A DNA stretch of 64,000 bases from an uncultured Gemmatimonadales bacterium. Its GTDB lineage: Bacteria; Gemmatimonadota; Gemmatimonadetes; Gemmatimonadales; GWC2-71-9. How positions within the stretch are numbered: position 1 is the stretch's first letter; each line of letters begins with the position of its first letter. A program made the translations under genes and the position numbers. This document shows, piece after piece, positions 1 through 64,000 of the stretch. Under the pieces are notes generated by a model. The model did not search any database. It saw nothing but the letters and a program-made list of their open reading frames with translations, and had not been told where the DNA came from. The stretch spans positions 999,848 through 1,063,847 of the forward strand of contig CAWFGP010000001.1 in the NCBI GenBank assembly GCA_963815515.1, written 5' to 3'.

Positions 1-1592
1 TTGAGATCGAAGATGCCGCTGGAAAACTTGCGCAGGAACTTCGACCGGATCGTCGCGGTCGTCAGCGAGTGCGTCGGCGGCACGCCGTCGACCGTCCCGT
101 CGAGCGGATCGCTGTACCAGCTCTGGATGGTGATCCACCCGACCGGCGAGACCCGCCCGCTCAGCGTGAGCCAGTTCGCTTCGGGCGAAGGGGCCAGCGC
201 CGCGATCCGGATGAACTCGGCGTAGGCCGAGGGATCGAACGCCGACGTCCGGGCGTACCCGATCTGCAGCCCGAGCCGCGAGCGGCTCCAGCCGAGCTGC
301 GCCTCGAAGTCGCGCAGCTTCTGCGCGGTGTCCGCCAGGATGGAGGGCGCGGCGACCAGATCTCCCAGGCGCGCCGTGCCCGTCAGGGCGAGCCCATGCA
401 CCGGGTGCAGGCCCGCTGCCAGCGTCACATACTTGCTCGACCGGCCGCCATCGTGATGCTGCAGCACGGCCTCCGCGCTCGCGGCGAACTGCGTCACCGG
501 CGACCAGCCGACCGTCCCGCGCAGGTCGAGCGGCGTCCAGCGCGTGCGGTGAAAGCCCGAGGCACCGACCGAGAAGGCCGGCGCCCGGTACGACAGGATG
601 CCGCCGATTTGGTTGATCTGCTGGTCCAATCCTGCGCCGTCCCAGGCCGAGCGGGCGTAGATCACGTCGAGCCCGCTGCCGGTCCCGTCCCCGCGCGAGC
701 GCAGGGCGAGTCGAAACTGCGCGTCGGTGCGGGTCGCGCTGAACCCGAGGCCGATCGTGTCGCTCAGCGTCACGTCCGCGATCGTGAAGGCCCGGCGCTT
801 GGGGCGGGAGCGGACGACCTGGTACTGGATCCCGAATTTGGGAGACGGGACCCAGCCGCCCTGCCCGAAGACCTGCGTGTTGGAATAGCCGCTGCTGGAC
901 CCGCTTGCGGTCGGCGAGCTGAGATAGTCGGCGGCCACCGCGAAGCCCAGCCCCGAGGGAAAGCGGCGCTCGAGCGAGCCCTCGTAGCGGGCGAAGTTGC
1001 GGTCGCCGCGCGCGATCGCGATCCGCGAGCGCGGGGCAAGCCGGTCCTGCCGCCGAGTGAACAGGTACACCCGGATCTGGCCGGGCCAGCGCTCGACCTC
1101 GACCCGGTCGAGGAAGCTCACGGAGAACAGCGCCGGATCCACCGCTACGCTGTCCACGCCGGCGGCCACGAACGGCACGCCGTCGAGATAGTACTCCGCG
1201 GAGGTGCCCCCGCGACCTTGAAAGGCCACCGGCTCAGGCCGGCCGGTGTACCCGCCGCGCCAGATGTAGACGCCCGGCACCTGGGCGAGCACGTCGCCTA
1301 CCGTGGCGCCGCTCAGCCATTCCATCGAGTCGCGGGTGAAGACGAGGCGGGTGAGCGCCGGCCGGGGGCCTGGCGGGGCCAGCGCCGCGAGGGCCGGCAC
1401 ACGGACCTCTTCCTGCTCGAGCGCCCGGAGGTAGCGGGCGGTGTTGTCGACGGTGTCTTCGTATTCCGCGTTCAGGGAATCGGTGGCGAGGGTGTCTTCC
1501 AGTCCCTGGGCCGCGGCGGCGCACGGGGCCAAGCCCAGGATCAGTACCAGCAACGTCACCCTGAGCGCAGCGAAGGGGCCATAACCCCGCAT
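1..1592 (-). CDS. Outer-membrane protein with TonB-dependent-receptor-like plug domain (C-terminus lies beyond left window edge)
   Basis: Not in the supplied ORF track. My reverse-strand translation from ATG at 1592-1590 is stop-free to the window edge. It begins MRGYGPFAALRVTLLVLILGLAPCAAAAQG (signal peptide), continues GDVLAQVPGVYIWRGG...FQGRGGTSAEYYLDGVPF...LDRVEVERWPG (plug-like), and then has long beta-strand-like sequence. The listed + strand 524-aa Arg-rich ORF is its antisense shadow. Confidence 0.75.
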   Translation of the reverse strand, partial: MRGYGPFAALRVTLLVLILGLAPCAAAAQGLEDTLATDSLNAEYEDTVDNTARYLRALEQEEVRVPALAALAPPGPRPALTRLVFTRDSMEWLSGATVGDVLAQVPGVYIWRGGYTGRPEPVAFQGRGGTSAEYYLDGVPFVAAGVDSVAVDPALFSVSFLDRVEVERWPGQIRVYLFTRRQDRLAPRSRIAIARGDRNFARYEGSLERRFPSGLGFAVAADYLSSPTASGSSSGYSNTQVFGQGGWVPSPKFGIQYQVVRSRPKRRAFTIADVTLSDTIGLGFSATRTDAQFRLALRSRGDGTGSGLDVIYARSAWDGAGLDQQINQIGGILSYRAPAFSVGASGFHRTRWTPLDLRGTVGWSPVTQFAASAEAVLQHHDGGRSSKYVTLAAGLHPVHGLALTGTARLGDLVAAPSILADTAQKLRDFEAQLGWSRSRLGLQIGYARTSAFDPSAYAEFIRIAALAPSPEANWLTLSGRVSPVGWITIQSWYSDPLDGTVDGVPPTHSLTTATIRSKFLRKFSSGIFDL

Positions 1593-1663
1593 GGCCCCCT
1601 TCACTGCGTTCAGGGTGACTCGGAGGACGCCCGCCTCGCATGACCCCCGCCGTGGCGGCGCGT

Positions 1664-3160
1664 TCAGCGTGCCCTCGCGCCCTGCCGGCTCAACACGAAC
1701 TCGCTGAAGAGCCGCACGCCCACGCCGGTGGGACCCTTCACCCGGGTCGCGTCCTCCCGCTCGGTGTACGCGGTGCCGGCGATGTCGAGGTGCGCCCACG
1801 GAAAGCCGTCGACGAACTCCCGGAGGAACCACCCCGCGGAGATGCTGCCGGCCGGCCGCCCGCCCGCGTTCTTCACGTCGGCGATGTCCGACTTCATGAG
1901 ATCGCGGTACTCGTCCCAGAGCGGCAGTGGCCAGACCCGTTCACCCGAGCGCTCGCCGGCGGAGCGGACGTCCTCGACAAGGCTGTCGTCGGTCCCCATG
2001 ACGCCACTGGCGGTGTGCCCCAGCGCGACGACGATCGCGCCGGTGAGCGTGGCGATGTCGAGCACGCAGGCCGGATCGTAGCGGCGGGCGTACGTGAGCG
2101 CGTCGCAGAGGATGAGACGGCCTTCGGCGTCGGTGTTGATGATCTCGATCGTCTGGCCGGAGAGGCTGGTGACGACGTCACCCGGCTTGACCGCGGTGCC
2201 CGAGGGCATGTTCTCGGTGCTCGGAATCAGGCCCACCACGTGCACGGCGGGCTTGAGACGCCCGAGCGTCTCGAACGTGCCGAGCACGGCGGCGGCGCCG
2301 GACATGTCGTACTTCATGTCTTCCATGTTCTGCGCCGGCTTGATGGAGATGCCGCCGGTGTCGAACGTGACGCCCTTCCCGACGAGGACGACCGGCGCGC
2401 CGGGCGCGCCCTCGTACTCCAGCGCGATGAAGCGCGGCTCCTCCGCACTCCCCTGCGCCACGGCCATGAGCGCACCCATGCCTTCGCGCACGATCGCCGC
2501 CTTGTCGAGCACCGTGACCCCGAAGCCGTGGCGCGCCGCGATCTCCTCCGCGGTCCGGGCCACGTAGCTCGGCGTGCACACGTTGCCCGGCAGCACCTGG
2601 ATGCCGCGCGCGAGCGTCTGTCCGGCCCCGATGGCGGCGCCGACCCGGTGGCCGGCCAGGAACGCTTCGGTCCCGCCGGGCGCGAGCACGTCGATCCGCT
2701 CGAGCGCTGGCTTCTTCTCCTCGGGCGGGCGCTTCATCTCGTTGTACTGCCAGGCACCCTGCGCGAGCCCCTCGGCGATCGCCTGGCCCGCGTCGGAGGC
2801 CGCGAGTCCGCCGAGGGCCTCGGGGGCGAGGTAGAACGCGGCACGCGGCACGCCGAGCCCACGCGCCCGCTTGGCGGCCACGGACGCGGCACGGCGGATG
2901 CCGGTGCGCGAAGTCTCATCCGGCTTCCCCATCCCGAGCAGCAGCACGCGGGACGCGGGCCCCGGCGGATAGATCAGCGCGGTCTCGTCCTTCTTCCCGC
3001 TGAAGTCGCCCGCGGCGAAGAGCCGGCCGATCGCGCCGCCGGTGGCCTGGTCCAGCGCCGAGAGCGAGGGCGGCAGCGCGCCCTTCGCCACGGCGATCGC
3101 GAGCAGCGGGGTCTCGAAGCCGGCCGGAGCGGCGGGGAGAACGGCGGTCTCGAACGGCAT
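1664..3160 (-). CDS. pepA: Leucyl aminopeptidase, M17 family
   Basis: Carries M17 signatures VTFDTGGISIKP and NTDAEGRLILCDALTYA, plus LDIATLTGA. I prefer the start at MPFETAVLPAAP (ATG 3160-3158). The track start at 3343 adds a Pro/Arg-rich non-native extension. Confidence 0.95.
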   Translation of the reverse strand: MPFETAVLPAAPAGFETPLLAIAVAKGALPPSLSALDQATGGAIGRLFAAGDFSGKKDETALIYPPGPASRVLLLGMGKPDETSRTGIRRAASVAAKRARGLGVPRAAFYLAPEALGGLAASDAGQAIAEGLAQGAWQYNEMKRPPEEKKPALERIDVLAPGGTEAFLAGHRVGAAIGAGQTLARGIQVLPGNVCTPSYVARTAEEIAARHGFGVTVLDKAAIVREGMGALMAVAQGSAEEPRFIALEYEGAPGAPVVLVGKGVTFDTGGISIKPAQNMEDMKYDMSGAAAVLGTFETLGRLKPAVHVVGLIPSTENMPSGTAVKPGDVVTSLSGQTIEIINTDAEGRLILCDALTYARRYDPACVLDIATLTGAIVVALGHTASGVMGTDDSLVEDVRSAGERSGERVWPLPLWDEYRDLMKSDIADVKNAGGRPAGSISAGWFLREFVDGFPWAHLDIAGTAYTEREDATRVKGPTGVGVRLFSEFVLSRQGARAR

Positions 3161-3252
3161 AAACCCTGAAACGAGAGTGTGATGGGATCGCGCCCACGGC
3201 ATGTGGTGCGCGGACGGGAAGCTAGTCGGGACGGGCGGGTGGCGGCAACGGC

Positions 3253-3288
3253 GGGTGGGCCGGGTGGGTGGGTGCGTGGGTGGGTGGG
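3253..3288 (+). other. G-quadruplex-forming tract (eight GGG runs, mostly 1-nt loops)
   Basis: The sequence reads GGGtGGGccGGGtGGGtGGGtgcgtGGGtGGGtGGG. Three more GGG runs occur from 3228. The tract is intergenic, 93-128 nt upstream of the pepA start on the template strand. Confidence 0.6.
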
Positions 3289-3372
3289 CGATGGCGGTAG
3301 CACGTTCCCCTGAGCGAAGCGAAGGGGGCACGACCAGACGCATGCTCCCTTCGCTGCCTCGAGAGGTGAGCC

Positions 3373-4452
3373 CTACTCGAGGAACCGCGCCACGGCGTCG
3401 GCGACGCGGTCGGCGGCGGTGCCGTCACCGTAGGCGTCCGGGACCCATGCGGCCGACGCTCGACGCCGGCACTGTTCGCCGACCACGGCAGCCAGCGATC
3501 CGGGCGCCGCGTGAGCGGGCACCAGGGCATTGGCTCCGGCGGACACCGTTTCCACCCACTCCGTCTCTTCCCTGATGGTCACGCACGGGGTACCCAGCCA
3601 ATACGCCTCGCGCTGGAGCCCCCCTGAATCCGTGATCACGACCGCCGCGTCTCGGACAGCGGCGATCATGTCGAGGTAGCCCAAGGGTGGGCTGATCGTG
3701 ACGCTCGGCGGGAGAGAGCTGAGCAGGCCGAAGCGCTGGAGGGCATCACGAGTGCGCGGGTGCAGCGGCAGCTGCACGGGAATGCCCAGGTCGCCGAGCG
3801 CGGCGAGCAGCGCGGCCAACGCCGCGGGGTCCGAGGTGAGCGCGGCCCGGTGCGCCGTTGCGAGGGCGAACGGTTGCCGGCTCGAGGGCGGCGGAGCGAG
3901 CCGGAGGTGCCGCCCCAGCACGTCACGAGCGACGTCCCCGGTAATGCAAACCTCCCCCGGCGCATGCTCCGTGCGGAGCCGCTCGGCCGCGGCTGCGGAG
4001 GGCGCGCACAGTAGGTGAGACAACACGTCCACCACGCGCCGATTGGCCTCCTCGGGAAGGTCGGGCTCGCTCGAGCGAAGCCCAGCCTCGACGTGGACCA
4101 GAGGGATGCCCTCCTTGTTGGCCGCGAGCGCGCAGCCGAGCGTGCTGGTGGTATCGCCGATCACGATCACAGCGGATGGCTGTCGGACGCGGAGGATGTC
4201 GGCGGTCCGGGTCATCACGTCGGCAGCCTGCAGAACCGGCGCGTTGGATCCGACTTCCAGGAAGTGATCCGGGCGAGGTATGCCCAGCTGCTCGTACAGC
4301 AGACCGTTGAGCTCGAAGTCGTAGTGCTGGCCGGTATCGATGGCGATGACGGGCCACCGCGCGCGAAGCGCATGGAGCAGCACCGAGGCCTTGACCACCT
4401 GCGGGCGGGTGCCGTAGCAGAGCGCGAGCCCAGCCTCTCGTGGCGGTCTCAC
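3373..4452 (-). CDS. wecB: UDP-N-acetylglucosamine 2-epimerase (non-hydrolysing) family
   Basis: GTRPQVVKASVLL...IDTGQHYD...VIVIGDTTSTLGCALAA...IPLVHVEAGLRS...PEEANRR are typical WecB/MnaA family motifs. GTG start at 4452. Confidence 0.85.
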   Translation of the reverse strand: MRPPREAGLALCYGTRPQVVKASVLLHALRARWPVIAIDTGQHYDFELNGLLYEQLGIPRPDHFLEVGSNAPVLQAADVMTRTADILRVRQPSAVIVIGDTTSTLGCALAANKEGIPLVHVEAGLRSSEPDLPEEANRRVVDVLSHLLCAPSAAAAERLRTEHAPGEVCITGDVARDVLGRHLRLAPPPSSRQPFALATAHRAALTSDPAALAALLAALGDLGIPVQLPLHPRTRDALQRFGLLSSLPPSVTISPPLGYLDMIAAVRDAAVVITDSGGLQREAYWLGTPCVTIREETEWVETVSAGANALVPAHAAPGSLAAVVGEQCRRRASAAWVPDAYGDGTAADRVADAVARFLE

Positions 4453-4484
4453 CCGCGGGGCTTCCTGCCTGTTAGACTTAGGGG

Positions 4485-5306
4485 ATGCAATACTCCAGGC
4501 GAAATTTCCTTATCACTGCGGCCGGCGCCTGTGCTGCCGTGGTGGGCGGCGATGCGTTTGTCGTCGAGCCGGCAAGGGTACTGGTGAGCCGGCACGAGGT
4601 ACCCGTTCCCGGGCTCGCACGCGCGTTCGACGGGATGAGGCTGGCACAGGTGACGGACGTTCATTTCCCGGGCAATATGGCGGCGGCGCAAGCCGCGCTC
4701 GCCCATCTGCAGCGCGAGAAGCCCGAGATCGTGGTGATAACCGGGGACATGACCGAGCATGCCGAAGCGCTGGCCTTGGTGGCGGCGTTCGCTCGCGAGG
4801 CCCGAGGCAGTCTTGCGACCGTCGCCACGCTGGGCAACTGGGAGTATATAGCCCACGCCGCGTCGCGGGCGGCGGCCGTCTACCGGAGTGTCGGGGTGGA
4901 GCTGCTCGTGAACGCCCATCGGGACATCCGTGTCGGCGATTCCTCGCTCGTGCTCGTGGGACTCGACGACCCCGTGCTGGGTCGTCCGGACCTCCTTGGC
5001 GCGCGGGCCGGCCTGCCCGCGGACCGCTCGGAAATCTGGCTGGTCCATGCACCAGGGTTCGCGTCGCATCCGCCGCAGGTGGCCAGCATCCCGGCCTTCA
5101 TTCTCTCCGGCCATACCCACGGCGGGCAGATCAGACTGCCCTTCCTGCCGGCGTACACGCCCGGAGGATCAGGCCGCTTCGTCGCGGGCTGGTACACGGA
5201 TACCTTCGCGCCCCTCTACGTCTCGCGCGGGATCGGCACCACGACCATCCCGGCGAGGTTCGGCTGCCCACCCGAACTCCCCATCTTCACGCTGCGGCGA
5301 GCCTAG
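4485..5306 (+). CDS. Metallophosphoesterase (YaeI-like) with twin-arginine signal
   Basis: N-terminus MQYSRRNFLITAAGACAAVVGG is a Tat motif. Calcineurin-like motifs are VTDVHF, ITGDM, GNWE and SGHTHGGQIRLP. Confidence 0.85.
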   Translation: MQYSRRNFLITAAGACAAVVGGDAFVVEPARVLVSRHEVPVPGLARAFDGMRLAQVTDVHFPGNMAAAQAALAHLQREKPEIVVITGDMTEHAEALALVAAFAREARGSLATVATLGNWEYIAHAASRAAAVYRSVGVELLVNAHRDIRVGDSSLVLVGLDDPVLGRPDLLGARAGLPADRSEIWLVHAPGFASHPPQVASIPAFILSGHTHGGQIRLPFLPAYTPGGSGRFVAGWYTDTFAPLYVSRGIGTTTIPARFGCPPELPIFTLRRA

Positions 5307-5431
5307 GGGCACCCCAGCTTCGCCACCCACCGCTTGTCGTCGAGCCCGCTCTCGGCCCGAACTCGCGCCCGCAAGCCAGTCAATCTTGGTTTGCCAGCCG
5401 CCGATCTGAGTCGTACGTTCAGCCCAAACCA

Positions 5432-6700
5432 ATGAGCCAAATCAACCGCCGGCGACTCATGCTGCCTATGGCGGCCTTGCTCTATCTTGGAGCCGTGGCC
5501 TTCGCCCTCGCCCGGGTGTTCATACTGAGCAGCGCGGGTCACATGCGCCTCAACGCCAGTTGGGTCATGCTCGACTTTTACAGCAACCAATACTACCCGG
5601 TGCGGGCGCTGCTCGATGGAGTTAATCCCCACAACGCGACTCGGTTAATGGCCCTGTATCCGGCCTCCCACGGGTATCTGCCCTACGCGCCGATGAACCT
5701 CGTGCTGCATCTGCCCTTCGGACTTCTTCCCCCGGTCCCGGCCGGAATCGCTTATTTCGTTCTCACTGCCCTGCTCACGATTGCCCTTGCCCATTTCGCG
5801 CTTCGCCTGGCCGGCGTCAGAGCAGATAATGGGCGTGCCCTCCTGGTAGCTGCGGTGATTCTGTTCAGTCGTCCTGGCCAGTGGGCGCTGCTGCTCGGCC
5901 AACTGGCCATCCTGCTAACGCTGGTGACCTACTCCATTTTGCTCGACCACTCGCGGTCTCCGCTCCATAACGGGCTTGGCCTGCTCGTGGCCCTCATCAA
6001 GGTGACCTTCGGGGTCCCCCTGGCAATACTCCTTTGGGCTGACCGTCGCCGCCGAGACGTGGTGGTAGGCGTCGCCCTGGCGGCTCTGGTCAACCTGCCA
6101 TTGCTCATCCTCTTTGTCAGTTGGGAAGGCGGGCTCGAACCCTTCATTCGAGCTGTGCGGGTCGGCTTCCTGACCTGGGAGGATCGTGCCGACACCAGCT
6201 TCACCCGAGTCGATGTCACGAGCCTGATCAGCCGCTTCCTGGGATCGCCCCTGCCTGCTGCGGTACAGGCGCTGCTGAGCATGGTCCTGGTCTCGGGGGC
6301 CGCAGCTGTCATCTATCTTCTTGCCAAACACCGCACGAGGGCTGCCGGCGATCTGGCAGTCGGCATCATTTGTACCACTACATGTCTCGTGGGATACCAC
6401 CTCGAGTACGACCTCGTTCTGCTCGTAGCGCCCTTCCTGGCCGTGGCCGCCAGGGGGGCCCCCGGAACGTCCAGCCGCATCTTGCGCTGGGCAGCTCTCG
6501 GCCTCTTCACGATACCGGCGATGAATTGGGCAGCCAGTAACGCCGTCATGGAGGTCTGGCACCCTCCGCACGCCCTTTGGCTGTTGGTGAGTTCCGCTGA
6601 TGGCTTGTGTCTGGCTGTCCTGTTCGCCGGGTATCTGTCGCTTGGGCTTCGATACCATCTCCACGCCTCGACCACCTCGGCATTGGCCACACAGGAATAG
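5432..6700 (+). CDS. Polytopic membrane glycosyltransferase, GT-C fold (DUF2029-like)
   Basis: About 10 hydrophobic segments. An acidic first-loop motif WVMLDFY follows TM1. It is a clear paralog of 17296-18570, sharing AFALARV, LLHLPF, YFxLTALLT, SRPGxWxLLLGQ and VGYHxxYDLVLL. Confidence 0.7.
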   Translation: MSQINRRRLMLPMAALLYLGAVAFALARVFILSSAGHMRLNASWVMLDFYSNQYYPVRALLDGVNPHNATRLMALYPASHGYLPYAPMNLVLHLPFGLLPPVPAGIAYFVLTALLTIALAHFALRLAGVRADNGRALLVAAVILFSRPGQWALLLGQLAILLTLVTYSILLDHSRSPLHNGLGLLVALIKVTFGVPLAILLWADRRRRDVVVGVALAALVNLPLLILFVSWEGGLEPFIRAVRVGFLTWEDRADTSFTRVDVTSLISRFLGSPLPAAVQALLSMVLVSGAAAVIYLLAKHRTRAAGDLAVGIICTTTCLVGYHLEYDLVLLVAPFLAVAARGAPGTSSRILRWAALGLFTIPAMNWAASNAVMEVWHPPHALWLLVSSADGLCLAVLFAGYLSLGLRYHLHASTTSALATQE

Positions 6701-6728
6701 CTGGCAACAGTGCTCAGTGAACAGAGCT

Positions 6729-6756
6729 CCGCCGGTGTGCTTTACACGAGCGGCGG
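6729..6756. terminator. Imperfect GC-rich hairpin between convergent genes
   Basis: ccgccggtgt ... acacgagcggcgg lies between the stop of 5432-6700 (+) and the stop of 6775-7368 (-). It has an internal bulge and no U-tract. Confidence 0.25.
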
Positions 6757-6774
6757 TCAGGGCCGTCGCGTCCT

Positions 6775-7368
6775 TCAGGGCATCTCCCTCGCGCGCTGCT
6801 GCTGGCGGATCCAGCCCGCGAACTGCACCAGGAAGCTGGCCACGAACACGCGGGTGCCTTCATCCATTAATCGCCCCGTGCTGTCGAATTTGTCCTGCGC
6901 GCGGCCCACTAGCACCTCCGGGCGGAGCATCGCCGGCGTGTTCGTCAGCACGAAAGCCTGGCGCAGCTGCGACTGGCCCCGGGCCGTGCCGGCGAGCCCG
7001 GTGGACGCGCCCATGAGCGCGGTGGGCTTCCCGTCGAGCACGCTCTCCCGGAGCGGCTGGGACAGCCAATCGATGGCGTTCTTCATGACGCCGGGCACGC
7101 CGTGATTGTACTCCGGTGTGACCAGCAGCAGGCCGTCGGCCGACAGGACGGCCTGGCGGAGCCTGGCGACGCTCTCCGGCGGACACCCTACGTCCAGGTC
7201 CGCATTGAACATGGGCAGGTCATCGAGCTCCTCGATCTCTATGCGCAGGGACGGCGGCGTGAGTTGCTGCGCCGCGCACAGCAGGGCCCGGTTGTACGAC
7301 ATCCGGCGCAGGCTGCCTGCGATCCCGATGACCCGAAGCACGTCACCCTGCACCAACGGTTCGGTCAC
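6775..7368 (-). CDS. NAD(P)H-dependent FMN reductase (flavodoxin-like fold, ChrR/YieF-like)
   Basis: IGIAGSLRRMSYNRALL...LLLVTPEYNHGVPGVMKNAIDWLS...GKPTALMGASTG. The GTG start is preceded by GGAAGGAG. It lies 16 nt downstream of the upstream gene's stop. Confidence 0.85.
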   Translation of the reverse strand: MTEPLVQGDVLRVIGIAGSLRRMSYNRALLCAAQQLTPPSLRIEIEELDDLPMFNADLDVGCPPESVARLRQAVLSADGLLLVTPEYNHGVPGVMKNAIDWLSQPLRESVLDGKPTALMGASTGLAGTARGQSQLRQAFVLTNTPAMLRPEVLVGRAQDKFDSTGRLMDEGTRVFVASFLVQFAGWIRQQQRAREMP

Positions 7369-7384
7369 GATGACTCCTTCCCGC

Positions 7385-8242
7385 TCAGCTCAGGGTGCAT
7401 ATCACGATCTCGGGATTCGCAAAAGTGCGCAGCGGCAGAACCACGCAGCCGAGACCGATGCTCACCACCAGCGTGCCGCGGTCGCCGATCCGGAACTGCC
7501 CGCGGGCATACCGCCGGGAGAGAGGGCCCTGCGGCACGACGATCGGGATGCCGCCGGGCAGCGCCAATTGGCCGCCGTGCGTGTGCCCGCACAAGGCGAG
7601 CTCGAAGCGCTCGTCACCGAGGTCGAGCAGACCGGACGGCGCGTGCATGAGCACTATCCGGACGCCATCTGCTCCGCGGAACGTGGCTGCGGCGTCCGGC
7701 CGCCCAGAGCAGTAGTCGTCGAGTCCGCAGATCCAGACCCGGTCGAACGGCGCCCCGAGCCGCACATTGGCGTTCACCAGCACGCGGACCCCCGCCGCCT
7801 CCAGGCGCTCGGCCACGTAACCCGCATCCGACCAGAGATCGTGGTTGCCCAGCACTGCGAAACGCCCGAGCGGTGCCGGAATGTCGCCGAGCTCGCGCGC
7901 CAGCCAGTCGATCTCATTCGCCCGCCCGGTGACGAAGTCCCCGCCCAGCAAAAGCACGTCCGCGTTGGCTGCCCGCAGTTGCACGCACGCCGCCTTGAGG
8001 ACGCTCGCATCGGTTGTCGGTCCGGCGTGAAAGTCGGACGCGTAAGCGATCCGGAGCGGCGGCATCCCTTCGGCGCGGGTACCAACAGGGATAGCGTACC
8101 CGACCGTACGCACCGTGGGCCGGATGCCGAGTGCGCGCGCAAGCCGGACCGGCCAACCGCCGCGGTACAGGAGGACTTCCAGACGGCTGGCCGTCCGGGC
8201 GATGGCGGAGTCGGACTGACCAACTCCGCGCGGCCGTGTCAT
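7385..8242 (-). CDS. Metallophosphoesterase (YaeI-like), paralog of 4485-5306
   Basis: Motifs ASDFHAG, LLLGGDF, VLGNHDLW and CGHTHGGQLALPGG. Confidence 0.85.
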   Translation of the reverse strand: MTRPRGVGQSDSAIARTASRLEVLLYRGGWPVRLARALGIRPTVRTVGYAIPVGTRAEGMPPLRIAYASDFHAGPTTDASVLKAACVQLRAANADVLLLGGDFVTGRANEIDWLARELGDIPAPLGRFAVLGNHDLWSDAGYVAERLEAAGVRVLVNANVRLGAPFDRVWICGLDDYCSGRPDAAATFRGADGVRIVLMHAPSGLLDLGDERFELALCGHTHGGQLALPGGIPIVVPQGPLSRRYARGQFRIGDRGTLVVSIGLGCVVLPLRTFANPEIVICTLS

Positions 8243-8674
8243 GACTTCCTGCCAGGCCAGGGGCCAGTCGGATCCACGAGGTGACCGGCGATGACCTCAG
8301 TGGCGTGCTCAGTCACTTGGCTTCCACTGCTCCTGAGGCAACACGGCGAGTCGTTCGGTCACCAGCGCCGCGCACGCCCGGCCCACGACGGCGACGATGC
8401 CACAGCGGCCCGCCACGGGCACGATGGTGGGTCGGAGACGAAAACGATCGGGCTGACGATGATGAGGAAAACTGGCCCATGATAAATGATCCAGCTAGAG
8501 GCGTGCAGCATGGGCAGAAGCTGCCCACTTGCGGGCGCGTGCAGGGCCGGTAAAATGACTGGTATTCGCCGATTCGTGGCTCGCTTCGGTGGCCTCCACC
8601 ATTCTCGCCTTCCCTCGGTACCGGTGCGGGCTCGGTCCGTTGTATTGCCTCACCTGCCCAGCAACTTCGAGACC

Positions 8675-10393
8675 ATGCTTCGTTCCGCCGGTCGCAGGCG
8701 ACATATCCTTACCGTCGCCCTGGAGGACTATTTCCAGGTCTCGCCCTTCAAGGGCCTGATCGAGCCGGCGCAGTGGTCCCGCTTCGAGCGCCGCCTAGAG
8801 ATCGGTACGGCCCGCACGCTCGACCTCCTCGACGAGTACGACATCCGGGCCACGTTCTTCGTGCTCGGATGGGTGGCCGATGTCGTGCCTGAGCTCGTCC
8901 GACGCGTCTCGGAGCGCGGTCACGAAGTCGCGAGTCGAGGCTACTATCACCGCGGCGTGCGCGAGATGGGATCCGAATTTCGCGACGACTCGGTGCGCGC
9001 CCGCGAGAGCCTCGAGCGGGCGAGCGGTCAGCGCGTGATCGGCTACCGGATGGCGGAGCGCTGGCTCGCGCCGTCCGAGCTTCACGCGCTCGACATCCTC
9101 GCCGACGAAGGCTACCTCTACGACTCCAGCATCAAGCCGGCGTGGCGGGCCTACGCCCGCGAGCCCTGGCGCCGGTTCCTGCACCGGCACGGGACGGGCG
9201 CCGGTGGCATCTGGGAGGTTCCTCTCTCCTCCGTGAAGCTGCTGGGACTCGATGTGCCTGTCGCCGGCGGCAATCACTTCCGTCAGTTCCCCCACGGTCT
9301 GGTAACGCGCGCGGTCGCGCGGTGGGACCGCACCTGCGACGCTCCGTTCGTCATGTATTTCCACACCTGGGAGCTGGACCCCGACCAGCCGCGCATCGGC
9401 ACCGCCTCGCCGCTCGCTCGAGTCCGACAATATCGGAACCTCGACCGGATGGAAGGGATGCTCCGGGACTACTTCGCCACCTACGCCTTCGAGGGCATCG
9501 CGGACCGGCTCGAGCTCGCCACGGCCCCCCTGGCGGCCCGGCAGGTCGCTCCCGTGGAGACGAGTCGGGCCTTCCCGCGGCCCGCGCCCGTCGTCGAGCC
9601 CGCCCCGGTGAGCGTCGTCGTCCCTTGCTTCAACGAGGCCCAGGCTCTCCCCTACCTGGCCAATACGCTGACCCTGATGCAACGTGAGCTCGCCGACCGC
9701 TACGCCTTCCGATTCATTTTTATCGACGATGGGAGCAAGGACGGCACCTGGGAGGCGCTTCAGCGGCTGTTTGGAGGTCGTCCGGATTGCAGCACGCTCC
9801 GGCACGAGGCGAACCGGGGGATCAGCGCGGCGATTCGTACCGGCCTGCAAGCGGCCGCCACCGAGACGGTGTGCTCCATCGACTGTGACTGCTCCTACGA
9901 TCCACACGATCTCGCGGACATGATTCCCCTGCTCGGCGACGGTGTAGACCTGGTGACGGCGTCACCCTACCACCCACTGGGGTCGGTCAAGAACGTACGA
10001 GGATGGCGGCTCCTCCTGTCAAAGTCCGCTTCCAGCATGTACCGGCTGGTACTGCGGCAGAAGCTTCACACGTACACCAGCTGCTTTCGGGTCTATCGCC
10101 GCAGCGCGGTGCTTGGCCTCGATCTGCGCGACCCGGGATACCTCGGCCTCGTCGAGTTGGTCGGGAAGCTCGACCTCGGTGGGCGGACGGTGCTCGAGCA
10201 TCCGGCCAGATTGGAAGCCCGCCTGCTCGGCCGCTCGAAGATGAAGATCGTCAGCAACATCGCCCGCCACCTCGGACAGCTCGTCCGTTTCGCGACGCTG
10301 CGACTCTTCGGACCCAGACCCGTGACCCGCAGGCCGGGCCTGGAGCGATTCTCGACCCGCGCGCGTGTCACTCTGGATCGGCCGCGCCAGTAG
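8675..10393 (+). CDS. Fusion protein: polysaccharide deacetylase (NodB + DUF3473-like, PEP-CTERM-locus type) / GT2 polyprenyl-phosphate glycosyltransferase-like domain
   Basis: The N-terminal half has ILTVALEDYFQV...ATFFVLGWVA...GHEVASRGYYH...YFHTWELDPDQP. The C-terminal half has VSVVVPCFNE...FIDDGSKDGT...DCDCSYDP...LLGRSKMK (DPM1/ArnC-like). It is one uninterrupted frame. I prefer ATG 8675 (MLRSAGRRRHILTV); the track start at 8486 adds 63 non-native-looking codons. Confidence 0.85.
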   Translation: MLRSAGRRRHILTVALEDYFQVSPFKGLIEPAQWSRFERRLEIGTARTLDLLDEYDIRATFFVLGWVADVVPELVRRVSERGHEVASRGYYHRGVREMGSEFRDDSVRARESLERASGQRVIGYRMAERWLAPSELHALDILADEGYLYDSSIKPAWRAYAREPWRRFLHRHGTGAGGIWEVPLSSVKLLGLDVPVAGGNHFRQFPHGLVTRAVARWDRTCDAPFVMYFHTWELDPDQPRIGTASPLARVRQYRNLDRMEGMLRDYFATYAFEGIADRLELATAPLAARQVAPVETSRAFPRPAPVVEPAPVSVVVPCFNEAQALPYLANTLTLMQRELADRYAFRFIFIDDGSKDGTWEALQRLFGGRPDCSTLRHEANRGISAAIRTGLQAAATETVCSIDCDCSYDPHDLADMIPLLGDGVDLVTASPYHPLGSVKNVRGWRLLLSKSASSMYRLVLRQKLHTYTSCFRVYRRSAVLGLDLRDPGYLGLVELVGKLDLGGRTVLEHPARLEARLLGRSKMKIVSNIARHLGQLVRFATLRLFGPRPVTRRPGLERFSTRARVTLDRPRQ

Positions 10394-10450
10394 CTGGCGC
10401 AGCCACCGGCTCCGCGGCCCTTCGAGCACCGCCAGTCACCTCGAGATTGC

Positions 10451-10933
10451 ATGCCCTTCCTGACCCGTCCGCTGCTTATCGCCGCGCTGCTGAATCCCGC
10501 ATGCCTGGTATCGGCCGCCCAGTCACAGAATGTGGGGCACAGGTTCGGGTTGGAGCTGCACGTGGGCTACGGTGGTGGCGGCCTCCACGATGACGGGCTC
10601 GTCGGCGGCGGCCTCGCGTACGGACTCGGCCGCCGATTGGAAGCCCTCGGCTTTCTGACTGCGGTGGCCGCGCGTCCCGAGGGAAGGACCGTGTTCGGTG
10701 GACTCGGGCTCCGGCTCAGCCCCTGGACGGGAATCGTTCGGCCTTACCTGGGCGTCGGACCTTTGCTCACCATGCGCGCCTACGACGAGGGGCACCTCGG
10801 CACGTTCGGGAGTATCGGCCTGGAGGCCGCGCTTGAGCGTCGTACCAGGCGATGGCGAGTGTTTGCAGAGGGCCGGGCGATGTATGGCGGGGGCAGCTGG
10901 AGCCAAGTCGTGGCCGGTGTGCGGTACCACTGA
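10451..10933 (+). CDS. Small outer-membrane beta-barrel-like protein (signal peptide, Gly-rich)
   Basis: MPFLTRPLLIAALLNPACLVSAAQSQ is a signal peptide. The rest has alternating Gly/aromatic strands and a C-terminal VVAGVRYH typical of OM barrels. Confidence 0.55.
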   Translation: MPFLTRPLLIAALLNPACLVSAAQSQNVGHRFGLELHVGYGGGGLHDDGLVGGGLAYGLGRRLEALGFLTAVAARPEGRTVFGGLGLRLSPWTGIVRPYLGVGPLLTMRAYDEGHLGTFGSIGLEAALERRTRRWRVFAEGRAMYGGGSWSQVVAGVRYH

Positions 10934-11395
10934 GCAGCCCTGATCGCACGCGCGGGCGGTGCCCGACGTTCGGCATGCTCCAGGCGTTCCATTGTGGCAC
11001 ATGAGCCGTAGCCTGATACCGAAGTCTGGGCGGACATGCTCTGCCTCGATGACGGCCCCAGCGAAGCCGTAGCCCGATGCCGAGCGTGAGGTACGTCCGT
11101 CTCAGATGCGATAGGAAACTCCTGCCCATCTGCCCATGGAGCAGAGCGATATGATTGGATGCGGCCTTAAGCGGGCCCATCCAGTGCCACATACGCGATC
11201 TTCTCCAAGCGTCCAAAGCGGGGGTACCTGAGGAGGCTGAGGTGAGTCCCTGTCACTCTCAGCGCCAAGGGTTGCTCCCGTAAGCTGCGCCTTTTCCATG
11301 GCTCGCTCCCACTGTTGCTGCAGATTCCCCAGCCCGGGCAATGCGGGCCCCGATACCGTATCCCGCAGTGCTTGGCGGGCAGACAGCGAGGCTGC

Positions 11396-12760
11396 ATGAT
11401 CTCCGCACGCGCAGCCAACCCGCGCGAATGTCGAGTAGGCATCGTGGGCGGCGGCATTTTGGGTATGAGCCTGGCGCTACGACTGCAAGGCGATGGATGC
11501 GTGGTCACCTTGATCGAAGGCGCCCCGGCTCCCGGCGGCCTGACGCAGAGCCAAGCGATCGGCGGCTACACCTGGGACCGCTTCTATCACGTGATCCTCC
11601 AGTCCGACCAGCACCTGCTCGCGCTGCTGGACGAGCTCGACCTCACCCAGGCGCTGCGTTGGGGTACCACGCGGACCGGGTTCTATATCGATGGACACCT
11701 GCACTCACTGTCGAACAGCCTGGAGTTCCTGCGGTTTCCCGCCCTCTCGCTGCTCGACAAGGTGCGTCTCGCCGCGACGGTGCTGTATGCCTCACGACTG
11801 CAAGACTGGAGGCCACTCGAGCATGTCCCAGTGGATGAGTGGCTGCGACGGCTCTCGGGAGGTCGGACCTTCGACCGGATCTGGCTTCCGCTGCTCAAGA
11901 GCAAGCTCGGCCAGAATTATGAGCGCACCAGCGCGTCCTTTATCTGGGCGACGATTGCGCGGATGTACGCCGCGCGCCGTTCGGGGCTGAAGCGCGAGAT
12001 GTTCGGTTACGTCGACGGTGGCTACGACCGCGTGCTGCGGCAGTTCCGCGAACAGTTGGATGCACGAGGTGTTGAAACGCTGTGCGGACGCCCCGCAGTT
12101 TCGATCAACGACGCAGGAGACCGTGTCCAGGTCGAGCTCGCCGGGGGCGAGATGCGCTCGTTCGACCGGGTGGTGCTGACGGTTCCCTGTCCCCGGGTCC
12201 AGGCGCTCTGCCCCCAGCTCTCACCGGAAGAGCGGACGCGCCTGGGGAAGGTCGTTTACCAGGGAATCATCTGCGCCTCGATCCTGCTGCGGAAGCCGCT
12301 GGCCGGTTTCTACATCACGAACATCACCGACTCGTGGGTGCCCTTCACCGCCGTGATCGAAATGACCTCCCTGGTCGACCGCGAACGGTTCGGAGGACAC
12401 GCACTGGTGTACCTACCTCGCTACCTGGTTCAGGATGACCCGATGTGGCACGAGGCGGACGATTCGATCCAGGAGCGGTTTGTTTCGGCGCTCGAGCGTA
12501 TGTACCCGAACTTTCGGCGCGAGGACGTGCTGACTTTCCAGGTAGCCCGGGCCAAGGAAATGCTTGCCGTCACGACGCTCAACTACTCGGACGAAGCCCT
12601 GCCACGCCTCCGTACCTCGCTGCCCAATGTCTTCGTCGTCAATTCGGCGCAGATCGTGAACGGCACGCTGAACGTGAACGAGACCGTCGCACTTGCCAAC
12701 CTGAGCGCCCGGGAACTCCGACCGCTGCTGTCGTCGCCGGTGGTCGGAGTGGCGGCCTAG
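11396..12760 (+). CDS. FAD/NAD(P)-binding oxidoreductase (amine-oxidase / phytoene-desaturase-like)
   Basis: The dinucleotide fold is RVGIVGGGILGMSLALRL...LIEGAPAPGG. I prefer ATG 11396. Confidence 0.75.
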   Translation: MISARAANPRECRVGIVGGGILGMSLALRLQGDGCVVTLIEGAPAPGGLTQSQAIGGYTWDRFYHVILQSDQHLLALLDELDLTQALRWGTTRTGFYIDGHLHSLSNSLEFLRFPALSLLDKVRLAATVLYASRLQDWRPLEHVPVDEWLRRLSGGRTFDRIWLPLLKSKLGQNYERTSASFIWATIARMYAARRSGLKREMFGYVDGGYDRVLRQFREQLDARGVETLCGRPAVSINDAGDRVQVELAGGEMRSFDRVVLTVPCPRVQALCPQLSPEERTRLGKVVYQGIICASILLRKPLAGFYITNITDSWVPFTAVIEMTSLVDRERFGGHALVYLPRYLVQDDPMWHEADDSIQERFVSALERMYPNFRREDVLTFQVARAKEMLAVTTLNYSDEALPRLRTSLPNVFVVNSAQIVNGTLNVNETVALANLSARELRPLLSSPVVGVAA

Positions 12761-12761
12761 C

Positions 12762-13748
12762 ATGCGCGGGATGACGCCCGCGCAGCCCCGCGCCAGCCTC
12801 TCGCTCGATCTGGACGACCTCTGGTCCTACCTGCGGACGCGCGGCGATCCGTCCTGGGCGAGTCGCCCGTCCTATTTGGCCGCCTTCATCCCTCGCGCGC
12901 TCGACGTTCTGGATCGCCTCGGGATCAGGATCACCTTCTTCGTGGTGGGCTTCGATGCCACCCGAGCGGAGAACCAGCCGCACCTCCGTGCCATTGCGGC
13001 GCGAGGGCACGAGATCGGGAATCACTCCTTCGCCCACGAATGCTGGCTTCACCGTTACTCCCCCGCCGAGCTCGAGGCGGATATCGGGAAGGCCGAAGAG
13101 GCGATCCGAGCAGCCACCGGACAGCAGCCCACCGGATTTCGCGGGCCCGGCTTCAGCTGGTCGGCGGAGCTCTTCGAGGTGCTGGCTCGGCGGCACTACC
13201 TCTACGACGCCTCGACCTTTCCGACATTTCTCGGGCCGCTCGCGAGACTCTACTTTCTCGCCTCGACAGACCTGTCTGCCGAGGAGCGAGCGCAGCGCGC
13301 TTCCCTCTTCGGGTCCTTCCGGGACGGCTTCCGCCCCAATGAGCCGTACCGGTGGGAGCTGCAGGAAGACCGGACGCTGCTGGAGATCCCGGTGACTACG
13401 GTGCCGGTGATCAAGACCCCGTTTCACATGAGCTACCTGCTGTACCTCAGCCGGTTTTCCACCGGGCTGATGCGCGCATACCTGCACGGCGCGTTGGCTG
13501 CCTGCCGGGCCACCCGGCTCGAGCCAAGCTTCCTGCTGCACCCGCTCGACCTGCTCGGCGCCGACCAGGTTCCCCAACTCTCCTTCTTTCCGGGGATGGA
13601 CCTGATCGGGGCTCGCAAGGAGAAGATGTTTGCCGAGGTGCTGGGCGTGCTCGCCTCGCGCTTCGAGCTCGTGACCACGGGGGAGCAGGCAAGCGGCCTC
13701 CTGGCCGGCGGTCGGCTGGCGCAGCGCGCCCCAGTCCTGGCGACGTGA
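12762..13748 (+). CDS. Polysaccharide deacetylase (NodB homology) family protein
   Basis: LSLDLDDLW...GIRITFFVVG...GHEIGNHSFAHE...FRGPGFSWS. Confidence 0.8.
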   Translation: MRGMTPAQPRASLSLDLDDLWSYLRTRGDPSWASRPSYLAAFIPRALDVLDRLGIRITFFVVGFDATRAENQPHLRAIAARGHEIGNHSFAHECWLHRYSPAELEADIGKAEEAIRAATGQQPTGFRGPGFSWSAELFEVLARRHYLYDASTFPTFLGPLARLYFLASTDLSAEERAQRASLFGSFRDGFRPNEPYRWELQEDRTLLEIPVTTVPVIKTPFHMSYLLYLSRFSTGLMRAYLHGALAACRATRLEPSFLLHPLDLLGADQVPQLSFFPGMDLIGARKEKMFAEVLGVLASRFELVTTGEQASGLLAGGRLAQRAPVLAT

Positions 13749-13795
13749 TCGATGCATCCGAATCTGGGCAGCACCCATACCGAAGGGAACGGATC

Positions 13796-14818
13796 ATGAC
13801 GAGGCCTCCGAGGGCACTAGTGGTCGGGGCAGCGGGCAACATCGGCGGCCCGCTCGTGACGTACCTCCGCTCCATGGGCTATGCCGTGCTGGAAGTGGAT
13901 ATCAGACCGGGCTGGCGTCCAGATTACCTCATGGCGGACATCACCCATCCGCTGGACCTGCTGCCGGCGTTCGACTGGTCACCCGACGTGGTCTTTCTCC
14001 TCGCGGCGTCGGTCGGACGCATGACCTGCGAGCAGGCCGGCTCGCTCGCCATCTCCACGAACCTCGCCGGCGTCAACAATGTCCTCCAGCTCTGCAAGCG
14101 GACGGCAAGCGTCTGTGTGTACTTCTCCACCTCCGAGGTCTACGGGCCTTCGTGCGATCTGATGGACGATGCCGCGACCGTTCCGCAGCCCAACAATCGT
14201 TACGGGCTGTCGAAATGGCTCGCCGAGCAGCTCGTCGAGTACGAAGTGCGGACGGGCAAGCTTCAGGCGGTCACGCTGCGGCCCTGCATGATCTATCACG
14301 AGAACGAGGATGTGGGAGAGCACCGCTCCGCGATGATCCGGTTCGCCTCGAATCTCGCCCGGGGGAAGCCGGTCCAGGTCCATCGCGGCAGTGCCCGAGG
14401 CTGGCTGCATGTTTCGGATGCCGTCCGCGCCGTCGAGGCCGCCGGGCACGTGGCGCACCATGCCACGATCAACATCGGCCACCCGGATCTGGTGCCGATG
14501 GCGCAGCTGGCGGAGCTCATCCGCAGCGAGCTCGGGGCCGATCCCTCGCTGGTTCGGATGGCAGCGCTGCCCCCTCAGATGACCCTGATCAAACGCCCCA
14601 CCCTCGAGCGCCAACGCGCACTGTTGGGCATTGAGCCTCTGGTTTCGCTGGCGGAGGGGGTGCGCCGCGTGTGTGCCGTGCAACGCCGGATGGTCGCCGG
14701 CGTGACTGCGAGCAACGGCCATGGGATGCCTGAATCCTTCGCCACCCCGGAGCCGAGTGTCGTGGGGCTGCCGGTCGATCCACTGTCGCCTCTGCGTCTC
14801 CGTTCGGCGGCGATGTGA
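13796..14818 (+). CDS. NAD-dependent epimerase/dehydratase (extended SDR)
   Basis: ALVVGAAGNIGGPLVTYL (GxxGxxG) and YGLSKWLAEQL (YxxxK). The track start at 13352 overlaps the previous gene out of frame, so I use ATG 13796. Confidence 0.85.
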   Translation: MTRPPRALVVGAAGNIGGPLVTYLRSMGYAVLEVDIRPGWRPDYLMADITHPLDLLPAFDWSPDVVFLLAASVGRMTCEQAGSLAISTNLAGVNNVLQLCKRTASVCVYFSTSEVYGPSCDLMDDAATVPQPNNRYGLSKWLAEQLVEYEVRTGKLQAVTLRPCMIYHENEDVGEHRSAMIRFASNLARGKPVQVHRGSARGWLHVSDAVRAVEAAGHVAHHATINIGHPDLVPMAQLAELIRSELGADPSLVRMAALPPQMTLIKRPTLERQRALLGIEPLVSLAEGVRRVCAVQRRMVAGVTASNGHGMPESFATPEPSVVGLPVDPLSPLRLRSAAM

Positions 14819-15876
14819 CGGTCTCCCCGGGCGTTCCAGTGGGCTCAGCCGGGGTGGTTGGGCGTGAGGTTGTGACGGCCGGAGCGCGGGAACCTGCCCG
14901 AGAAGGCGTCTGCGTGCCCCTCGAGCCGCAGAAGCGCCCGTTGACACTCCTTCCGGCAGTGTGCTGCGCTTGCGGCGACGAGGGTGCGGAACCTCTGGCG
15001 ATCGTAGACGACTTTGACTACGCCACCAGCCCCGACTCATTCCTGGCATTGCGATGCAGCGGATGCGGGTCGGTCTATATGAGCCCGGCGCCGGCCGACC
15101 ACGAACAGAAACGGATCTATCCGCCGGGTTACTTTGCGGCGGCGGCGTCCCCCCCAGGAAGCTTTCGGGAATCGCTCAGCCGGCGACGGAAGGCAGCGCT
15201 TCTGAGGCAGTGGTCTCGTGCGGTTGGTCCGCACGCCTGCATCCTCGACGTGGGATGCGGAGCGGGGCTCGACCTTGCCTTCCTTCAGGCTCTTGGCGGC
15301 GGTCAATGGCGGCTTGATGGCGTGGAGCCCGTTGAGTCCGCGGTCCAAATGGCGCGCATGGCAGGGCTCACGGTTCACCACGGGAACCTGGAGGATCGGG
15401 AGTTGCCTTCTGGCAGCTACGATCTGGCGCTCCTGGTCCACACCCTCGAGCGTGTTCCCGACCCCGATGTGACTCTCGGTGCGCTGAGCCGAGTCCTTGC
15501 GCCCGGCGGACGCGCGGTCGTCGTACTGCACAACCTCGACTCTCCCAGCTTCCGTATTTTTCAGGGTCGTCATTGGGGCGGATACGACATGCCTCGACAG
15601 CGCCGGCTGTTCAGCCCTGACGCGCTGCGCCGGCTGGCCGAGCGCTCGGATCTGGAGTTGGTGTCGCTGTCGACGGTAGCGGACGGCGGCACGTGGTTAC
15701 GCTCCTTCCGGCGCCTGTTCCAGGACTGGGGCGCGCGCCCCTGGCTCGTCCAACGCTTCGACCATCGGTCCCTCCTGGCCGCGGCGGTCTTCGGTGCGTG
15801 GGATGCGGTTCATCGGCTCCGTGGCAAAGGCGCTCTGAGGGTCGCGATCGTGGGTCGCCGGGAGATGCCCGGGTGA
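14815..15876 (+). CDS. Class I SAM-dependent methyltransferase with N-terminal Cys-pair (zinc-ribbon-like)
   Basis: Motif I is ILDVGCGAGLD, post-I is LDGVEP, followed by VLAPGGRAVV. The N-terminus has CCACG...CSGCG. The GTG start overlaps the upstream TGA. Confidence 0.8.
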   Translation: MTVSPGVPVGSAGVVGREVVTAGAREPAREGVCVPLEPQKRPLTLLPAVCCACGDEGAEPLAIVDDFDYATSPDSFLALRCSGCGSVYMSPAPADHEQKRIYPPGYFAAAASPPGSFRESLSRRRKAALLRQWSRAVGPHACILDVGCGAGLDLAFLQALGGGQWRLDGVEPVESAVQMARMAGLTVHHGNLEDRELPSGSYDLALLVHTLERVPDPDVTLGALSRVLAPGGRAVVVLHNLDSPSFRIFQGRHWGGYDMPRQRRLFSPDALRRLAERSDLELVSLSTVADGGTWLRSFRRLFQDWGARPWLVQRFDHRSLLAAAVFGAWDAVHRLRGKGALRVAIVGRREMPG

Positions 15877-17198
15877 TCCGCGCCGCCAAGCCGCCGGTGG
15901 CCGTTGTGGGAGGGGGACTGGCGGGGCTAGTGGCCGCCCACGAACTTCGCCGGCGCGGGATCCCGGTGATGGTATTCGAGGCAGGCAAACAGGTCGCCGG
16001 CCTGGCAACCAGCTTCCGCGACGCCGACGGGTTCGTGTGCGATTTCGGCGCCCATTTCATCACCAACCGACTCGCCGCCGCGCTCGGAATCGGCGCGTAC
16101 TGCCGGGATGTGCACCACTACGGCGAAACGGTCTTTCACGCCGGCCGCAGTGACAGCTATCCTTTTGGCTTGCTGCGATCCCCGCGCTACATGTTCAGCG
16201 CGGCTGCCAGCCGCCTTGCCCGCCGGTCCGACTCCGCGCCGACTTCCGCGGCCGACTGGTACCGCCGCCAATACGGACCCAAGCTGGCGGACGAGATCGC
16301 CATTCCGCTCATCGAGGCCTGGTCCGGCGTACCTGCCGACGACCTCGCGCCGAGCGTCATCGCGCCTCAGCTCGAGCGAGGCACGGCCCACGTCCTCCGA
16401 CTCAAGCTGGCGAGCCGTGTTACGGGCCGGGCCGTCGCGAACGGGTATTCACGGGAGAAGCCGGAGAGTGCGCACGTTTGGCATGTGTACCCGGAAGGGA
16501 GTCTCGGCTTCCTCTGTGAGCGCCTGGCGGAAGGCCTGAACGGGACGGTCCGACTGGAATCGCCGGTGGAGGCGATACTCACGGAGAACGGTCGGGCCGT
16601 CGGGGTGAAGGTGCACGGACGGGTATGGGAGGCTTCTGCGGTCGTGAGTACGGCGCCGGTCCATATCCTGGCGAAGCTGGTTCAAGGTACCGACGCGGTG
16701 CGACACCTGGCGAAATTCCGCTACCGCCCGATGGTCCTCGTCAACATGCGGTTCGAGGGTCGTTGGCTGCTGCCGGACGTGGTCACCTGGGTGCCCGACC
16801 GGGAGGTGCCCTTCTTCCGTCTCACCGAGGCGACCTGGTCCATGCCGTGGCTGGCGCCACCCGGGAAGACCACCATCAACGCGGATATCGGTTGTGCGGT
16901 AGGAGATCGGATCTGGAGCATGTCGGAGGAGCAGCTCGGCGAATGGTGCCTGGAACACCTGCAAGCGATCATCCCGACTGCTCGCCAGCGCTATCTGGGA
17001 TGCCGCGTCATGCGGACGCCGATCGCACACCCGGTGTTCCTGAGGGAGTACGAACAGGAGCGTCTGGCGTTTGAGAGCTCAATGCCCGTGGAAGGGCTGT
17101 TCAGTATTGGCCGAAACGGGGAATTCGCCCACATCCTGATGGAGGATGTGTATTGGCGCACTCTCCGGCGGATGCAGCAGTTGGTCTCCACGCTGTAA
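15873..17198 (+). CDS. FAD-dependent oxidoreductase, possibly UDP-galactopyranose-mutase-like flavoenzyme
   Basis: VAVVGGGLAGLVAAHEL...VFEAGKQVAG, with C-terminal GRNGEFAHILMED. GTG 15873 overlaps the upstream stop (GTGA), which implies translational coupling. The track start at 15693 is an out-of-context extension. Confidence 0.75.
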   Translation: MIRAAKPPVAVVGGGLAGLVAAHELRRRGIPVMVFEAGKQVAGLATSFRDADGFVCDFGAHFITNRLAAALGIGAYCRDVHHYGETVFHAGRSDSYPFGLLRSPRYMFSAAASRLARRSDSAPTSAADWYRRQYGPKLADEIAIPLIEAWSGVPADDLAPSVIAPQLERGTAHVLRLKLASRVTGRAVANGYSREKPESAHVWHVYPEGSLGFLCERLAEGLNGTVRLESPVEAILTENGRAVGVKVHGRVWEASAVVSTAPVHILAKLVQGTDAVRHLAKFRYRPMVLVNMRFEGRWLLPDVVTWVPDREVPFFRLTEATWSMPWLAPPGKTTINADIGCAVGDRIWSMSEEQLGEWCLEHLQAIIPTARQRYLGCRVMRTPIAHPVFLREYEQERLAFESSMPVEGLFSIGRNGEFAHILMEDVYWRTLRRMQQLVSTL

Positions 17199-17295
17199 TG
17201 CGTGCCTGCCCGGCGATTACCCTCGACCGGAGTGTCAACCAACCGACTTCCGGGTATCCGGAGGCCGTGGGCGGAGCTGCCCGGGAGACCCCGAG

Positions 17296-18570
17296 GTGAG
17301 CCGTCCCGCTTGGAAGAGCGCAGCGGCATTCGGGGTGTTTGGATTGGCTATCGCGTTCGCATTGGCGCGAGTGACCCTCCATGCCGCTCCGGGCGGTGTC
17401 AGGCTTGGCGCCGCGTGGGTGATGATCGACTTCTACGACGGCGCCTACTTTCCTGTCAAGGCATTCCTGGCCCAATGGACTCACGACACTGCTGGCGCCG
17501 GACCAGGTCCGGGAACGGGTGTCCCGGGCTGGCCGTATTTACCTATCAACTTGCTCCTGCACCTGCCGTTCACGCTGCTCCAGCCGCGAGCGGCAGGGGC
17601 GGTCTACTTCTGTCTTACAGCGCTTCTCACGCTCTCGCTCGCGGTCGTCGTTTTGCGACTGGCGCGATATCCCGTGGAACCATGGCGCGTGGCTTTGGTG
17701 GCAGGCCTGGTTCTCCTGTCCCGTCCGGGTCACTGGACTCTGCTCTTGGGACAGCGCAGCATCCTGCTCACGCTTCTTGTGTACATCGCCCTCCGCCGCG
17801 CATGCGATGCGCCGCTGCTGAGCGGCATCGCCCTCGCCGCCGCAATCCACAAGCCAACGTTTGGACTTCCTGTAGCCGCTCTCATGCTCGCCAGCGGTTA
17901 TGGGCGGGCCGCTGCTGGCATCGGACTCCTGCTCTCCGCAGCGGTCAACATCCCACTCTTTGGAATTCTTGCGGAGCGAGCCGGCGGCGTGCAGCCTTTG
18001 GTCGCTCGCCTGCTGACCGGGTACGACAGCTGGCAAGGGCTTAGTTTCATCAACGCCGCAACCAGCCATAATCGTATCGACGCGGTCGCTCTCGTGAGCC
18101 GGTTCCTGGGTTACTCCCTGTCGAGCACGAGTCAGCTGCTCCTAGCTCTCGCACTTCTGGGGACGGCGAGCGTGGCGATCCACCGGCTTCCAGCATCGGC
18201 GCCGGCCTGGGAGGATGTGAAGATCGGGATCATCTGCCTGACTACCCTGCTGGTCGGGTACCACATGGGCTACGACCTCGTTCTGCTCACCGCCCCCCTG
18301 CTCGTCTTCGTTGCCCACGGTTTGGCAGGCGTAGGGCCCGGACTGAGGCGCGTATGTCTCACGCTCTATCTCTTGCCAGCCTTCAACTGGGTCACTACCG
18401 ACGCCGTGGTGGAGGCGTGGCACCCGACGCATTCGGTCTGGCTCGTCATCGCGTCAGTGAACGGCCTCTGCATTATGGGGTTGTTCGTCGCGTATGTGCT
18501 CGTGGCCCTTCGGTCGCAAGGGTTGGCGTCGCGGGAGCAATTCCTGTCAGCAGAGCGAGTGCCGGTCTAA
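17296..18570 (+). CDS. Polytopic membrane glycosyltransferase, GT-C fold (DUF2029-like), paralog of 5432-6700
   Basis: WVMIDFY first-loop motif, collinear with the paralog throughout. GTG 17296 is preceded by GGAGA and gives an N-terminus the same length as the paralog. Confidence 0.7.
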   Translation: MSRPAWKSAAAFGVFGLAIAFALARVTLHAAPGGVRLGAAWVMIDFYDGAYFPVKAFLAQWTHDTAGAGPGPGTGVPGWPYLPINLLLHLPFTLLQPRAAGAVYFCLTALLTLSLAVVVLRLARYPVEPWRVALVAGLVLLSRPGHWTLLLGQRSILLTLLVYIALRRACDAPLLSGIALAAAIHKPTFGLPVAALMLASGYGRAAAGIGLLLSAAVNIPLFGILAERAGGVQPLVARLLTGYDSWQGLSFINAATSHNRIDAVALVSRFLGYSLSSTSQLLLALALLGTASVAIHRLPASAPAWEDVKIGIICLTTLLVGYHMGYDLVLLTAPLLVFVAHGLAGVGPGLRRVCLTLYLLPAFNWVTTDAVVEAWHPTHSVWLVIASVNGLCIMGLFVAYVLVALRSQGLASREQFLSAERVPV

Positions 18571-18642
18571 TGCGCGAGTCGGCACAGGGCGCTCTCGTCC
18601 CGGCGACCTTCTAACCAGTGATCGCACTGCGCTGCTCGGGCA

Positions 18643-20247
18643 ATGGGGCACTCGCGAATATCGGCCCGAGAGGGGAGCACTAGCGTTGTGTTTGCCTTAC
18701 AGCATCGAGCCACCGAGGCTGCCTCTCCTGCCGATAGCCCGACCCCTGGACTCTGCCGGCAGCGGAATTCGTCCGGTTCGGCCGTGCTGTTCTTCAGCCT
18801 TTTCATGGCGGCCGGTCTACGCCTCTGGCACCTGGGTCACCAGTCGCTCTGGGCCGATGAATTTGCCTCGCTGCTTACCGCCCTTCCATCCATGGCGGAG
18901 ATTCCGGCACAGGCCCTTCGGAATGACGCCTTCGAGCCTCCGCTCTACTTTTGGCTGCTTCATAGCGTCATCCGCGTAGCGGGCTCATCAGAATGGGCAT
19001 TGCGACTCCTCTCAGCGTTCGCAGGAACGGCGACGATACCTGTCGTATGGCTGCTCATTCGTAATGTCACCCAACGCCCGCGGATCGCAGACACGGCCGC
19101 GCTGCTGCTGGCAAGCAACCCGCTGCACGTTTGGTACTCGCAGGAGGCGCGCCCCTACGCCCTTCTGGTGTTGCTTGGCTCAACCGCTCTTCTCTGCCTT
19201 GTTCGGGCGCTGGACCGGGGTACCGGATGGTGGATCGGCTTCGTGGTCCTCAGCGCCGCGGCGATCCTCACTCATGTGACCGGTGTGGTGTATCCCCTCA
19301 TTGGTGGCCTCTGGGCTCTCCACGCCCGCGGCGCGAAGGTGCTCGGGCGGCTCGCATTCGCCGCGACGGGGACCGTCGCCCTGATCCTGCCCTTTCTCAT
19401 CATGTTGGCCAGCGCGGTCGGTCACGCCAAGGGGACCGGTTCACCCCAGCGCCCGTTCACCGGGCTGGAACTTCCCTACAGTGTGTTCACGTTCCTGGCC
19501 GGATACTCCTTCGGCCCGCCCATCCGCGAGCTCCAGGACCTCGGCTGGAGGGTGGCGCTTGCGAATCACCCGGCGCAGACAGTGCTCGTCGGCGTGACGA
19601 TCCTGTGGCTGATCGCCCTCCTGCTTCGGAATCGTCGACTGCCGATCATCTCGGTGGGCCTGCTTTTCGTAGTACCGCTCGCGGCGGCCACTGCGGGTTC
19701 GCTGCTGACGACTAAGGCGTACAACGTGCGCTACGTGCTCCCGGCCCTCGTCGGCGGCTTGGCACTGGCCGCGATTGCCCTGGAGCGACTCACCCATCAG
19801 GGTCATCGGCTGGCACTCGTCGTGATGCTTGGACTCTTCCTCTGGTCCGACGCACAGTGGTTCTGGTCTCCCTCCTACTGGAAGGACGACAGTCGGGCCG
19901 CTGCGGCATGCCTGGCGACGACCCTGCCTCCTGGCTCCACGGTCGCTGTCGCCCCGTCCTACATGCGTCCGGTAGTCGCCCACTACCTGCCCGGGGCGTC
20001 TGGAATACGAGCCGTGGGAGTCAATGACGTTGCCGGTCTCGAGCGGACCGATGCGAACGCGCTGGTCATCACCCGCGCGTTTCACGTCGCGGCCCCGGTG
20101 ACCGAGCTGGTGCGCAGCCTTGAAGCCCGGTCGGGGCGAAGCGCGTCACTCGGTCGAGTGGTCGGGTACCGACTCTACTTCGTTCTGGAAAGCGCTCGAG
20201 CAGGAGCTGGTGCGGAGTGCCAGGTCTCAGGCCCCAGCACTCGCTAG
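18643..20247 (+). CDS. GT-C membrane glycosyltransferase, ArnT/PMT_2 (GT39/GT83-like) family
   Basis: LRLWHLGHQSLWADEFASL...PPLYFWLLH...LRLLSAFAGTATIPVVWLL...SNPLHVWYSQEARPYAL is the typical N-terminal loop of dolichyl/undecaprenyl-phosphate-sugar dependent transferases. It has more than 10 TM segments and a C-terminal soluble domain. Confidence 0.75.
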   Translation: MGHSRISAREGSTSVVFALQHRATEAASPADSPTPGLCRQRNSSGSAVLFFSLFMAAGLRLWHLGHQSLWADEFASLLTALPSMAEIPAQALRNDAFEPPLYFWLLHSVIRVAGSSEWALRLLSAFAGTATIPVVWLLIRNVTQRPRIADTAALLLASNPLHVWYSQEARPYALLVLLGSTALLCLVRALDRGTGWWIGFVVLSAAAILTHVTGVVYPLIGGLWALHARGAKVLGRLAFAATGTVALILPFLIMLASAVGHAKGTGSPQRPFTGLELPYSVFTFLAGYSFGPPIRELQDLGWRVALANHPAQTVLVGVTILWLIALLLRNRRLPIISVGLLFVVPLAAATAGSLLTTKAYNVRYVLPALVGGLALAAIALERLTHQGHRLALVVMLGLFLWSDAQWFWSPSYWKDDSRAAAACLATTLPPGSTVAVAPSYMRPVVAHYLPGASGIRAVGVNDVAGLERTDANALVITRAFHVAAPVTELVRSLEARSGRSASLGRVVGYRLYFVLESARAGAGAECQVSGPSTR

Positions 20248-20699
20248 CCGTTCTCTGTCAGCGGCGTTCGCGGTTGAGGTCCACAGAGGGTGCGCGCGAC
20301 ACATGGTTGGGCTTGACAAGATTGCAGAGAACAACAAGACTACGGGCCAGCGCGAGCCAATAACGGAAACGAGATGGCGCCGTCCGGTGTCCATTCGTTC
20401 GCGCCTGTGACTACTTCGTAGTCGCAGCTGCCCCCCAATCCCACAAGCGCACGGTCGGGGCCTGATGCCCTGAACCAACGCCCCAGCGAGTTTTCGCCAT
20501 CAGCCTGTGCATCGGCTATGTCGAAGAGCCGCCTTGGTCTGTCGTCTGGCCATGGGAGCCCCTTTCCCGACGGGGGCGCTCCCGCGCTCGGCTCGTCCTC
20601 TGGGGCCTGGCTGGCTGGTACATCGCGACCCCCGCTCAAGGCCTTGGCTTTGAGGGGGCACGGCTCCGCGCTTACCTGCCAGCAAGATGCACGCTGTGT

Positions 20700-20870
20700 A
20701 TCAAACTTGCACAGCAAATTGTTACAATTGACTCTGCTAAAGTAGGTAATACACTTGTGCAATTGCGTTTACAAAACAGCCCACATACCAATCAACCTGG
20801 ACTGTCAAAAAACCTATGCTTTCGCAATTTTGGCGTGCATGCCGATATTCTTGAAGCCCAAGGGTGGACC
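20700..20870 (+). promoter_or_regulatory. AT-rich control region with CAATTG-core palindromes upstream of the lipoprotein gene
   Basis: This is a local GC trough in an otherwise GC-rich window. Perfect CAATTG occurs at 20725-20730 and 20760-20765 (the latter within GCAATTGC). Imperfect copies are GCAAATTG at 20714 and GCAATTTT at 20824. There is also an inverted TTGCAC / GTGCAA pair. Confidence 0.35.
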
Positions 20871-20918
20871 GGGAGGAAGCGCGCGGTTGGGCCCCTATCT
20901 AGATCGAAGGACCGAACC

Positions 20919-23123
20919 ATGACGTACACCTTCAAGCTTGCCCGGCGCCTGGCTCGATTCCGAATGGCGTCTGTGATCACCGGAGCCCTGTTGGCCGCAG
21001 CGTGTGCGGGCGACGAGGGCCTCAATGGCCCCGCGGCCGCGGGCGGCGATCCGGGCACCTCCGTGCTTACCATCCTACCCGACTCCACCACGGTCCGCAC
21101 CAGCGATACGGTGCAGTTCTCGGTTGGGGCCCTCGCCGAGGGCTCGGCGCTGTCCTTTTCGAAGGGGAGCGGCAAGGGCAAGGGCCGCGGCAAACCCCAA
21201 CCTGCCGGCATGACGGTCAGCCCTGGAACTGCGACGTTGATCTCGACCGGGGTGCAGCGCTTCGTGGCGATGGAGACCATGACAGACGGCTCCAGTTGGC
21301 AGCCCAGGGTCACCTGGACCGCCACCGGGGGAACCATCGACAGCACAGGCAAGTACGTCGCTGCGTCGACCCCCGGTGAATACCGTGTGGTGGCGGTCGC
21401 CGCAGACGGAATGGCCGATACCGCTACGGCAACGGTCGTCGCCGATACTCCGGTCCTGGCTCGGCTGGTGCTGAGCCCGGCGGTGGATACAGTGGCGACG
21501 GGCGGAAGGCAGCAGTTCACGGTCGTGGCCACCGCAGGCGATGGCTCTAGCATCGCAGTCGTTCCGACCTATACGGCCACGGGCGGTACCATCACCGCCG
21601 CGGGCGTCTACACTGCCGGCCAGACCGCGGGCACGTTCCGGGTCATTGCGCTCGACCCCGTCAGCAACCTGGCCGATACCGCAGCGGTGACAGTGACCGC
21701 CACGCTTCCGACGGTGCAGTCCGTCGTGCTGACGCCAGGGAGCGCCTCGCTCACGACTGGGGCCAAGCAGCAGTTCAACGCCTCGGCGAAGATGAGCGAC
21801 GGGACCACAAAAGCGATCAGCGCATCGTATTCCGCCACCGGCGGTTCGATCGCGGCCTCGGGTGAGTACACGGCGGGTAGCACCGCCGGGACGTTCCGGG
21901 TCATTGCGCTCGATCCCACCAGCAACCTGGCCGATACCGCAGCGGTGACAGTGACCGCCACGCTTCCGACGGTGCAGTCCGTCGTGCTGACGCCAGGGAG
22001 CGCCTCGCTCACGACTGGGGCCAAGCAGCAGTTCAACGCCTCGGCGAAGATGAGCGACGGGACCACAAAAGCGATCAGCGCATCGTATTCCGCCACCGGC
22101 GGTTCGATCGCGGCCTCGGGTGAGTACACGGCGGGTAGCACCGCCGGGACCTATCGCGTGATCGCGGCGGAATCCGGCGGCAAGGCCGACACGGCCGCTG
22201 TGACAATCACCACGATAACGCCACCACCCCCGTCGACCTCGGTGTGTGATGGGGCCCTGCGTACAGTGGCCGTCTCAACGGCGGGCGAGCTCACCACCGC
22301 AATCGGCAGCTCCCAGCCCGGCGACTGCATCCTGCTCGCGGCTGGCACGTACACGACGGGTACCATCCGGCAGAGCCGTGGCGGGACCGCGGCGAACCCG
22401 GTGACGGTGCGTGGGGCCGGGGGCTCGAGCATCGTGACCATGGGTGGCGGGTCCTGGCTTCCCCAAGCCCCGTATCTCCGGTTCGAGAACTTCCGTTTGA
22501 CGAACACCTTCTACGGGTTCTACTGCGGGGAAAGCGGAGCACCGGGCTGTCCATACGCGGTGTTCGACTCGATGGAAGTGGACCATGCCGCCCAGTCTGG
22601 CATCGCGCTGGAGAACGGCTCCAGCTTCTCCCAAGTTCTGCGCTCCAGGGTCCATGACACCGGAGTCAGCAGGGCAGTCTATGGCGAAGGGGTCTACGTC
22701 GGCGGATACGGAACTCCCACGACCGACGTGAAGGTGCTGAACAACACCTTCTACAATACCGGCGCCGAGGCCATCGATAACTCGGCCGGGGCGGACCGGA
22801 TGACTGCGACCGGCAACGTAATCGACGGCACCGGGACGGCGTTTATCGATGGCGGGACCGTGAGCCTGGTGGGCCTGCGGGGCAACAATGTCGTCTTCAG
22901 CAACAACACCCTCACCAAGGGCTCTCCGCACGGCATCGTGGTCTGGTCCGGTTCCGGCACCGTGCTCCGGGGCAACACGATTCATCTGTTCAACATCGAC
23001 AACTATCCCGCCCCGAAGGGGATCGACGCCTCTCGGGCATCGGGAACACAGGTCGGCTGCGACAACATCGTGACCGACGTTCCAAGCGGCGGCCTGGCCT
23101 ACACCGGGAGCTGCGCCCCATGA
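20919..23123 (+). CDS. Lipoprotein with five Big_2-like Ig domains and C-terminal right-handed beta-helix (pectate-lyase-fold) domain
   Basis: MTYTFKLARRLARFRMASVITGALLAAAC is a signal plus lipobox. Repeated units follow the pattern LxPxxxxLxxGxxxQFxA...YxxTGGxIxxxGxYTAG. The C-terminus has repeated GNxIxG / NNTxxxG turns. I prefer ATG 20919 with GAAGGA upstream. Confidence 0.8.
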   Translation: MTYTFKLARRLARFRMASVITGALLAAACAGDEGLNGPAAAGGDPGTSVLTILPDSTTVRTSDTVQFSVGALAEGSALSFSKGSGKGKGRGKPQPAGMTVSPGTATLISTGVQRFVAMETMTDGSSWQPRVTWTATGGTIDSTGKYVAASTPGEYRVVAVAADGMADTATATVVADTPVLARLVLSPAVDTVATGGRQQFTVVATAGDGSSIAVVPTYTATGGTITAAGVYTAGQTAGTFRVIALDPVSNLADTAAVTVTATLPTVQSVVLTPGSASLTTGAKQQFNASAKMSDGTTKAISASYSATGGSIAASGEYTAGSTAGTFRVIALDPTSNLADTAAVTVTATLPTVQSVVLTPGSASLTTGAKQQFNASAKMSDGTTKAISASYSATGGSIAASGEYTAGSTAGTYRVIAAESGGKADTAAVTITTITPPPPSTSVCDGALRTVAVSTAGELTTAIGSSQPGDCILLAAGTYTTGTIRQSRGGTAANPVTVRGAGGSSIVTMGGGSWLPQAPYLRFENFRLTNTFYGFYCGESGAPGCPYAVFDSMEVDHAAQSGIALENGSSFSQVLRSRVHDTGVSRAVYGEGVYVGGYGTPTTDVKVLNNTFYNTGAEAIDNSAGADRMTATGNVIDGTGTAFIDGGTVSLVGLRGNNVVFSNNTLTKGSPHGIVVWSGSGTVLRGNTIHLFNIDNYPAPKGIDASRASGTQVGCDNIVTDVPSGGLAYTGSCAP
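21633..22148 (+). repeat. Near-perfect tandem duplication, 2 x 258 bp (one Big_2 domain unit, 86 codons)
   Basis: 21633-21890 and 21891-22148 are identical except for 3 substitutions clustered in one hexamer (gaccccgtc versus gatcccacc). The duplication is in frame. Confidence 0.95.
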
Positions 23124-23163
23124 CGGCGACTAGCTGAAGGCTTAGATCGGCCAGGCGACATCT

Positions 23164-23207
23164 CGCAATCGGCGGCAGAATCCCCACGATCCTGCCGCCC
23201 GATTGCG
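23164..23207. terminator. Strong hairpin between convergent operon ends
   Basis: cgcaatcggcggcag - 13-nt loop - ctgccgcccgattgcg forms a 15-bp stem with a 1-nt bulge. It lies between the stop of 20919-23123 (+) and the stop of 23287-25489 (-). There is no U-tract. Confidence 0.45.
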
Positions 23208-23286
23208 TCGCGGCGCCCCAACTTGGTCGGCTTCGGATTGACCCCTTACCGGTTCCGCCGGGACCCCTCGCGTCCCACCGCCGACC

Positions 23287-25489
23287 TCACGGTTCGACTG
23301 ACCGCCCTTGGCGAATCGATTCCAACACGGCGAAGGTCAGCAACATGCTTTGACGCGATTGTACATACGGAAGGGGGTGGTCCCCCGCGCCCCGCAGGTA
23401 GGCGCCCCATGCCGACATCTCCTCGGCGTGACCCTTGCCGGCATAGGTTCGCTTGGTCTTCTTCCGGCCGCGATGGATGACCAGGGCTCGAAAATCAGAG
23501 ATTTCCGCGACGAAGCCGGCCCCATAGACCGTGCACTCCTCCTTCGGCCAGCTGGCATCACCTTCGGCCGCGTAGATCAGTTGTCCGCACGAGCCATCGG
23601 CGAATTCGACCTGCGCGGAAACGCTATCGGGGAAGGGCAGCCGCCCGCCGGGGGGCCAGGTACTCTGGGCAAGTACGCGCACGGGCCTCGAGTCGAAGAG
23701 AAAGCAGAAGTAGTCGAGGAAATGGCACGCCTCGCCGAGCACCCGTCCACCACTCTCTGCATAGTTGGCGTACCAGTGTTGTGGATCGAGCTTGCCGGGC
23801 ACCACGCGAAAGCTCGCCGTCTTCGGGCCTGGTGAGGACCGAAGGAGCCCCTTCAGCTCCGCACTGGCAGGTGCGAAGCGGCGATTGAACCCTACCTGGA
23901 CGGAGCCCGAGCTCGTCGTCACCGCGGCATCGATGTCGGCCAGTTCCTCTCGCGTCAGGCAGAGCGGCTTCTCGACGAACACATGCTGATTCGCCGCGAG
24001 GGCCTTGAGGACCAACGGGGCATGCAGATGGTGGCGAGTCGCAATGACGACGGCGGTGGGGGCGCTGCTTGCTGGCGCCGGGGGGGCCGGAAGCCGGCGG
24101 CTCGAACAGACCGGCCGCGTCGGTCGCCGCGCTCGAGAAGCCGAATTTCGTCTTTACATGGTTCGCACTGAGCGATGTGTTATTGACAACCACGCCAAGA
24201 GGAACCTGGCGCTTAAGATGGGGTAGCAGCATCGTGCGCGCGAAGTTCCCGGCTCCGATCACGTTCACGCGGCCGACGGCGGCCTGCAGCCTGGATGGAG
24301 CGGCACCCCGGGTGAGGTCCACCTGCGGCGGCTCGCTCGCCCGGAGGACCGCCGCCGATAACCTTGCGTCGGTCTCGTATTCCAGCACGACGCCCACGTC
24401 CTGCGAGTCCGGGGACAGCAAGGTGCGGTAGACGTCCAGCGCGGCGGTAAACGGCACCCGGCGCGTGGTGAGCGCCGCGAGGTCCAGGGCGCCCGTCTTC
24501 ATCAGGTGCAGGCACGCGTCGAAATTACGCTGTTCCGTCCACCGCACGTACCCGATGGGATAGTCCGTCCCGCCCCACTCGTACGCCGGCTCGTAGCGGC
24601 CGGGCCCATAGCTCCGCGCGTACCGGATGTCGATCTCCTTCTCGTAGGCGTACCGCCACAACAGTTCCACCTTCGTGTTCCCCACCACCACGATCCGCCC
24701 TCGATCACGCAACGCCTCGACGGCCAGCTCGGTAGGGGCATTGCTCTGCGTCCCCGTCGCGAGAATCACCGCGTCTACACCATACCCGTCGGTCCAGGCG
24801 TGCACCTGGTCGATGACGCTCCCATGGTCAGCGAGGAGAAAACTCTCGGCGCCCACCGCCCGGGCAAATGGCTCGCGTGCCGCGTCCAGGTCCACGGCCA
24901 TGACCCGAGCACCATCGGCTCGCAGGAGGCCCGTAACCAGCAGACCCACGAGGCCCTGTCCGATCACCAAGGCGCGCTCGCCCAGCGTGGGCTCCAACTG
25001 CCGGACCGTCTGCAAGGCGATGGAGACGATGGTAGTATAGGCCGCTTGCCAGTTCTCGACGCCGTCCGGCACGCCGGCCGCGAGCTTGTCCGGCACCGCA
25101 ATGTATTCAGCGTGGAAGGCGCACTCCGCCCCGCCACAGGCCACGCGGTCTCCCACCCGAAAGCGGGTGTTCTCCGTATCCACCGCGTCAACGACTCCCG
25201 CCGCACTGTAGCCTAGTGGGGTAGGCGACTCCAGCCGGTTCCTGACCTTCTCCGCCGTCGCTCTCCAGCCCAGCGTCCTGGCACTCTGGAGGACTTTCCG
25301 AACCTGGTCGGGTCGTGCCTTGGCTTTCTGCAGCAGGTTCATCTGCGCCTGCTCGACCTTCATTCTCTCAGTACCGGTGCTGATGACGGAATGCGTGACG
25401 CGCACGAGAATACCACCCGACGGTGCGGTTGGTTTGGGGACTTCCTGCAGCTCCAGCCGTCCATCCTGGTATTGCGCGATTTGCTTCAT
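23287..25489 (-). pseudogene. Bi-domain oxidoreductase (Zn-type alcohol dehydrogenase/MDR domain + Gfo/Idh/MocA domain), reading frame broken by a 1-nt excess in a G7/C7 tract
   Basis: Frame A (from ATG 25489) gives the MDR domain and the start of the Rossmann domain, VNVIGAGNFARTMLLPHL...FSSAATDAAGLFEPPASGPP, and then turns into Arg/Pro-rich nonsense. Frame B continues APTAVVIATRHHLHAPLVLKALAANQHVFVEKPLCLT...GFNRRF to the stop at 23287. The switch point is the homopolymer at 24080-24086. Removing one G restores a protein of about 733 aa. Confidence 0.8.
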
Positions 25490-27948
25490 GGGGACTCGGG
25501 CGTCGTATCGATCAGGGACTCGCCGGCGTTCCTGCCTTGCCGCTGGTCGAGGAAGGCCTGGAACACCTCAATGACCCTGGCAGTCGAGGACATGGTCCCG
25601 ACCGTCATTCGCACGTGTCGTCCATTGCGGAAATACCGGCTCCGATCGCGAAAGAAGATATGGCAGGCGGCAAAGTGATCGAGCAGCTCTTCGGGTCGAT
25701 CGATCTGGAAAAGAATGAAGTTCGCCCGTGAAGGAACACTGTCGATCCCTCGCGCGCGGAAGAAGTCTCCCAGGCGCCGCCGTGACTCCTCCACTTCGGC
25801 CACGTAGGCCCGCATCTCTCCACGATTCTCCAGCGCCGTCAGGGCCCCGATCTTGGCGAGCATAGTGACGCTCTTAGGGTTTACTACCCGGCGGAGCACC
25901 CGCGCCAGGTCGGGGCTGGCAAGCATGTAGCCGATTCGCAGGCCGGCCAGCCCGAATGCCTTGGAAAATGTCCGGAGGACGATGACGTTCGGCCAACTGG
26001 CCGTTAGGGGCGCCGCGGTCACGCCACAAAACTCAAAGTACGCTTCGTCCACCACGACGAGCACCTTCGACACGGCACAATGCCTGATGATTCCTTCCAC
26101 CTCTTCAGCCTCGAGCGCATAGCCGATCGGATTATTGGGGTTGTTCAGGTAGACCAGCCGTGGCGTTTCAAGGGTGATACGGCGACGGAACTCCTCCAGC
26201 GGGAACGGCGCCGAACCGTCGTAGGGGAAAAAGATCGACGTCGCGCCGTGCTGCTCTATGCTGGAGCGGAAGTTGTCGTAGGTGGGCTGCACGATCATGC
26301 ACCGGTCACCTGGCTTTGCGAAAGCGACCCCAAGTGCCTCGATCGCCGAATCCGAGCCGTGGGTAATGACGATGCTGTCCGCCGAAATGCCAGTATACGT
26401 ACTCAGCGCCTCGGTGAGCGCCGTGGACTCGGCAGCAGGGTACCAATTCAGGTACCGCGGCTCCGTTAATAGACCTTGCAGTACGCTGCGGATCCGTTCG
26501 CCCGCCGGGGTGGCGTCGGCTTCATTCCAGTCCAGCTTCAGGATCGGGAACCCGGAGTTCTCCGGCAGCCAAGCCTGCTGTGAAGAGATGATGTACTCCT
26601 CATGCTCCTCGACCCCCCTGCTGCCGCTGCGGCGCAGGATTGGCGCGGTCTTACCGTCGGCATTGGTGATGAACCGGTCGCTTATCTCGAGGTCCAGGCG
26701 CACGGCTCGCCCGAGCCGCATTTGGAGACCTTCCCTGAGAGAGGCGAGCACCGGCGCAGGATCGGTGATGTCCGGGCGCAGCACCAGCTTCACCACGACG
26801 TCGGAGAGCCCATACTGCACGATCTGGAACTTGAGCACCTGCTGGTGGTCTCGAAAGAGGGAGTAGAAGTTGACCGATGGCAGCCGGCGGCCGTCCGGCG
26901 TGACGATGCATTCGTCCTTCCGTCCAGCGACCGAGAGCACGAGCGGGGGGTACTGCTCCAGGGGGAAGAATCCATCCGCGGGCGCTCCCGCGCCCAGCCG
27001 AACGATGTCCCCGGTATCGTATCGAATGAACGGCATCACCGGGTTGTGGAAACTGGTGGCGACCAACCGGAATTCGCCCGCGGGAAGCTCGGGCGAGGGC
27101 AGGAACTCCGCGAAGCCATACTCCCAGTTGACCTCCATCCCGCTGTGTTCGGTGTTTTCCGTGATGACCAGCACCGGTTCCGTCATGCCGTACCAATCGA
27201 AGAGCTTTCGACCGAACGTCCGCTCGATCGTCGTCCGCTCGGTCGGTGTAAGGGTCTCGGATGCCGTGAAGAGACCCTGGATCCCCGTGAAGCGCTCGCG
27301 TACGGCATAAGCGTAATCGGCGAACACGCTCAGGGATGACGGATAACCGCGGACGAATCTGGGCTCGAACTCCAGGGCTCTCTCCACATAATGCTTCGCG
27401 TTCTGCGGCGTCAGATGATAGGCCGACATGAAGAGGCAATTCTGGCCCTTGTGCACGTACCAGAGCGGATCCCGCTCCGTCTTGGGTACGTAGCTCCGCA
27501 AGGCCATGAACTTGTCACGAAACCGATAACCCGCCTGGTTCCAATAGCGGAACATCGTTGCGTCGTCGAAGGCGACGTATCGCTCGTTCAACCTCATGCG
27601 AAGTGGCTCCCCGGTGGTGCCGCTGGTTTCGGCGGTCACGCTGCCGACCGCGAACCGATGGTCAAGCAGATCCGGACCTTGCCGGCGGACCACATCCTTC
27701 GTCAACAACGGCAGTCTGACCAGGCCCTCGAGACCCCGGAAATCCTTCCGTGGATCGAATCCTACAGCGTCGAATGCCGCTCGGTAATACCGGGTTCCTT
27801 CATACGCTCGCACGAGTGTCTGCCGGAGTTGTCTCAGGATGTACTCGCCCCGCCGTTCCGCGCTCCACGAGCGTGAATGGCGCAGGAAGGACCAGTTGAT
27901 CCAGAAGCCGTGCAGCTGGGCGATCGCCCGCACCTGGCGTTTACGCAT
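25486..27948 (-). CDS. Fusion protein: PaaK/CapK-type adenylate-forming enzyme / HisC-CobD-family PLP-dependent enzyme
   Basis: The N-terminal half has TAETSGTTGEPL, DWYGMTEP, IRYDTGDIV and GRKDECIVTPDGRRL (phenylacetate-CoA-ligase-like). The C-terminal half has ITHGSDSAIE, YLNNPNNPIG, VVVDEAYFEF and LRTFSKAFGLAGLRIGY (class II aminotransferase, PLP lysine). ATG 27948 overlaps the upstream gene's end by 8 nt. The stop overlaps the next start as ATGA. Confidence 0.85.
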   Translation of the reverse strand: MRKRQVRAIAQLHGFWINWSFLRHSRSWSAERRGEYILRQLRQTLVRAYEGTRYYRAAFDAVGFDPRKDFRGLEGLVRLPLLTKDVVRRQGPDLLDHRFAVGSVTAETSGTTGEPLRMRLNERYVAFDDATMFRYWNQAGYRFRDKFMALRSYVPKTERDPLWYVHKGQNCLFMSAYHLTPQNAKHYVERALEFEPRFVRGYPSSLSVFADYAYAVRERFTGIQGLFTASETLTPTERTTIERTFGRKLFDWYGMTEPVLVITENTEHSGMEVNWEYGFAEFLPSPELPAGEFRLVATSFHNPVMPFIRYDTGDIVRLGAGAPADGFFPLEQYPPLVLSVAGRKDECIVTPDGRRLPSVNFYSLFRDHQQVLKFQIVQYGLSDVVVKLVLRPDITDPAPVLASLREGLQMRLGRAVRLDLEISDRFITNADGKTAPILRRSGSRGVEEHEEYIISSQQAWLPENSGFPILKLDWNEADATPAGERIRSVLQGLLTEPRYLNWYPAAESTALTEALSTYTGISADSIVITHGSDSAIEALGVAFAKPGDRCMIVQPTYDNFRSSIEQHGATSIFFPYDGSAPFPLEEFRRRITLETPRLVYLNNPNNPIGYALEAEEVEGIIRHCAVSKVLVVVDEAYFEFCGVTAAPLTASWPNVIVLRTFSKAFGLAGLRIGYMLASPDLARVLRRVVNPKSVTMLAKIGALTALENRGEMRAYVAEVEESRRRLGDFFRARGIDSVPSRANFILFQIDRPEELLDHFAACHIFFRDRSRYFRNGRHVRMTVGTMSSTARVIEVFQAFLDQRQGRNAGESLIDTTPESP

Positions 27949-28744
27949 GCCGGTAGATCTCTTCCAGGACCGGCGGCGCCGACGCCCGGAGGTTGTTGCG
28001 GTAGAATCGGTACGCCTGCTTGGCCGCGGGCAGCAGCACATTCGGGAGCCTGAGGAACGGCCGGATCCGGTAATACAGTGGCGCGTACCGGCGCTCGTCC
28101 GATCCGGGAGACTGGTGAATGCCGCGCACCGCGAACGGAATCTCCCGTTTCAGCATCGCGCGGAGGCTCTCCTCCACTCCGCCGCGCAAGGCCAGCTCGC
28201 ACACACAGTGCGCCATGTCACTCTCGTAGTGAGCATCACTGCCGCCGAACAGCCCGACTGGCATCGACAGCAACGTCCGCGCTCGCTGGTTATCCACGAA
28301 TGACCCCTTCGCGTTGAACAGCTCGACTGCATCGATGCCGTCGACGTCGTCCCCGGTAGGCTGGACGACGGCCCTCAGAAGGCCGTCTTTGCGCCGAAAG
28401 GGGTGCGGCATCAGCGCCACGCCGCCCTGTTCGTGAATCTCGCGCACCGCATCCGGGCGCCGGGTCGACGTGATCCGATCATGAAGAAACAGGCCAATCA
28501 GATGGGAACCGTCCTCAAGGGTGCGCTCCTCTCCGATGATCAGATGCGGGCCCCGGCCAACAGCCTGCGCGTGGCGCTGGAACTCGCGAGCTCCTTCGAT
28601 CGTATCGTGGTCGGTGATGCACACGGCGTCGAGGCCGCGCCGCCGAGCGGTGCGGACCAGGCCATCGAACGTGATCAGACCATCCGAGGAGTGGACGGTG
28701 TGGCAGTGCATTTCCACGACGAGTCGATCGCGTCCGGCCATCAC
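27941..28744 (-). CDS. PHP-domain metal-dependent phosphoesterase
   Basis: VVEMHCHTVHSSDG...AVCITDHDT...ALMPHPF...GGSDAH are PHP His/Asp motifs. The start overlaps the upstream stop as GTGATG. Confidence 0.85.
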   Translation of the reverse strand: MMAGRDRLVVEMHCHTVHSSDGLITFDGLVRTARRRGLDAVCITDHDTIEGAREFQRHAQAVGRGPHLIIGEERTLEDGSHLIGLFLHDRITSTRRPDAVREIHEQGGVALMPHPFRRKDGLLRAVVQPTGDDVDGIDAVELFNAKGSFVDNQRARTLLSMPVGLFGGSDAHYESDMAHCVCELALRGGVEESLRAMLKREIPFAVRGIHQSPGSDERRYAPLYYRIRPFLRLPNVLLPAAKQAYRFYRNNLRASAPPVLEEIYRHA

Positions 28745-29937
28745 GGGGGGCCGGCCAGCGCGAGCGCATAGGCCTGGCGCAGTTGGGTCACCGATCTTTC
28801 CCAGCTCAACGGACCTTGGATGCGCTCCTGGCCGATCCGTCCCATCCGCGCGCGGCCCGTCGCATCGTCCAGCAATCGGGCGATGGCCTCGGCCAGCCGC
28901 TCGGCCGAGTTCTCGCCCACATAGGCAGCGGCCTCGCCCGCCGAAGCCCTGCCCTCCTTGAGATCGAACAGCACCTGCGGTTTGGCGAAAGTCATGTACT
29001 CCAGCACCTTGTTCATGGTGCAGTGGTCGTTATAGGAGTTGATCGGGTCGCAGGATACCCCCACGTCGATCGTCTGTAAGGCGGTGAACAGGAAGTCGTT
29101 GGTTACCCGCCCCGGCAAATCGACGTACTCCTGGAGGCCGAGGCGATCGCGCTGGGCCTGGAGGTTGGCATGTTCCGGCCCCGCACCCATCACCAGGAAT
29201 TGGACGTCCTTCCTCCCGGCCTCGTGAACGAGATACGCCGCGGCATCGATGAGGTAGTTGACGCCGTCCGCGTCACCCATCACCCCGATGTAGCCCGCCA
29301 GATAGGGGCGGCCCTTCTTGAGGCCGGGGTCGGGACGATATGCCGAGGCCACGATCGTGGGGGAGGTGCGCACGACGAACACTCGATCGTTCGGCTTCTG
29401 CCCACGATCGACTGCCATCTCCGCCACCGATTCGTTCGTCGCCAGCACCACGTCGGCACAGGCATACGTCAAACGCTCCGCCAAGCGTACCGCACGGTAG
29501 ACCAGTCCCCGCCTGCCAAACTTGGCCTCGAACATCTCGGGCCACAGATCGTGGACGTCATACACGACCTTCACCCGGAACAGCATCTTAAACGGCACCG
29601 CCACCAGGAAGAGCAGGTCCGGAGGATTGCACAGGTGGATTAACGTAAAGCGATGCCGACGCCAGGCCTTCCAGGCCAGGCACCACTCCCCCCATAGCGC
29701 GGAGGCGTACTCTCGCAGGAACCCGACGAATCCTCCCGCTTCTTCACTGATCCAGTGCCGATAGATCTGGATGCCATCGAGTACTTCCTCGGCTTGATTG
29801 AAACCGCGCATTTGCGGGCAGACGACGATCACCTGGTACCCAGCCTCACGAAGGGCACACGCCTCCTGCCAGACGCGGCGATCCAGAGGCACGGGGAGGT
29901 TCTCGACCAGGATGAGCACCGCTGGCTTAGCGCTCAT
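28741..29937 (-). CDS. Glycosyltransferase family 4 (WbuB-like)
   Basis: ILVENLPVPLDRRVWQEA...VYDVHDLWPE..., plus a C-terminal GT-B EX7E-type region (KVLEYM). It abuts the upstream stop (TGAATG). Confidence 0.8.
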   Translation of the reverse strand: MSAKPAVLILVENLPVPLDRRVWQEACALREAGYQVIVVCPQMRGFNQAEEVLDGIQIYRHWISEEAGGFVGFLREYASALWGEWCLAWKAWRRHRFTLIHLCNPPDLLFLVAVPFKMLFRVKVVYDVHDLWPEMFEAKFGRRGLVYRAVRLAERLTYACADVVLATNESVAEMAVDRGQKPNDRVFVVRTSPTIVASAYRPDPGLKKGRPYLAGYIGVMGDADGVNYLIDAAAYLVHEAGRKDVQFLVMGAGPEHANLQAQRDRLGLQEYVDLPGRVTNDFLFTALQTIDVGVSCDPINSYNDHCTMNKVLEYMTFAKPQVLFDLKEGRASAGEAAAYVGENSAERLAEAIARLLDDATGRARMGRIGQERIQGPLSWERSVTQLRQAYALALAGPP

Positions 29938-31239
29938 TCACCAGCACAGCCCTTGGTACCGTGTGGAGAGCTGTCGGAGCTCCGGCCATCCGTTCACGTC
30001 GATCACCTCGTGTCTCTCGGTCATGAGGGCCGCCAGCTCGTCAAGAGGCGCGCAGCGCTGGGTGGCGAGAACCACGCCTTGCTGCCCCAGCGCACTGGCA
30101 AGATCGGTGCAGAGAAGCGAGGCCAGGTGAGGCATCCGGGTGTCGATGACGCGCTTGTTCGCGCCAACTAGCGTCCCAAGGTTCAACGCGGGGTCATATA
30201 TCCGCACCTTGAAGCCGCGGCCCAGCAGCACCTGTGCCACCTCCACCATCGGGGCCTCCCGGAGGTCGTCTGTCTCCGCTTTGAAGGCCAGGCCGAGAAT
30301 GCAGATGTCGGTCTGCCCGGATTCGAGAATGAGTCCCAGCAGTTGCTGCAGGTGCTGGGCGTTGCTCGGCAGCAGGTTCTCTACCAGCGGCAGGCTTAGC
30401 CCGTGCATTCGGGCATGCTGCGTCAGCGCCCGCACGTCCTTTGGCAAGCAGGATCCACCGAACGGATTCCCCGGCTTCAGGTAGTACGCGGACACATTGA
30501 GCTTCGTATCGCGGCACACCAGGTCCATGACCTGGCGCGCATCCAGACCCATCTGCTTCCCCACACGTCCGATCTCGTTGGCAAACACGATCTTGGTCGC
30601 ATGGAACGCATTGCAGGCGTACTTGACCATCTCCGCGGTCGCCCAGTCGACGACCACAGTTCCCTCGCCGAAGAGATTGCGCACGAGGTCGGTGGGTGGC
30701 GCAGTGCCCTCCCGGACGCCAACAACACTCAATGACGGATTCAGAAAGTCGGCCACACCGGTGCCCTCACGGAGAAACTCCGGGTAATAGAACACCTCGA
30801 GTCTTCCGCCTCTCACCAAGTCACTCAAAAGATCATCGACCAGCCGCTTGGTGCTGCCCGGGAGCATCGTGCTGCGCAGGACCAGCACGTGCTTTCGGGA
30901 GGCTCTGCGCAAGGCATCGCCGATTTCTTGGGCCACCGCGCGCACAAAGCTGAGGTCCAGCTCCCCCGTCACTTTGGAAGGCGTTCCGACACACACTATC
31001 GAGAGGTCGGAGTCCCGGATGGCCTCATCCGCGTTTGTCGTCGCCCTCAGCAGGCCCTGGGACTTGGCGGCCTGGAGCAGCTGCTCCAGACCTGGCTCGA
31101 TGATCGGGGCGATTCCGGCGTTGAGGGCCGCGACCTTGGGCTCCTGGACGTCCACACCGATCACCGCGTGCCCCAATTTGGAGAGACACCCCACCGTTAC
31201 GGCGCCGACGTAGCCTAGTCCGAACACGCTGACGTTCAT
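29938..31239 (-). CDS. algD: Nucleotide-sugar 6-dehydrogenase, GDP-mannose 6-dehydrogenase (AlgD)-like
   Basis: MNVSVFGLGYVGAVTVGCLSKLGHAVIGVDV...PIIEPGLEQLL...CVGTPS...FGGSCLPKDVRAL...LAFKAETDDLREAP...GLCW. By recall it is collinear end to end with AlgD, including the terminal G(I/L)CW. Substrate assignment (GDP-Man versus UDP-sugar) is by similarity only. Confidence 0.8.
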   Translation of the reverse strand: MNVSVFGLGYVGAVTVGCLSKLGHAVIGVDVQEPKVAALNAGIAPIIEPGLEQLLQAAKSQGLLRATTNADEAIRDSDLSIVCVGTPSKVTGELDLSFVRAVAQEIGDALRRASRKHVLVLRSTMLPGSTKRLVDDLLSDLVRGGRLEVFYYPEFLREGTGVADFLNPSLSVVGVREGTAPPTDLVRNLFGEGTVVVDWATAEMVKYACNAFHATKIVFANEIGRVGKQMGLDARQVMDLVCRDTKLNVSAYYLKPGNPFGGSCLPKDVRALTQHARMHGLSLPLVENLLPSNAQHLQQLLGLILESGQTDICILGLAFKAETDDLREAPMVEVAQVLLGRGFKVRIYDPALNLGTLVGANKRVIDTRMPHLASLLCTDLASALGQQGVVLATQRCAPLDELAALMTERHEVIDVNGWPELRQLSTRYQGLCW

Positions 31240-33212
31240 GAGCGCGCAGAGCCGAAGAAGGTGGTGCGCAATACGGAGGCCGGCCCACGCATTGCGGGAG
31301 CCGTCAGCTTGAGACAGGGTGCTCGACAGATGACGCGAAAGGACGGAGAGACGAGCCCGTCCAGGAGCTGGCCGGCCACCTCGGCGGCCGGGCGGAGATG
31401 CACAGCGGAGACCGGAGAGACCAACTCAACCAGCTTCCAGTCGGAACTCACCTCGACAGCGGCCGTGACCCGGTTGAGACTTAGCGCGAACACTCGTTCG
31501 GACAGCTGTCGAACTTGCCAGCCCGGGGCGAACTGCCACCGCACTGTGAACGCCGCAGGGCGGTGGTCGATCCCAAGGCAGTCATCGTCCACCTGCCAGC
31601 CTGCACCATCCTCCAGGTCGACGATCCTCCGCCGCAGCTCGGTCTTCGGGAGATCGAGGGAGGCCATGGCCTCCCGCCCATCTGCCACAAGGGTTGGCCG
31701 ACGGTGGTGCTCGGCCCACAAAAAGGGTCCGAGGCGACGGGGCTGTTCTTCCCCTTGCGGACAAGGCGCATTGTGGGCGGCACGAGAGGCAAGCCATTCG
31801 CGTAGGCGGAGATCGCCATAGTATGCGCCCGTCCCGGGATCCACAACCAGCGCCTGGCCCTCCAGCCAGAGCGACAGATGAAGCGCATCCAGGTGGCCGT
31901 GCGCGGCGGTCGCCAGATACCCCAACGGGGAGAGATCCCACCGGAGCCGCCACGGACCAGCCTCACGAAGCGCGATCCCCGTGTCAGGATAGAGCCACCA
32001 GTCGCCGAGCGCGGTCGTATTCGGCGGCTGGGTCGGCGCGGAGTGTGCCACCGTCGCTGGTGCCTCACCCAGCCAATATTGCACCGCTCCGCGGATCTGC
32101 GGTCTGGTGAGCCATTCGTCCCAGTCCCTGACCGCATCCACCGCAAACAGGGGGGTCACGAAGGCGTCATCCGAATCGCCGTATTCCCAGGGCTCGGCCA
32201 CCGCCTGAACTCGCTGAAAGAATTGCGCCGCCGCAAGCAAGCGCTCGCGCACCGGCGGGGCGACATCGCTCCGAGCCGCTTGGAGTGCTCCCAGGGTCTG
32301 CCAGCACAGTTCGAACGAGAACAGGTGATAGTTGAGTGCCTGTTCCCTGTTTCCGCCGTCCGCTGCAAACTGGGCCAGGACCTGCTGCTCCCATAGGCGT
32401 TGCAGGTGAGCTAGGGGCGCCGCGAGTCGCGCAAGCGTCGGCCAGCGGGCAACTGCAATGACACAGCCAGCCAGCTCACCGAGCAGGTGGTTGTTCGCCG
32501 ACGACCCGAAGGACCGGTGTCGCCACGCATAGGACACGTGAGGTGGCAGCAGAGCAGCACGCAAGCTGGCCCAGCGCTCGCCTGCTCCTGGGCGCGACCC
32601 GGCCCGATCCCACCCCTCGCTGCCGGTCATCAAAGCATCCATCCAGGCAAACTGGGTCAGCCGGAGTCCTACCTCGAGCGCACTGGTCCAGTTCCAGCCC
32701 TTATAGGGAGGGTTGCACCGGACCCAATCCTCCAGCCATTCGATGCACTTCCACCCGGCGCGGGCGTCACGGAGCAGATAGCTCGCCATCGCCAGGCGGA
32801 CGAGCTGATTCCAGCGGCTCAGCTCCCAGATCAGCTTGACGTCTGCCCCGCCCGGCAGCGCCCGATAGTCGAGTCTGAAGGCTGAGACGTCGGTCGCAAG
32901 ATCCCGGCCCACAAGATGGTCGCGGTGCCACTGTGGCGGATCGTCGACGACGAGGTCCAGGTGCCCGAACGCCTTCCATCGCCCGGCGAGAATGTCCCCG
33001 ACATCCCGGCTCAGCGCTTCGAGCAGCGCTTGCGGTGCCGCCTCGCGTGCGGGCACCCGCGGGAACAGACCGGCACCTGCCGGCGGCAGCGGCTGGCTTT
33101 GCCAGCTGCGCCGCGCATCGTTGATCTGGCGGACTTTTCTTCGGCCATGCAGCGCGAGTTCGGCGGGGCTCATGGACCGCATCCGATGCCAGTACCAGTC
33201 AAGCCGCGCCAT
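31236..33212 (-). CDS. Heparinase II/III-like family protein (no signal peptide)
   Basis: WELSRWNQLVRLA...NPPYKGWNWTSALEVGLR...SANNHLLGELAG...GNREQALNYHLF...HGHLDALHLSLW...VVDPGTGAYY. The N-terminus MARLDWYWHRMRSMSPAEL is not a signal peptide. Confidence 0.8.
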   Translation of the reverse strand: MARLDWYWHRMRSMSPAELALHGRRKVRQINDARRSWQSQPLPPAGAGLFPRVPAREAAPQALLEALSRDVGDILAGRWKAFGHLDLVVDDPPQWHRDHLVGRDLATDVSAFRLDYRALPGGADVKLIWELSRWNQLVRLAMASYLLRDARAGWKCIEWLEDWVRCNPPYKGWNWTSALEVGLRLTQFAWMDALMTGSEGWDRAGSRPGAGERWASLRAALLPPHVSYAWRHRSFGSSANNHLLGELAGCVIAVARWPTLARLAAPLAHLQRLWEQQVLAQFAADGGNREQALNYHLFSFELCWQTLGALQAARSDVAPPVRERLLAAAQFFQRVQAVAEPWEYGDSDDAFVTPLFAVDAVRDWDEWLTRPQIRGAVQYWLGEAPATVAHSAPTQPPNTTALGDWWLYPDTGIALREAGPWRLRWDLSPLGYLATAAHGHLDALHLSLWLEGQALVVDPGTGAYYGDLRLREWLASRAAHNAPCPQGEEQPRRLGPFLWAEHHRRPTLVADGREAMASLDLPKTELRRRIVDLEDGAGWQVDDDCLGIDHRPAAFTVRWQFAPGWQVRQLSERVFALSLNRVTAAVEVSSDWKLVELVSPVSAVHLRPAAEVAGQLLDGLVSPSFRVICRAPCLKLTAPAMRGPASVLRTTFFGSARS

Positions 33213-34398
33213 ACGGTTCGCTTTGCGGGTGAGTTACGACAGCGCGGTAGATCTCCATCAGTCTCGCGTAGTTTCGCTCCCCGGAGTATCCGCGCTCGAA
33301 CTCATGCCGAGCGGCGCGCCCGAACGCCGCCCGGCCGTGAGCGTCCGCTACGGCCAGACGAATCTTGGCCGCCAAATCGGCCGGATCGCTAGCCTGAAAG
33401 TGCCACCCCGTCCGGCCGTCCTGCACCATCTCGGCGGCTGACCCCTCTCCGCTGACGATCACCGGCAATCCGGCAGCGTAGGCCTCGATGATGGTCATCG
33501 GGCAGTTTTCATAGCATTCCGAAGGGAACACGAGGAACGAAGCCGCCTTCATCTCTGCGAATACCCGCTCTTTCGGGAGGGGCCCCAGCCATTCTATTGA
33601 CGGCGAGGCGGATCTTACGTCCGGGATAGGACCGCCGATGATCTTGAGGCGACATGCCTGCCCCACCAGGTCCCAGGCCTTCTGCAGAACGCCGACACCT
33701 TTCTCCGGGGCGATTCTTCCCACATACAAGCCGAACTGTCCCGCGTGGTCGCCGGCGCCTGGGTCGGAGATCAGGAAGTTCGGCTTGACGAAGATCTTCG
33801 CGGCCGGCAGCCCGGCAGCGACGAACTTGCTCCGCGCAAATTCCGACAGGGCGATGTACGCCCCAACCGCCCGACGCCACGTGCCGATCAGCCGGTGCAG
33901 GCCCACCATGGTCGCGGTTACACCGCTGGCCCCGATGCTGCCGCGGTAACATGCATGCAAGACTCCCGGCCAGGCGAGGCGTTTGCCAAGACAGTCCTCG
34001 CAGACGTGACCGTCTCGGAACAGCACGCCGTTCACGCACGTCAGCCGAAAGTTGTGCAGCGACTGAACCACCGCGACCCCCTCCGCCCGAGCGGCATAGT
34101 AGGCCGACGGAGACACCAGCGGCTGGGTATTGTGGAAGTGCGCGACATCCGGCTGTTCGCGCCGGAATAAGGCACGCAGCTCGCGCTGCATGGCTCGGTT
34201 CCACACTGCAGTCGCCGCCAGTGTCACCCGCCCCATGTCCCTGATGCTATGGTTGTCCACGGTGAAGCGGACCACCGCGTGCCCCCGGCTCTCGAGCAGG
34301 TCGGTCTCCGCCCGAAATACCTCGTCTTCTCCTCCGGGCAATTGGTAGTGATTGTGCACCACCACCACCTTGAGCGGGGGCCGACTCAGGGTGTTCAC
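33199..34398 (-). CDS. Glycosyltransferase family 4
   Basis: KVVVVHNHYQLPGGEDEVF...GRIAPEKGV...FPSECYENCPMTIIEAYAAGLPVIVS. GTG 34398 overlaps the upstream stop (GTGA). The track extension to 34608 overlaps the upstream gene. Confidence 0.85.
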   Translation of the reverse strand: MNTLSRPPLKVVVVHNHYQLPGGEDEVFRAETDLLESRGHAVVRFTVDNHSIRDMGRVTLAATAVWNRAMQRELRALFRREQPDVAHFHNTQPLVSPSAYYAARAEGVAVVQSLHNFRLTCVNGVLFRDGHVCEDCLGKRLAWPGVLHACYRGSIGASGVTATMVGLHRLIGTWRRAVGAYIALSEFARSKFVAAGLPAAKIFVKPNFLISDPGAGDHAGQFGLYVGRIAPEKGVGVLQKAWDLVGQACRLKIIGGPIPDVRSASPSIEWLGPLPKERVFAEMKAASFLVFPSECYENCPMTIIEAYAAGLPVIVSGEGSAAEMVQDGRTGWHFQASDPADLAAKIRLAVADAHGRAAFGRAARHEFERGYSGERNYARLMEIYRAVVTHPQSEPYGAA

Positions 34399-35507
34399 CC
34401 CGCCTTCAGTTCGCGCACGATCCGATCCCCCACTTCGTCCGCGCGCCTCAGGCGTCCCAGGTCCGGCCGAGGCAGGTCCCCAGCCAGGGCACGCCTGAAC
34501 TGCCGGACGAAGTCGTCCTGATCGAGCGGATCGAAGAGGCTCTCGGGCGACAGCAACTCCGCGGCACATCCCGCGTAGACGGACACCAGAGCGGGCAGCC
34601 CCGACCACAGCGCCTCATTCACCACCAGACCCCAGACATCCTCAAGAGTCGGGAAGACGAGCAGATCGGCGCTCCGGTAGATGGCCGGCAGCCGCTCCGG
34701 CGGCACACTGTTGTGGAAATGGACATGACGGAGGCCCAGATCCCGGGCGAGCTGTTCGATCGCCCCCTGCTCCGGCCCACCTCCGACCAGTAACAGCGAA
34801 AACTGCGTTCCTTCCAGCTGAACGCGAGCGGCGACCTCCAGGAACAGCTCCAAACCTTTACGGCGGATGAACTGTCCTACGTAGAGGACCACTGGCTTGG
34901 GCTCGACGCAGAGTGCCGGTGCCGTCGGCGTGCAGTACATGCTTTCCGGCACGCAATTCTGGAGCTCGGCCACGGCGTCGGGGCTCACGCCGAGGGCTCG
35001 AAGGTATTCGGTCGAGCTCGTGCCGTAACTGAACCATCCGTGGACGTGATTGACGAAGAGACGCCTCAGCAGTCGCTTCCCGGCGCCAACATGACGCTCT
35101 GTGTGCAGGGTGCCTCCCCACCAGATCCACACCGGCTTCCCGAACATCTTGCCGTACAGCAGCGCCATCAGGGAGCGAAATCCCAATTCGTCACTGATGA
35201 CGGCATCGGGTTTGGTTCGGATGAGATCAGCGAGTATCCCCGGGTTCAGGTGAAGGTATCGTGTGTCCATGACGGCGCCGTGTCGCCGACGCCGCCAAGA
35301 AAGCGTGAGACCCCAGGACACCTTGAGCTTGAGGTGCCGGCCCGCGCCGGCGGTCCACTCGGGCCGATTGCCTTCAGCACCTGACAGGAGCACCGTCAGG
35401 TCGAACTCCTGCGCCAATCGCTCAAACACTGGCAGCCGGTAGGGCGCGAGGATATTGGTCAGGACGGCGAGCGTTTGCCGTGGCCGCGGAGCATCCCTCA
35501 CCGCCAC
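34395..35507 (-). CDS. Glycosyltransferase family 4
   Basis: VGQFIRRKGLELFL...LLVGGGPE...LLVFPTLEDVWGLVVNEALWSGLPALVS. Confidence 0.85.
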   Translation of the reverse strand: MAVRDAPRPRQTLAVLTNILAPYRLPVFERLAQEFDLTVLLSGAEGNRPEWTAGAGRHLKLKVSWGLTLSWRRRRHGAVMDTRYLHLNPGILADLIRTKPDAVISDELGFRSLMALLYGKMFGKPVWIWWGGTLHTERHVGAGKRLLRRLFVNHVHGWFSYGTSSTEYLRALGVSPDAVAELQNCVPESMYCTPTAPALCVEPKPVVLYVGQFIRRKGLELFLEVAARVQLEGTQFSLLLVGGGPEQGAIEQLARDLGLRHVHFHNSVPPERLPAIYRSADLLVFPTLEDVWGLVVNEALWSGLPALVSVYAGCAAELLSPESLFDPLDQDDFVRQFRRALAGDLPRPDLGRLRRADEVGDRIVRELKAG

Positions 35508-36823
35508 GGTACGCTTCGCGCTGTCCCGAGCGGCGCCAACGTGGGCGTGGATGGCCGTGGATCCTCGCGGCCCAAGCTCAGTGCGTCGACCGGTTGCCGC
35601 ACTCGACCGGCGCGCGGCGCCACGGTCAAGAGGCCGGCGACATAGAGCGCCCAGAACAGGCTCTGGGGCGCCAGGTTGGTACTTTCACTGGTATTGTAGA
35701 GCGCCAGGAAACAGAGGTACAACAGCGGCCATAGGCTTCCGGGGGTGGGGTGGCCACGAAAGCTGCGTACGGCTCGCGCCGCACCGCGGCCCAGGCCCAA
35801 TATGAACAGCATGAGACCGATCAGCCCGAGATCCAGCGTAAGATCGATGTAACCGTTGTGTGCCTGGGTCGGGAGCCACCCTTCCACCGAGACGCCCGCA
35901 GCGAACTGCTCCGACCAGAAGCCATTGAAGCCGTAGCCCAGCCAGGGCCGCCGAGCGATCATCCCCAGCAGGGCCGCCCACAGGTCCGTGCGGCCGGTCA
36001 ACGTCACGTCCTTTCCGACGAGGGATGCGAGCACCGGCAACTGCGAGGCCCCGAGCAGCAAGCCTCCCCCGAGCACCAGGACCGCCACAATCGCAATCAC
36101 GACCCCGGCCCGAACGTCTCCAGCCAGCATCCGGAACAGCGGAATGATGCTGACGACGGTCACCAGGACAACGACGGCTGTCGTCGATCCCGCCGCCAAC
36201 AACAGTGCGAACGACAAGATCGCGAGGGGCAGCACCACAGGCGCGCGCCGGATCCGGGCGTTGAGCAGGAGCACGAGAGTCGCCAAGGCCATCATCCTGC
36301 CCAACGAGTTCTTGTTGCCGAACCCACCGGCGAATCCTTCCGACACTGCGCTGCCCGAGTGGGTCAGCCATAGAAATGCATTGGCTAGCGCGTTGAATGC
36401 GAGAGCCCAGCCAAGAAGCACCAGCCACTCTTCGGTTGGGTACCGCTGTGCAAGGTAAAGTCCGCACAGCGTTGTGCCGAGTACCGCCCCGGTGCGGCGC
36501 AACGTAACAGGAGGCGCGACCGACCAGATCACCGACACGACCGCTAACCCGAGCAAGGCGACTAACAGCAGGTCGGCAGTCCCCAGTCGCCAGGACGTGC
36601 GAGGTCGCCGGAGAACTTGCAGCAGGACGACGAAATAGATGGGGGTGAACAGCACGACGCTGGATGCATCCGCCGCCTGCTCTCCGCCCGACGACGTCGC
36701 GAATGCCCCGATGGGCAGCGGCCCCGCGCTCAGCATATAGAGGGTCAGCACCGTGAACGCCGTCTCGAGCGCGGTGGTCAGCGGTACTGCTCCCAAACGT
36801 CTGAACGCTTTCAGATTGCTCAT
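35498..36823 (-). CDS. wzy: O-antigen ligase/polymerase family membrane protein (Wzy-like)
   Basis: About 10-12 TM segments with a large loop carrying GGFGNKNSLGRMMA and WLGYGFNGFW...HNGYIDL (Wzy_C-like). ATG 36823 overlaps the upstream stop (ATGA). Confidence 0.7.
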   Translation of the reverse strand: MSNLKAFRRLGAVPLTTALETAFTVLTLYMLSAGPLPIGAFATSSGGEQAADASSVVLFTPIYFVVLLQVLRRPRTSWRLGTADLLLVALLGLAVVSVIWSVAPPVTLRRTGAVLGTTLCGLYLAQRYPTEEWLVLLGWALAFNALANAFLWLTHSGSAVSEGFAGGFGNKNSLGRMMALATLVLLLNARIRRAPVVLPLAILSFALLLAAGSTTAVVVLVTVVSIIPLFRMLAGDVRAGVVIAIVAVLVLGGGLLLGASQLPVLASLVGKDVTLTGRTDLWAALLGMIARRPWLGYGFNGFWSEQFAAGVSVEGWLPTQAHNGYIDLTLDLGLIGLMLFILGLGRGAARAVRSFRGHPTPGSLWPLLYLCFLALYNTSESTNLAPQSLFWALYVAGLLTVAPRAGRVRQPVDALSLGREDPRPSTPTLAPLGTARSVPWR

Positions 36824-37734
36824 TCGCCGTGCACCACGACATACTCCCGATACAGTAATCCGAACGATCCGATCATCAGGCCGGCCCCGACGCATGCGAT
36901 GACCAGCATCCGCACGGCTCTCGCCTTGCCGAGCATGGCAGCGGGAAGCAACAGCAGGCACCCGAAGGCGAGGCGGGCACAACCCGTGAGCAACCGCACT
37001 GGAAACCGCCGTGCGCCTTTCCGCTCCGATGCGGCGAAGGACGCGCCTCCCCGATATGCCCGACGGAGCAGCCAGGGCACCCTCGCCCGTGACGCCGGGA
37101 CTCGCTCGTATACGATCGCCGAGTCCGCCCAGACGATGCGGGCGCCCCGCTGATGCGCTCGCCTAAAGAAATCGGTGTCGCCTCCGCCCGTCAGCGCGAA
37201 GGCCGGGTCGAACGGCTCGGCGACACCTGCGACCATCGTGCTTGAGATCAGACAGTTCCCTGTCCGCGTGCAATCCAGTGCGGTGCCGGTCGGGTGCCGT
37301 GGACGCTCGAAGAAACCACCTCGTATCGCCCATCCGGGGATCCCCGGCTCGTAGCTCGGAAGCACCGGACCGCTCACCGCATCCGCGGCGTAACGCCGCT
37401 GGACCTCGATGAGCTCCATCAACCAGTCGGGGGTGGCCGTTTCGTCGTCATCGATGAAGGCCAGGAAATCCGCGCCCTGCTCGAGCGCGACTCGCACGGC
37501 CCTGTTCCTGGCGTACGAGATACCCCGCTGGGGCTCGATGTCGTAGACTACCGGCCAGCGACACCTTCCCTGGAGATCGGCGACGGCTATGCGGCTCGAC
37601 CCTTCGGGGTCATTGTCCACCACCACGACGGTCAGCTCGTTCGCCGCATCGACTCGGAGCAACGAGAGACTTTCCAAGCACGCGGCGAGCCATCGAGGCC
37701 GGCGATAGGTGATGATGCAGGTCGCGACTCGCAT
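36820..37734 (-). CDS. Glycosyltransferase family 2
   Basis: TCIITYRRPRWLAACLESL, VVVVDNDPEGS, ISYARN and FIDDDE (DxD). ATG 37734 lies 2 nt after the upstream stop. Confidence 0.85.
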   Translation of the reverse strand: MRVATCIITYRRPRWLAACLESLSLLRVDAANELTVVVVDNDPEGSSRIAVADLQGRCRWPVVYDIEPQRGISYARNRAVRVALEQGADFLAFIDDDETATPDWLMELIEVQRRYAADAVSGPVLPSYEPGIPGWAIRGGFFERPRHPTGTALDCTRTGNCLISSTMVAGVAEPFDPAFALTGGGDTDFFRRAHQRGARIVWADSAIVYERVPASRARVPWLLRRAYRGGASFAASERKGARRFPVRLLTGCARLAFGCLLLLPAAMLGKARAVRMLVIACVGAGLMIGSFGLLYREYVVVHGE

Positions 37735-37736
37735 CT

Positions 37737-39026
37737 CTATCTGGCCTCCACCGCGGACGCGACCTGCCGGTCGCCCCAGCGCGGGGCCTCCCTTCGACCG
37801 AGCCGGTACACCGCGAGCCACATCCCCAAAGCCAGCAGTCCGTCAGACGCCAGCGTCGCGGCAGCCGCCCCGGGCCACGAATACAGCGGGATCAGCCAGA
37901 GGCAGAGCAGCACGTTGATCAGGGCGATCCCGAGCTGTATCGCGGTTCGAACGCCCTGATGGCCGGCGCCTGTGAGGGCGTTGGCCCCGAAATAGTGCAC
38001 CGCTTTGAGAAGCGGCAGCACTGCCAGCCACCGAACCGCCGCGACCGAGTCCCGATACTCGCCGCCGAGGATCATCGGCAAGGTAGGCGCCAGGAGGTAC
38101 AGCCCCGCACCGGCGAGTATCCCCCAGGCCACGCCTAGTCGGAGGAGCCGCCGGGCGTACTGGGCCGTCGCCCGCACTCCCAGGGCACCGTGCTGAAAGA
38201 ACCTGGTATAGCTGGCACTGATGACTGCCCCAATGGGAAGAAAGGCGATGTCGACCACACGGTACGCGGCGGCGTACACGCCCGTTGCAGCCAGCGTCGC
38301 CAGTCGCGCGAGCATCGCCTTGTCAAGGTCATTGTAGATCGTCTGCGCCGAGAGACTCACGGAGAAGTAGGTGCCCTCCCGCGTCCCGGTGGCGAGCCGG
38401 CGCAGATCGAACCTCGGGCGACCCATTTCCCATGAGACACAGGCAACGGCGATGCAGGCTCCAGCCGCCGAACTGACTAAATACACCCACCCCCACTGCG
38501 CCGCGGTGGGCGCGTTGCTCGTTGCGACCAATATCCCGGCCGCGAGAAGCCGGAGGGGACTCACGAGAAGCTGCATCAGGGCGGTCCGATCTAGCCGCTG
38601 GACCGCCTGATAGGCAAACCCGCTCACGTCCACGAATCGCGCGAAGAGGAGGTCGGCCGCGCCGACGGCCACTATCAGCCCGACGGGTATCGACCGCGGA
38701 AGCAGCGCACCCGCGCTCAGCGTCACCAACAGGAGAAGGACGGTTCCTCCGATCAGCGTGGTGGCGAGTGCCTTGCCCCAGTGCGGACCGAACGTGCTGG
38801 AGTCTCGGGCGACGTGCTTTACGAGCAGGTTGCCGGTGCCGAGACTTGCGAAGGGCGTGGTGATGGCCACGAGCGACACGACTCCGACGAACGCCCCATA
38901 ACCATTCGTCCCCAGGGCGCGGGCCATGAGGATGAAATACGCGGCCTGGACACCGGTGCGTATCGTCTGAGCCGCACCCATCCACGCCGTGTTCCGAAGC
39001 AACAGCCCCCCCAGCGGTGGTTCCAC
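37737..39026 (-). CDS. wzx: Oligosaccharide/polysaccharide flippase (Wzx, MOP superfamily)
   Basis: LLRNTAWMGAAQTIRTGVQAAYFILMARALGTNGYGAF..., with about 12-14 TM segments. I prefer GTG 39026, 6 nt after the upstream stop. The track start at 39209 would overlap the upstream gene. Confidence 0.75.
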   Translation of the reverse strand: MEPPLGGLLLRNTAWMGAAQTIRTGVQAAYFILMARALGTNGYGAFVGVVSLVAITTPFASLGTGNLLVKHVARDSSTFGPHWGKALATTLIGGTVLLLLVTLSAGALLPRSIPVGLIVAVGAADLLFARFVDVSGFAYQAVQRLDRTALMQLLVSPLRLLAAGILVATSNAPTAAQWGWVYLVSSAAGACIAVACVSWEMGRPRFDLRRLATGTREGTYFSVSLSAQTIYNDLDKAMLARLATLAATGVYAAAYRVVDIAFLPIGAVISASYTRFFQHGALGVRATAQYARRLLRLGVAWGILAGAGLYLLAPTLPMILGGEYRDSVAAVRWLAVLPLLKAVHYFGANALTGAGHQGVRTAIQLGIALINVLLCLWLIPLYSWPGAAAATLASDGLLALGMWLAVYRLGRREAPRWGDRQVASAVEAR

Positions 39027-39031
39027 GCCGG

Positions 39032-39961
39032 CTACCTTACTCCCGAGCGAAACATCCTGGCTTGCCGGGAAGCGCCCGGCACCTTTCGGACGGTCATCCG
39101 CTGGAGTTCCATAGGGTCGCTGGGCCCCAGTCGGTTGAGGCCGGACCGGACGGTCACGCCCAACTCGAGCCCACAGGCACTCGCGGCCTGCACCACCCTC
39201 CCATCCCAATTGCCGTTCGGATAGGCGATTGCCTTAGGCGCGGCGCCGGTCAGACGGGCGAGATACTCCTGCGCGCGTCCGATCTGGTCCTTCATTTCAG
39301 TCGGGTCGTAATTCGTCAGGATGGCATGGTCCGACGTGTGATTCCCCACAGCCACCTGGCCCGACAGCGCGAGCCGCGCAAGCTCATCGGACGTGAGAGG
39401 TCTATCGCAGTCTGAGACCGGCGTCAGCGCGTCCCGGCCGAACCACTGACGGAGCTGCACTTCGATCTGGTCGTGCCTGAGCAGCTTTAAGCCGCGGATC
39501 TGGCTGGTGATCGTGGCGATGCTCTTCCCGCGTTTGCGAGCGTTTCGGTACAGGGCATCCCACCAGAAGGACTTCCCCTCCTCCACGTGACGGGTCGAGA
39601 TGAAGAAAGTCGCCGGGACGCCACAGCTCTCGAGGACGGGGAGCGCCAGCGCATTGTTGAAGTAGCCGTCGTCGAAGGTGATCGCCGCCGTCAACCCCGG
39701 CAGCGCACTGAAGATCGCTGCGTGCAGGTCCCTGACAACGACACCGTGGTCGAGCAAGGACTCAACGAATTCCCGAAAGAAGTCGACCGTGATCGCCTGC
39801 TGGGGATCGCAGACCTCGCTGGCGGCTTCCCGTGCGTCTCGGAACAGGGCGTGAAAGACAAAGACGACGACGACCGCGGCGTCTTGCCCAGGGCGGGTCG
39901 CCTGACGGACCAGCCAACGATCGCGTAGCCAGCGTGCGTAGTCCCCAGCCACCCCGTTCAT
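39032..39961 (-). CDS. Polysaccharide deacetylase (NodB homology) family protein
   Basis: ITFDDGYFNN...PATFFIST...VGNHTSDH...AYPNGNWD. ATG 39961 overlaps the upstream stop (ATGA). Confidence 0.85.
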   Translation of the reverse strand: MNGVAGDYARWLRDRWLVRQATRPGQDAAVVVVFVFHALFRDAREAASEVCDPQQAITVDFFREFVESLLDHGVVVRDLHAAIFSALPGLTAAITFDDGYFNNALALPVLESCGVPATFFISTRHVEEGKSFWWDALYRNARKRGKSIATITSQIRGLKLLRHDQIEVQLRQWFGRDALTPVSDCDRPLTSDELARLALSGQVAVGNHTSDHAILTNYDPTEMKDQIGRAQEYLARLTGAAPKAIAYPNGNWDGRVVQAASACGLELGVTVRSGLNRLGPSDPMELQRMTVRKVPGASRQARMFRSGVR

Positions 39962-40689
39962 GGCGTAGCCCGCGCGTGGAGGAAGACGTACTCGCACCCG
40001 GTGGCCGACACGTGCGCAATCATATACTGCGCACGCTTTAGAAGGGCGATTGCTTTCTTCGTCTCGGCGATGCCGACGGTGTCCCAACGGTGGTGAAACT
40101 CGACCAGGATCTGATCGATCACCAGACCACTCGAGAGGCAGTCCGCGAGCACTTTGTATTCGGCGCCTTCGATATCCATCTTCAGCACGTCGATTCGGGT
40201 GTGGCGCAGCATCGCCGCAACGGTCGCCAGCCGATGTACCTTGGCCTCGACGACGGGGCCGTACGAGACATCGCGAATCATGCTGTAGGAAACGTGGGCG
40301 GGATCCCGCGGGGGGCTGAACCGCGCCGTTCCATCCCAGGCAGCCAACCCGAACTCATGCACGATGAGCTGCGGGGGAAGGCCCTGGGATCCTATCCACG
40401 CCAGGGAGCGCGGCGTGGGTTCGAACGCCTCCACCCGGACCTGGAATCGTTCAATCAGCGCCAACTCGAACGACACGTCGGTCCCGATGCCGGCCGAGTA
40501 GACCACACTGGTCGGTCCCAGGCGGTCGGGACAGACATGCCACGCGGCTTCGCCGTCGCCCAGGCGCAAACAGGGGGCGGCGACGTCCCGCATATAGAAC
40601 ACATCGCGGCCCGCCAGCGACCGGAGCGCTCGCCGGCCAACCCGCAGCGCGTTCGCGAGCCCAATGGAGCTATGGAATAGGTGCGGCAT
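39958..40689 (-). CDS. FkbM-family methyltransferase
   Basis: VYSAGIGTDVSFE...EAFEPTP...IDVLKMDIEGAEYKVL...QILVEFHH. The start is either ATG 40689 or the track's 40737; both overlap the upstream gene's end. Confidence 0.8.
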   Translation of the reverse strand: MPHLFHSSIGLANALRVGRRALRSLAGRDVFYMRDVAAPCLRLGDGEAAWHVCPDRLGPTSVVYSAGIGTDVSFELALIERFQVRVEAFEPTPRSLAWIGSQGLPPQLIVHEFGLAAWDGTARFSPPRDPAHVSYSMIRDVSYGPVVEAKVHRLATVAAMLRHTRIDVLKMDIEGAEYKVLADCLSSGLVIDQILVEFHHRWDTVGIAETKKAIALLKRAQYMIAHVSATGCEYVFLHARATP

Positions 40690-41665
40690 CGATGTCCCTC
40701 CGCGGAAGGGACAACTGGACCGATGACCCCGAGTCAACCTTCCGGAACACGTAGAGCATGGTCCCGACTTCCGCCTCGAGGGAAGAGAGCGCCGCGAGCC
40801 TTGCCAGCACGCGGAGCAGAGGAAAGACCATCAGGTGGAGTGGGCGGCTCCGACCCCGAAGACGTGCTTCGAGCCCTTCCCACCATCGGCTGATGCGGCC
40901 GGCCACCGGCTCCGAGGTCTCGAGCACGAGGCCGCTCCGTGCAGCAAGGTCGCGAAGCCGGTTTGGGGAGTACCCCGCGCGACGCTTCGTGAGCCGGTCT
41001 TCATGCTTCTCCGGTCGCTGACGCTCGTTCAGCGGCAGGACATCCAGTCCACACTCCTGCTCGCAGACCCATACGCCTCCGGCGCGGAGAACGCGCCCGA
41101 TCTCGCCGACGACCCCGACATCGTTTCCGATGAACTGCAGCACTTCAATCACCAGCACGGCATCGACGGTCTGAGCGGCAAGCGGTATCGCCTCCGCACT
41201 GCAGACAAGCCCGCAAACGGGAAGCTTGAGAGTCCGGCCCGTAACATTGGCCCGGCGGATGTGCCGGAATGAGAGATCGGCTAGGAAATGAAGGCTGCCG
41301 GGACGACGGATCGCGTCGGCGATCGAATACAAGCCGGCTCCCGCGCCGAGGTCGAGTACCGCCGCCGGCTCCGTCCGCCGGAGCGCCGCCAGCACCTGCC
41401 GAAACCGGCGGTGGGCGGCGAGCTCCGGGAAACCGAACAGCCTGACGTACCAGCGGAAGAACAAGATCCGGGGGCCACCCCCCAGGGCCCACAGGGCCAG
41501 CACCGAGGGTTCCAGGCGAGTCAGTGCCCTTCCGTACGCACCAGCGGCCACCGCACGGATCTGCCCCGCTCCATGTTCCGGCATTCCGACCGAGGGACTC
41601 TCCTTCCCGGCAGGGACGGCGCGGCGCTTCAACGCCTTAGACCGCCCCGCGGCCGCGGAGGACAA
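40670..41665 (-). CDS. Class I SAM-dependent methyltransferase
   Basis: Motif I is VLDLGAGAGLY, followed by VDAVLVIEVLQFI and VLRAGGVWV. The start is uncertain (41665 or ATG 41584). Confidence 0.75.
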   Translation of the reverse strand: MSSAAAGRSKALKRRAVPAGKESPSVGMPEHGAGQIRAVAAGAYGRALTRLEPSVLALWALGGGPRILFFRWYVRLFGFPELAAHRRFRQVLAALRRTEPAAVLDLGAGAGLYSIADAIRRPGSLHFLADLSFRHIRRANVTGRTLKLPVCGLVCSAEAIPLAAQTVDAVLVIEVLQFIGNDVGVVGEIGRVLRAGGVWVCEQECGLDVLPLNERQRPEKHEDRLTKRRAGYSPNRLRDLAARSGLVLETSEPVAGRISRWWEGLEARLRGRSRPLHLMVFPLLRVLARLAALSSLEAEVGTMLYVFRKVDSGSSVQLSLPRRDIDAAPIP

Positions 41666-43259
41666 CCGGAATGGTCTGCATGAGGATCAGCGCATCCATC
41701 GCCAGCGACCATCGGTCGATGTACTGGAGATCCAAGGCCACCCAGCGATCGAAATCCGCTTCCTCACTCCGCCCGCGGATCTGCCACAAGCAGGTGAGCC
41801 CCGGGCGCACGCTGAACCGTCGCATCAAGCAGGCGTCCGTGAAGCGCCCGACATCACGCTCGGGCAGCGGGCGGGGGCCGACCAGGGACATCTCGCCCCG
41901 GAGCACGTTCAGGAACTGGGGCAGCTCATCGATCGAGGTGCGCCTCAGCCAGCGTCCCACCGAGGTGAGCCGGGGATCGTTTCGGATCTTGAAGGCCGGT
42001 CCACTGACCTCGTTGAGGTGCTCCAGACTCGCCTGCAGCGACTGCGCACCATCGACCATGGTGCGAAACTTGAACATGTTGAATCGGCGCCGATTGAAGC
42101 CGTACCTCGGCTGAACGAACAGGACGGGCCCCGGGCTGGTGAGCTTGATCGCCATCGCCGCCGCAAGCATCACCGGCGCCAGCGCCACCAGCCCGACGAC
42201 CGCGCCGAGGACGTCAGTCGCGCGCTTGATGAGAAGCCGGTAATCGTCGGTCGTCATGAGCATCGCGACCACCGGGCCGGTGGCCAGGCCCTCGAACCGA
42301 GTCTGCGCTTGCGCGTGCTGAAACAGGTCCGCGAGATACTTGGCCCGCACCCCGACGCGCTCGCAGATCTGCAGGGTCCGCTGCACCTCCTCGTAGCGCG
42401 ACTTGATCGGAAGCGCGATGAGGACCTCGTCGACGGAGCTGTGCATCAGGATGCTTTCGAAGTTCTCCAGCGATCCCAGAAACAAGCCGTGCGGCAAGCG
42501 CTCGGGCTCCCACACGCCAACGTCGACGAAGCCGACCACCCGGGAGGGCGGCTGGGCCCGCCCGTGCAGCGCCTGGTACAGACTCAGGGCGCGAGGTCCC
42601 GTCCCGACGATGAGCACGTCGTGCGGCTCCCGATCCCGCCACAGCACGAGGTGCCGCAATGCGCTCCGAACCAGCGGGATGGTGACCATTGATCCCACCC
42701 AGAAGCCGAGCACGGTCGTGACGCTGAACGCGCCCGTCACGCTGATGATCGGGAACACCAGCGCGAGTACGCTTCCCGTGGTGCACGCGCCGATAATCCG
42801 GAGGCGCTCCCGCCCCGGCGTGTGGACGCGCTCCCACTCGTACAGGCCCCAGGCGTGGAACAGCAGTCTCCAGGCCACGGCGAAGCCTATCACGTACGCC
42901 AGATTCCTGACCGTCACCCGCATGGCCAGGAACTGCTCGCCGGCGATCGTGGGAAAGTTACTGATCAAGAAAATCCCCAGCAGCAGCACCGGAGCGGCGA
43001 TAAGGTCGGCGGTCCGACAGAGGCGAAGGTACAGCCCCGTCTCGGAGCGACCGGTATTCGGCCGTTCCGAGGCGCTGGCTCGCCGTGCGAGTGAGCCGGC
43101 GGCACCGGAAGGCGTCCCCACGGAGTTCCACCGGCCCACTCGCGAGGGGTCGGGCCGACGCCCCGCAGCGGAAAGCGTGCTCTCGGACCCCGCCGGCACC
43201 TCTCCCATAGTCATGTGTCCGAGGTCATTCGTCGGTACGGGTGACGTAGGCTTCTTCAT
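41637..43259 (-). CDS. Exopolysaccharide polyprenyl-phosphate glycosyl-phosphotransferase (initiating sugar transferase, WbaP/EpsB-like)
   Basis: N-terminal TM bundle and a central Rossmann-like region (HDVLIVGTGPRA). The C-terminus has KRATDVLGAVVGL...SPGPVLFVQPRYG...FKFRTM...IDELPQFLNVLRGEMSLVGPRPL. Confidence 0.9.
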   Translation of the reverse strand: MKKPTSPVPTNDLGHMTMGEVPAGSESTLSAAGRRPDPSRVGRWNSVGTPSGAAGSLARRASASERPNTGRSETGLYLRLCRTADLIAAPVLLLGIFLISNFPTIAGEQFLAMRVTVRNLAYVIGFAVAWRLLFHAWGLYEWERVHTPGRERLRIIGACTTGSVLALVFPIISVTGAFSVTTVLGFWVGSMVTIPLVRSALRHLVLWRDREPHDVLIVGTGPRALSLYQALHGRAQPPSRVVGFVDVGVWEPERLPHGLFLGSLENFESILMHSSVDEVLIALPIKSRYEEVQRTLQICERVGVRAKYLADLFQHAQAQTRFEGLATGPVVAMLMTTDDYRLLIKRATDVLGAVVGLVALAPVMLAAAMAIKLTSPGPVLFVQPRYGFNRRRFNMFKFRTMVDGAQSLQASLEHLNEVSGPAFKIRNDPRLTSVGRWLRRTSIDELPQFLNVLRGEMSLVGPRPLPERDVGRFTDACLMRRFSVRPGLTCLWQIRGRSEEADFDRWVALDLQYIDRWSLAMDALILMQTIPVVLRGRGAV

Positions 43260-45795
43260 TCGTGTAGTAGCGGTACGACGAGTCGTAGGCCGCGTCTCGC
43301 TCGAAATCGATATCGTTCAGCAGCACGCCAAGCACTTGCGCATGAACCAGCTGAAGCTGCTGCATGGCGTACTCGAGCGCCCCACTCTGGGTCACGCCGG
43401 CGCGCGCCACGATGAGCACGCCGTCGGCATTGGCACCCAACACCGCCGCGTCGGTCAGCATGTTGACCGGCGGGGCATCGAGAATGACGGCCTCGAACTG
43501 CTCGGCCAGTCGCCGGAGCAGATCGACCATCGCCCTCGATTCCAGCAGCGCGATCGGATTCTGCGGGAACTTGCCGCAGGTGAGGAAGTGGAGCATGCCT
43601 CCCTCCTCGACTTTGACCGCGTGCAGCGTCTCCGCCAGCTGCGCCCGGCCGAGGAGCACATCGGTCAAGCCGGGCTCCCGCTTGACACCGAAGAGATGAT
43701 GAACGACGCCCCGCCGGACGTCCGCGTCCACGAGGACGACGCTCACGCTGCGCTGCGCCAGCGTGAAGGCGAGATTGACGGCATTCGTCGTCTTCCCGTC
43801 TCCCGGCAGCGCGCTGGTAAATACCAGGGTTCGAAGTGGAGCACCGCCTCTGGAGTAGAGAATATTGGTCTGCAGGCTGCCATAGGCCTCGGTCACCGCC
43901 GTGCCGATTCCCCGAATGGTCACTCGAGGAACGGAATCGAAAACCTCCGGCACGGGCACAACCGGCGGAGCTGGGCCGGCGCCCTCGGGCTCCGGCCCTT
44001 CCGTCACGCCCTCAGGCAGGAACGTGTATGTGCGCCTGAGGCCGTCGCGCTGTGCCGGCGGTGCGGGCGGCGAGGCCAGCTCCGGCCTGGCCGCGGGCCG
44101 ATGGTTCTGGACCCGCTCCACGATGACCGCATAGTCCCCCGGCATCCGGATCCGAGGAATCAGTCCGAGCACGGGGAGTCCGGTCGCGATCCGCACGTCG
44201 GACCTGGTGTGGATCGACCGGTCCAACAGCTCGCGGAGAAACGCGATCGCCACGCCGAGGAGCAGGCCCGCGACGAGTCCTGCGAGTACCAAGAGCGTGC
44301 GCCGCGGCTTGATCGGGAGCAGGGGCGCCACCGCTGCGTCCACGACTCGCACGCTCGGGTCCTCCACCGCCTGCGCGATCTCGGCTTCCTTGAGCCGGGT
44401 CTGGAGCAGGGTGTACATGTCCTCCAGCACCTTCGGCTGACGCTGAAGCCGGGCGAACTCGACCTGCCGGTGGGGGACCAACGCCAGCTGCTTGCCGTAG
44501 TGCCTGACCGTGGTGTCGAGACTGGCCACCTGGTTGCTCAGGCCCTCGAGGTACGTCGTCACCGTCAACCGCAGCTGCTCTTCGATCTGGGCGATTCGGT
44601 CACTGAGCGCCTGCACATCAGGATCGTCCATCGTTCGACGCCCGAGCAGGGCGGCCCGCTGATCCTCGAGCGCCGAGAGGGACCGAAGCAGCTCCGACGC
44701 ACTCTGATTGCGCAGCAGGGTCGGAAACGCGAGGAGTCTGCGATAGGGCGACGGATCACCGGGGCGGGCCACGGCGGCCGAGTCGCGCGCCTCGGCGAGG
44801 AGCTTGGCCAGGGCGTTCCGTTCGCCCTCGACCGCGCTCCGATCGGCCTCGAGCGCGATGTAGCGGGTGACCTGACCGGTGGCCTCGGTTATCGGGTCCA
44901 CTACCTGTTCCCGCTCCCGGAAACGCTGGAGGTCCTTTTCGGAGACCGCGAGCTGCCGGGTCAGGGTATCGATCTGGCTCCGGAGGAAGGCGACCGTGCT
45001 GCGCGCTTCGGTCTTCTGGGTCTCCTGTCGCCGCTCGATGAATCGCCGAGCGATGGTGTTGGGTACCTGCCAGACGAGCTGAGGGTCGGGATCCTGGTAT
45101 CCTACGACGACGATCTGCGCATCGCGGCTCGGCTGCGAGACGGACAGGCCAGCCGTGACACGCATGACGGTTTGGTCGAAATCGGACACCGTCAATTCGA
45201 TCGTGCCGTACCGGCCCGCCTCGGCAGTGGGGATGAAGCTCAGTCCCTGAGCCGCCAATGGTTGCCCGGTGTGGCCAACGCCGACGACCGCACCGCTGAT
45301 CGCGTTCACCAACTCCACCACCCCGCCCGTGCGATGCCGCAGCAGGTACGTCCCGAGAGCCGCTCCAGGCGCCACCCGGACATCCTGTACAAACCGAGCG
45401 CGGGGAGCCTTCGGCCGGGTGACTGCGAGTTGCAGACCCAGCCGCCGCGCGGCGTCTTCGATCAGCGATCGGCTCCGGAGCACCCGCATCTCGGTGCCGA
45501 TCTCGGTGGCCTGGGCGGAAGGAAGCGCGCGGAAGATCCCTGGCAGGTTGGGTTGCTTCTCGTCGATCCGAATCGTGGCCGTCGCTTCGTAGATCCGAGT
45601 GGCCTTGAGGGCATAGGCCACCGCGGCGCCGGCCATCACACAGGTGGTCGCCAGGATCAGCCATCGATTGCGGATCAGGACCCCCCAGACGTCCCGCAAC
45701 TGGAGCCCGGCCTCCTCGCTAGGCGAGAATGGGCTGGGCGGCAGCGGATCTGCTGGAGTCATCATCGCCCGCCGAACCGGCAACTGATCGGCCAC
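43225..45795 (-). CDS. wzc: Polysaccharide co-polymerase / tyrosine autokinase (Wzc/GumC-type BY-kinase)
   Basis: It has a Wzz-like N-terminus, a long coiled-coil periplasmic region and a second TM. The kinase domain has SALPGDGKTT (Walker A), VVLVDADVRRG (A') and VILDAPPV (B). The C-terminal Tyr cluster is YDSSYRYYTNEEAY. Confidence 0.9.
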   Translation of the reverse strand: MADQLPVRRAMMTPADPLPPSPFSPSEEAGLQLRDVWGVLIRNRWLILATTCVMAGAAVAYALKATRIYEATATIRIDEKQPNLPGIFRALPSAQATEIGTEMRVLRSRSLIEDAARRLGLQLAVTRPKAPRARFVQDVRVAPGAALGTYLLRHRTGGVVELVNAISGAVVGVGHTGQPLAAQGLSFIPTAEAGRYGTIELTVSDFDQTVMRVTAGLSVSQPSRDAQIVVVGYQDPDPQLVWQVPNTIARRFIERRQETQKTEARSTVAFLRSQIDTLTRQLAVSEKDLQRFREREQVVDPITEATGQVTRYIALEADRSAVEGERNALAKLLAEARDSAAVARPGDPSPYRRLLAFPTLLRNQSASELLRSLSALEDQRAALLGRRTMDDPDVQALSDRIAQIEEQLRLTVTTYLEGLSNQVASLDTTVRHYGKQLALVPHRQVEFARLQRQPKVLEDMYTLLQTRLKEAEIAQAVEDPSVRVVDAAVAPLLPIKPRRTLLVLAGLVAGLLLGVAIAFLRELLDRSIHTRSDVRIATGLPVLGLIPRIRMPGDYAVIVERVQNHRPAARPELASPPAPPAQRDGLRRTYTFLPEGVTEGPEPEGAGPAPPVVPVPEVFDSVPRVTIRGIGTAVTEAYGSLQTNILYSRGGAPLRTLVFTSALPGDGKTTNAVNLAFTLAQRSVSVVLVDADVRRGVVHHLFGVKREPGLTDVLLGRAQLAETLHAVKVEEGGMLHFLTCGKFPQNPIALLESRAMVDLLRRLAEQFEAVILDAPPVNMLTDAAVLGANADGVLIVARAGVTQSGALEYAMQQLQLVHAQVLGVLLNDIDFERDAAYDSSYRYYTNEEAYVTRTDE

Positions 45796-45860
45796 ACTTC
45801 CTCCAGGGCAAATGAACTGCCACCACGTCCGTCATGCCACTCGGGCCCGCGGCCGGGCCT

Positions 45861-46505
45861 TTACCGAATCAGAAGCGCGACGATGAGCGTAGTGGTGGCC
45901 GACAGCGTGGCCGCCACGATATTCCGGCCGAGCCAGCCCCGCTGCGGCACGAACAGCTGATCGCCCGTCTGGATGGGCGTGTCGGCGAGGCGAGTTTCCC
46001 GTGCCAGCTTCACCTTGAGGTCCTGGCCATTCCGCCGGAGGACGACCTGGTCCGGTTTTCCATCGGAAGTCGCTCCACCAGCGACCGCGACGGCATCCCC
46101 TACGGTCACGGTCGGTGGTACCGGGTAGAGCCCAGGATTGCGCACCGCTCCGAGCACCTGGATCCGCCGGAGCGGGGTCACCTCGATCGACGGATTCTTC
46201 AAGAACTTGCCCAGGGAATCCGTCACAAAGCGCTTGAGGGAGTCCGGTGACATTGCCGTGACGTGCACCGGACCGATTCGAGGTAGAACCGCGGTGCCCG
46301 ATTCATCGACGTTGAATTCTCCGGACCACTCCGGCTCGCGCCAGACGCTCACTTTGATTACGTCGCCGGGACGCAGCACGTCCGGCGACCCCCGCGGTAC
46401 TTGGTGGGCCGAGTCAGGAGACTGCGTCATGGCCGGCGTCGGCACACCGGCAAATCCGACGAGGAGAAGCAGTACTAGCCGCAGTCGGCGAGGCAGGCCC
46501 TTCAT
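45861..46505 (-). CDS. wza: Polysaccharide export protein (Wza-like: Poly_export + SLBB + C-terminal helix)
   Basis: The signal peptide is MKGLPRRLRLVLLLLVGFAG. This is followed by LRPGDVIKVSVW...FNVDESGTAVLPRIGPVHV...VLGAVRNPGLY...GDQLFVP and a C-terminal hydrophobic helix. Confidence 0.85.
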   Translation of the reverse strand: MKGLPRRLRLVLLLLVGFAGVPTPAMTQSPDSAHQVPRGSPDVLRPGDVIKVSVWREPEWSGEFNVDESGTAVLPRIGPVHVTAMSPDSLKRFVTDSLGKFLKNPSIEVTPLRRIQVLGAVRNPGLYPVPPTVTVGDAVAVAGGATSDGKPDQVVLRRNGQDLKVKLARETRLADTPIQTGDQLFVPQRGWLGRNIVAATLSATTTLIVALLIR

Positions 46506-46713
46506 CGATTCCGTTTCTGTGCAGTTTGAATGCCGCTCTGTCGTCCCTAACCAGTGGTAAGTCCATAGTTACGACGTTCCACCTGTGCCACAATATGACC
46601 CGCGCTGTCGGTCGGCAAGAGCACATCGGCGACGCGCCTGTGCCTTCGAGCCCACCTCCTTGCCAGCTCGGATGGCTAAACGAGGTAGCCGGATGGAAGA
46701 CTCGCGGCCACCT

Positions 46714-46725
46714 CACTCTACCGCA
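46714..46725 (-). promoter_or_regulatory. ops-like element (TGCGGTAGAGTG) in the leader of the EPS operon
   Basis: The minus-strand sequence TGCGGTAGAGTG matches the enterobacterial ops consensus GGCGGTAGnnTG at 9 of 10 specified positions. It lies about 210 nt upstream of the wza start, on the transcribed strand. Confidence 0.3.
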
Positions 46726-47650
46726 TACCGTCGGCCGAGAATCGCAAGGCGGAGCCGGGCAACCAAGTTCGGCCAGATGGCAGCTCCGTATCGTGCCGCT
46801 TGGGAGAGGGTGTCAAACGCCAAAAGCCCGATCGAGCTCTCCCCCCGGCTCCATACCACTTTCGGGGTGATCGCCCGCGCGAGTTCCGGCGTGCTCCTTC
46901 GCGATACGTGTGAGTGCATGGAGCATACGAGCAATCGGGCGGTGCGGGATGGGTAGTTTCTGCCTACCATGAGTTGATCTAAGCCGTGATGAGCCATTGG
47001 CTTCGAAAGCTCGTGCAATACATCGCAGGCCTCCGCAGCATCGGCGCCAAGAGAAGCCAGGATGCTGGTTCGCTGGGCAATACTTGTCCGGGACCAGGCG
47101 ATCCGGGCCACTGACGATTTCGGACCTCTGAAGCGAATCTTATTTTTTGGGGCAGACCGTCCCCGTCGTCGCCAGCCTTCGTCTTCGCTGCTGGTTGTCG
47201 CCCTGGCAACCTAGGATTCTCGCACGCTCCCACGAGATCACGACAACAGCGCAATCCCACTCTTCGGCCGGTGCGGCGAGCCGCCGGCGAGGCTGAAGGA
47301 ATGGATATCATCTGTCCCACAAACCATCTGCTATAACGGCACTTACCCCTTCGCACTTTCCGTATCGATTCCGTAGCAGGCCAGCAGCGCTGTCGTGATC
47401 TGGCGGTTGCATCATGCTCTAGCACGGCATCTTGTGTGGGAGCGTCTCGACAGAGGCTTGTGGCATGATCTCACAGCGCGACTGCGAGCCATCTCACAAA
47501 CTATTGGGTAATATGTACTTGCACCTTCTGACTTCTTGTGCCAACTTGGCCTTCGGATTGCTCCAGGTGTGCCCGCCGGGCCGCGCTCTAACTGGGCGTC
47601 GGGCCTCTCCCGATCCGCTATGAACCGCGAACCTCAACCCGAATGGCGTC

Positions 47651-48808
47651 ATGCCTCGAGCAGTTCGCTCCGTTCTACCGGACTCCGACCTGATTGCGCT
47701 TGGCATCCAATTGCCTCGGGCCCAGGTCCTTCAGATGCGAACGGCGCTGCGAGAGCTGCTCGCTCAGCGCGCGGGCGAGCGCGCCGAGACCTGGCGGCAG
47801 TCGGTCCTCCGCAGCCTTCGCATCCTGACCGGATCGGACAAGGCCGTCCTCGTGGTCCGGACCTGGGCGGGACCGTTCGCCTGCGGCGAGGACATGGGCC
47901 AGGACCTGCTCTCCGCCTACGTGGCCCGGTTCGCCGATCTGGACCGAAGCCGGGTCGCCCTGACCGAGTTCGGGTTGGAGGTCTGGAGCCTGAGCCAACT
48001 GTGGCCGCCCGGTGAGCTTGAGCGGAGCAGGTACTACCAGACCTTCGCCGCGCCGAATCGGCTTCACGAGACCGTCGGCGTGACCCTGCAGTTCGCCAGT
48101 CCGCGCGCCGAGGTTTGCCTCGTCTTCCACAAGACCGAGCGTGGGCTGCCGGCCGTGACCCAGCACCGGCGCGAGCTGCTGAGCCTGCTCCTCGAGCCCA
48201 TCCGTGCCGGGTTCGGCGCGGACCTCGGCACGGCCGATCCGATGCCCCAGATGTCGTCGTTGATCGAAGTGACGGGCCAGGCGCTGGCACTGTACGACCT
48301 GGACGGGCGCGAGCTGACCCAGAACCCCGTGCTGCGGCGGATTCTGGCTCAGGACCAGGAACGCGACGCGCTGCTCGACCAGATCCGGGGCGTCGCACGC
48401 TCGGTGCTCGAGCGCCGGGCGAAGGGAGGCGAGCCGCGGGGCCGAATGCACCGGCACGCGGACGGGACCCGGCGGGAGGTGGCCACCTCTCAGGCCGCCT
48501 ATCGCCTGCGCGGCAATCTCGTCGGACGGAATGCCCTGGGCCACGGCACGGCAATCCTGGTCTCGCTGGACCGCGTGGCGTTCCAGGTGCCGGCGCCCGA
48601 CAGCCTCCGCACGCGCTACGGCCTCACCCCTCGGGAGCTCCAGGTGGCCTCCCTCCTGATGCACCGCCTCACCAACGCCGAAATCGCCCGGATGCTCGTC
48701 ATCAGCCCGCATACGGCACGGCATCACACCGAGAGCGTCCTCACCAAGTTCGGCGTCCGGTCCCGCGAAGCGCTGCGCCGTGCCATCACCGAGGTCCCGT
48801 CGAGCTAG
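47651..48808 (+). CDS. LuxR/GerE-family transcriptional regulator with large N-terminal sensory-type region
   Basis: The C-terminal HTH is LTPRELQVASLLMHRLTNAEIARMLVISPHTARHHTESVLTKFGV. It is divergent from the EPS operon across the 1.1-kb leader. Confidence 0.85.
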   Translation: MPRAVRSVLPDSDLIALGIQLPRAQVLQMRTALRELLAQRAGERAETWRQSVLRSLRILTGSDKAVLVVRTWAGPFACGEDMGQDLLSAYVARFADLDRSRVALTEFGLEVWSLSQLWPPGELERSRYYQTFAAPNRLHETVGVTLQFASPRAEVCLVFHKTERGLPAVTQHRRELLSLLLEPIRAGFGADLGTADPMPQMSSLIEVTGQALALYDLDGRELTQNPVLRRILAQDQERDALLDQIRGVARSVLERRAKGGEPRGRMHRHADGTRREVATSQAAYRLRGNLVGRNALGHGTAILVSLDRVAFQVPAPDSLRTRYGLTPRELQVASLLMHRLTNAEIARMLVISPHTARHHTESVLTKFGVRSREALRRAITEVPSS

Positions 48809-48812
48809 CCGC

Positions 48813-50756
48813 TCAGCCCGCCGACTCCGCCTGGCGGGTCGCTGCTTCCCACCGGGCAAACGCTTCATCCAGCCGCGTCCGGGCGGTCTCCATCTCGCGG
48901 CCAAGCTCGGCGGCCCGCCGGCCGCCATCCGCGGTCAGGTACAGGTGCGGATCTTCGAGCTGCGCCCGAAGCGCGGCGACCCGGCCCTCCCACTCGCTCA
49001 CTGCCGCCTCGGTATCCGCGACCGCCCGCTCGGCCGTCCGCCGAGCGGTCTGCTTGCGCTGCCGCTCATCCTCGGGCCGGCGGGTCTGCTTCCGCTCCTT
49101 CACACGCCGCAACGACTCGGCCTCTGCCGCCGCGACCGTGGCCGCGTGCGCCCGCTCGCGGCTGGCCGTCTCCCATTCCTCGAAGGTGCCGGGGAAGTCG
49201 GTGACCCGGCCGTCGTGCAGGATCCAGACGCGGGTCGTGAGCGCGCGGAGCAGCGCCCGGTCGTGGCTCACCAGCAGCACGGTGCCGTCGTAGTCGACGA
49301 TGGCGTCCTCGAGCGCCTCGATCGACTCCACGTCGAGATGGTTGGTGGGCTCGTCGAAGATCAGGAGATTGGCGCCCGACAGCATCATCATGGCCAGCGC
49401 GACACGCGCGCGCTCCCCGCCCGAGAGCGTGGCGGCGCGCCGCTGCACCGAGTCGCCGCTGAAGCCGAACCGGCCGAGGTGGCCCTGGATGGGTCCGCGG
49501 CCCCAGTGCGGGCGGAGGTGCGCGATGATGTCGTACAGCGTCTCTTCCGCCGGCACCTGGGCCAGGTCCTGCCGGTAGTAGGCGATGCGCACCGAGTCGG
49601 GGACGCGAAGCTCGCCCGCCTCGACCGGCCGCTCTCCCATGATGGCGCGGAGCAGCGTCGACTTCCCCGCCCCGTTCGGCCCGACGAGGCCCACCACCTC
49701 CCCGCGCATGAGCCGGACGTCCAGCTCGCTGATGAGCGTCCGTCCCGGCACGCCGATCATCACGTCCTCCGCGACCAGCACCTGGTCGCCGCCACGCTCG
49801 TCCGCCGTGAGGCTGAGGGCCATCGCGCCGTCCGCGCCGGGCGGCGGGCTCAGCCGATCGACCCGCTCGAGCCGCCGCCGACGGCCCTTGGCCTGCGCGC
49901 TGTTGTTCCCGGCGATGTTCCGCCGGATGAAGTCCTCCTCGGCGGCGAGCGAACGGGCCTGCTTGGTGAAGGCCCGCTGCTGTGCCATCCGGCGCTCCGT
50001 GCGCTGGTGCAGGAACGACTCGTAGTCGCCCCCGTAGACCGCGCCCGTCCCCGCCTCGAGGTGCAGCACGTGATCCACCACGGCCTGGAGGAAGGCCCGG
50101 TCGTGGCTGATGAGCAACACGGTGGCGTCGAGGCCGCGGAGATAGTCCTCCAGCCAGCGCGTGGTCTCGAGGTCGAGGTGGTTGGTGGGCTCGTCGAGCA
50201 GGAGGACGTCGGCGGGGGCGACGAGCTGCTGGGCCAGCCCGAGCCGTCCCCGCTCGCCGCCGCTCAACTCGGCCAGCGGACGCGCCCGCGCCTCGTCCGG
50301 GTCGAAGCCGAGGCCGTCGAGCACCGCGTCGATGCGGGCGGCGAGGGTGTAGCCGCCCTCGCGATCAAAGCGCTCGAGATCGCGGTCGTACCGGGCCAGC
50401 ATCTGCGGCGTGCAGCGGTCGCCCGCCTCCGCCAGGGCCATACCCTGCTCCGCCAGCGAGCGCTCGAGCGCGAGCAGCTCGCCGAAGGCCCCGGCGGCAG
50501 CCTCCCAGACTGTGACGGCGCCGGCGAAGTCCCGGTGCTGTTCCATGATCGAATAGCGGAGACCGCCCGCCCGGGCGACGGTGCCGGCGCTGGGCTCGGT
50601 CTCACCCGAGATGATGCGGAACAGGGTGGTCTTGCCGGAGCCGTTCCGGCCGATGATGCCCCAGCGCTCGCCGCGGGCCACGGTGAACGTGACGTCCCCC
50701 AGGAGCCGGGTGGCGCCGAACTCGACGGCGAGACCGGAGACGGCGAGCTGGGTCAC
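48813..50756 (-). CDS. ABC-F family ATPase (Uup/YheS-like, two ABC domains, no TM)
   Basis: GRNGSGKTT / LSGGERGRL / LLLDEPTNHLD and GPNGAGKST / LSGGERARV / LIFDEPTNHLD, plus a C-terminal coiled coil. GTG 50756 overlaps the upstream stop (GTGA). The track's 1029-aa ORF adds 382 read-through codons. Confidence 0.9.
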   Translation of the reverse strand: MTQLAVSGLAVEFGATRLLGDVTFTVARGERWGIIGRNGSGKTTLFRIISGETEPSAGTVARAGGLRYSIMEQHRDFAGAVTVWEAAAGAFGELLALERSLAEQGMALAEAGDRCTPQMLARYDRDLERFDREGGYTLAARIDAVLDGLGFDPDEARARPLAELSGGERGRLGLAQQLVAPADVLLLDEPTNHLDLETTRWLEDYLRGLDATVLLISHDRAFLQAVVDHVLHLEAGTGAVYGGDYESFLHQRTERRMAQQRAFTKQARSLAAEEDFIRRNIAGNNSAQAKGRRRRLERVDRLSPPPGADGAMALSLTADERGGDQVLVAEDVMIGVPGRTLISELDVRLMRGEVVGLVGPNGAGKSTLLRAIMGERPVEAGELRVPDSVRIAYYRQDLAQVPAEETLYDIIAHLRPHWGRGPIQGHLGRFGFSGDSVQRRAATLSGGERARVALAMMMLSGANLLIFDEPTNHLDVESIEALEDAIVDYDGTVLLVSHDRALLRALTTRVWILHDGRVTDFPGTFEEWETASRERAHAATVAAAEAESLRRVKERKQTRRPEDERQRKQTARRTAERAVADTEAAVSEWEGRVAALRAQLEDPHLYLTADGGRRAAELGREMETARTRLDEAFARWEAATRQAESAG

Positions 50757-51100
50757 CGGCCGGTCCAGTCGCGCCAGGTGGCTTCGGCGTCGCCGACCGT
50801 GAGCTGCCGCTGGTGACGGACCAGCGGGATCCGGATGAGCAGCGGCTCCTCGGCGAGCTTCTCCAGCCAGCGCTCGTCGCTCAGGCGCGCGGCGCCGAGT
50901 CCGAGGTCGGCATACCGGCGCGATGCGCGATCGACGAGCGCCTGCACGCCGAACTTCTGCGCGAACCGCCGGAGCTCGCCGGGCGACGCCGCGCGCTCCT
51001 GCAGGTCCACGAAGTGGGTCTTGATGCGCCGTTCGGCGAAGAACCGCAACGCCTTCCGCGTCTCGCTGCTCTTCCGGATGCCGAAAATCTGGATTTCCAT
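50753..51100 (-). CDS. ArsC/Spx/YffB-family small thioredoxin-fold protein
   Basis: MEIQIFGIRKSSETRKALRFFAERRIKTHFVDL... resembles the ArsC family. The canonical N-terminal Cys is replaced (GIRKSS), so it may be redox-inactive. Confidence 0.7.
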   Translation of the reverse strand: MEIQIFGIRKSSETRKALRFFAERRIKTHFVDLQERAASPGELRRFAQKFGVQALVDRASRRYADLGLGAARLSDERWLEKLAEEPLLIRIPLVRHQRQLTVGDAEATWRDWTGR

Positions 51101-51144
51101 GGGGCGGGAATCTAAACCGGCGGATACAGAGGCGGGGTGGCAGC

Positions 51145-51170
51145 GGCGACCTGGCGCGGCGACCTGGCGC
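51145..51170. repeat. Perfect 13-bp tandem direct repeat x2 (ggcgacctggcgc)
   Basis: Read directly in the 78-bp spacer between the MOSC gene stop and the ArsC-family gene start. Confidence 0.9.
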
Positions 51171-51178
51171 GCAGCGGG

Positions 51179-51991
51179 CTACGCGAGCAGCGCCTCTCCC
51201 ACGGCGAGCCGTCCGGTGCCCTCGTGCACCACGTTCTGGCCGAAGTACACCTTGCCGTCCCAGCGACGGTACGTGGCCAGCGTGCGGAGCGGCTCGAGGC
51301 CGCGCTCGGCGGTGGCCTGATCGGTGGTGGTGAGCACGCAGCGGTCGCACGGCTTGATCACGCGGAACCGGAGCGCGCCGATCCGGAAGAACTCCAGCGC
51401 ATCCTCGCCGAAGGGGGCACCGCCGGCGATCACCAGGTTGGGCCGGAACCGGTTCATCGGCAGCGGCGCGGGCATCCGGGCGTTGAGATCGGCGAGCGAC
51501 TCCTCGGAGATCAGCAGGAACGCGAAGGCGTCGGCGAAGCTCACGCGGTGTCCGGGGGGCGCGTAGGTCGTGTCGGCCGGCCGGACCGTCGTCTCGGGCA
51601 TGTAGACCAGACTGCAATCGGTCTCCAGCACGTCCGAAAACCATCGCGCTGCCGGCTCGCCGGTCCAGACGGCGGTACAGGTATCGTCCCAGACGGTGGC
51701 CGGCATCGTGACGGCCGGGCCCGGGGCGAGCGGCAGCTCGAGCGCGGGCATGCCGGCGGTCTCGATCCGGAGGGTGCCATCGCCGACGGCGGGCCGCACC
51801 AGCGCCATCCTCGGGTGCGTGCGTTGCGAGATCATCCGGCCGGCCGCGTCCACGACCATCCAGCGGCGGTCGAACCGGAGCCCGAAGCCGTCCACATCCC
51901 ACGCGGCCGGCGCGAGTCCGGCGGCGGACTTGATGGGGTAGACGTGGAGGCCGGTCAGTCGGAGAGCTTCGTCGGACGATGACTGGGGCAT
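51179..51991 (-). CDS. MOSC domain protein (YcbX-like, N-terminal beta-barrel + MOSC)
   Basis: LHVYPIKSAAG...FGLRFDRRWMVVD...RFRPNLVI...IKPCDRCVLTTTDQ. Confidence 0.85.
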   Translation of the reverse strand: MPQSSSDEALRLTGLHVYPIKSAAGLAPAAWDVDGFGLRFDRRWMVVDAAGRMISQRTHPRMALVRPAVGDGTLRIETAGMPALELPLAPGPAVTMPATVWDDTCTAVWTGEPAARWFSDVLETDCSLVYMPETTVRPADTTYAPPGHRVSFADAFAFLLISEESLADLNARMPAPLPMNRFRPNLVIAGGAPFGEDALEFFRIGALRFRVIKPCDRCVLTTTDQATAERGLEPLRTLATYRRWDGKVYFGQNVVHEGTGRLAVGEALLA

Positions 51992-52089
51992 GCCGGAATC
52001 TACCCTGGTCTGGTGAGCGGATCGGCCCTAACCTTCCCCATCACCTCGCGAAGTGCTCGCTCACCTGGCCATCGCTGAGAGACGCGCCG

Positions 52090-53526
52090 ATGCCTGACGG
52101 CTCCATGCCCCATGGCGATGCCGAGCCCGAGCGGCCGTTCGGCAACTGGCGCCCACTCCTGATCGCGGCGCTGCTCACGTGCGTGCTGGCGCTGTACAAC
52201 CACTTTCCGCTGACCTACCCGGACACCGGGAACTACCTCGACAACGCCCGCGACCTCCTCCGCGGGCACCGCCCGCGGTTCTTCTTCCGGCCACTGACCT
52301 ACGGCATCTTCCTGGCGCCATTCGCCAATCCTTTCACGCTCTGGCTGCTGCCGGTGGTACAGGGGATGCTGGTGGTGGCCGTGACGGGCCTCGCCCTCCG
52401 AAGTGCCGCGATCTCACTTCCGGGGCGCGCGCTCGTCGGGCTCTTCGCGGTGCTCTCCGCCGTGACGAGCCTGCCCTGGTTCTCCGGTCAGATCATGCCG
52501 GACATCTTCACGCCGATCGTGATCCTGCTGTCGTTCGTGCTCGTGTGGGCGCCGGTCCCGGGCACGCGCACGTCGTGGCCGGCGTTCGCCCTGCTCTCGT
52601 TCGCGATCGCCGCGCACCTCAGTCACCTTCCCCTCTACGGTCTCCTCATGCTCGCCGGGCTGAGCGCGCGCATGGTGATCGATCCCGGCATTCGTTCCTG
52701 GCGCCGGGCCGGCCCGCTGGCGCTCCGCGCGGCGGGGCCGCTCGCGGTGGCCGTGCTGCTGGTGGTTGCGCCGAACTACGTGTTCCACCGGCAGGCCGTC
52801 CTCTCGCGCAGCTCCAGCACCTTCACCCTGGCGCACCTGATCGAGGACGGGGCGGCACAGCGATATCTCGACCGGGCCTGCCCGGTCCGGAGGTATTCGC
52901 TGTGCGCCGACCGGGCCGAGCTTCGCGCCGACAACGACTGGTTCCTGTGGAGCACCACCGGCCCGCGGGCCCGTAGCGAGGAGGCCATGGCCCGCGGCGA
53001 CTCGACATTCCTGCACGAAGCTCCGCTCATCGTTGCGGGCACGCTTCGGCAGGAATGGCCCGGGATCCTCGGGCGATCGCTTCGGGCCAGCGCCGAGCAG
53101 CTCGGCACATTCGGAATACATCCGGGCGCGCACAGCTTCTCCGCCTCCGTCGCCGCCTCGATGGACCGGCTCGGTCCGGGAGTGGGGCGCGCCTACCGCG
53201 CCTCGCGCCAGGTGAACCGCGCGCTGCCGACCGGCACGGCCACCCGGCTGCACTATGCCGCCGTCGGCGTGGCCCTGCTCGCGCTCCTGTGGGCCCTGCC
53301 GCGGTTGGGCGGCGCGCAGCACCGCCCGTTCCGCCTCCTCGTGGCCACCGTGTTTCTCGGGCTGGTCGTCAACGCCGGCGTGCTCGCCACCCTGTCGACG
53401 GTGCATCCCCGCTACCAGAGCCGCGTGGTCTGGCTGGTGGTGCTGGTGGGAGCCGTGGCCGCGCTCCAGGTGGTTGAAGACCGCCGGGCGGCGCGCCTGC
53501 CAGCTTCTGCTCCATCGGAATCGTGA
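52090..53526 (+). CDS. Polytopic membrane protein of unknown function (GT-C-like topology)
   Basis: It has 9 or more hydrophobic segments followed by a soluble region (FTLAHLIEDGAAQRYLDRACP). It starts at ATG 52090 (MPDGSMPHG). No diagnostic motif was recognised. Confidence 0.55.
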   Translation: MPDGSMPHGDAEPERPFGNWRPLLIAALLTCVLALYNHFPLTYPDTGNYLDNARDLLRGHRPRFFFRPLTYGIFLAPFANPFTLWLLPVVQGMLVVAVTGLALRSAAISLPGRALVGLFAVLSAVTSLPWFSGQIMPDIFTPIVILLSFVLVWAPVPGTRTSWPAFALLSFAIAAHLSHLPLYGLLMLAGLSARMVIDPGIRSWRRAGPLALRAAGPLAVAVLLVVAPNYVFHRQAVLSRSSSTFTLAHLIEDGAAQRYLDRACPVRRYSLCADRAELRADNDWFLWSTTGPRARSEEAMARGDSTFLHEAPLIVAGTLRQEWPGILGRSLRASAEQLGTFGIHPGAHSFSASVAASMDRLGPGVGRAYRASRQVNRALPTGTATRLHYAAVGVALLALLWALPRLGGAQHRPFRLLVATVFLGLVVNAGVLATLSTVHPRYQSRVVWLVVLVGAVAALQVVEDRRAARLPASAPSES

Positions 53527-53579
53527 GTAGTGTTTGGGAGCCGCCAGCCGCGGCACCTCACCGAACGCCGAGACCACCC

Positions 53580-54128
53580 ATGGCCCGCATTCCACCGCTG
53601 GACTACGACGATGCCCCGCCCGATGCGCGCGCCGCCCACGATCACCACCAGCGCCAGGTCGGACGCATCACCAACATGAAGCGCACCCTGCTCCGCTCGG
53701 TGCCCGCATTTCACGCGCTGATGGAGTGGTATCCGCTCCGGGACACGGTGCGTCCGTTCCTGGGCGAGCGGCTGACCCACCTGTTCGCCCACGCGGTCTC
53801 CGCCGAGAACGACTGCCTCATTTGCTCGACCTTCTTTCGCCGGCTCCTGATCGAGTCGGGTGAAGATCCCGACGCGCTCGCGCTGAGCGACACGGACCGC
53901 ACGGTCGTGGAGTTCGGCCGGCAGCTCGGCCGCGACGCGCACGGTGTGTCGAACGAGCTCTATGCCGCGCTCGCGCGTCTCTACTCGCCGGAGCAGATCG
54001 TGGCGCTCACCGCGTTCGGCGCCATCATGCTCGCGACCAACGTCTTCAACAATGTGCTGCGGGTGGACCTCGACGGATATCTCGAGCCGTACCGCGCTGC
54101 GGCCGCGCCGCGGGCGGGAGGCCGCTGA
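53580..54128 (+). CDS. Carboxymuconolactone decarboxylase / AhpD-like family protein
   Basis: MARIPPLDYDD...NMKRTLLRSVPAF...SAENDCLICSTFF, with a CxxC in AhpD-like context. Confidence 0.7.
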   Translation: MARIPPLDYDDAPPDARAAHDHHQRQVGRITNMKRTLLRSVPAFHALMEWYPLRDTVRPFLGERLTHLFAHAVSAENDCLICSTFFRRLLIESGEDPDALALSDTDRTVVEFGRQLGRDAHGVSNELYAALARLYSPEQIVALTAFGAIMLATNVFNNVLRVDLDGYLEPYRAAAAPRAGGR

Positions 54129-54931
54129 TGGCGCGTTTCACCGGCAAGGTCGCGCTCATCACCGGCGCCGCGCACGGCCAGGGCCGCGCCGCGGCCGTCG
54201 CGCTGGCGCGCGAAGGCGCTCGGATCGCGGCACTCGACGTGGCCCGGCCACTGGCCTACCCTGGCTACACCCTCGGCTCCCGCGCCGACCTCGCCGGGCT
54301 GGCCGCGGAGTGCCGGCGCCTCGGGACCCTGTGCCTCACCTTCGCCGCCGACGTTCGGGACGACGCGGCCGTCACGGCCGCCGTGGACGCCACGGTCGAG
54401 GCGTACGGACGGATCGACATCCTGTTCAACAACGCGGGCATCTGCGCCTACGGGCTGGCTCACGAGTTGACCGAGGATGCGTGGGACGCAATGATCGACA
54501 TCAACCTCAAGGGGAGCTGGTTGGTGGCGCGACGGGTGATTCCGGTGATGATCGCCCAGCGCTCGGGCGTCATCCTCAACAACTCGAGCGTAGCAGGGCT
54601 CCGCGGCATGGGCCGGCTGAGTCACTACGCCGCATCGAAGTGGGGACTCACCGGTCTCACCAAGTCGTGGGCCATCGAGCTGGCGCCACACGGGATCCGG
54701 GTCAACTCGATCCACCCGACCGGGGTCAACACCCCGATGAACGACGGGCTGGCCGCGCTCGAGGGGCTGACGCCGAACGAGATTGCCGAGCGCTCGGCCG
54801 GCAACCTGCTCCCCGTGCCCTGGGTCGAGCCCGAAGACGTGGCGGCCGCGGTGCTCTATCTCGCCTCGGATGACGCGCGCTACGTGACCGGTGCGCAGTT
54901 CGTGATCGACGCCGGCCTCCTCACCCGGTGA
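54128..54931 (+). CDS. Short-chain dehydrogenase/reductase (carveol-dehydrogenase-like subgroup)
   Basis: VALITGAAHGQGRAAA, NNAG, and S...YAASK (YxxxK). An insertion DVARPLAYPGYTLGS follows beta-2. The start overlaps the upstream stop (TGATG). Confidence 0.85.
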   Translation: MARFTGKVALITGAAHGQGRAAAVALAREGARIAALDVARPLAYPGYTLGSRADLAGLAAECRRLGTLCLTFAADVRDDAAVTAAVDATVEAYGRIDILFNNAGICAYGLAHELTEDAWDAMIDINLKGSWLVARRVIPVMIAQRSGVILNNSSVAGLRGMGRLSHYAASKWGLTGLTKSWAIELAPHGIRVNSIHPTGVNTPMNDGLAALEGLTPNEIAERSAGNLLPVPWVEPEDVAAAVLYLASDDARYVTGAQFVIDAGLLTR

Positions 54932-56238
54932 CGGGAATGGATGACGCCCCGACCCGCCAGTTCGGCTTCGAGACCCGCATGCTCCACGCCGGGCATGTGC
55001 CCGACGCGCTCACCGGTGCGCGCGCCGTCCCGATCTACCAGACCACCTCCTACGTCTTCGACGACGCCGACACCGCCGCGCAGCTGTTCGAGCTCAAGCA
55101 ATACGGCAACATCTACACCCGCATCGGCAACCCGACGACGGCGGTCCTCGAGGAACGCCTCGCGTCGCTCGAGAACGCCACCGGCGCGGTGGCGGTGGCG
55201 AGCGGGATGGCCGCCCAGTTCGTGGCCCTCATGACGCTGCTCTCGCCGGGCGACGAGATCGTGGCGTCCTCGCATCTCTACGGCGGGACCGTCACCCAGC
55301 TCACGCACACGTTCCGGAAGCTCTCGGTCGGGGTCCGGTTCGTGGACCCGACACGGCTCGAGCACTGGGAGCAGGCCATCACGCCCGGCACCCGCGCGCT
55401 CTACGGCGAGACGGTGGGCAACCCGCGGGGCAGCATTCTCGACCTCGAGCCGCTGGCGGCGCTCGCCCAGCGCCACCGGATCCCGCTCATCGTCGACAAC
55501 ACCTTCGCCACGCCGTATCTCTGCCGGCCGATGGACTGGGGCGCCACGATCGTGGTCCACTCCGCCACCAAGTTCATCGGCGGCCATGGCAACAGCATCG
55601 GCGGGGCGGTGCTGGAATCGGGCAGGTTCGATTACAGCCACATACCGGCGATCGCGGACCCATCGCCCTCATACCACGGGCTTCGGTTCTTCGACACCTT
55701 CGGCCACTACGGCTTCCTGATGAAGGTTCGCGCCGAGACCGTGCGGGACACCGGCGCCTGCCTCTCGCCGACCAACGCGTTCCTTCTGCTGCAGGGGCTC
55801 GAGACGCTCTCGCTCCGGATGGAGCGGCACGCGGAGAACGCGCTCGCGGTCGCCCGCTTCCTGCGCGACCATCCTCGCGTAGCCTGGGTGGCCTACGCAG
55901 GGCTGGAGGATCATCCCGAGCACGCGCTGGCTCAGAAGTACCTGGGGGGCCGCCCCGGTGCGGTCTTCTCGTTCGGCCTCGAGACGGCCGACGGCGACGG
56001 ACGGGCCGCCGGACGCCGGTTCATCGACGCGCTGCGGCTGTTCTCCCATCTCGCCAACGTGGGCGACGCGCGGAGCCTGGTGATTCACCCTGCCTCGACC
56101 ACGCACCAGCAACTGAGCGAGGAGGAGCTGGTGCGCGGAGGGGTGGCGCCGGAGCTGATCCGGCTGTCGGTGGGACTCGAAACCCTGGAGGACCTCCTGT
56201 GGGACCTGGATCAGGCCCTGCATGCGACCTTCGCCTGA
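54928..56238 (+). CDS. metY: O-acetylhomoserine/O-acetylserine sulfhydrylase (PLP, Cys/Met metabolism family)
   Basis: FETRMLHAG...AVPIYQTTSYVFDD...GNIYTRIGNPT...HSATKFIGGHGNSIGG. Confidence 0.9.
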   Translation: MTGMDDAPTRQFGFETRMLHAGHVPDALTGARAVPIYQTTSYVFDDADTAAQLFELKQYGNIYTRIGNPTTAVLEERLASLENATGAVAVASGMAAQFVALMTLLSPGDEIVASSHLYGGTVTQLTHTFRKLSVGVRFVDPTRLEHWEQAITPGTRALYGETVGNPRGSILDLEPLAALAQRHRIPLIVDNTFATPYLCRPMDWGATIVVHSATKFIGGHGNSIGGAVLESGRFDYSHIPAIADPSPSYHGLRFFDTFGHYGFLMKVRAETVRDTGACLSPTNAFLLLQGLETLSLRMERHAENALAVARFLRDHPRVAWVAYAGLEDHPEHALAQKYLGGRPGAVFSFGLETADGDGRAAGRRFIDALRLFSHLANVGDARSLVIHPASTTHQQLSEEELVRGGVAPELIRLSVGLETLEDLLWDLDQALHATFA

Positions 56239-56744
56239 ACACGACGCTCACCGACGAGGAGCGGCGGCGATATCAGGATCAGGCGGTCATCCGCCGGCTC
56301 CTCGCCACCGCGCGCACCGTCGCGATCGTCGGCATGTCGGCCGACCCGCAGAAGGCCAGCGCATTCGTCGCGAGCTATCTCCAGCACGAGGGCTATCGGG
56401 TGATCCCGGTGAACCCGCGCGGCGGCCGCGTCCTGGGCGAAACGATCTACCCTGACCTGGCGAGCATCCCGGTTCCGGTCGACATCGTCGACGTCTTCCG
56501 GCCACCGGCGGAGGCGCCCGGGTTCGCGCGCCAGGCGGTAGCCATCGGCGCGAAGGCCTTCTGGCTCCAGCTTCGGATCGTGAATTTCGAGGCCGCCGAG
56601 CTGGCGACCGCCGCCGGGCTCGACGTCGTGATGGACCGCTGCCTCAAGATGGAGCACGGCCGATTCGACGGCACGCTCCACTGGGGCGGGATGAACACCG
56701 AGATCATCAGCGCGCGGAAAGCGCCGCTGCCGCGGCGGCGCTGA
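56199..56744 (+). CDS. CoA-binding domain protein (YccU/YneT-like)
   Basis: TVAIVGMSADPQKASAFVASYLQHEGYRVIPVNP...VDIVDVFRP. The start is uncertain; GTG 56199 overlaps metY by 40 nt. Confidence 0.75.
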   Translation: MGPGSGPACDLRLNTTLTDEERRRYQDQAVIRRLLATARTVAIVGMSADPQKASAFVASYLQHEGYRVIPVNPRGGRVLGETIYPDLASIPVPVDIVDVFRPPAEAPGFARQAVAIGAKAFWLQLRIVNFEAAELATAAGLDVVMDRCLKMEHGRFDGTLHWGGMNTEIISARKAPLPRRR

Positions 56745-56751
56745 TCCGGAC

Positions 56752-57486
56752 TCAGGCCCCGCCGCGCCTCCGGGCACGCGCATGGGCCACGCGGTCCCCG
56801 ACGATGAGGACGCTCGACCAGATCAGCCCCACCGTATAGCCGGCCACCACGTCGCTCGGATAGTGCACCCCCAGATAAATGCGGGAGAATCCGATCGCGA
56901 GGATCAGCAGAGCGGCGACACTCCAGACCAGCCATCGGAGCGCCGGGTGCTGCAGCCGGGGGGCCAGGAGTGCCGCTCCGGCGGTGAAGAAGCAGAAGGC
57001 GAAGAGCGCATGGCCGCTCGGAAAGCTGTAACTCTCCGGGAGCGAGTATCCGAAGTAGGGCGCCGGGCGGGCGCGCCGGAAGGCGAGCTTGAGGGTCGTA
57101 TCGAGGACGCTGGCGCCCGCCATCGCCACGAACAGGACAATCGCGCCGCGCCACCACCGATGCGCCACGAAGACCGCCATGAGGATCACCCCGAGCACTA
57201 CCAGCACCGACGGCCCGCCCAGGTGGCTCACGAGCCTGAGAGAGTGCGTCAGGCGGGGAGTCGCGAGCGCGTGCGTCGCCGCCCGGACCCGCATGTCGAA
57301 CGCCATGGTGCTGCCCTCGAGCATCTCGTCGGCCAGCCAGCCGAACAGGAACAGCGCGAGGACCGCGACCGCCAGCCCGACCAGGCTCGCCAGCCCGAAG
57401 ACCGTATCGGTCGCGACGGTCGGTGCAGTATCAGGTGGTGCCGCGGCGACGGTCGACCGACGACCGCTCGGACGGAGACCCGACAA
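56752..57486 (-). CDS. PAP2-family lipid phosphatase (undecaprenyl-diphosphatase-like)
   Basis: The PAP2 tripartite motif is KLAFRRARP ... PSGH ... SRIYLGVHYPSDV, within a multi-TM protein. Confidence 0.85.
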   Translation of the reverse strand: MSGLRPSGRRSTVAAAPPDTAPTVATDTVFGLASLVGLAVAVLALFLFGWLADEMLEGSTMAFDMRVRAATHALATPRLTHSLRLVSHLGGPSVLVVLGVILMAVFVAHRWWRGAIVLFVAMAGASVLDTTLKLAFRRARPAPYFGYSLPESYSFPSGHALFAFCFFTAGAALLAPRLQHPALRWLVWSVAALLILAIGFSRIYLGVHYPSDVVAGYTVGLIWSSVLIVGDRVAHARARRRGGA

Positions 57487-57548
57487 GTGCCCTCCAGGAG
57501 GTTACTGAGTGAACAATAAGCCTGAGCGCTCGCTCTGAAGAAAGACGC

Positions 57549-57740
57549 TTGACACCGGCGGGACACTTTCCCAAGTTGCGACCCATGCAAACGCACCCGT
57601 GGCAAACCACCTCGATGTGTAGCCCCCGCTCCATGTGTGCGGATGGGGGCCTGGTACATGCGCGTCGCTGAATCCTTTCATGCAGCGATCTCACGATTCG
57701 CGGTACCGCACCCACCCTTGCCCGGTGGGTGTTTCGTTTC
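57549..57740 (+). promoter_or_regulatory. Candidate promoter plus structured 5' leader with terminator-like hairpin upstream of the hydrolase gene
   Basis: TTGACA (57549-57554), N17, then CAAGTT. Hairpins are tcgctg/cagcga (about 57664-57689) and cacccacc - 7 nt - ggtgggtg (57708-57730). The latter is followed by TTTCGTTTCC, 50 nt before the ATG at 57790. Confidence 0.3.
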
Positions 57741-57786
57741 CGGACCGTTTCGATTTCCCCACGCAGGTTGTGATCACAAGGAGTAG

Positions 57787-58647
<861 letters not shown>

Positions 58648-58661
58648 GTCCTGACGAACGT

Positions 58662-58695
58662 GAACGCCCCGCCGATGTGGTTCGGCGGGGCGTTC
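58662..58695. terminator. Perfect 13-bp GC-rich hairpin between convergent genes
   Basis: gaacgccccgccg - atgtggtt - cggcggggcgttc. It starts 15 nt after the hydrolase stop and lies about 80 nt from the stop of the convergent RCC1 gene. There is no U-tract. Confidence 0.5.
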
Positions 58696-58773
58696 GTGTC
58701 GGACGCGGCCTGGTGCGCCTGATGAAGTCCAGGTTCTACGCCACAAAGGAGGTTCACGAGGGGCGCGACCTCC

Positions 58774-60288
58774 TCACGGTCTCGCGAACACGAGCCCTCC
58801 ACTCACCGCCTGCGGATCGCTCGTGAACTGGCCCCCGGAGCTGGAGCCCAGCTGGCCGTACAGGTTGTCGCCCCAGCAGTAGCCCGCCCCGAGGGAAGTG
58901 ACACCGCAGGTGTAGTCGTATCCGGCCGAGATCGCGATCAGGCTCAGGCCGCCGCCGACCGCTTTCGGCGTGGGGCTCGGCTGGCTGGACTCGGTCGCAC
59001 TTCCGAGCTGACCGATCACGTTCGAACCCCAACAGTACGCGCCGCCGCCGGCGACGAGCCCGCACGAGTGCGCGTGGCCTGCCGTGAGGCTGATGAAGAT
59101 CAGGTTCCCTTCGACCGGAGTGGGGGCGGTGACAGGCACCCCGGTGCTCAGCTCCAGGGTCGTACCGAGCTGCCCCCGATCGTTGTTTCCCCAGCAGTAG
59201 GCCGCGCCTGCGGCCGTGAGACCGCAGGTGTGGGTGCCCCCGCCGATGAGACTGGCGAAGACAACGTCGCCCGCGACGAGCTGCGGGGTGGGCGTGGGCA
59301 TGCTCGTGTTCAGGTTCAGCGTGGTGCCGAGCTGGCCGAAATTGTTGCGGCCCCAGCACCACGCGGCGCCTGCGGCGGTGAGCCCGCAGGTGTGGCTCTC
59401 GCCCGCCGCGATCTGGGTGAAGGCCGCGCTCGAGGCGACGGGCGTGGGCGTGGGCGTAGGCGTCACCCCCCCGGCATTGACCTCGGTGCCGAGCTGTCCC
59501 CAAAGATTGTAGCCCCAGCAATACACGGTGCCATCGGCGGTGAGCCCGCACGCGTGGCCATTGCCGGCCTTCAACGCGACAAACATGTGGTTCCCGCTGA
59601 CCGGCAGCGGCGCCGGGTTCGGCACCAAGGTGCCGCTGTTGGTCGGGTTACCGAGCGAGCCGACGGCGTTGTTGCCCCAGCAGTAGGCGGGGCCTGCGGC
59701 GGTGAGTCCGCAGGTAAATCCGGAGCCGGCCGCGAGGGTCGTGAACGCGAGGCCGCCCTGCACCAGCAGCGGCGACGGATTGGGCGTGCTGGTTTCCAGG
59801 TTCGTCGAGTTGCCGAGCTCCCCCTGGGTGTTCCGTCCCCAGCAATAGGCCGCGCCGTTGCTCGTGAGCCCGCACGTGTGCTGGACGCCGGCCACGATGG
59901 TGCCGCTCAACAGCGCAGTCACGCGGACTGGAATGACCGCGGAGGTACCGCTCCCGTCAGTCACAGTCACCGTACAGTTGCCGACCGCCGTTGCGGCCAC
60001 GGTGAACTTGCCCGGGCTGCGGTTCAGCCGTCTGGGACTCACGCTCACGCAGGTGGGGTCGGAGACCGTGAGCACGATCGCGCCCGTGGCAGGGGTGGTC
60101 GTGGTCAGCGTGGCGGTCTCGCCGATCGCGGTGAAGGCCAGCTGCGGCGGGGTGACCTTGAGTCGGCTGGCGGTCTTGGCGAGCGGCGCTCCGACTGGAG
60201 CCCTGGGGGCGGTCGGCGGCTCAGTCATGCAGGCGGCGAGCAGTCCCGCCGCGGACATGCTGGCGAGGGTCGAGCGGAGCAAGGACAT
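58774..60288 (-). CDS. Lipoprotein with N-terminal Ig-like domain and seven RCC1-like beta-propeller repeats
   Basis: MSLLRSTLASMSAAGLLAAC is a lipobox. Seven repeats follow the pattern H(T/A/S)CG(L/V)Txx...YCWGxNxxGQLG. Confidence 0.85.
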   Translation of the reverse strand: MSLLRSTLASMSAAGLLAACMTEPPTAPRAPVGAPLAKTASRLKVTPPQLAFTAIGETATLTTTTPATGAIVLTVSDPTCVSVSPRRLNRSPGKFTVAATAVGNCTVTVTDGSGTSAVIPVRVTALLSGTIVAGVQHTCGLTSNGAAYCWGRNTQGELGNSTNLETSTPNPSPLLVQGGLAFTTLAAGSGFTCGLTAAGPAYCWGNNAVGSLGNPTNSGTLVPNPAPLPVSGNHMFVALKAGNGHACGLTADGTVYCWGYNLWGQLGTEVNAGGVTPTPTPTPVASSAAFTQIAAGESHTCGLTAAGAAWCWGRNNFGQLGTTLNLNTSMPTPTPQLVAGDVVFASLIGGGTHTCGLTAAGAAYCWGNNDRGQLGTTLELSTGVPVTAPTPVEGNLIFISLTAGHAHSCGLVAGGGAYCWGSNVIGQLGSATESSQPSPTPKAVGGGLSLIAISAGYDYTCGVTSLGAGYCWGDNLYGQLGSSSGGQFTSDPQAVSGGLVFARP

Positions 60289-60691
60289 GGTGCCCCTCCC
60301 TGAGGGTGCGGGTGCGGCGGCAGCAGTGGGACGAGAGCGCCGGTGTACCAGGAGATCGAAATCGGCGGCAAAGAGCGGACAGGCAGGATCGAACAGGTGG
60401 GGAGGGGGTTCGAAGAGACGGGTGAAGGCGGATGCCGAGGCCAGTGGGTCGGAGTAAAGCAGCCGCGTCCCGGGCCAGGCGGAGCGCCTCGCGACGGTTG
60501 AAGGGTCCCCGCTCTGTTACGAATGGCAGCTCCCGGCCATTACTCGTGCAGTCACATTCGCATTCCAAGCCACCCCGGTGATCCGCCTCCGAGCCTGGGG
60601 CCTGGAGGGTCACGCACCTCACCGCCACTTTCCCGGTAAGCGCTCGGCGGGTGTGCCGGATCCTGGACCTGGCGGGCTCGAGTCGGAGTCG

Positions 60692-60709
60692 CCGTTCCGG
60701 CCGGAACGG
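60692..60709. other. Perfect 18-bp GC-rich palindrome (ccgttccgg|ccggaacgg)
   Basis: Read directly. It lies about 85 nt downstream of the tRNA-Leu 3' end on the transcribed side, so it could be a transcript end or a protein-binding site. Confidence 0.25.
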
Positions 60710-60793
60710 TCAAGGATGGTTGCAGATCAGCGGGCGTTCAGGCTCGCGCCGAACGGAGAGGAGAGCATCGAAAATAGTGCGGAGATTGTAGGA

Positions 60794-60876
60794 TGCCCGA
60801 GGCGAGAGTCGAACTCGCACGGGGTTGCCCCCGGTGGATTTTGAGTCCACTGCGTCTGCCATTCCGCCACTCGGGC
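60794..60876 (-). tRNA. tRNA-Leu (anticodon CAA), class II with long variable arm
   Basis: The reverse complement GCCCGAG-TG-GCG-GAATGGCAGA-CGC-A-GTGGA-CTCAAAA-TCCAC-CGGGGGCAACCCCGT-GCGAG-TTCGACT-CTCGC-CTCGGGC-A folds into a full cloverleaf of 83 nt. CCA is not encoded. Confidence 0.93.
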
Positions 60877-61020
60877 CTGCGGTATCTTCGCCGCCAAGGG
60901 ACATGATCGCAAGTCGGACCCGCGCGGAGTCGCGCCGGCCGCCGAGGCGGTTCTATATTGCGCCGCTTCGGGCGCGCGGCGGCCGCGCGTCTCACCCACT
61001 TGCTCGAGGTCCAGCACCAC

Positions 61021-61578
61021 GTGCCCAACATTCCCCACCGCAGCTTCCACCCCTGGCACGACATTCCGACCGGCCCGAACCCGCCGACGGAAGTCACGGC
61101 TGTCATCGAGATCCCGACGAACGAGCGCAACAAGTACGAGCTCGACAAGGAGCTGGGCGTGTTCCGCCTCGACCGGGTGTTATACAGCGCCGTGCATTAT
61201 CCGGGCGACTATGGCTTCCTCCCGCGCACCTTCGGCGACGACGGCGATCCGCTCGACGTGCTCGTCCTCATGACCATTCCGGTCTTCACCGGCTGCCTGG
61301 TCAACGCGCGCCCGATCGGGCTGTTCCACCTGGTGGACCGTGGCGCGGCCGACGAGAAGGTGCTCGCGGTGCCGACCGGCGATCCGTACTCGGATGGGCT
61401 CAACGATCTCGGGGACGTGCCGCCGCACTACCTGAAGGAGATCGAGCACTTCTTTCAGGTGTACAAGGATCTCGAGGGGACGCGGACGGTCACGCGGGGG
61501 TTCGAGGGTGCGGCGGCGGCGCGGGAGGCGATTGTGCAGTCGATGGAGGCGTATTCGAGGAAGTTCGGCAATCGGTAG
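61021..61578 (+). CDS. ppa: Inorganic pyrophosphatase (family I)
   Basis: HPWHDIP...VIEIPTNERNKYELDK...LDRVLYSAVHYPGDYGFLPRT...DGDPLDVLV...DEKVLAV. I prefer GTG 61021, which gives 185 aa. The track start at 60958 adds 21 codons. Confidence 0.9.
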   Translation: MPNIPHRSFHPWHDIPTGPNPPTEVTAVIEIPTNERNKYELDKELGVFRLDRVLYSAVHYPGDYGFLPRTFGDDGDPLDVLVLMTIPVFTGCLVNARPIGLFHLVDRGAADEKVLAVPTGDPYSDGLNDLGDVPPHYLKEIEHFFQVYKDLEGTRTVTRGFEGAAAAREAIVQSMEAYSRKFGNR

Positions 61579-61603
61579 GCCGGGCTCGGGATGACGCGCA
61601 CTT

Positions 61604-62254
61604 CTACCGTTCCCCCTCCCCCTCCCCCCGCAGCGACACCGGCGGCCCGAGAATCTCCCGCCACACCACCGCATCCCGCAGCTGCTGGGTCGCGTAGCGC
61701 GGCGTCGCGGTCTTGTCCGCCACCTCCTGGCGGATCCGCTCGTCGAACGCCCGGTGGTCCGCCTTCGTGAGCGGCCTGCCGTGCGCCTCGGCCGCCGCCA
61801 TCCGCCGCGCCACGATCCGCTCCGCCTCGTCGTCCTGATCGACCTCGACCCGCGCCTGCCGCCTGGGATCGCGCTCGAGGCTCTGCACCTCCGGCGCTTC
61901 CTCCAGCGACCCGCGCTCTTCGACCTCCTCCGCCGACGGCAGCCGCCGGTCGGGTGCCCGGCCCACGGGCCCCGAGCCCTGCTCGAGCGTGCGGCCCAGC
62001 TCCCGCAGGAGCGCCTCGAGCTGGCTCCCTTCCCGCTGGCTCGCGTCCGCGCCGGTGACCGGCGGGAGCGGCCTCGGCCGGGCGCCCGGAAGCTGCCGGG
62101 CGCCCGGGCCCGCGGGCGTCGTACCGGAGCGCTGGACCGCCCCGGGAGGCCGACGCGGCGTCGTACCCGTGCCCGTAGGCTTGCTCCCCGCCTTGCGGAT
62201 GGCGTTGATCACCAGCCACGCGAACCCGATGAGCAGCGCCGGGCCGAGATCCAC
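61604..62254 (-). CDS. Hypothetical membrane-anchored protein (N-terminal TM, Pro/Gly-rich linker, charged C-terminal region)
   Basis: MDLGPALLIGFAWLVINAI is a TM segment. The gene starts 3 nt after the floA stop, in the position of the third gene of an nfeD-floA operon. No family was recognised. Confidence 0.5.
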   Translation of the reverse strand: MDLGPALLIGFAWLVINAIRKAGSKPTGTGTTPRRPPGAVQRSGTTPAGPGARQLPGARPRPLPPVTGADASQREGSQLEALLRELGRTLEQGSGPVGRAPDRRLPSAEEVEERGSLEEAPEVQSLERDPRRQARVEVDQDDEAERIVARRMAAAEAHGRPLTKADHRAFDERIRQEVADKTATPRYATQQLRDAVVWREILGPPVSLRGEGEGER

Positions 62255-62257
62255 CGC

Positions 62258-63214
62258 TCAGCCTCCGGTGGTCGGCGCGCTGTCGCCGCCGCCCGCGATC
62301 GCGGTACGCATGGTGGTGTCCGCCTGCACGTTCCGGTACCGCTGGTAGTCCATCACGCCGAGATTGCCGCTCCGGAACGCCTCGGCGATGGCCAGCGGGA
62401 TCTGCGCCTCCGCCGCGATCACCTTGGCGCGCTGGTTCTGCGCCTCCGCCTTGAACTCCTGCTCGATCGCCACCGCCAGCGCGCGCCGCTCCTCCGCCTT
62501 GGCCTGGGCGATCCGCTTGTCCGCTTCGGCCTGGTCGGTCTGCAGCTCGGCGCCGATGTTCTTGCCCACGTCCACGTCGGCGATGTCGATCGACAGGATC
62601 TCGAACGCCGTCCCGGCGTCGAGCCCCTTGGCCAGCACCGTCTTGGAGATCAGGTCGGGATTCTCCAGCACCTTCTTGTGCGTCTCGGCCGAGCCGATGG
62701 TGCTGACGATGCCCTCGCCCACCCGGGCGAGAATCGTCTCCTCGCCCGCGCCGCCGACCAGCCGGTTGATGTTGGCCCGAACGGTCACCCGGGCGAGCGC
62801 CAGCAGCTGGATCCCGTCCTTGGCCATGGCCGCCACCTTGGGCGTGGTGATGACCTTGGGGTTGACGCTGACCTGCACCGCCTCGAAGACGTCCCGCCCG
62901 GCGAGATCGATCGCCGTCGCCTGCTTGTAGGTCAACGCGATGCCCGCCTTGTCCGCCGAGATCAGCGCGTTCACCACCCGCTGCACGTTCCCGCCGGCGA
63001 GGTAGTGAGCCTCGAGATCGTTCACGCCGAGACCGATGCCCGCCTTGTGGGCGTTGATGAGGGGAAACACGATCGCCTTCGGATCCACCCGGCGGAACCG
63101 CATTCCGAAGAGCGTGAAGAACGACACCCGCACGCCCGAGAAGAGCGCGGTGAGCCAGAGCCCGAACGGGATGAACTGGAAGAACACCACCAGGATGATG
63201 ATCCCGATGAACAC
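62258..63214 (-). CDS. floA: Flotillin-like protein FloA (YqfA/UPF0365)
   Basis: By recall it is near-collinear with B. subtilis FloA: [18 protein letters not shown]...[34 protein letters not shown]...[40 protein letters not shown]. The GTG start at 63214 is uncertain. Confidence 0.9.
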
Positions 63215-63288
63215 CAGGCCAGCACCACGCCCAGACTCAGCATCGAATCATCCACGGCCTTGACCTCGAAGTAGAAGAAGAGCGCTGC

Positions 63289-64000
63289 TCATTGAACCCC
63301 ACGGACGACGTGCCGGTAACCCTCGCTCCGCACCACCCGCACCGTGCGCCCCTGGGCCACGTATTCCCCTTCGGTGACGACGTCGACCCGCTCGGGTCCG
63401 ATCTGCGCGGTACCGGAGGGCCGGAGGTCCGTCACCGCGACGCCGTCCTGCCCTACCAGATCCACCCGCGGCAGGGCCGCGACGTATCCGTCGGCCTGAT
63501 GCGCGCCGCCCCGCAGGAAGAGCCCGGCGAATCGTCCGCTGTTGGGCAGGTGGCGGAGCCATGCGTAGGCGACGGCCACCGTGATCGCCAGGCTGGCGCC
63601 GAGCACCACGAACGCCTGCATCACGTCGGCGGTCGTCGGCGACGCGCCGATCATCGCCAGGGTGACGGCCGCGCCGAGCGCCACCAGGCCCAGGATGCCC
63701 GCGGCGCCGAATCCCGGCAGGATGAACACCTCGATGGAGATCGCCACCAGGCCGACGCCAAGGAGGATGATCTCCTCCCATCCCGCCAGGCCGACCAGGA
63801 AGCTCGACCCGAAGAACAGCCCGAGCGAGGCGAGGCTGATGAGCCCGCCCAGGCCGAACGCGCCGGTCTTGATCTCGAACACGAGACCGAGGATACCGAG
63901 CGAGAGCAGCAGCGGGGAGACGAGCGGGTTGGTGAGGAACCGGACGACCAGCTCGGCCCAGTTCGGCTCGAGCGTCACCACCCGCGCATCGGGCAGGCCG
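63289..64000 (-). CDS. nfeD: NfeD-family membrane protein (5' end beyond right window edge)
   Basis: A multi-TM region is followed by a C-terminal OB-fold tail, VAVTDLRPSGTAQIGPERVDVVTEGEYVAQGRTVRVV. The frame stays open upstream of the track start (..GLPDARVVTLEPNW), so the gene continues past 64000. Confidence 0.8.
   Translation of the reverse strand, partial: GLPDARVVTLEPNWAELVVRFLTNPLVSPLLLSLGILGLVFEIKTGAFGLGGLISLASLGLFFGSSFLVGLAGWEEIILLGVGLVAISIEVFILPGFGAAGILGLVALGAAVTLAMIGASPTTADVMQAFVVLGASLAITVAVAYAWLRHLPNSGRFAGLFLRGGAHQADGYVAALPRVDLVGQDGVAVTDLRPSGTAQIGPERVDVVTEGEYVAQGRTVRVVRSEGYRHVVRGVQ

Follow-up and report, generated by a model that had tools for sequence, protein, structure and literature searches.

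The combination of a GT2 glycosyltransferase, a deacetylase and a GT-C enzyme has precedents in the Arn system and in FlmF2/NaxD/FlmK of Francisella. The three-component concept has been established, and an auxiliary SDR epimerase decides which lipid-linked sugar is used (PMC11127046). Here we analyzed a stretch of 64,000 nucleotides from an uncultured Gemmatimonadales bacterium (the window, at its full length), in which a sequence-only reading had described a nine-gene operon for periplasmic glycosylation. Most likely, this Gemmatimonadota cluster assembles a modified amino sugar on a lipid carrier in the membrane, and the sugar is then attached to an extracytoplasmic target in the envelope. 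With somewhat better than even confidence, we favor an Arn-like ("three-component"-type) extracytoplasmic glycosylation pathway organized around a conserved three-gene core.

Organization of the gene cluster

Between positions 8675 and 20247 we indeed found nine ORFs (G1 to G9), all on the plus strand, as the earlier reading had described. Its tiny or overlapping junctions were confirmed for several gene pairs: stop/start overlaps are present at both GTGA sites that it had named, 14815 and 15873, the G5-G6 and G6-G7 junctions measure -4 each, and a single base pair separates G3 from G4. However, wider spacers lie between G1 and G2 (57 bp), G4 and G5 (41 bp), G8 and G9 (72 bp) and G2 and G3 (459 bp, or 462 bp if the ATG at 11396 is taken). 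The 462-bp spacer (10934-11395, no strand assigned; sequence reading and spacer measurement) may contain an internal promoter; it gave no Rfam match and showed no consensus promoter or terminator. Its position before G3 is a rearrangement point in relatives, with an opposite-strand metallophosphoesterase gene sitting between G1 and G3 in L005 and L007. The spacer and these rearrangements argue against a single obligatory transcript.

The family assignments of the earlier reading agreed with ours for eight of the nine genes. The exception is G2 (10451-10933, plus strand), which had been taken for a small outer-membrane barrel. This 160-residue, lineage-specific ORF has a signal-peptide-like N-terminus and matches no Pfam or NCBIfam family, leaving the barrel fold unsupported. 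It has nine relatives among 1.84 billion representative proteins and, among the related loci, was found only in L001, a contig of the same genome. The conserved system does not include G2.

Conservation across related loci

The idea of a uniform nine-gene operon gave way when 81 related loci were compared, which revealed a three-gene core with exchangeable modules. The core consists of the fusion gene G1, the PPO-like flavoenzyme gene G3 and the NodB gene G4. In 52 of 67 loci a G1-type fusion lies upstream at a distance of no more than 2.6 kb, and in 57 of them it is present somewhere in the locus; G4 adjoins G3 in 76 of the 78 loci with room. Core loci come from Gemmatimonadota, Planctomycetota, Acidobacteriota, Myxococcota and Proteobacteria; the core, flavoenzyme included, is widespread.

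The order of the genes in the window is not due to chance, since L002, a relative of 61% identity, shares it except for gene 2, although the upstream neighborhood there differs. The order G3-G4-SDR-(MT)-FAD-PMT_2 is kept in about ten species-level genomes at 40-77% amino-acid identity. However, the tail of the window after G4 (SDR, methyltransferase, second flavoenzyme, GT87 and PMT_2), which we call variant A, was found in only 10 of 63 loci. In the majority variant (41 of 63) an AsnB-like amidotransferase follows G4 instead, and an NDP-sugar dehydrogenase gene also occurs. Outside Gemmatimonadota, genes for a DegT aminotransferase, a Gfo/Idh/MocA oxidoreductase and a hexapeptide acetyltransferase, which resemble WbpE, WbpB and WbpD, stand beside the core, and some of these loci have WecB upstream. 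Such neighbors, together with the dehydrogenase and AsnB-like genes, suggest that the substrates belong to the N-acetylated (di)amino sugars or the uronic acids.

Genes flanking the cluster

Functionally linked genes also lie outside 8675-20247 and recur in related loci. Upstream are genes for a WecB-type UDP-GlcNAc 2-epimerase (3373-4452, minus strand; Epimerase_2 265 bits; wecB 200.7 against a cutoff of 210), whose cluster occurs in 18 of 82 loci; a metallophosphoesterase (4485-5306, plus strand; Metallophos, with a weak TAT-signal match at the N-terminus); and GT87b, a paralogue of G8 (5432-6700, plus strand; GT87 44.8 bits) with homologues in L005, L012, L025, L046 and L064. Closest to G1, and divergent from the operon, are genes for an NADPH-dependent FMN reductase (6775-7368, minus strand) and a YaeI/LpxG-like metallophosphoesterase (7385-8242, minus strand), both assigned by Pfam and NCBIfam. 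This pair recurs with variant A and was found at 57-76% identity in L002, L005, L007, L032, L053, L058 and L060. Downstream is the gene for a secreted-looking, Ser/Thr-rich protein (20757-23123, plus strand; Beta_helix 45.5 bits) that combines Ig-like repeats with a right-handed beta-helix and might serve as an acceptor or process glycans; its homologue lies downstream of the cluster in L002, L009 and L079.

A complete Wzx/Wzy EPS locus is adjacent at 23.3-46.5 kb (Wza, Wzc, an initiating transferase, Wzx, Wzy and GT4s), and this proximity allows another interpretation, in which the cluster is an accessory sugar-precursor and tailoring unit for that EPS. The GT2 of G1 would then be an ordinary Leloir transferase acting on the Und-PP-linked repeat unit, the deacetylases would act on the repeat unit or the polymer and the cytoplasmic redox and methyl enzymes on nucleotide sugars, and the GT-C proteins would be unrelated enzymes of polymer handling. 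Relatives of G5 do act on nucleotide sugars, and GT4, GT2 and initiating-transferase genes are found near the core in some relatives. However, the EPS locus runs on the other strand with a deacetylase and methyltransferases of its own, the neighborhood upstream of the cluster is different in L002, and GT-C-like polytopic proteins (PMT_2- or DUF6798-type) accompany the core in other variants, contexts and phyla rather than in one EPS locus. We consider this role for the cluster unlikely.

The fusion protein G1 and the deacetylase G4

G1 (8675-10393, plus strand) is a NodB/DUF3473-GT2 fusion (Pfam Polysacc_deac_1, DUF3473 and Glycos_transf_2), with a deacetylase-like domain at residues ~12-276 and a DPMS/ArnC/GtrB-type GT2 domain at residues ~311-540. 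Its start at 8675 is backed by a 572-residue database protein of 100% identity. The GT2 domain aligns end to end to the dolichol-P-mannose synthase (DPMS) of P. furiosus (5mlz, E 1.6e-18), including an R-x-x-G-x-S-K stretch ('ARLLGRSKMK' versus 'IRARGESKLK'), and the next matches are ArnC and GtrB. Unlike DPMS, GtrB and ArnC, G1 lacks a membrane anchor or TM segment by hydropathy prediction. On the basis of the GT2 alignment, we propose that G1 is a polyprenyl-phosphate amino-sugar synthase. The DPMS match covers the whole catalytic and interface region and is much better than that to polymer or repeat-unit GT2s, which further argues against an EPS-accessory role.

The N-terminal domain of G1 tells in favor of that role, its closest and best NCBIfam model being TIGR03006, the XrtA-system EPS deacetylase (250.5 bits, below the 276.2 cutoff). 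The same match raises the question of whether the cluster belongs to an exosortase EPS system of the XrtA/PEP-CTERM type. This is what the JGI and NCBI labels on G1 homologues would imply, which are 'polysaccharide deacetylase family protein (PEP-CTERM system associated)' or 'XrtA system polysaccharide deacetylase'. The L003 orthologue of G1 passes the TIGR03006 cutoff, if barely (278.3 against 276.2), and TIGR03108 is the system-specific model nearest to the AsnB-like gene of variant B. However, G1 of the window falls below its cutoff, the AsnB-like protein reaches 445 against a TIGR03108 cutoff of 817, and no exosortase was found among the scanned main ORFs of the window. To our knowledge, the GT2 fusion, G3 and GT-C partners are not among the features of described XrtA loci, and we regard membership in such a system as very improbable.

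NodB motif 2 reads HE[IV]AS[KR]GYYH in the G1 family, and because Lys or Arg replaces the usual second metal-binding His, the NodB domain of G1 may be inactive or non-canonical. By contrast, the motif HEIGNHSFAH is intact in the alignment of G4 (12762-13748, plus strand; Polysacc_deac_1 73.6 bits), a NodB-type deacetylase that is probably translationally coupled to G3. Visual inspection of G1 and G4 showed no evident signal peptide, in line with trimming of the ArnD kind.

The flavoenzymes G3 and G7

G3 (11396-12760, plus strand) is an FAD-dependent oxidoreductase of the PRK07233 family (Pfam Amino_oxidase/NAD_binding_8; NF005560 457.6 bits against a cutoff of 252) and the most conserved gene of the system, at 56-87% identity across phyla. 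Its AF2 model (pLDDT 86.6) finds its best solved matches in PPO/CgoX, plant PDS and MAO at 13-19% identity, suggesting a PPO/PDS/MAO-like fold. G7 (15873-17198, plus strand; Pfam Amino_oxidase/NAD_binding_8, Amino_oxidase 91.9 bits), a second PPO-like FAD oxidoreductase, has M. xanthus PPO as its best PDB match (2ivd, 2.1e-14, full length) and shows 60-77% identity among variant-A loci. The two are distant relatives, with 26% identity confined to the N-terminal third. Proteins of related fold mostly have hydrophobic substrates (tetrapyrroles, isoprenoids or amines) and not sugars, a point against a sugar-modifying role of G3 and G7.

The earlier reading had likened a flavoenzyme-SDR pair of the cluster to DprE1/DprE2. 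This analogy fails, because the predicted fold of G3 and G7 is of the PPO/phytoene-desaturase/MAO rather than the VAO type; G3 is coupled to the NodB gene rather than to the SDR, and the SDR, G5, is of the extended, nucleotide-sugar type. Remote homologues of G3 (26-30% identity, E about 1e-55) occur on plasmids of Burkholderia, Rhodobacteraceae and Rhizobium, where the annotated neighbors are a UbiA prenyltransferase, an FAD-binding oxidoreductase, an SDR, an epimerase/dehydratase, GtrA and a polytopic protein. The company of UbiA, FAD-binding oxidoreductase, SDR and GtrA genes connects this family of flavoenzymes with polyprenyl-phosphate-sugar pathways. The annotated oxidoreductase and SDR genes stand in the order expected of DprE1-DprE2 beside the G3-like gene, and this co-occurrence indicates that G3 is an extra step, not a substitute.

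These neighborhoods also bear on a different role for G3 and G7, namely remodeling of the polyprenyl carrier instead of the sugar, by isoprene saturation or desaturation to a dolichol-like, GT-C-dedicated form, with the GT2 and NodB steps unchanged. Their PPO/phytoene-desaturase fold fits such a role, as does HpnE as the best named NCBIfam relative. G3-like genes accompany two chemically different predicted donor types, a GT2-loaded hexosamine in the present cluster and, in Proteobacteria, that of a UbiA-type prenyltransferase cluster, and polyprenyl phosphate is the element common to both. Possible partners would be the phosphoesterases and FMN reductase that recur with variant A and an OYE-type ene-reductase of some relatives, whose old-yellow-enzyme genes are found in L046 and L086, with the L025 and L064 homologues in the same group by clustering. 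However, G3 is paired with a sugar deacetylase gene in 76 of 78 loci and not with lipid-synthesis genes, and no prenyl-diphosphate synthase was seen within the cluster. In addition, the bacterial GT-C systems studied to date use unmodified undecaprenyl or decaprenyl phosphate (PMC11127046). Carrier remodeling is therefore improbable in our judgment, and we retain sugar modification as the preferred role.

A carotenoid or hopanoid glycoside pathway, comparable to staphyloxanthin or myxol glycosides, would combine CrtI/CrtN/HpnE-type desaturases with a GT2; the earlier reading had named such an origin of the flavoenzymes as one that would contradict it. Two amine-oxidase-superfamily flavoenzymes do stand beside a GT2 and a methyltransferase, and HpnE and CrtI are among the weak NCBIfam matches of G3 and G7. 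However, the scores are far below the cutoffs (CrtI, 33 and 49 bits for G3 and G7 against 238; HpnE, 106 and 64 against 283), no phytoene or squalene synthase occurs among the recurrent annotated neighbor clusters of 82 loci, and sugar deacetylases and GT-C enzymes are the invariant neighbors. We give this pathway hardly any credence.

The variant-A module and the GT-C enzymes

G5 (13790-14818, plus strand; Epimerase 113 bits), an extended SDR of the nucleotide-sugar epimerase/dehydratase type, is the marker of the variant-A module and lies downstream of G4 in the same 10 of 63 loci. Its best PDB sequence matches are a dTDP-glucose 4,6-dehydratase-related protein (8w3u, 8.5e-23), UDP-Glc 4-epimerase and UXS; since these closest relatives act on nucleotide sugars, part of the tailoring may precede lipid loading. 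G6 (14815-15876, plus strand; Methyltransf_23 77.9 bits) is a class I SAM methyltransferase with a Cys-rich N-terminal stretch and homologues of 31-43% identity in variant-A loci.

G8 (17146-18570, plus strand; GT87 40.4 bits, cutoff 25) is a polytopic GT87 (DUF2029) GT-C-type glycosyltransferase with at least seven TM segments by hydropathy, and its true start is probably downstream of 17146. A PDB sequence search with G8 gave no match. It directly follows G7 only in the window and L002, whereas L005, L012 and L079 have it at another place in the locus. G9 (18643-20247, plus strand; PMT_2 64.5 bits, cutoff 26) is a PMT_2 (GT39/GT83-like) GT-C glycosyltransferase of uncertain start (candidates 18643, about 18685 and 18892); a 100% identical database protein is called at 451 residues. 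Foldseek matched its AF2 model (pLDDT 88) best to ArnT (5ezm/5f15, E 3e-8, TM 0.56), then to AglB, STT3, Pmt4 and PglB, and W70, D72 and E73 of a W-x-D-E motif in its first loop are invariant in 36 homologues. The model suggests a GT-C enzyme with an ArnT-like fold and, by extension, a corresponding activity.

Proposed pathway

No TM segment was predicted by hydropathy in G1, G3, G4, G5, G6 or G7, so that both NodB proteins, both flavoenzymes, the SDR and the methyltransferase are probably cytoplasmic. As judged from homology, G1 would act as a peripheral membrane enzyme whose GT2 domain loads polyprenyl phosphate with an N-acetylated amino sugar taken from a nucleotide sugar, and the WecB-type 2-epimerase nearby points to a UDP-GlcNAc- or UDP-ManNAc-derived donor. 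G4 would then de-N-acetylate the lipid-linked sugar at the cytoplasmic face, a role like that of ArnD and NaxD, possibly with a contribution from the divergent NodB/DUF3473 domain of G1. The deacetylated product would be modified by G3, our best guess being oxidation of the freed amine or the adjacent carbon to a keto or imino sugar. In this variant, reduction or epimerization by G5, methylation by G6 and a second redox step by G7 would follow on the sugar, and the FMN reductase and metallophosphoesterases may support this tailoring.

The lipid-linked sugar would finally be flipped. No flippase candidate (GtrA, ArnE/F, a small polytopic ORF or MATE) was found within the cluster, which, like the missing membrane anchor of G1, speaks against this model. 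G8 (GT87) and G9 (ArnT-like PMT_2) would transfer the sugar to a periplasmic acceptor, with LPS/lipid A, EPS of the adjacent Wzx/Wzy locus and a secreted Ser/Thr-rich protein as candidates. The earlier outline of a lipid-linked sugar made and trimmed at the cytoplasmic side and then used by GT-C enzymes outside is thus in accordance with the GT2-DPMS alignment, the ArnT-like G9 model and the lack of TM segments, but its DprE analogy and fixed operon are not retained.

Comparison with known systems

The route had been put forward as undescribed, and targeted literature searches for this system indeed found nothing on it. However, the GT2/deacetylase/GT-C combination itself is not without example. 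Because Arn and Francisella FlmF2/NaxD/FlmK precede it, the route is a variant of these systems and not a new principle.

Gene content and surroundings of the cluster

The ORF calls bore out the nine plus-strand ORFs (G1-G9) that the sequence-only reading had placed between 8675 and 20247, and the G1 start at 8675 matches that of a 572-aa database protein with 100% identity. Pfam and NCBIfam searches also upheld eight of the nine family assignments. G1 is a fusion of NodB (Polysacc_deac_1), DUF3473 and GT2 domains, G4 is a NodB protein and G6 a class I SAM methyltransferase, while G3 and G7 are amine-oxidase-superfamily flavoproteins (PF01593/NAD_binding_8). By Pfam, G5 is an extended SDR of 342 aa, G8 a GT87 (DUF2029) protein (40.4 bits against a cutoff of 25) and G9 a PMT_2 (GT39/83-like) protein (64.5 bits against a cutoff of 26.1). 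The exception was G2, previously taken for a small outer-membrane barrel within the operon. It matched no Pfam or NCBIfam family, is related to just nine of 1.84 billion representative proteins and, as judged by tblastn, is absent from all related loci but a contig of the same genome; we no longer count it as a barrel or as a member of the operon.

As for the tight junctions claimed throughout, the GTGA overlaps at 14815 and 15873 stand, whereas the G2-G3 gap of ~460 bp is not tiny. This 462-bp spacer (10934-11395) is non-coding and gave no Rfam, promoter or terminator match. At the same position, the related locus L002 has a ~400-bp gap in which no gene was called, and a reverse-strand metallophosphoesterase gene fills it in loci L005 and L007. 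Rfam and promoter/terminator scans of the cluster returned nothing meaningful; a CRISPR-DR29 match at 21123-21153 was below the Rfam gathering score and within a coding gene, and was taken as chance. G4 had no exact match in the contig collection.

Upstream of G1 lie a WecB-type 2-epimerase, two metallophosphoesterases, an FMN reductase and GT87b, a paralogue of G8 (5432-6700, plus strand; 44.8 bits against the GT87 Pfam cutoff of 25). The N-terminus of the metallophosphoesterase at 4485-5306 (plus strand), directly upstream of GT87b, weakly resembles a TAT signal (UCR_Fe-S_N, 19 bits, below cutoff), and this protein may be a periplasmic phosphoesterase connected with the system. Downstream of G9 is a beta-helix protein, whose gene contains two copies (98% match) of a 258-bp unit at 21624-22150 that duplicates an 86-aa Ig-like Ser/Thr-rich repeat. 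It is followed on the opposite strand (23.3-46.5 kb) by a complete Wzx/Wzy-type EPS locus (23287-46505), which encodes Wza, Wzc, an initiating Bac_transf enzyme, two methyltransferases, a NodB deacetylase, Wzx, a GT2, Wzy, GT4s, a heparinase II/III-like protein, a UDP-glucose dehydrogenase, a PHP protein and a CapK-like AMP-ligase fused to an aminotransferase. At 23287-25489 (minus strand), a bi-domain oxidoreductase that joins Zn-ADH domains to Gfo/Idh/MocA is divided over two overlapping ORFs. The first (23624-25489) ends in an Arg/Pro-rich tail that looks out of frame, and the Gfo/Idh/MocA Rossmann profile begins only at position 78 of the second (23287-24015). A frameshift near 24.0-24.3 kb, reflecting a pseudogene or a sequencing error, is probably the cause.

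A conserved three-gene core with exchangeable tails

To place the cluster in a comparative context, we scanned one genome per species with an alignment of G3 homologues, which recovered at least 578 relatives from at least five phyla. The loci of the best 80 of these, all from MAGs, were fetched and analysed by tblastn with the window proteins, by clustering of ORFs and by Pfam searches of the representatives of each cluster. The locus architectures are approximate, as the ORF caller missed or mis-started some genes, and counts were taken from tblastn where possible. Homologues came overwhelmingly from Gemmatimonadales MAGs, and the fetched loci are mostly from Gemmatimonadota, the remainder belonging to Planctomycetota, Acidobacteriota (Pyrinomonadaceae), Myxococcota, Gammaproteobacteria, Verrucomicrobia and Methylomirabilis.

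The G1 fusion, G3 and G4 form a conserved three-gene core. G4 adjoins G3 in 76 of the 78 loci with room for it, and the fusion lies just upstream of G3 in 52 of 67. What follows G4 differs between loci. The tail found in the window (variant A), consisting of the SDR, the methyltransferase, the second flavoenzyme and PMT_2, is present in 10 of 63 loci, usually with GT87, FMN reductase and metallophosphoesterase genes close by; L002 (61% identity) keeps the entire order, G2 excepted. In the majority tail (variant B, 41/63 loci), G4 is followed by an AsnB-like amidotransferase and a UDP-ManNAc-dehydrogenase-like NDP-sugar dehydrogenase, together with a methyltransferase or an Acyl_transf_3/SGNH O-acyltransferase, polytopic PMT_2- or DUF6798-type proteins and sometimes a UbiA-family protein. 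In some loci outside Gemmatimonadota, the fusion is separated from G3 by genes for a DegT aminotransferase, a Gfo/Idh/MocA oxidoreductase and a hexapeptide acetyltransferase. Taken together, these neighbours point to N-acetylated (di)amino sugars or uronic acids as the substrate class and to GT-C enzymes as the usual end users.

The supposed fixed unit of nine genes therefore gives way to one lineage's combination of a core with a tailoring and transfer module. In five variant B loci (L019, L024, L027, L028 and L073), a ~900-aa Acyl_transf_3 plus AlgX/SGNH O-acyltransferase and a ~520-aa polytopic protein come after the AsnB-like and dehydrogenase genes, with a UbiA-family protein next in four. 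This arrangement hints that the same glycan is O-acylated or that a second lipid-linked donor exists. Genes for a peptidase M17, an ABC-F ATPase and ArsC recur upstream of the cluster in the window (1664-3343, minus strand), L002, L005, L007 and L086, which indicates that the chromosomal position of the island is conserved within this Gemmatimonadales lineage and suggests vertical inheritance.

The GT2 domain of G1 and the NodB proteins

The best solved relative of the G1 GT2 domain is the dolichol-phosphate-mannose synthase (DPMS) of P. furiosus (E 1.6e-18, domain residues 11-238), followed by ArnC (2e-9) and GtrB. GT2 enzymes of the polyprenyl-phosphate subfamily typically carry an R-x-x-G-x-S-K motif, and in the alignment ARLLGRSKMK of G1 stands opposite IRARGESKLK of DPMS. 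The catalytic domain aligns in full to DPMS, which by sequence places G1 with the GtrB/DPMS-type polyprenyl-phosphate glycosyltransferases. It is not an ArnC orthologue, since the ArnC equivalog model gave 38 bits against a cutoff of 529; PpgS, also among its NCBIfam matches, gave 32 bits against 370. No TM helix is predicted in G1, so the enzyme would act peripherally or with a partner. The nearness of the EPS locus would suit an accessory role in EPS synthesis with the GT2 domain as an ordinary Leloir enzyme; given the full-length match to DPMS, we consider this improbable and favour a polyprenyl-phosphate acceptor for G1.

In the G1 family, NodB motif 2 reads HE[IV]AS[KR]GYYH, with the usual second His replaced by Lys or Arg, whereas G4 retains HEIGNHSFAH. 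G4 is thus the safer candidate for an active deacetylase. It carries a NodB domain but falls far short of the ArnD model PRK15394 (21 bits, cutoff 382).

Membership in an XrtA/PEP-CTERM system was also considered, given that TIGR03006 recognises an orthologue of G1 in locus L003 (278.3 bits). G1 itself scored 250.5 bits against the cutoff of 276.2, and no Exosortase_EpsH was found among the ~45 window ORFs scanned with Pfam. We regard such membership as very unlikely and retain the lipid-linked sugar pathway as the working interpretation of the core.

The flavoenzymes and their proteobacterial relatives

G3 is a member of the NCBIfam family NF005560/PRK07233, whose product name is 'hypothetical protein' (457.6 bits against a cutoff of 252, positions 2-428 of 435). 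G7, a distant paralogue of G3 whose best match is the M. xanthus PPO, is not a member (104 bits). A carotenoid or hopanoid glycoside pathway would account for flavoenzymes of this superfamily; however, both proteins score far under the cutoffs of crtI_fam (G3 33 bits and G7 49 bits against 238) and HpnE (106 and 64 bits against 283), which leaves this explanation next to no weight. The model of G3 (pLDDT 86.6) matched PPO/CgoX, plant phytoene desaturase and monoamine/putrescine oxidases at 13-19% identity. These are superfamily-level neighbours alone (PPO, PDS, MAO), and they fit a sugar or a lipid substrate alike. Remodelling of the carrier lipid by the flavoenzymes is accordingly compatible with the fold; we give it a small chance and prefer an action on the lipid-linked sugar.

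The sequence-only reading had further likened a flavoenzyme and the SDR to the DprE1/DprE2 pair. DprE1 has a VAO/FAD_binding_4 fold. G3 and G7 instead have the PPO-like fold, and G5, at 342 aa against ~250 aa for a classical SDR, is an extended SDR whose nearest relatives are dehydratases and epimerases of nucleotide sugars, and it co-occurs with G7 rather than G3. As a claim of membership, the analogy therefore fails. Overall, the outline of the earlier interpretation survives, and its enzymological analogy and its single nine-gene unit do not.

A search of annotated-plasmid proteins found distant G3 homologues (26-30% identity, E ~1e-55, near full length) on replicons of Burkholderia stagnalis (plasmid NZ_CP156687.1), Rhodobacteraceae (CP049031.1) and Rhizobium tumorigenes (NZ_CP117262.1). 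The annotated order in these three clusters is a UbiA prenyltransferase, an FAD-binding oxidoreductase, an SDR, an epimerase/dehydratase, the G3-like protein, GtrA and a polytopic hypothetical protein of 578-811 aa with no Pfam family. By annotation and gene order, the arrangement recalls the route by which DPPR synthase, DprE1 and DprE2 supply a lipid-linked arabinose donor, with a flippase-family protein and a probable transferase in addition. It appears to be an uncharacterised pathway of lipid-linked pentose glycosylation, supplemented by two additional tailoring enzymes. In P. aeruginosa, PsPA7_6250 and PsPA7_6251, reported as hypothetical proteins that pilin arabinosylation can do without (bioRxiv 2020.04.19.049825), are candidates for the epimerase/dehydratase and the G3-like flavoenzyme. 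A conserved pairing of an SDR with G3 is not supported, as BLASTP of G5 against the proteobacterial epimerase/dehydratase found no similarity at E 1e-3. The occurrence of the G3 family in two independent contexts predicted to make polyprenyl-phosphate-sugar donors supports a role in that chemistry, with the sugar or the lipid as its target. We put forward, as a tentative proposal that may well prove wrong, that PRK07233-type PPO-like flavoenzymes are an unrecognised enzyme class acting on polyprenyl-phosphate-linked sugars, in which case G1-G3-G4 would be a widespread donor-diversifying module for GT-C glycosylation.

GT-C enzymes and the search for a flippase

G9 was modelled at pLDDT 88, and its best solved match is ArnT (5ezm/5f15; E 3e-8, TM 0.56, 16% identity), followed by AglB, STT3, Pmt4, PglB, DPY19 and Emb. 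W70, D72 and E73 are invariant in 36 homologues; no ArnT-specific model was matched. G8 and GT87b are polytopic, and a PDB sequence search with G8 gave no match. The model fold places G9, and the GT87 score above cutoff places G8, among the GT-C transferases. A 933-aa GT87 plus PMT/PMT_2 fusion in L086 (P0322, 10001-12802) was dropped as Rosetta-stone evidence for cooperation of G8 and G9, because that contig is full of fragmented genes and the fusion may be an assembly frameshift.

No dedicated flippase (GtrA, SMR, MATE or Wzx-like) was found within 3-24 kb, and the cluster contains no ArnE/F-like ORF of 60-260 aa with at least two TM segments and coding-like GC3. The sole Wzx is that of the neighbouring EPS locus (37737-39209). 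A six-TM PAP2-family phosphatase, encoded at 56752-57486 (minus strand), could by its family recycle polyprenyl diphosphate or monophosphate.

Proposed mechanism and significance

In the pathway that we consider most likely, G1 would put an N-acetyl amino sugar on polyprenyl phosphate, the donor probably being derived from UDP-GlcNAc or UDP-ManNAc in view of the WecB gene nearby. The acetyl group would be taken off by G4, perhaps aided by the N-terminal domain of G1, and the intermediate would next be modified by G3, possibly by oxidation of the lipid-linked amino sugar, once its acetyl group is gone, to a keto or imino sugar. In the lineage of the window, G5, G6 and G7 would add a reduction or epimerisation, a methylation and a further redox step. 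The donor would then cross the membrane via a flippase, and G8 and G9 would pass the sugar to its acceptor. We infer all of these enzyme activities from the observed folds and gene associations.

Periplasmic glycosylation from polyprenyl-phosphate sugars, as in the Arn, Gtr and mycobacterial arabinan pathways, shapes antibiotic resistance, serotype and envelope integrity, and to our knowledge few donor-tailoring enzymes have been described. The trio of NodB-DPMS fusion, PPO-like flavoenzyme and NodB protein is conserved, apparently unstudied and spread in hard-to-culture soil phyla, and distant relatives of the flavoenzyme occur within putative arabinose-donor-type clusters of culturable Proteobacteria. 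Should this enzyme prove to act on lipid-linked sugars, it would represent a new reaction type for this class of pathway and a bioinformatic marker for finding hitherto unknown envelope glycans. Otherwise, a useful annotation correction is still gained, as G1 homologues are now named PEP-CTERM/XrtA deacetylases.

Comparison with known systems

Targeted literature searches (DUF3473, PRK07233, Gemmatimonadetes envelope glycosylation, noeCHOP, and GT-C with undecaprenyl, deacetylase and FAD) found no account of this system and no described counterpart of its NodB-GT2 fusion, obligatory PPO-like flavoenzyme, second flavoenzyme or paired GT87 and PMT_2. In the Arn pathway (PmrHFIJKLM) of lipid A aminoarabinose, ArnA (formyltransferase plus decarboxylase) and ArnB (aminotransferase) make UDP-Ara4FN, which is handled by ArnC (GT2), ArnD (NodB deformylase), ArnE/F (flippase) and ArnT (GT-C). 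The cluster likewise has a DPMS/ArnC-type GT2 (G1, by homology) that would charge polyprenyl phosphate with an N-acylated amino sugar, a NodB-fold enzyme without a predicted TM segment available for N-acyl removal, and a last gene encoding a GT-C protein whose closest solved structure is ArnT. Unlike Arn, it lacks the ArnE/F flippase, its GT2 is fused to a NodB/DUF3473 domain and has no TM helices, and it adds two PPO-like flavoenzymes, an SDR, a methyltransferase and GT87. The ArnC, ArnD and ArnT orthologue models scored far below cutoff or found no match, and neither a formyltransferase nor an aminotransferase domain equivalent to ArnA/ArnB was seen by Pfam and NCBIfam in the ten cluster proteins scanned.

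Three-component systems include GtrB/GtrA/Gtr* and the PPPRS-MATE-GT136 systems of C. youngae O1/O2, the latter with the SDR epimerase ORF13 (Kelly et al. 2024, PMC11127046). They share with the cluster a synthase for a lipid-monophosphate sugar donor, a GT-C enzyme and auxiliary cytoplasmic enzymes that diversify the donor sugar. In contrast to them, the window cluster encodes no flippase, has a much larger tailoring set (two NodB domains, two flavoenzymes and a methyltransferase) and contains two different GT-C families.

The logic of GT2, deacetylase and GT-C is also common to the Francisella, Bordetella and mycobacterial amino-sugar systems. Francisella FlmF2/NaxD/FlmK (lipid A galactosamine), Bordetella LgmABC and mycobacterial PpgS/Rv3779 (GalN on arabinogalactan) each rely on a GT2 that forms polyprenyl-P-HexNAc. 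A deacetylase turns this into polyprenyl-P-HexN, and a GT-C enzyme then transfers the amino sugar outside the cytoplasm. NaxD is a YdjC-type rather than a NodB-type deacetylase, and we know of no fused architecture or flavoenzyme in any of the three.

XrtA/PEP-CTERM loci hold the nearest named relatives of the G1 N-terminal domain (TIGR03006) and of the variant B AsnB-like gene (TIGR03108), but the window scores lie below the equivalog cutoffs, the scanned ORFs include no exosortase and the deacetylase is fused to a DPMS-like GT2. DprE1/DprE2 epimerise decaprenyl-phospho-ribose, the DprE1-type flavoenzyme oxidising the sugar 2'-OH. The likeness here is one of concept, a lipid-linked sugar undergoing redox modification through a flavoenzyme paired with an NAD(P) enzyme before GT-C transfer, and the distant G3 homologues share proteobacterial clusters with UbiA, FAD-binding oxidoreductase, SDR and GtrA annotations. 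The differences are the amine-oxidase/PPO fold of G3 and G7, a G5 that is not a short classical SDR and a constant partner of G3 that is a NodB deacetylase. Overall, the cluster has the architecture seen in the Arn pathway and in three-component periplasmic glycosylation, and judged from its sequences it is a system not orthologous to the Arn, three-component, Francisella, Bordetella or mycobacterial ones.

Follow-up and report, generated by a model that had tools for sequence, protein, structure and literature searches.

Why should an exopolysaccharide operon carry a single protein in which a CapK/PaaK-type ligase is joined to a HisC-like PLP enzyme? The window, i.e. the whole stretch of 64,000 nucleotides that we analysed, comes from an uncultured Gemmatimonadales bacterium and holds such a gene within a set of four, which the original prediction had taken for a coupled cassette amidating a uronic acid. 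All four genes are indeed there, on the minus strand, and linked by the junctions that it had reported. From sequence comparisons, we give about an even chance to the reading that the module tailors a Wzx/Wzy exopolysaccharide by turning a uronic-acid residue into an amide that carries a small amino-alcohol, a reading in which we infer which amine is used, which sugar accepts it and in what sequence the steps occur.

The set of four lies inside one Wzx/Wzy exopolysaccharide operon that runs on the minus strand from Wza to an oxidoreductase. The upstream part of this operon (34395-46505; Pfam assignments) encodes Wza, Wzc (43225-45795), a phosphoglycosyltransferase, two methyltransferases, a polysaccharide deacetylase, Wzx, a GT2, Wzy and a GT4 (GT4c). 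It is followed by another GT4 (GT4b, 33199-34608; Pfam GT4), the first of a seven-gene block kept across phyla, and by a heparinase-II/III-like protein of 658 aa (31236-33212; PF07940 at 79.5 bits, weak PF16889). Then come an AlgD-like GDP-mannose 6-dehydrogenase of 433 aa with three UDPG_MGDP_dh domains (29938-31239), a GT4 of 398 aa (GT4a, 28741-29937; Pfam Glyco_trans_4_4 and Glycos_transf_1), a PHP phosphoesterase (27941-28744; PF02811) and the fusion of 820 aa (25486-27948). The latter consists of an N-terminal CapK/PaaK-type ANL domain (26599-27948, residues 1 to about 450, with AMP-binding at residues 108-264) and a C-terminal HisC-like fold-type-I PLP domain (25486-26598, residues about 451-820, with Aminotran_1_2 at residues 494-794). 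A bi-domain oxidoreductase (23287-25489), ADH_zinc_N plus Gfo/Idh/MocA, closes the series; in the assembly it is frameshifted near 24050-24090, its halves lying on the ORFs 23624-25489 and 23287-24015.

Read from the sequence, the heparinase-like and AlgD-like genes meet in ATGA, the AlgD-like gene and GT4a in TGAATG, GT4a and the PHP gene in GTGATG with the TGA embedded, the PHP gene and the fusion in ATGCGTAA, which is an 8-nt overlap, and the fusion and the oxidoreductase again overlap by ATGA. The PHP protein has 267 aa if it starts at GTG 28744 and 266 aa if it starts at ATG 28741, the second being the form of the database protein P0121. The mechanical ORF of the fusion begins at 28041 and has 851 aa, but we place the start at ATG 27948 because the database protein identical to that of the window has 820 aa and homologues align from residue 1. 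Between 22900 and 31500 we found no promoter-like sites, and terminator-like sites in this interval were not above the shuffle expectation.

The fusion family is widespread: it gathers 311 matches, with more than 110 of the best 120 clusters full length, in Gemmatimonadota, Verrucomicrobiota, Acidobacteriota, Bacteroidota, Myxococcota and other phyla, and the predicted amidation module is found in many soil phyla; Prosthecobacter fusiformis and Pontibacter aquaedesilientis JH31 are among the carriers. Of 37 distinct related loci with upstream sequence, which come from at least seven phyla, 35 have the PHP gene immediately before the ligase, the two genes mostly overlapping or near-touching. 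The seven genes GT4b, heparinase-like gene, dehydrogenase, GT4a, PHP, fusion and oxidoreductase follow each other in this order in four other genomes, one more of the Gemmatimonadales, one of the Verrucomicrobiia and two of the Acidobacteriota (L001, L004, L018, L034). Given this adjacency and the recurrence of the seven-gene order across phyla, the arrangement is not due to chance. Two Myxococcota loci carry the fusion without an adjacent PHP gene, which counts against the amidation model. Distant CapK homologues (24-31% identity) also have oxidoreductase, dehydrogenase and heparinase-like genes as neighbours, but PHP and PLP genes are missing there; the order in Halorubrum (L061) is WecB, WecC-like, GT4, heparinase-like gene, oxidoreductase and CapK, and L056, L066 and L067 are similar. 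Hence, the ligase belongs with the uronic-acid block, and the PHP and PLP enzymes are an add-on pair. The stable core of the module is PHP, ligase and PLP enzyme, with the bi-domain oxidoreductase and a heparinase-II/III-like or VpsJ-like gene as usual extras. The functional unit is thus not the four genes, as had been proposed: these left out the oxidoreductase and included AlgD and GT4, which are exchangeable.

The AlgD-like protein matches TIGR03026 at 348 bits, above the cutoff, and its best match in the PDB is the AlgD of P. aeruginosa (1mfz, 386.7 bits over residues 1-433), whereas the best UDP-glucose dehydrogenase reaches 223 bits. Its full-length similarity above that to UDP-sugar dehydrogenases and its GGSCLPKD motif, the Cys of which we take to be the catalytic Cys of the family, identify it at the sequence level as a GDP-mannose 6-dehydrogenase. 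The gene identities given originally, including the name AlgD-like, were right. The enzyme is the predicted source of GDP-mannuronic acid, and GT4a, which is paired with it in L001, L004, L018, L021, L022, L025 and L034, is presumed to be the uronosyltransferase. Most fusion loci have a gene for uronate supply or transfer, either this pair or WecG with or without WecB. The sugar supply is exchangeable, with at least two kinds, the AlgD-GT4 pair and WecB/WecG. The flanks of four Verrucomicrobiota loci (L007, L008, L028, L081) contain no recognisable uronate dehydrogenase or WecG, and this speaks against the amidation model.

A VpsJ homologue (35% identity, E 1e-85) adjoins WecG in 12 distinct fusion loci, and heparinase-like and VpsJ-like genes alternate among fusion loci and never occur together. 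The heparinase-II/III-like protein, for which a sequence search of the PDB found no relative, might act in the block as a C5-epimerase or lyase of uronate. Within flanks of up to about 10 kb on each side of the ligase, 30 of 41 related loci have the oxidoreductase in intact form (about 720 aa), and it also adjoins the distant CapK homologues of L056, L061, L066 and L067. Such a near-constant enzyme has no set step in the amidation model, a further point against it.

The ligase domain scores 29.7 bits with PF00501, just under the cutoff of 29.9, and the database entry of identical sequence carries a precomputed PF27533 (CapK_C) domain. DVU_1553/PaaK-type models match the domain, and matches to the PaaK-family ligase models are all sub-threshold. 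The ANL motifs are kept up to the A10 lysine and are invariant in 22 homologues (TSGxTGxP at 108-115, YGMTEP at 253-258, TGD at 312-314, GRKD at 342-345 and DGK at 431-433). With these core motifs, the C-terminal catalytic lysine, CapK_C and a predicted fold close to PaaK, the domain falls in the PaaK/CapK branch of the ANL superfamily, and its nearest solved relatives are PaaK enzymes (E 2e-11 by sequence, TM about 0.6 by Foldseek on the predicted fold). Over its full length it is also homologous to the protein that occupies the VpsH position in a Pseudoalteromonas vps-like cluster (27% identity over 425 columns, E 2e-39), and it is against this protein that its homology to the VpsH type is judged. 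We predict from these similarities that the domain is a uronate-activating amidoligase. The earlier statement that CapK-type ligases are generally unassigned in capsule loci is no longer fully true, as VpsH is genetically needed for a glycine amide (PMC13463779).

The PLP domain belongs to the HisC/CobD group without being a typical member of either family. It scores 144 bits with PF00155, and HisC structures match it with a Foldseek TM of about 0.8. Its PLP lysine K663 (SKAFGLAGLR), D634 (pyridine-N), N606 (NPxNPxG), R671 and the arginine pair R767/R780, which align with R322 and R335 of the E. coli HisC, are invariant, as expected for this fold-type I group. Yet, it remains below the equivalog cutoffs of hisC (TIGR01141, 250.2 against 276.55) and of CobD (TIGR01140, 174.9 against 290.55). 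The arginine pair is also expected in an aminotransferase binding carboxylates and is therefore no proof of a phosphorylated substrate. Every fused PLP domain scores higher with HisC than with CobD (245-263 vs 160-189 bits). Five loci (L027, L029, L035, L036, L039) have, in place of the fused HisC-like domain, a separate PLP gene with the opposite preference (CobD 183-189 vs HisC 151-161 bits), its CobD scores being likewise below the equivalog cutoff, and the equivalents of R322 and R335 are kept in these partners too. The ligase domains of the five split loci belong to the same clade as the fused ones, with a median identity of 46%, as within the fused set, against 27% to distant CapK homologues. 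Neither half of the fusion has lost its catalytic residues in any of 22 homologues of 36-74% identity. The PLP domain is a predicted maker of an amine phosphate, and the alternation of HisC-like and CobD-like enzymes would, by analogy, represent the same pair of chemistries as Cj1437/Cj1436, both of which give amine phosphates.

The PHP protein is a member of its superfamily by its invariant HxH, DH, E, H, H and DxH (H12, H14, D20, D44, H45, E71, H80, H113, D169 and H171 in 27 homologues, residues of the metal-site type) and by a confident AF2 model (pLDDT 91.9) that matches PHP structures. Matches to the models for CehA/McbA, RNase RNM and pAp phosphatase are all sub-threshold, and the top Foldseek matches are RNase AM, BVU_3505 and TM0559. 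HisK structures (2yxo, 4gyf) come at rank 44-45 (E about 1e-2), and PRK06361 gives 18.6 bits, so that this is no HisK-type histidinol-phosphate phosphatase. CpsB/YwqE (3qy6) comes at rank 38 (E 1e-3, TM 0.42), behind RNase AM, TM0559 and the Pol III PHP domains, and the gene is linked to the ligase rather than to Wzc, which sets the protein apart from tyrosine phosphatases of that type. By sequence and fold the protein groups with TrpH/RNase AM, TM0559 and Cv1693, contrary to the histidinol-phosphatase type first put forward, and the analogy with the pair of HisC and a PHP histidinol-phosphatase is therefore only loose. The characterised proteins closest to it, such as RNase AM and Cv1693, a pAp phosphatase, belong to the nucleotide phosphoesterases, and none is an amino-alcohol or sugar phosphatase, which weakens the amidation model.

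How could these enzymes work together? Family membership and gene pairing suggest that the AlgD-like enzyme would make GDP-mannuronic acid, to be transferred by the adjacent GT4. More speculatively, the heparinase-like protein and the oxidoreductase might first rework the residue, e.g. by epimerising it at C5 into a gulo-uronic acid, a reaction that has been proposed for VpsJ. In the fusion, the HisC-like domain could transaminate a keto-phosphate, most simply dihydroxyacetone phosphate (DHAP) to serinol phosphate; the CobD-like enzyme of the split variant could instead form ethanolamine phosphate or aminopropanol phosphate by decarboxylating a phospho-amino acid. From its ANL motifs and its VpsH-type homology, the CapK/PaaK-type domain would adenylate the C6 carboxylate of the uronic acid and couple the amine with release of AMP. 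The PHP protein, judging from gene linkage and superfamily, may remove the phosphate, either after ligation, as Cj1435 does, or before. The uronamide originally predicted thus survives in part: the linkage of PHP and ligase, the exchange of HisC-like for CobD-like enzymes, the similar blocks around distant CapK homologues and the homology to the VpsH type support it, whereas the type of PHP enzyme and the unit of four genes had to be given up; the chemistry is what we infer.

Some of these observations might be read otherwise. A free amino acid might amidate the uronic acid through the CapK domain, as with VpsH, and the HisC-like domain and the PHP protein might serve other ends, such as making or recycling a different precursor, or regulation. 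Glycine is used in the VpsH precedent (PMC13463779), archaeal ManNAcA6Thr glycans exist in the literature, and distant CapK homologues operate without PLP or PHP partners. We nevertheless find this unlikely, since it leaves unexplained the fusion kept in more than 100 clusters with intact PLP residues, the near-obligate PHP neighbour and the swap from HisC-like to CobD-like enzymes with the PHP gene retained. It is also quite unlikely that the module N-acylates an amino sugar. The Gfo/Idh/MocA half would then give a keto sugar, as WbpB does, the HisC-like domain would aminate it, CapK would attach an activated small acid, and PHP would dephosphorylate the acyl group or a sugar phosphate. This would account for an oxidoreductase that almost always adjoins the module and whose gene overlaps the fusion; the window operon has no DegT-type sugar aminotransferase, and N-acylated diamino-uronic acids occur in related glycans according to the literature. 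But blocks of CapK and oxidoreductase occur with no aminotransferase in the block (Halorubrum L061), and the five loci with a decarboxylase-type CobD-like partner, unable to aminate a keto sugar, still have the oxidoreductase (L029, L035) and PHP (L027, L029, L035) wherever sequence reaches. To our knowledge, no HisC-family enzyme is known to act on nucleotide sugars, which is a further difficulty. The VpsH precedent, for its part, favours amidation of a carboxylate (PMC13463779).

The remaining alternatives detach one component or all of them from the glycan. We regard it as very improbable that the PHP protein is a phosphatase of the Wzc phosphotyrosine, like the Gram-positive CpsB/YwqE, and unconnected to the fusion. 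CpsB enzymes are of the PHP family, the operon encodes a Wzc, and there is no LMW-PTP among the genes scanned; yet PHP tracks the ligase, with Wzc within the flanks in only three of the loci used for this linkage, and besides the distant rank of CpsB/YwqE in fold there is no CpsB sequence match for this protein in the PDB. Finally, a housekeeping HisC and a phenylacetate-type CoA ligase might have become fused in an ordinary or chance arrangement with no role in polysaccharides, and the database names, histidinol-phosphate aminotransferase or phenylacetate-CoA ligase, would suggest as much. This is hardly credible when both halves miss the equivalog or family thresholds, the fusion lies in glycan loci wherever flanking sequence is adequate, and synteny extends across phyla.

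The amidation reading finds its closest relative in ligase type in V. cholerae, where genetics shows that L-GulNAcA in the lipid-linked disaccharide does not receive its C6 glycine amide without VpsH (PMC13463779, mBio, July 2026). The tailoring module of VPS comprises VpsA/VpsB/VpsK (= WecB/WecC/WecG), VpsJ and VpsH (PMC13463779). Both loci are of the Wzx/Wzy exopolysaccharide type, with genes to supply and transfer a manno-uronic acid and one for a PaaK/CapK-like protein; the window ligase matches, from end to end, the protein in the VpsH position of a syntenic vps-like cluster, and many fusion loci have VpsJ homologues and WecG/WecB. In contrast, VpsH is a stand-alone protein and its substituent is glycine, a free amino acid, whereas ligases of the window type are fused to, or precede, a PLP enzyme of the HisC/CobD family and have PHP upstream. 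The window also differs in its AlgD-like and GT4 supply, in the heparinase-II/III-like protein in the slot of VpsJ, in the extra bi-domain oxidoreductase and in the low identity (27%) of its ligase to the VpsH type, a value that also speaks against the amidation model. The PLP domain shares with HisC and CobD the fold, the PLP-binding residues and the arginine pair, but it scores below both equivalogs, is fused to a ligase and is found in glycan loci. The PaaK phenylacetate-CoA ligases and the coenzyme F390 synthetase family share the ANL fold and motifs with the window ligase, and PaaK is its nearest solved structure, but sequence similarity is very low and the context here is a polysaccharide locus, with no genes for aromatic-acid catabolism or CoA-dependent functions in the operon or the neighbouring genes scanned.

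The closest parallel in logic is the HS:2 capsule of C. jejuni, where Cj1437/Cj1436, of the HisC/CobD family, make serinol phosphate or ethanolamine phosphate (PMC11800397, Raushel laboratory). There, in an ATP-dependent reaction, the C-domain of Cj1438 amidates a uronic acid on its C6 carboxylate once it is part of the glycan, and Cj1435 then removes the phosphate (PMC11800397). Compared by described chemistry, the HisC-like/CobD-like alternation parallels Cj1437/Cj1436. Yet the ligase here is of the AMP-forming ANL/CapK type instead of ATP-grasp and the phosphatase PHP instead of HAD, which makes the module an analogue of the Cj1435-Cj1438 glucuronamide system and not a member of it. Moreover, ligase and PLP enzyme here form one polypeptide, the predicted sugar derives from ManA (AlgD-like) instead of GlcA, and the locus is of the Wzx/Wzy type instead of ABC-transporter dependent. 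If the amidation reading is true, the module would have come to parallel Cj1435-Cj1438 by convergence, with a ligase of the VpsH type as its base.

The minus strand of the window carries a long Wzx/Wzy exopolysaccharide operon, which runs from Wza (45861-46505) to a bi-domain oxidoreductase with ADH_zinc_N and Gfo/Idh/MocA domains (23287-25489). Between these two lie, on the same strand, Wzc (43225-45795), a phosphoglycosyltransferase (41637-43259), two methyltransferases (39958-41665), a polysaccharide deacetylase (39032-40087), Wzx (37737-39209), a GT2 (36820-37821), Wzy (35498-36982), the GT4 glycosyltransferases GT4c and GT4b (33199-35507) and a heparinase-II/III-like protein (31236-33212). 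They are followed by a block of four genes encoding an AlgD-like NDP-sugar 6-dehydrogenase (29938-31239), the glycosyltransferase GT4a (28741-29937), a PHP-family phosphoesterase (27941-28744) and a protein fusing an ANL ligase to a PLP domain (25486-27948). The original prediction described these four genes as translationally coupled, and every junction it named was found as written when read from the sequence. The block is joined to the flanking genes on either side by the same ATGA overlap. The true start of the fusion is the ATG at 27948 (820 aa), rather than the mechanical ORF start at 28041, because an identical database protein and the homologues begin there. We found no promoter-like site in 22900-31500, and terminator-like sites were not above shuffle expectation. 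A plus-strand ORF of 1185 aa antisense to Wzc (42403-45960), of a kind typical of high-GC genomes and with no Pfam or family match, was treated as spurious.

The window is high in G+C, the locus standing at about 65% and the flanks at 70-72%. Across the polysaccharide region (about 4000-47000) the values range from 0.62 to 0.68, with a minimum at 26-28 kb over the fusion, against 0.70-0.72 in the flanks, a pattern that fits horizontal exchange of the locus. The window also encodes a WecB-like 2-epimerase (3373-4509, minus strand) and, on the plus strand, an amine-oxidase-like flavoprotein with a polysaccharide deacetylase immediately downstream (11246-13748), a second such flavoprotein (15693-17198) and membrane glycosyltransferases of the GT87/PMT type (17146-20247). 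The flavoprotein-deacetylase pair recurs at the end of a Ferruginibacter fusion locus (L083, 20239-22388). Converging on the operon end is a plus-strand gene (20757-23123) for a secreted-looking protein with Big_2-like repeats, a right-handed beta-helix and a weak chondroitinase-B match; a 258-bp unit occurs twice within it, in tandem and at 98% identity (21624-22150), and a homologue lies near the related locus L001. By analogy with RbmB, the beta-helix lyase that grips the glycine amide of the Vibrio cholerae polysaccharide VPS, its product may serve as a depolymerase or lyase dedicated to the exopolysaccharide of this operon.

The dehydrogenase has as its best solved relative the P. aeruginosa GDP-mannose 6-dehydrogenase, over the full length and with 386.7 bits, against 223 bits for the best UDP-glucose dehydrogenase. 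The N-terminal half of the fusion is a PaaK/CapK-type adenylating domain, in which all ANL core motifs are invariant among 22 homologues. The C-terminal half is a HisC-like fold-type-I PLP domain retaining the Schiff-base lysine K663, D634, N606 and R671. Also retained are R767 and R780, aligned to R322 and R335 of E. coli HisC, which in that enzyme grip the phosphate and carboxylate of the substrate; this arginine pair alone is no proof of a phosphorylated substrate. The domain scored 250.2 against the HisC model (cutoff 276.55) and 174.9 against that of CobD (cutoff 290.55). It lies below both curated cutoffs and is therefore neither HisC proper nor CobD proper. In the PHP protein, the characteristic metal-site residues of the PHP family are unchanged in 27 homologues, and the predicted model is confident (pLDDT 91.9). 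A fold search placed this model nearest to RNase AM/TrpH, BVU_3505, TM0559, PsfC and Cv1693; the CpsB/YwqE tyrosine phosphatases came at rank 38 and the HisK histidinol-phosphate phosphatases at ranks 44-45, both far weaker. An enzyme of HisK or CpsB type was thus ruled out by sequence and by fold. The substrates of the characterised relatives are nucleotides. Hence, the parallel originally drawn with HisC and a PHP-type histidinol-phosphatase is only a loose one.

The fusion family is large: it gave 311 matches, and more than 110 of the 120 best clusters were full length, at 36-87% identity. Scanning one genome per species yielded some 40 loci with the fusion or with a split form, in Gemmatimonadota, Verrucomicrobiota, Acidobacteriota, Bacteroidota, Myxococcota, Elusimicrobia and Methylomirabilota, onto which the window proteins were mapped. 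The nearest to the window fusion belongs to a Gemmatimonadales MAG (75% identity). A search of plasmids for a fused homologue gave no match spanning both domains. In five loci (L027, L029, L035, L036 and L039) the ligase is unfused and followed by a separate class-I/II PLP gene, and the identity of the partner changes with this arrangement. The five separate PLP proteins match CobD better than HisC (183-189 versus 151-161 bits), whereas all fused PLP domains tested match HisC better than CobD (245-263 versus 160-189 bits). The ligase domains of the two types nonetheless form one clade: the median identity between types is 46%, equal to that within the fused set, as against 27% to more distant CapK homologues. 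The split-type loci keep the PHP gene wherever upstream sequence exists, and the arginine pair is retained in HisC-like and CobD-like partners alike. As judged from these sequences, the HisC-like partner is probably a transaminase, the CobD-like one a decarboxylase; the family to which they belong acts on phosphorylated substrates.

The more distant CapK homologues (24-31% identity) sit in a comparable sugar block that has neither PHP nor PLP genes. In Halorubrum the order is WecB, a WecC-like protein, a GT4, a heparinase-like protein, the oxidoreductase and CapK, and it is similar in L056, L066 and L067. In a SAR86 locus, CapK, PHP, a HisC-like protein and the oxidoreductase are all separate genes. 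CapK blocks devoid of PHP and PLP genes indicate that the ligase belongs with the uronic-acid block and that PHP and PLP are an add-on pair. Most fusion loci encode the supply or transfer of a manno-uronic acid, either by an AlgD-like protein with GT4a, as in the window, or by WecG with or without WecB; the examined flanks of some Verrucomicrobiota loci held no uronate-forming gene. Two or three CapK-like paralogues stand in tandem in loci from Phycisphaerae, Ignavibacteriales and Anaerohalosphaeraceae (L050, 8475-12799; L080, 9812-14019; L048), a hint that a single glycan may bear several kinds of amide.

Of 41 loci, 30 have the bi-domain oxidoreductase together with the ligase, and those lacking it are mostly short contigs. 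It occurs with both PLP types and so is not tied to a transaminase in particular. In the window its gene is broken by a single frameshift near 24050-24090, between '...ATDAAGLFE' and 'AVVIATRHHLHAP...', into ORFs 23624-25489 and 23287-24015. Orthologues are intact at about 720 aa, although L001, L021 and L031, whose record names all carry MFD isolate prefixes, show the same gene split. Since we take these to be long-read MAGs, the break probably reflects a sequencing indel rather than a pseudogene. Beside the module in fusion loci (L001-L040, L081-L083), a heparinase-like gene and one resembling V. cholerae VpsJ (about 390 aa, mostly adjoining WecG) stand in for each other and are never found together. 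The heparinase-like protein may thus fill the slot of the C5 epimerase proposed for VpsJ, an idea based on mutual exclusivity, since BLASTP found no similarity between a VpsJ-position protein and the heparinase-like protein of the window. A PDB sequence search with the latter gave no match, and searches of the literature on CapK and on a cassette of oxidoreductase, heparinase and asparagine synthase returned nothing relevant.

What the PHP protein and the fusion do can also be read otherwise. The PHP protein might be the phosphotyrosine phosphatase of Wzc, a role that the original prediction had named as its possible sole activity. Yet the ligase gene has it as its direct upstream neighbour in 35 of the 37 distinct loci with upstream sequence, and Wzc is found within the examined flanks of only three of the mapped loci. 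The PHP protein therefore travels with the ligase, not with the kinase, and synteny and fold both contradict this reading. In the two exceptions, both in Myxococcota, the fusion is at the cluster edge, and a search for a non-orthologous phosphatase upstream of it met unrelated genes, for a DNA ligase and a VWA protein. The fusion might also be a housekeeping chimera of HisC and PaaK, but its sub-threshold scores and its genomic context contradict this. The module proteins are not HisC, CobD, a HisK phosphatase or CpsB.

Two other readings keep CapK in the polysaccharide pathway. CapK could N-acylate an amino sugar made by the oxidoreductase and the HisC-like domain. Two findings count against this: the enzyme of the CobD-type variant is unable to aminate a keto sugar, and there are blocks where CapK and the oxidoreductase occur without an aminotransferase. 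Alternatively, CapK could amidate with a free amino acid while PLP and PHP serve something else, but this leaves the conserved fusion, the partner swap and the PHP linkage without account. We favour an amidation pathway in which CapK, PLP and PHP all take part. The AlgD-like enzyme would make GDP-ManA, whose residue GT4a would transfer and which the heparinase-like protein and the oxidoreductase might rework, perhaps through the C5 epimerisation suggested for VpsJ. The HisC-like domain would convert a keto-phosphate into an amine phosphate, in the simplest case DHAP into serinol phosphate. The CapK domain, judging from its motifs and its homology to the VpsH type, would adenylate the uronate carboxylate and join the amine; the PHP protein, from its linkage and superfamily, would take off the phosphate before or after ligation. 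We hold this whole scheme, read from sequence, to be evenly balanced between right and wrong; that the ligase amidates a uronic acid is the narrower claim and a probable one.

More tentatively, and with slightly less than even confidence, we propose a widespread three-enzyme module, composed of PHP, an ANL amidoligase of the VpsH type and a PLP enzyme, either HisC-like and fused or CobD-like and adjacent, that would install amino-alcohol amides on manno- or gulo-uronic acids of exopolysaccharides, in convergence with Campylobacter. The amine would be serinol, ethanolamine or aminopropanol, and the module would occur in Gemmatimonadota, Verrucomicrobiota, Acidobacteriota, Bacteroidota and others. 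Amide decoration cancels the negative charge of uronic acids and so changes how capsules and biofilm matrices bind cations, proteins, phages and lyases. If true, the proposal would assign a role to hundreds of genes currently labelled histidinol-phosphate aminotransferase or phenylacetate-CoA ligase, setting right a systematic annotation error in soil phyla that are abundant and poorly cultured. It would also provide a ligase physically fused to the maker of its own amine, a one-polypeptide natural system for studying this chemistry. The literature searched describes neither such a fusion nor its PHP partner nor the HisC/CobD alternation. The fusion has cultured carriers, Prosthecobacter fusiformis and Pontibacter aquaedesilientis JH31, and the amidation prediction is therefore directly testable.

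Among archaea, the threonine-attaching AglU of M. maripaludis may be PaaK-like, a lead on which text searches of the literature found nothing. The archaeal glycan structure ManNAcA6Thr is confirmed in the literature. In a Firmicutes MAG (L056, 5000-11245), a HisF-like gene lies two genes upstream of the CapK-like one, which is followed by the oxidoreductase and then by heparinase-like, GT4 and dehydrogenase genes. We take this layout to resemble the aglXYZ-aglU arrangement of M. maripaludis for ManNAc3NAmA6Thr.

Evidence exists for only two ligase solutions to uronic-acid amides: ATP-grasp, in C. jejuni and, according to one paper, in E. coli K40, and the CapK-like VpsH, added in July 2026. 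In V. cholerae, ManNAcA is supplied and transferred by VpsA, VpsB and VpsK, VpsJ is a proposed C5 epimerase yielding L-GulNAcA, and the C6 glycine amide of the lipid-linked disaccharide depends on the PaaK/CapK-like VpsH (mBio, July 2026; PMC13463779). The original statement that CapK-type ligases are generally unassigned in capsule loci is thus no longer fully true, as VpsH now supplies a role. The comparison was made through Pseudoalteromonas sp. THAF3, whose plasmid pTHAF3_a carries a vps-like cluster in the V. cholerae gene order (NZ_CP045419.1, 108934-128145; L084). This cluster is complete, lies on an 801-kb plasmid or chromid and bears NCBI names such as 'VpsD family' and 'VpsF family'; its VpsJ-position gene is named 'aspartate-semialdehyde dehydrogenase' and has no Pfam match. 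The window ligase domain aligns with its VpsH-position protein over 425 columns (27% identity, E 2e-39), with all motifs common to both, and is thus a relative of the VpsH type. The VpsJ-position protein, for its part, matches the gene after the oxidoreductase in the Ferruginibacter fusion locus (35% identity, E 1e-85). If the proposal is true, the VpsH type extends to amines other than amino acids, and the module shows how the amine is supplied and trimmed.

In the C. jejuni HS:2 capsule, Cj1437 makes serinol phosphate from DHAP and Cj1436 makes ethanolamine phosphate from phosphoserine; the ATP-grasp C-domain of Cj1438 then amidates GlcA already in the chain, and the HAD phosphatase Cj1435 takes off the phosphate (PMC11800397). 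The original prediction had cited this chemistry accurately, and it rightly noted that the folds differ, the ligase here being ANL/CapK-type instead of ATP-grasp and the phosphatase PHP instead of HAD. Because of these differences, the module is not a member of the Cj1435-Cj1438 system. If the proposal is true, the module would have reinvented the glucuronamide pathway of Campylobacter by convergence. The proposed logic is common to both, from amine phosphate through ATP-dependent amidation to dephosphorylation, and the alternation of HisC-like and CobD-like partners matches exactly the pair found in the HS:2 capsule.
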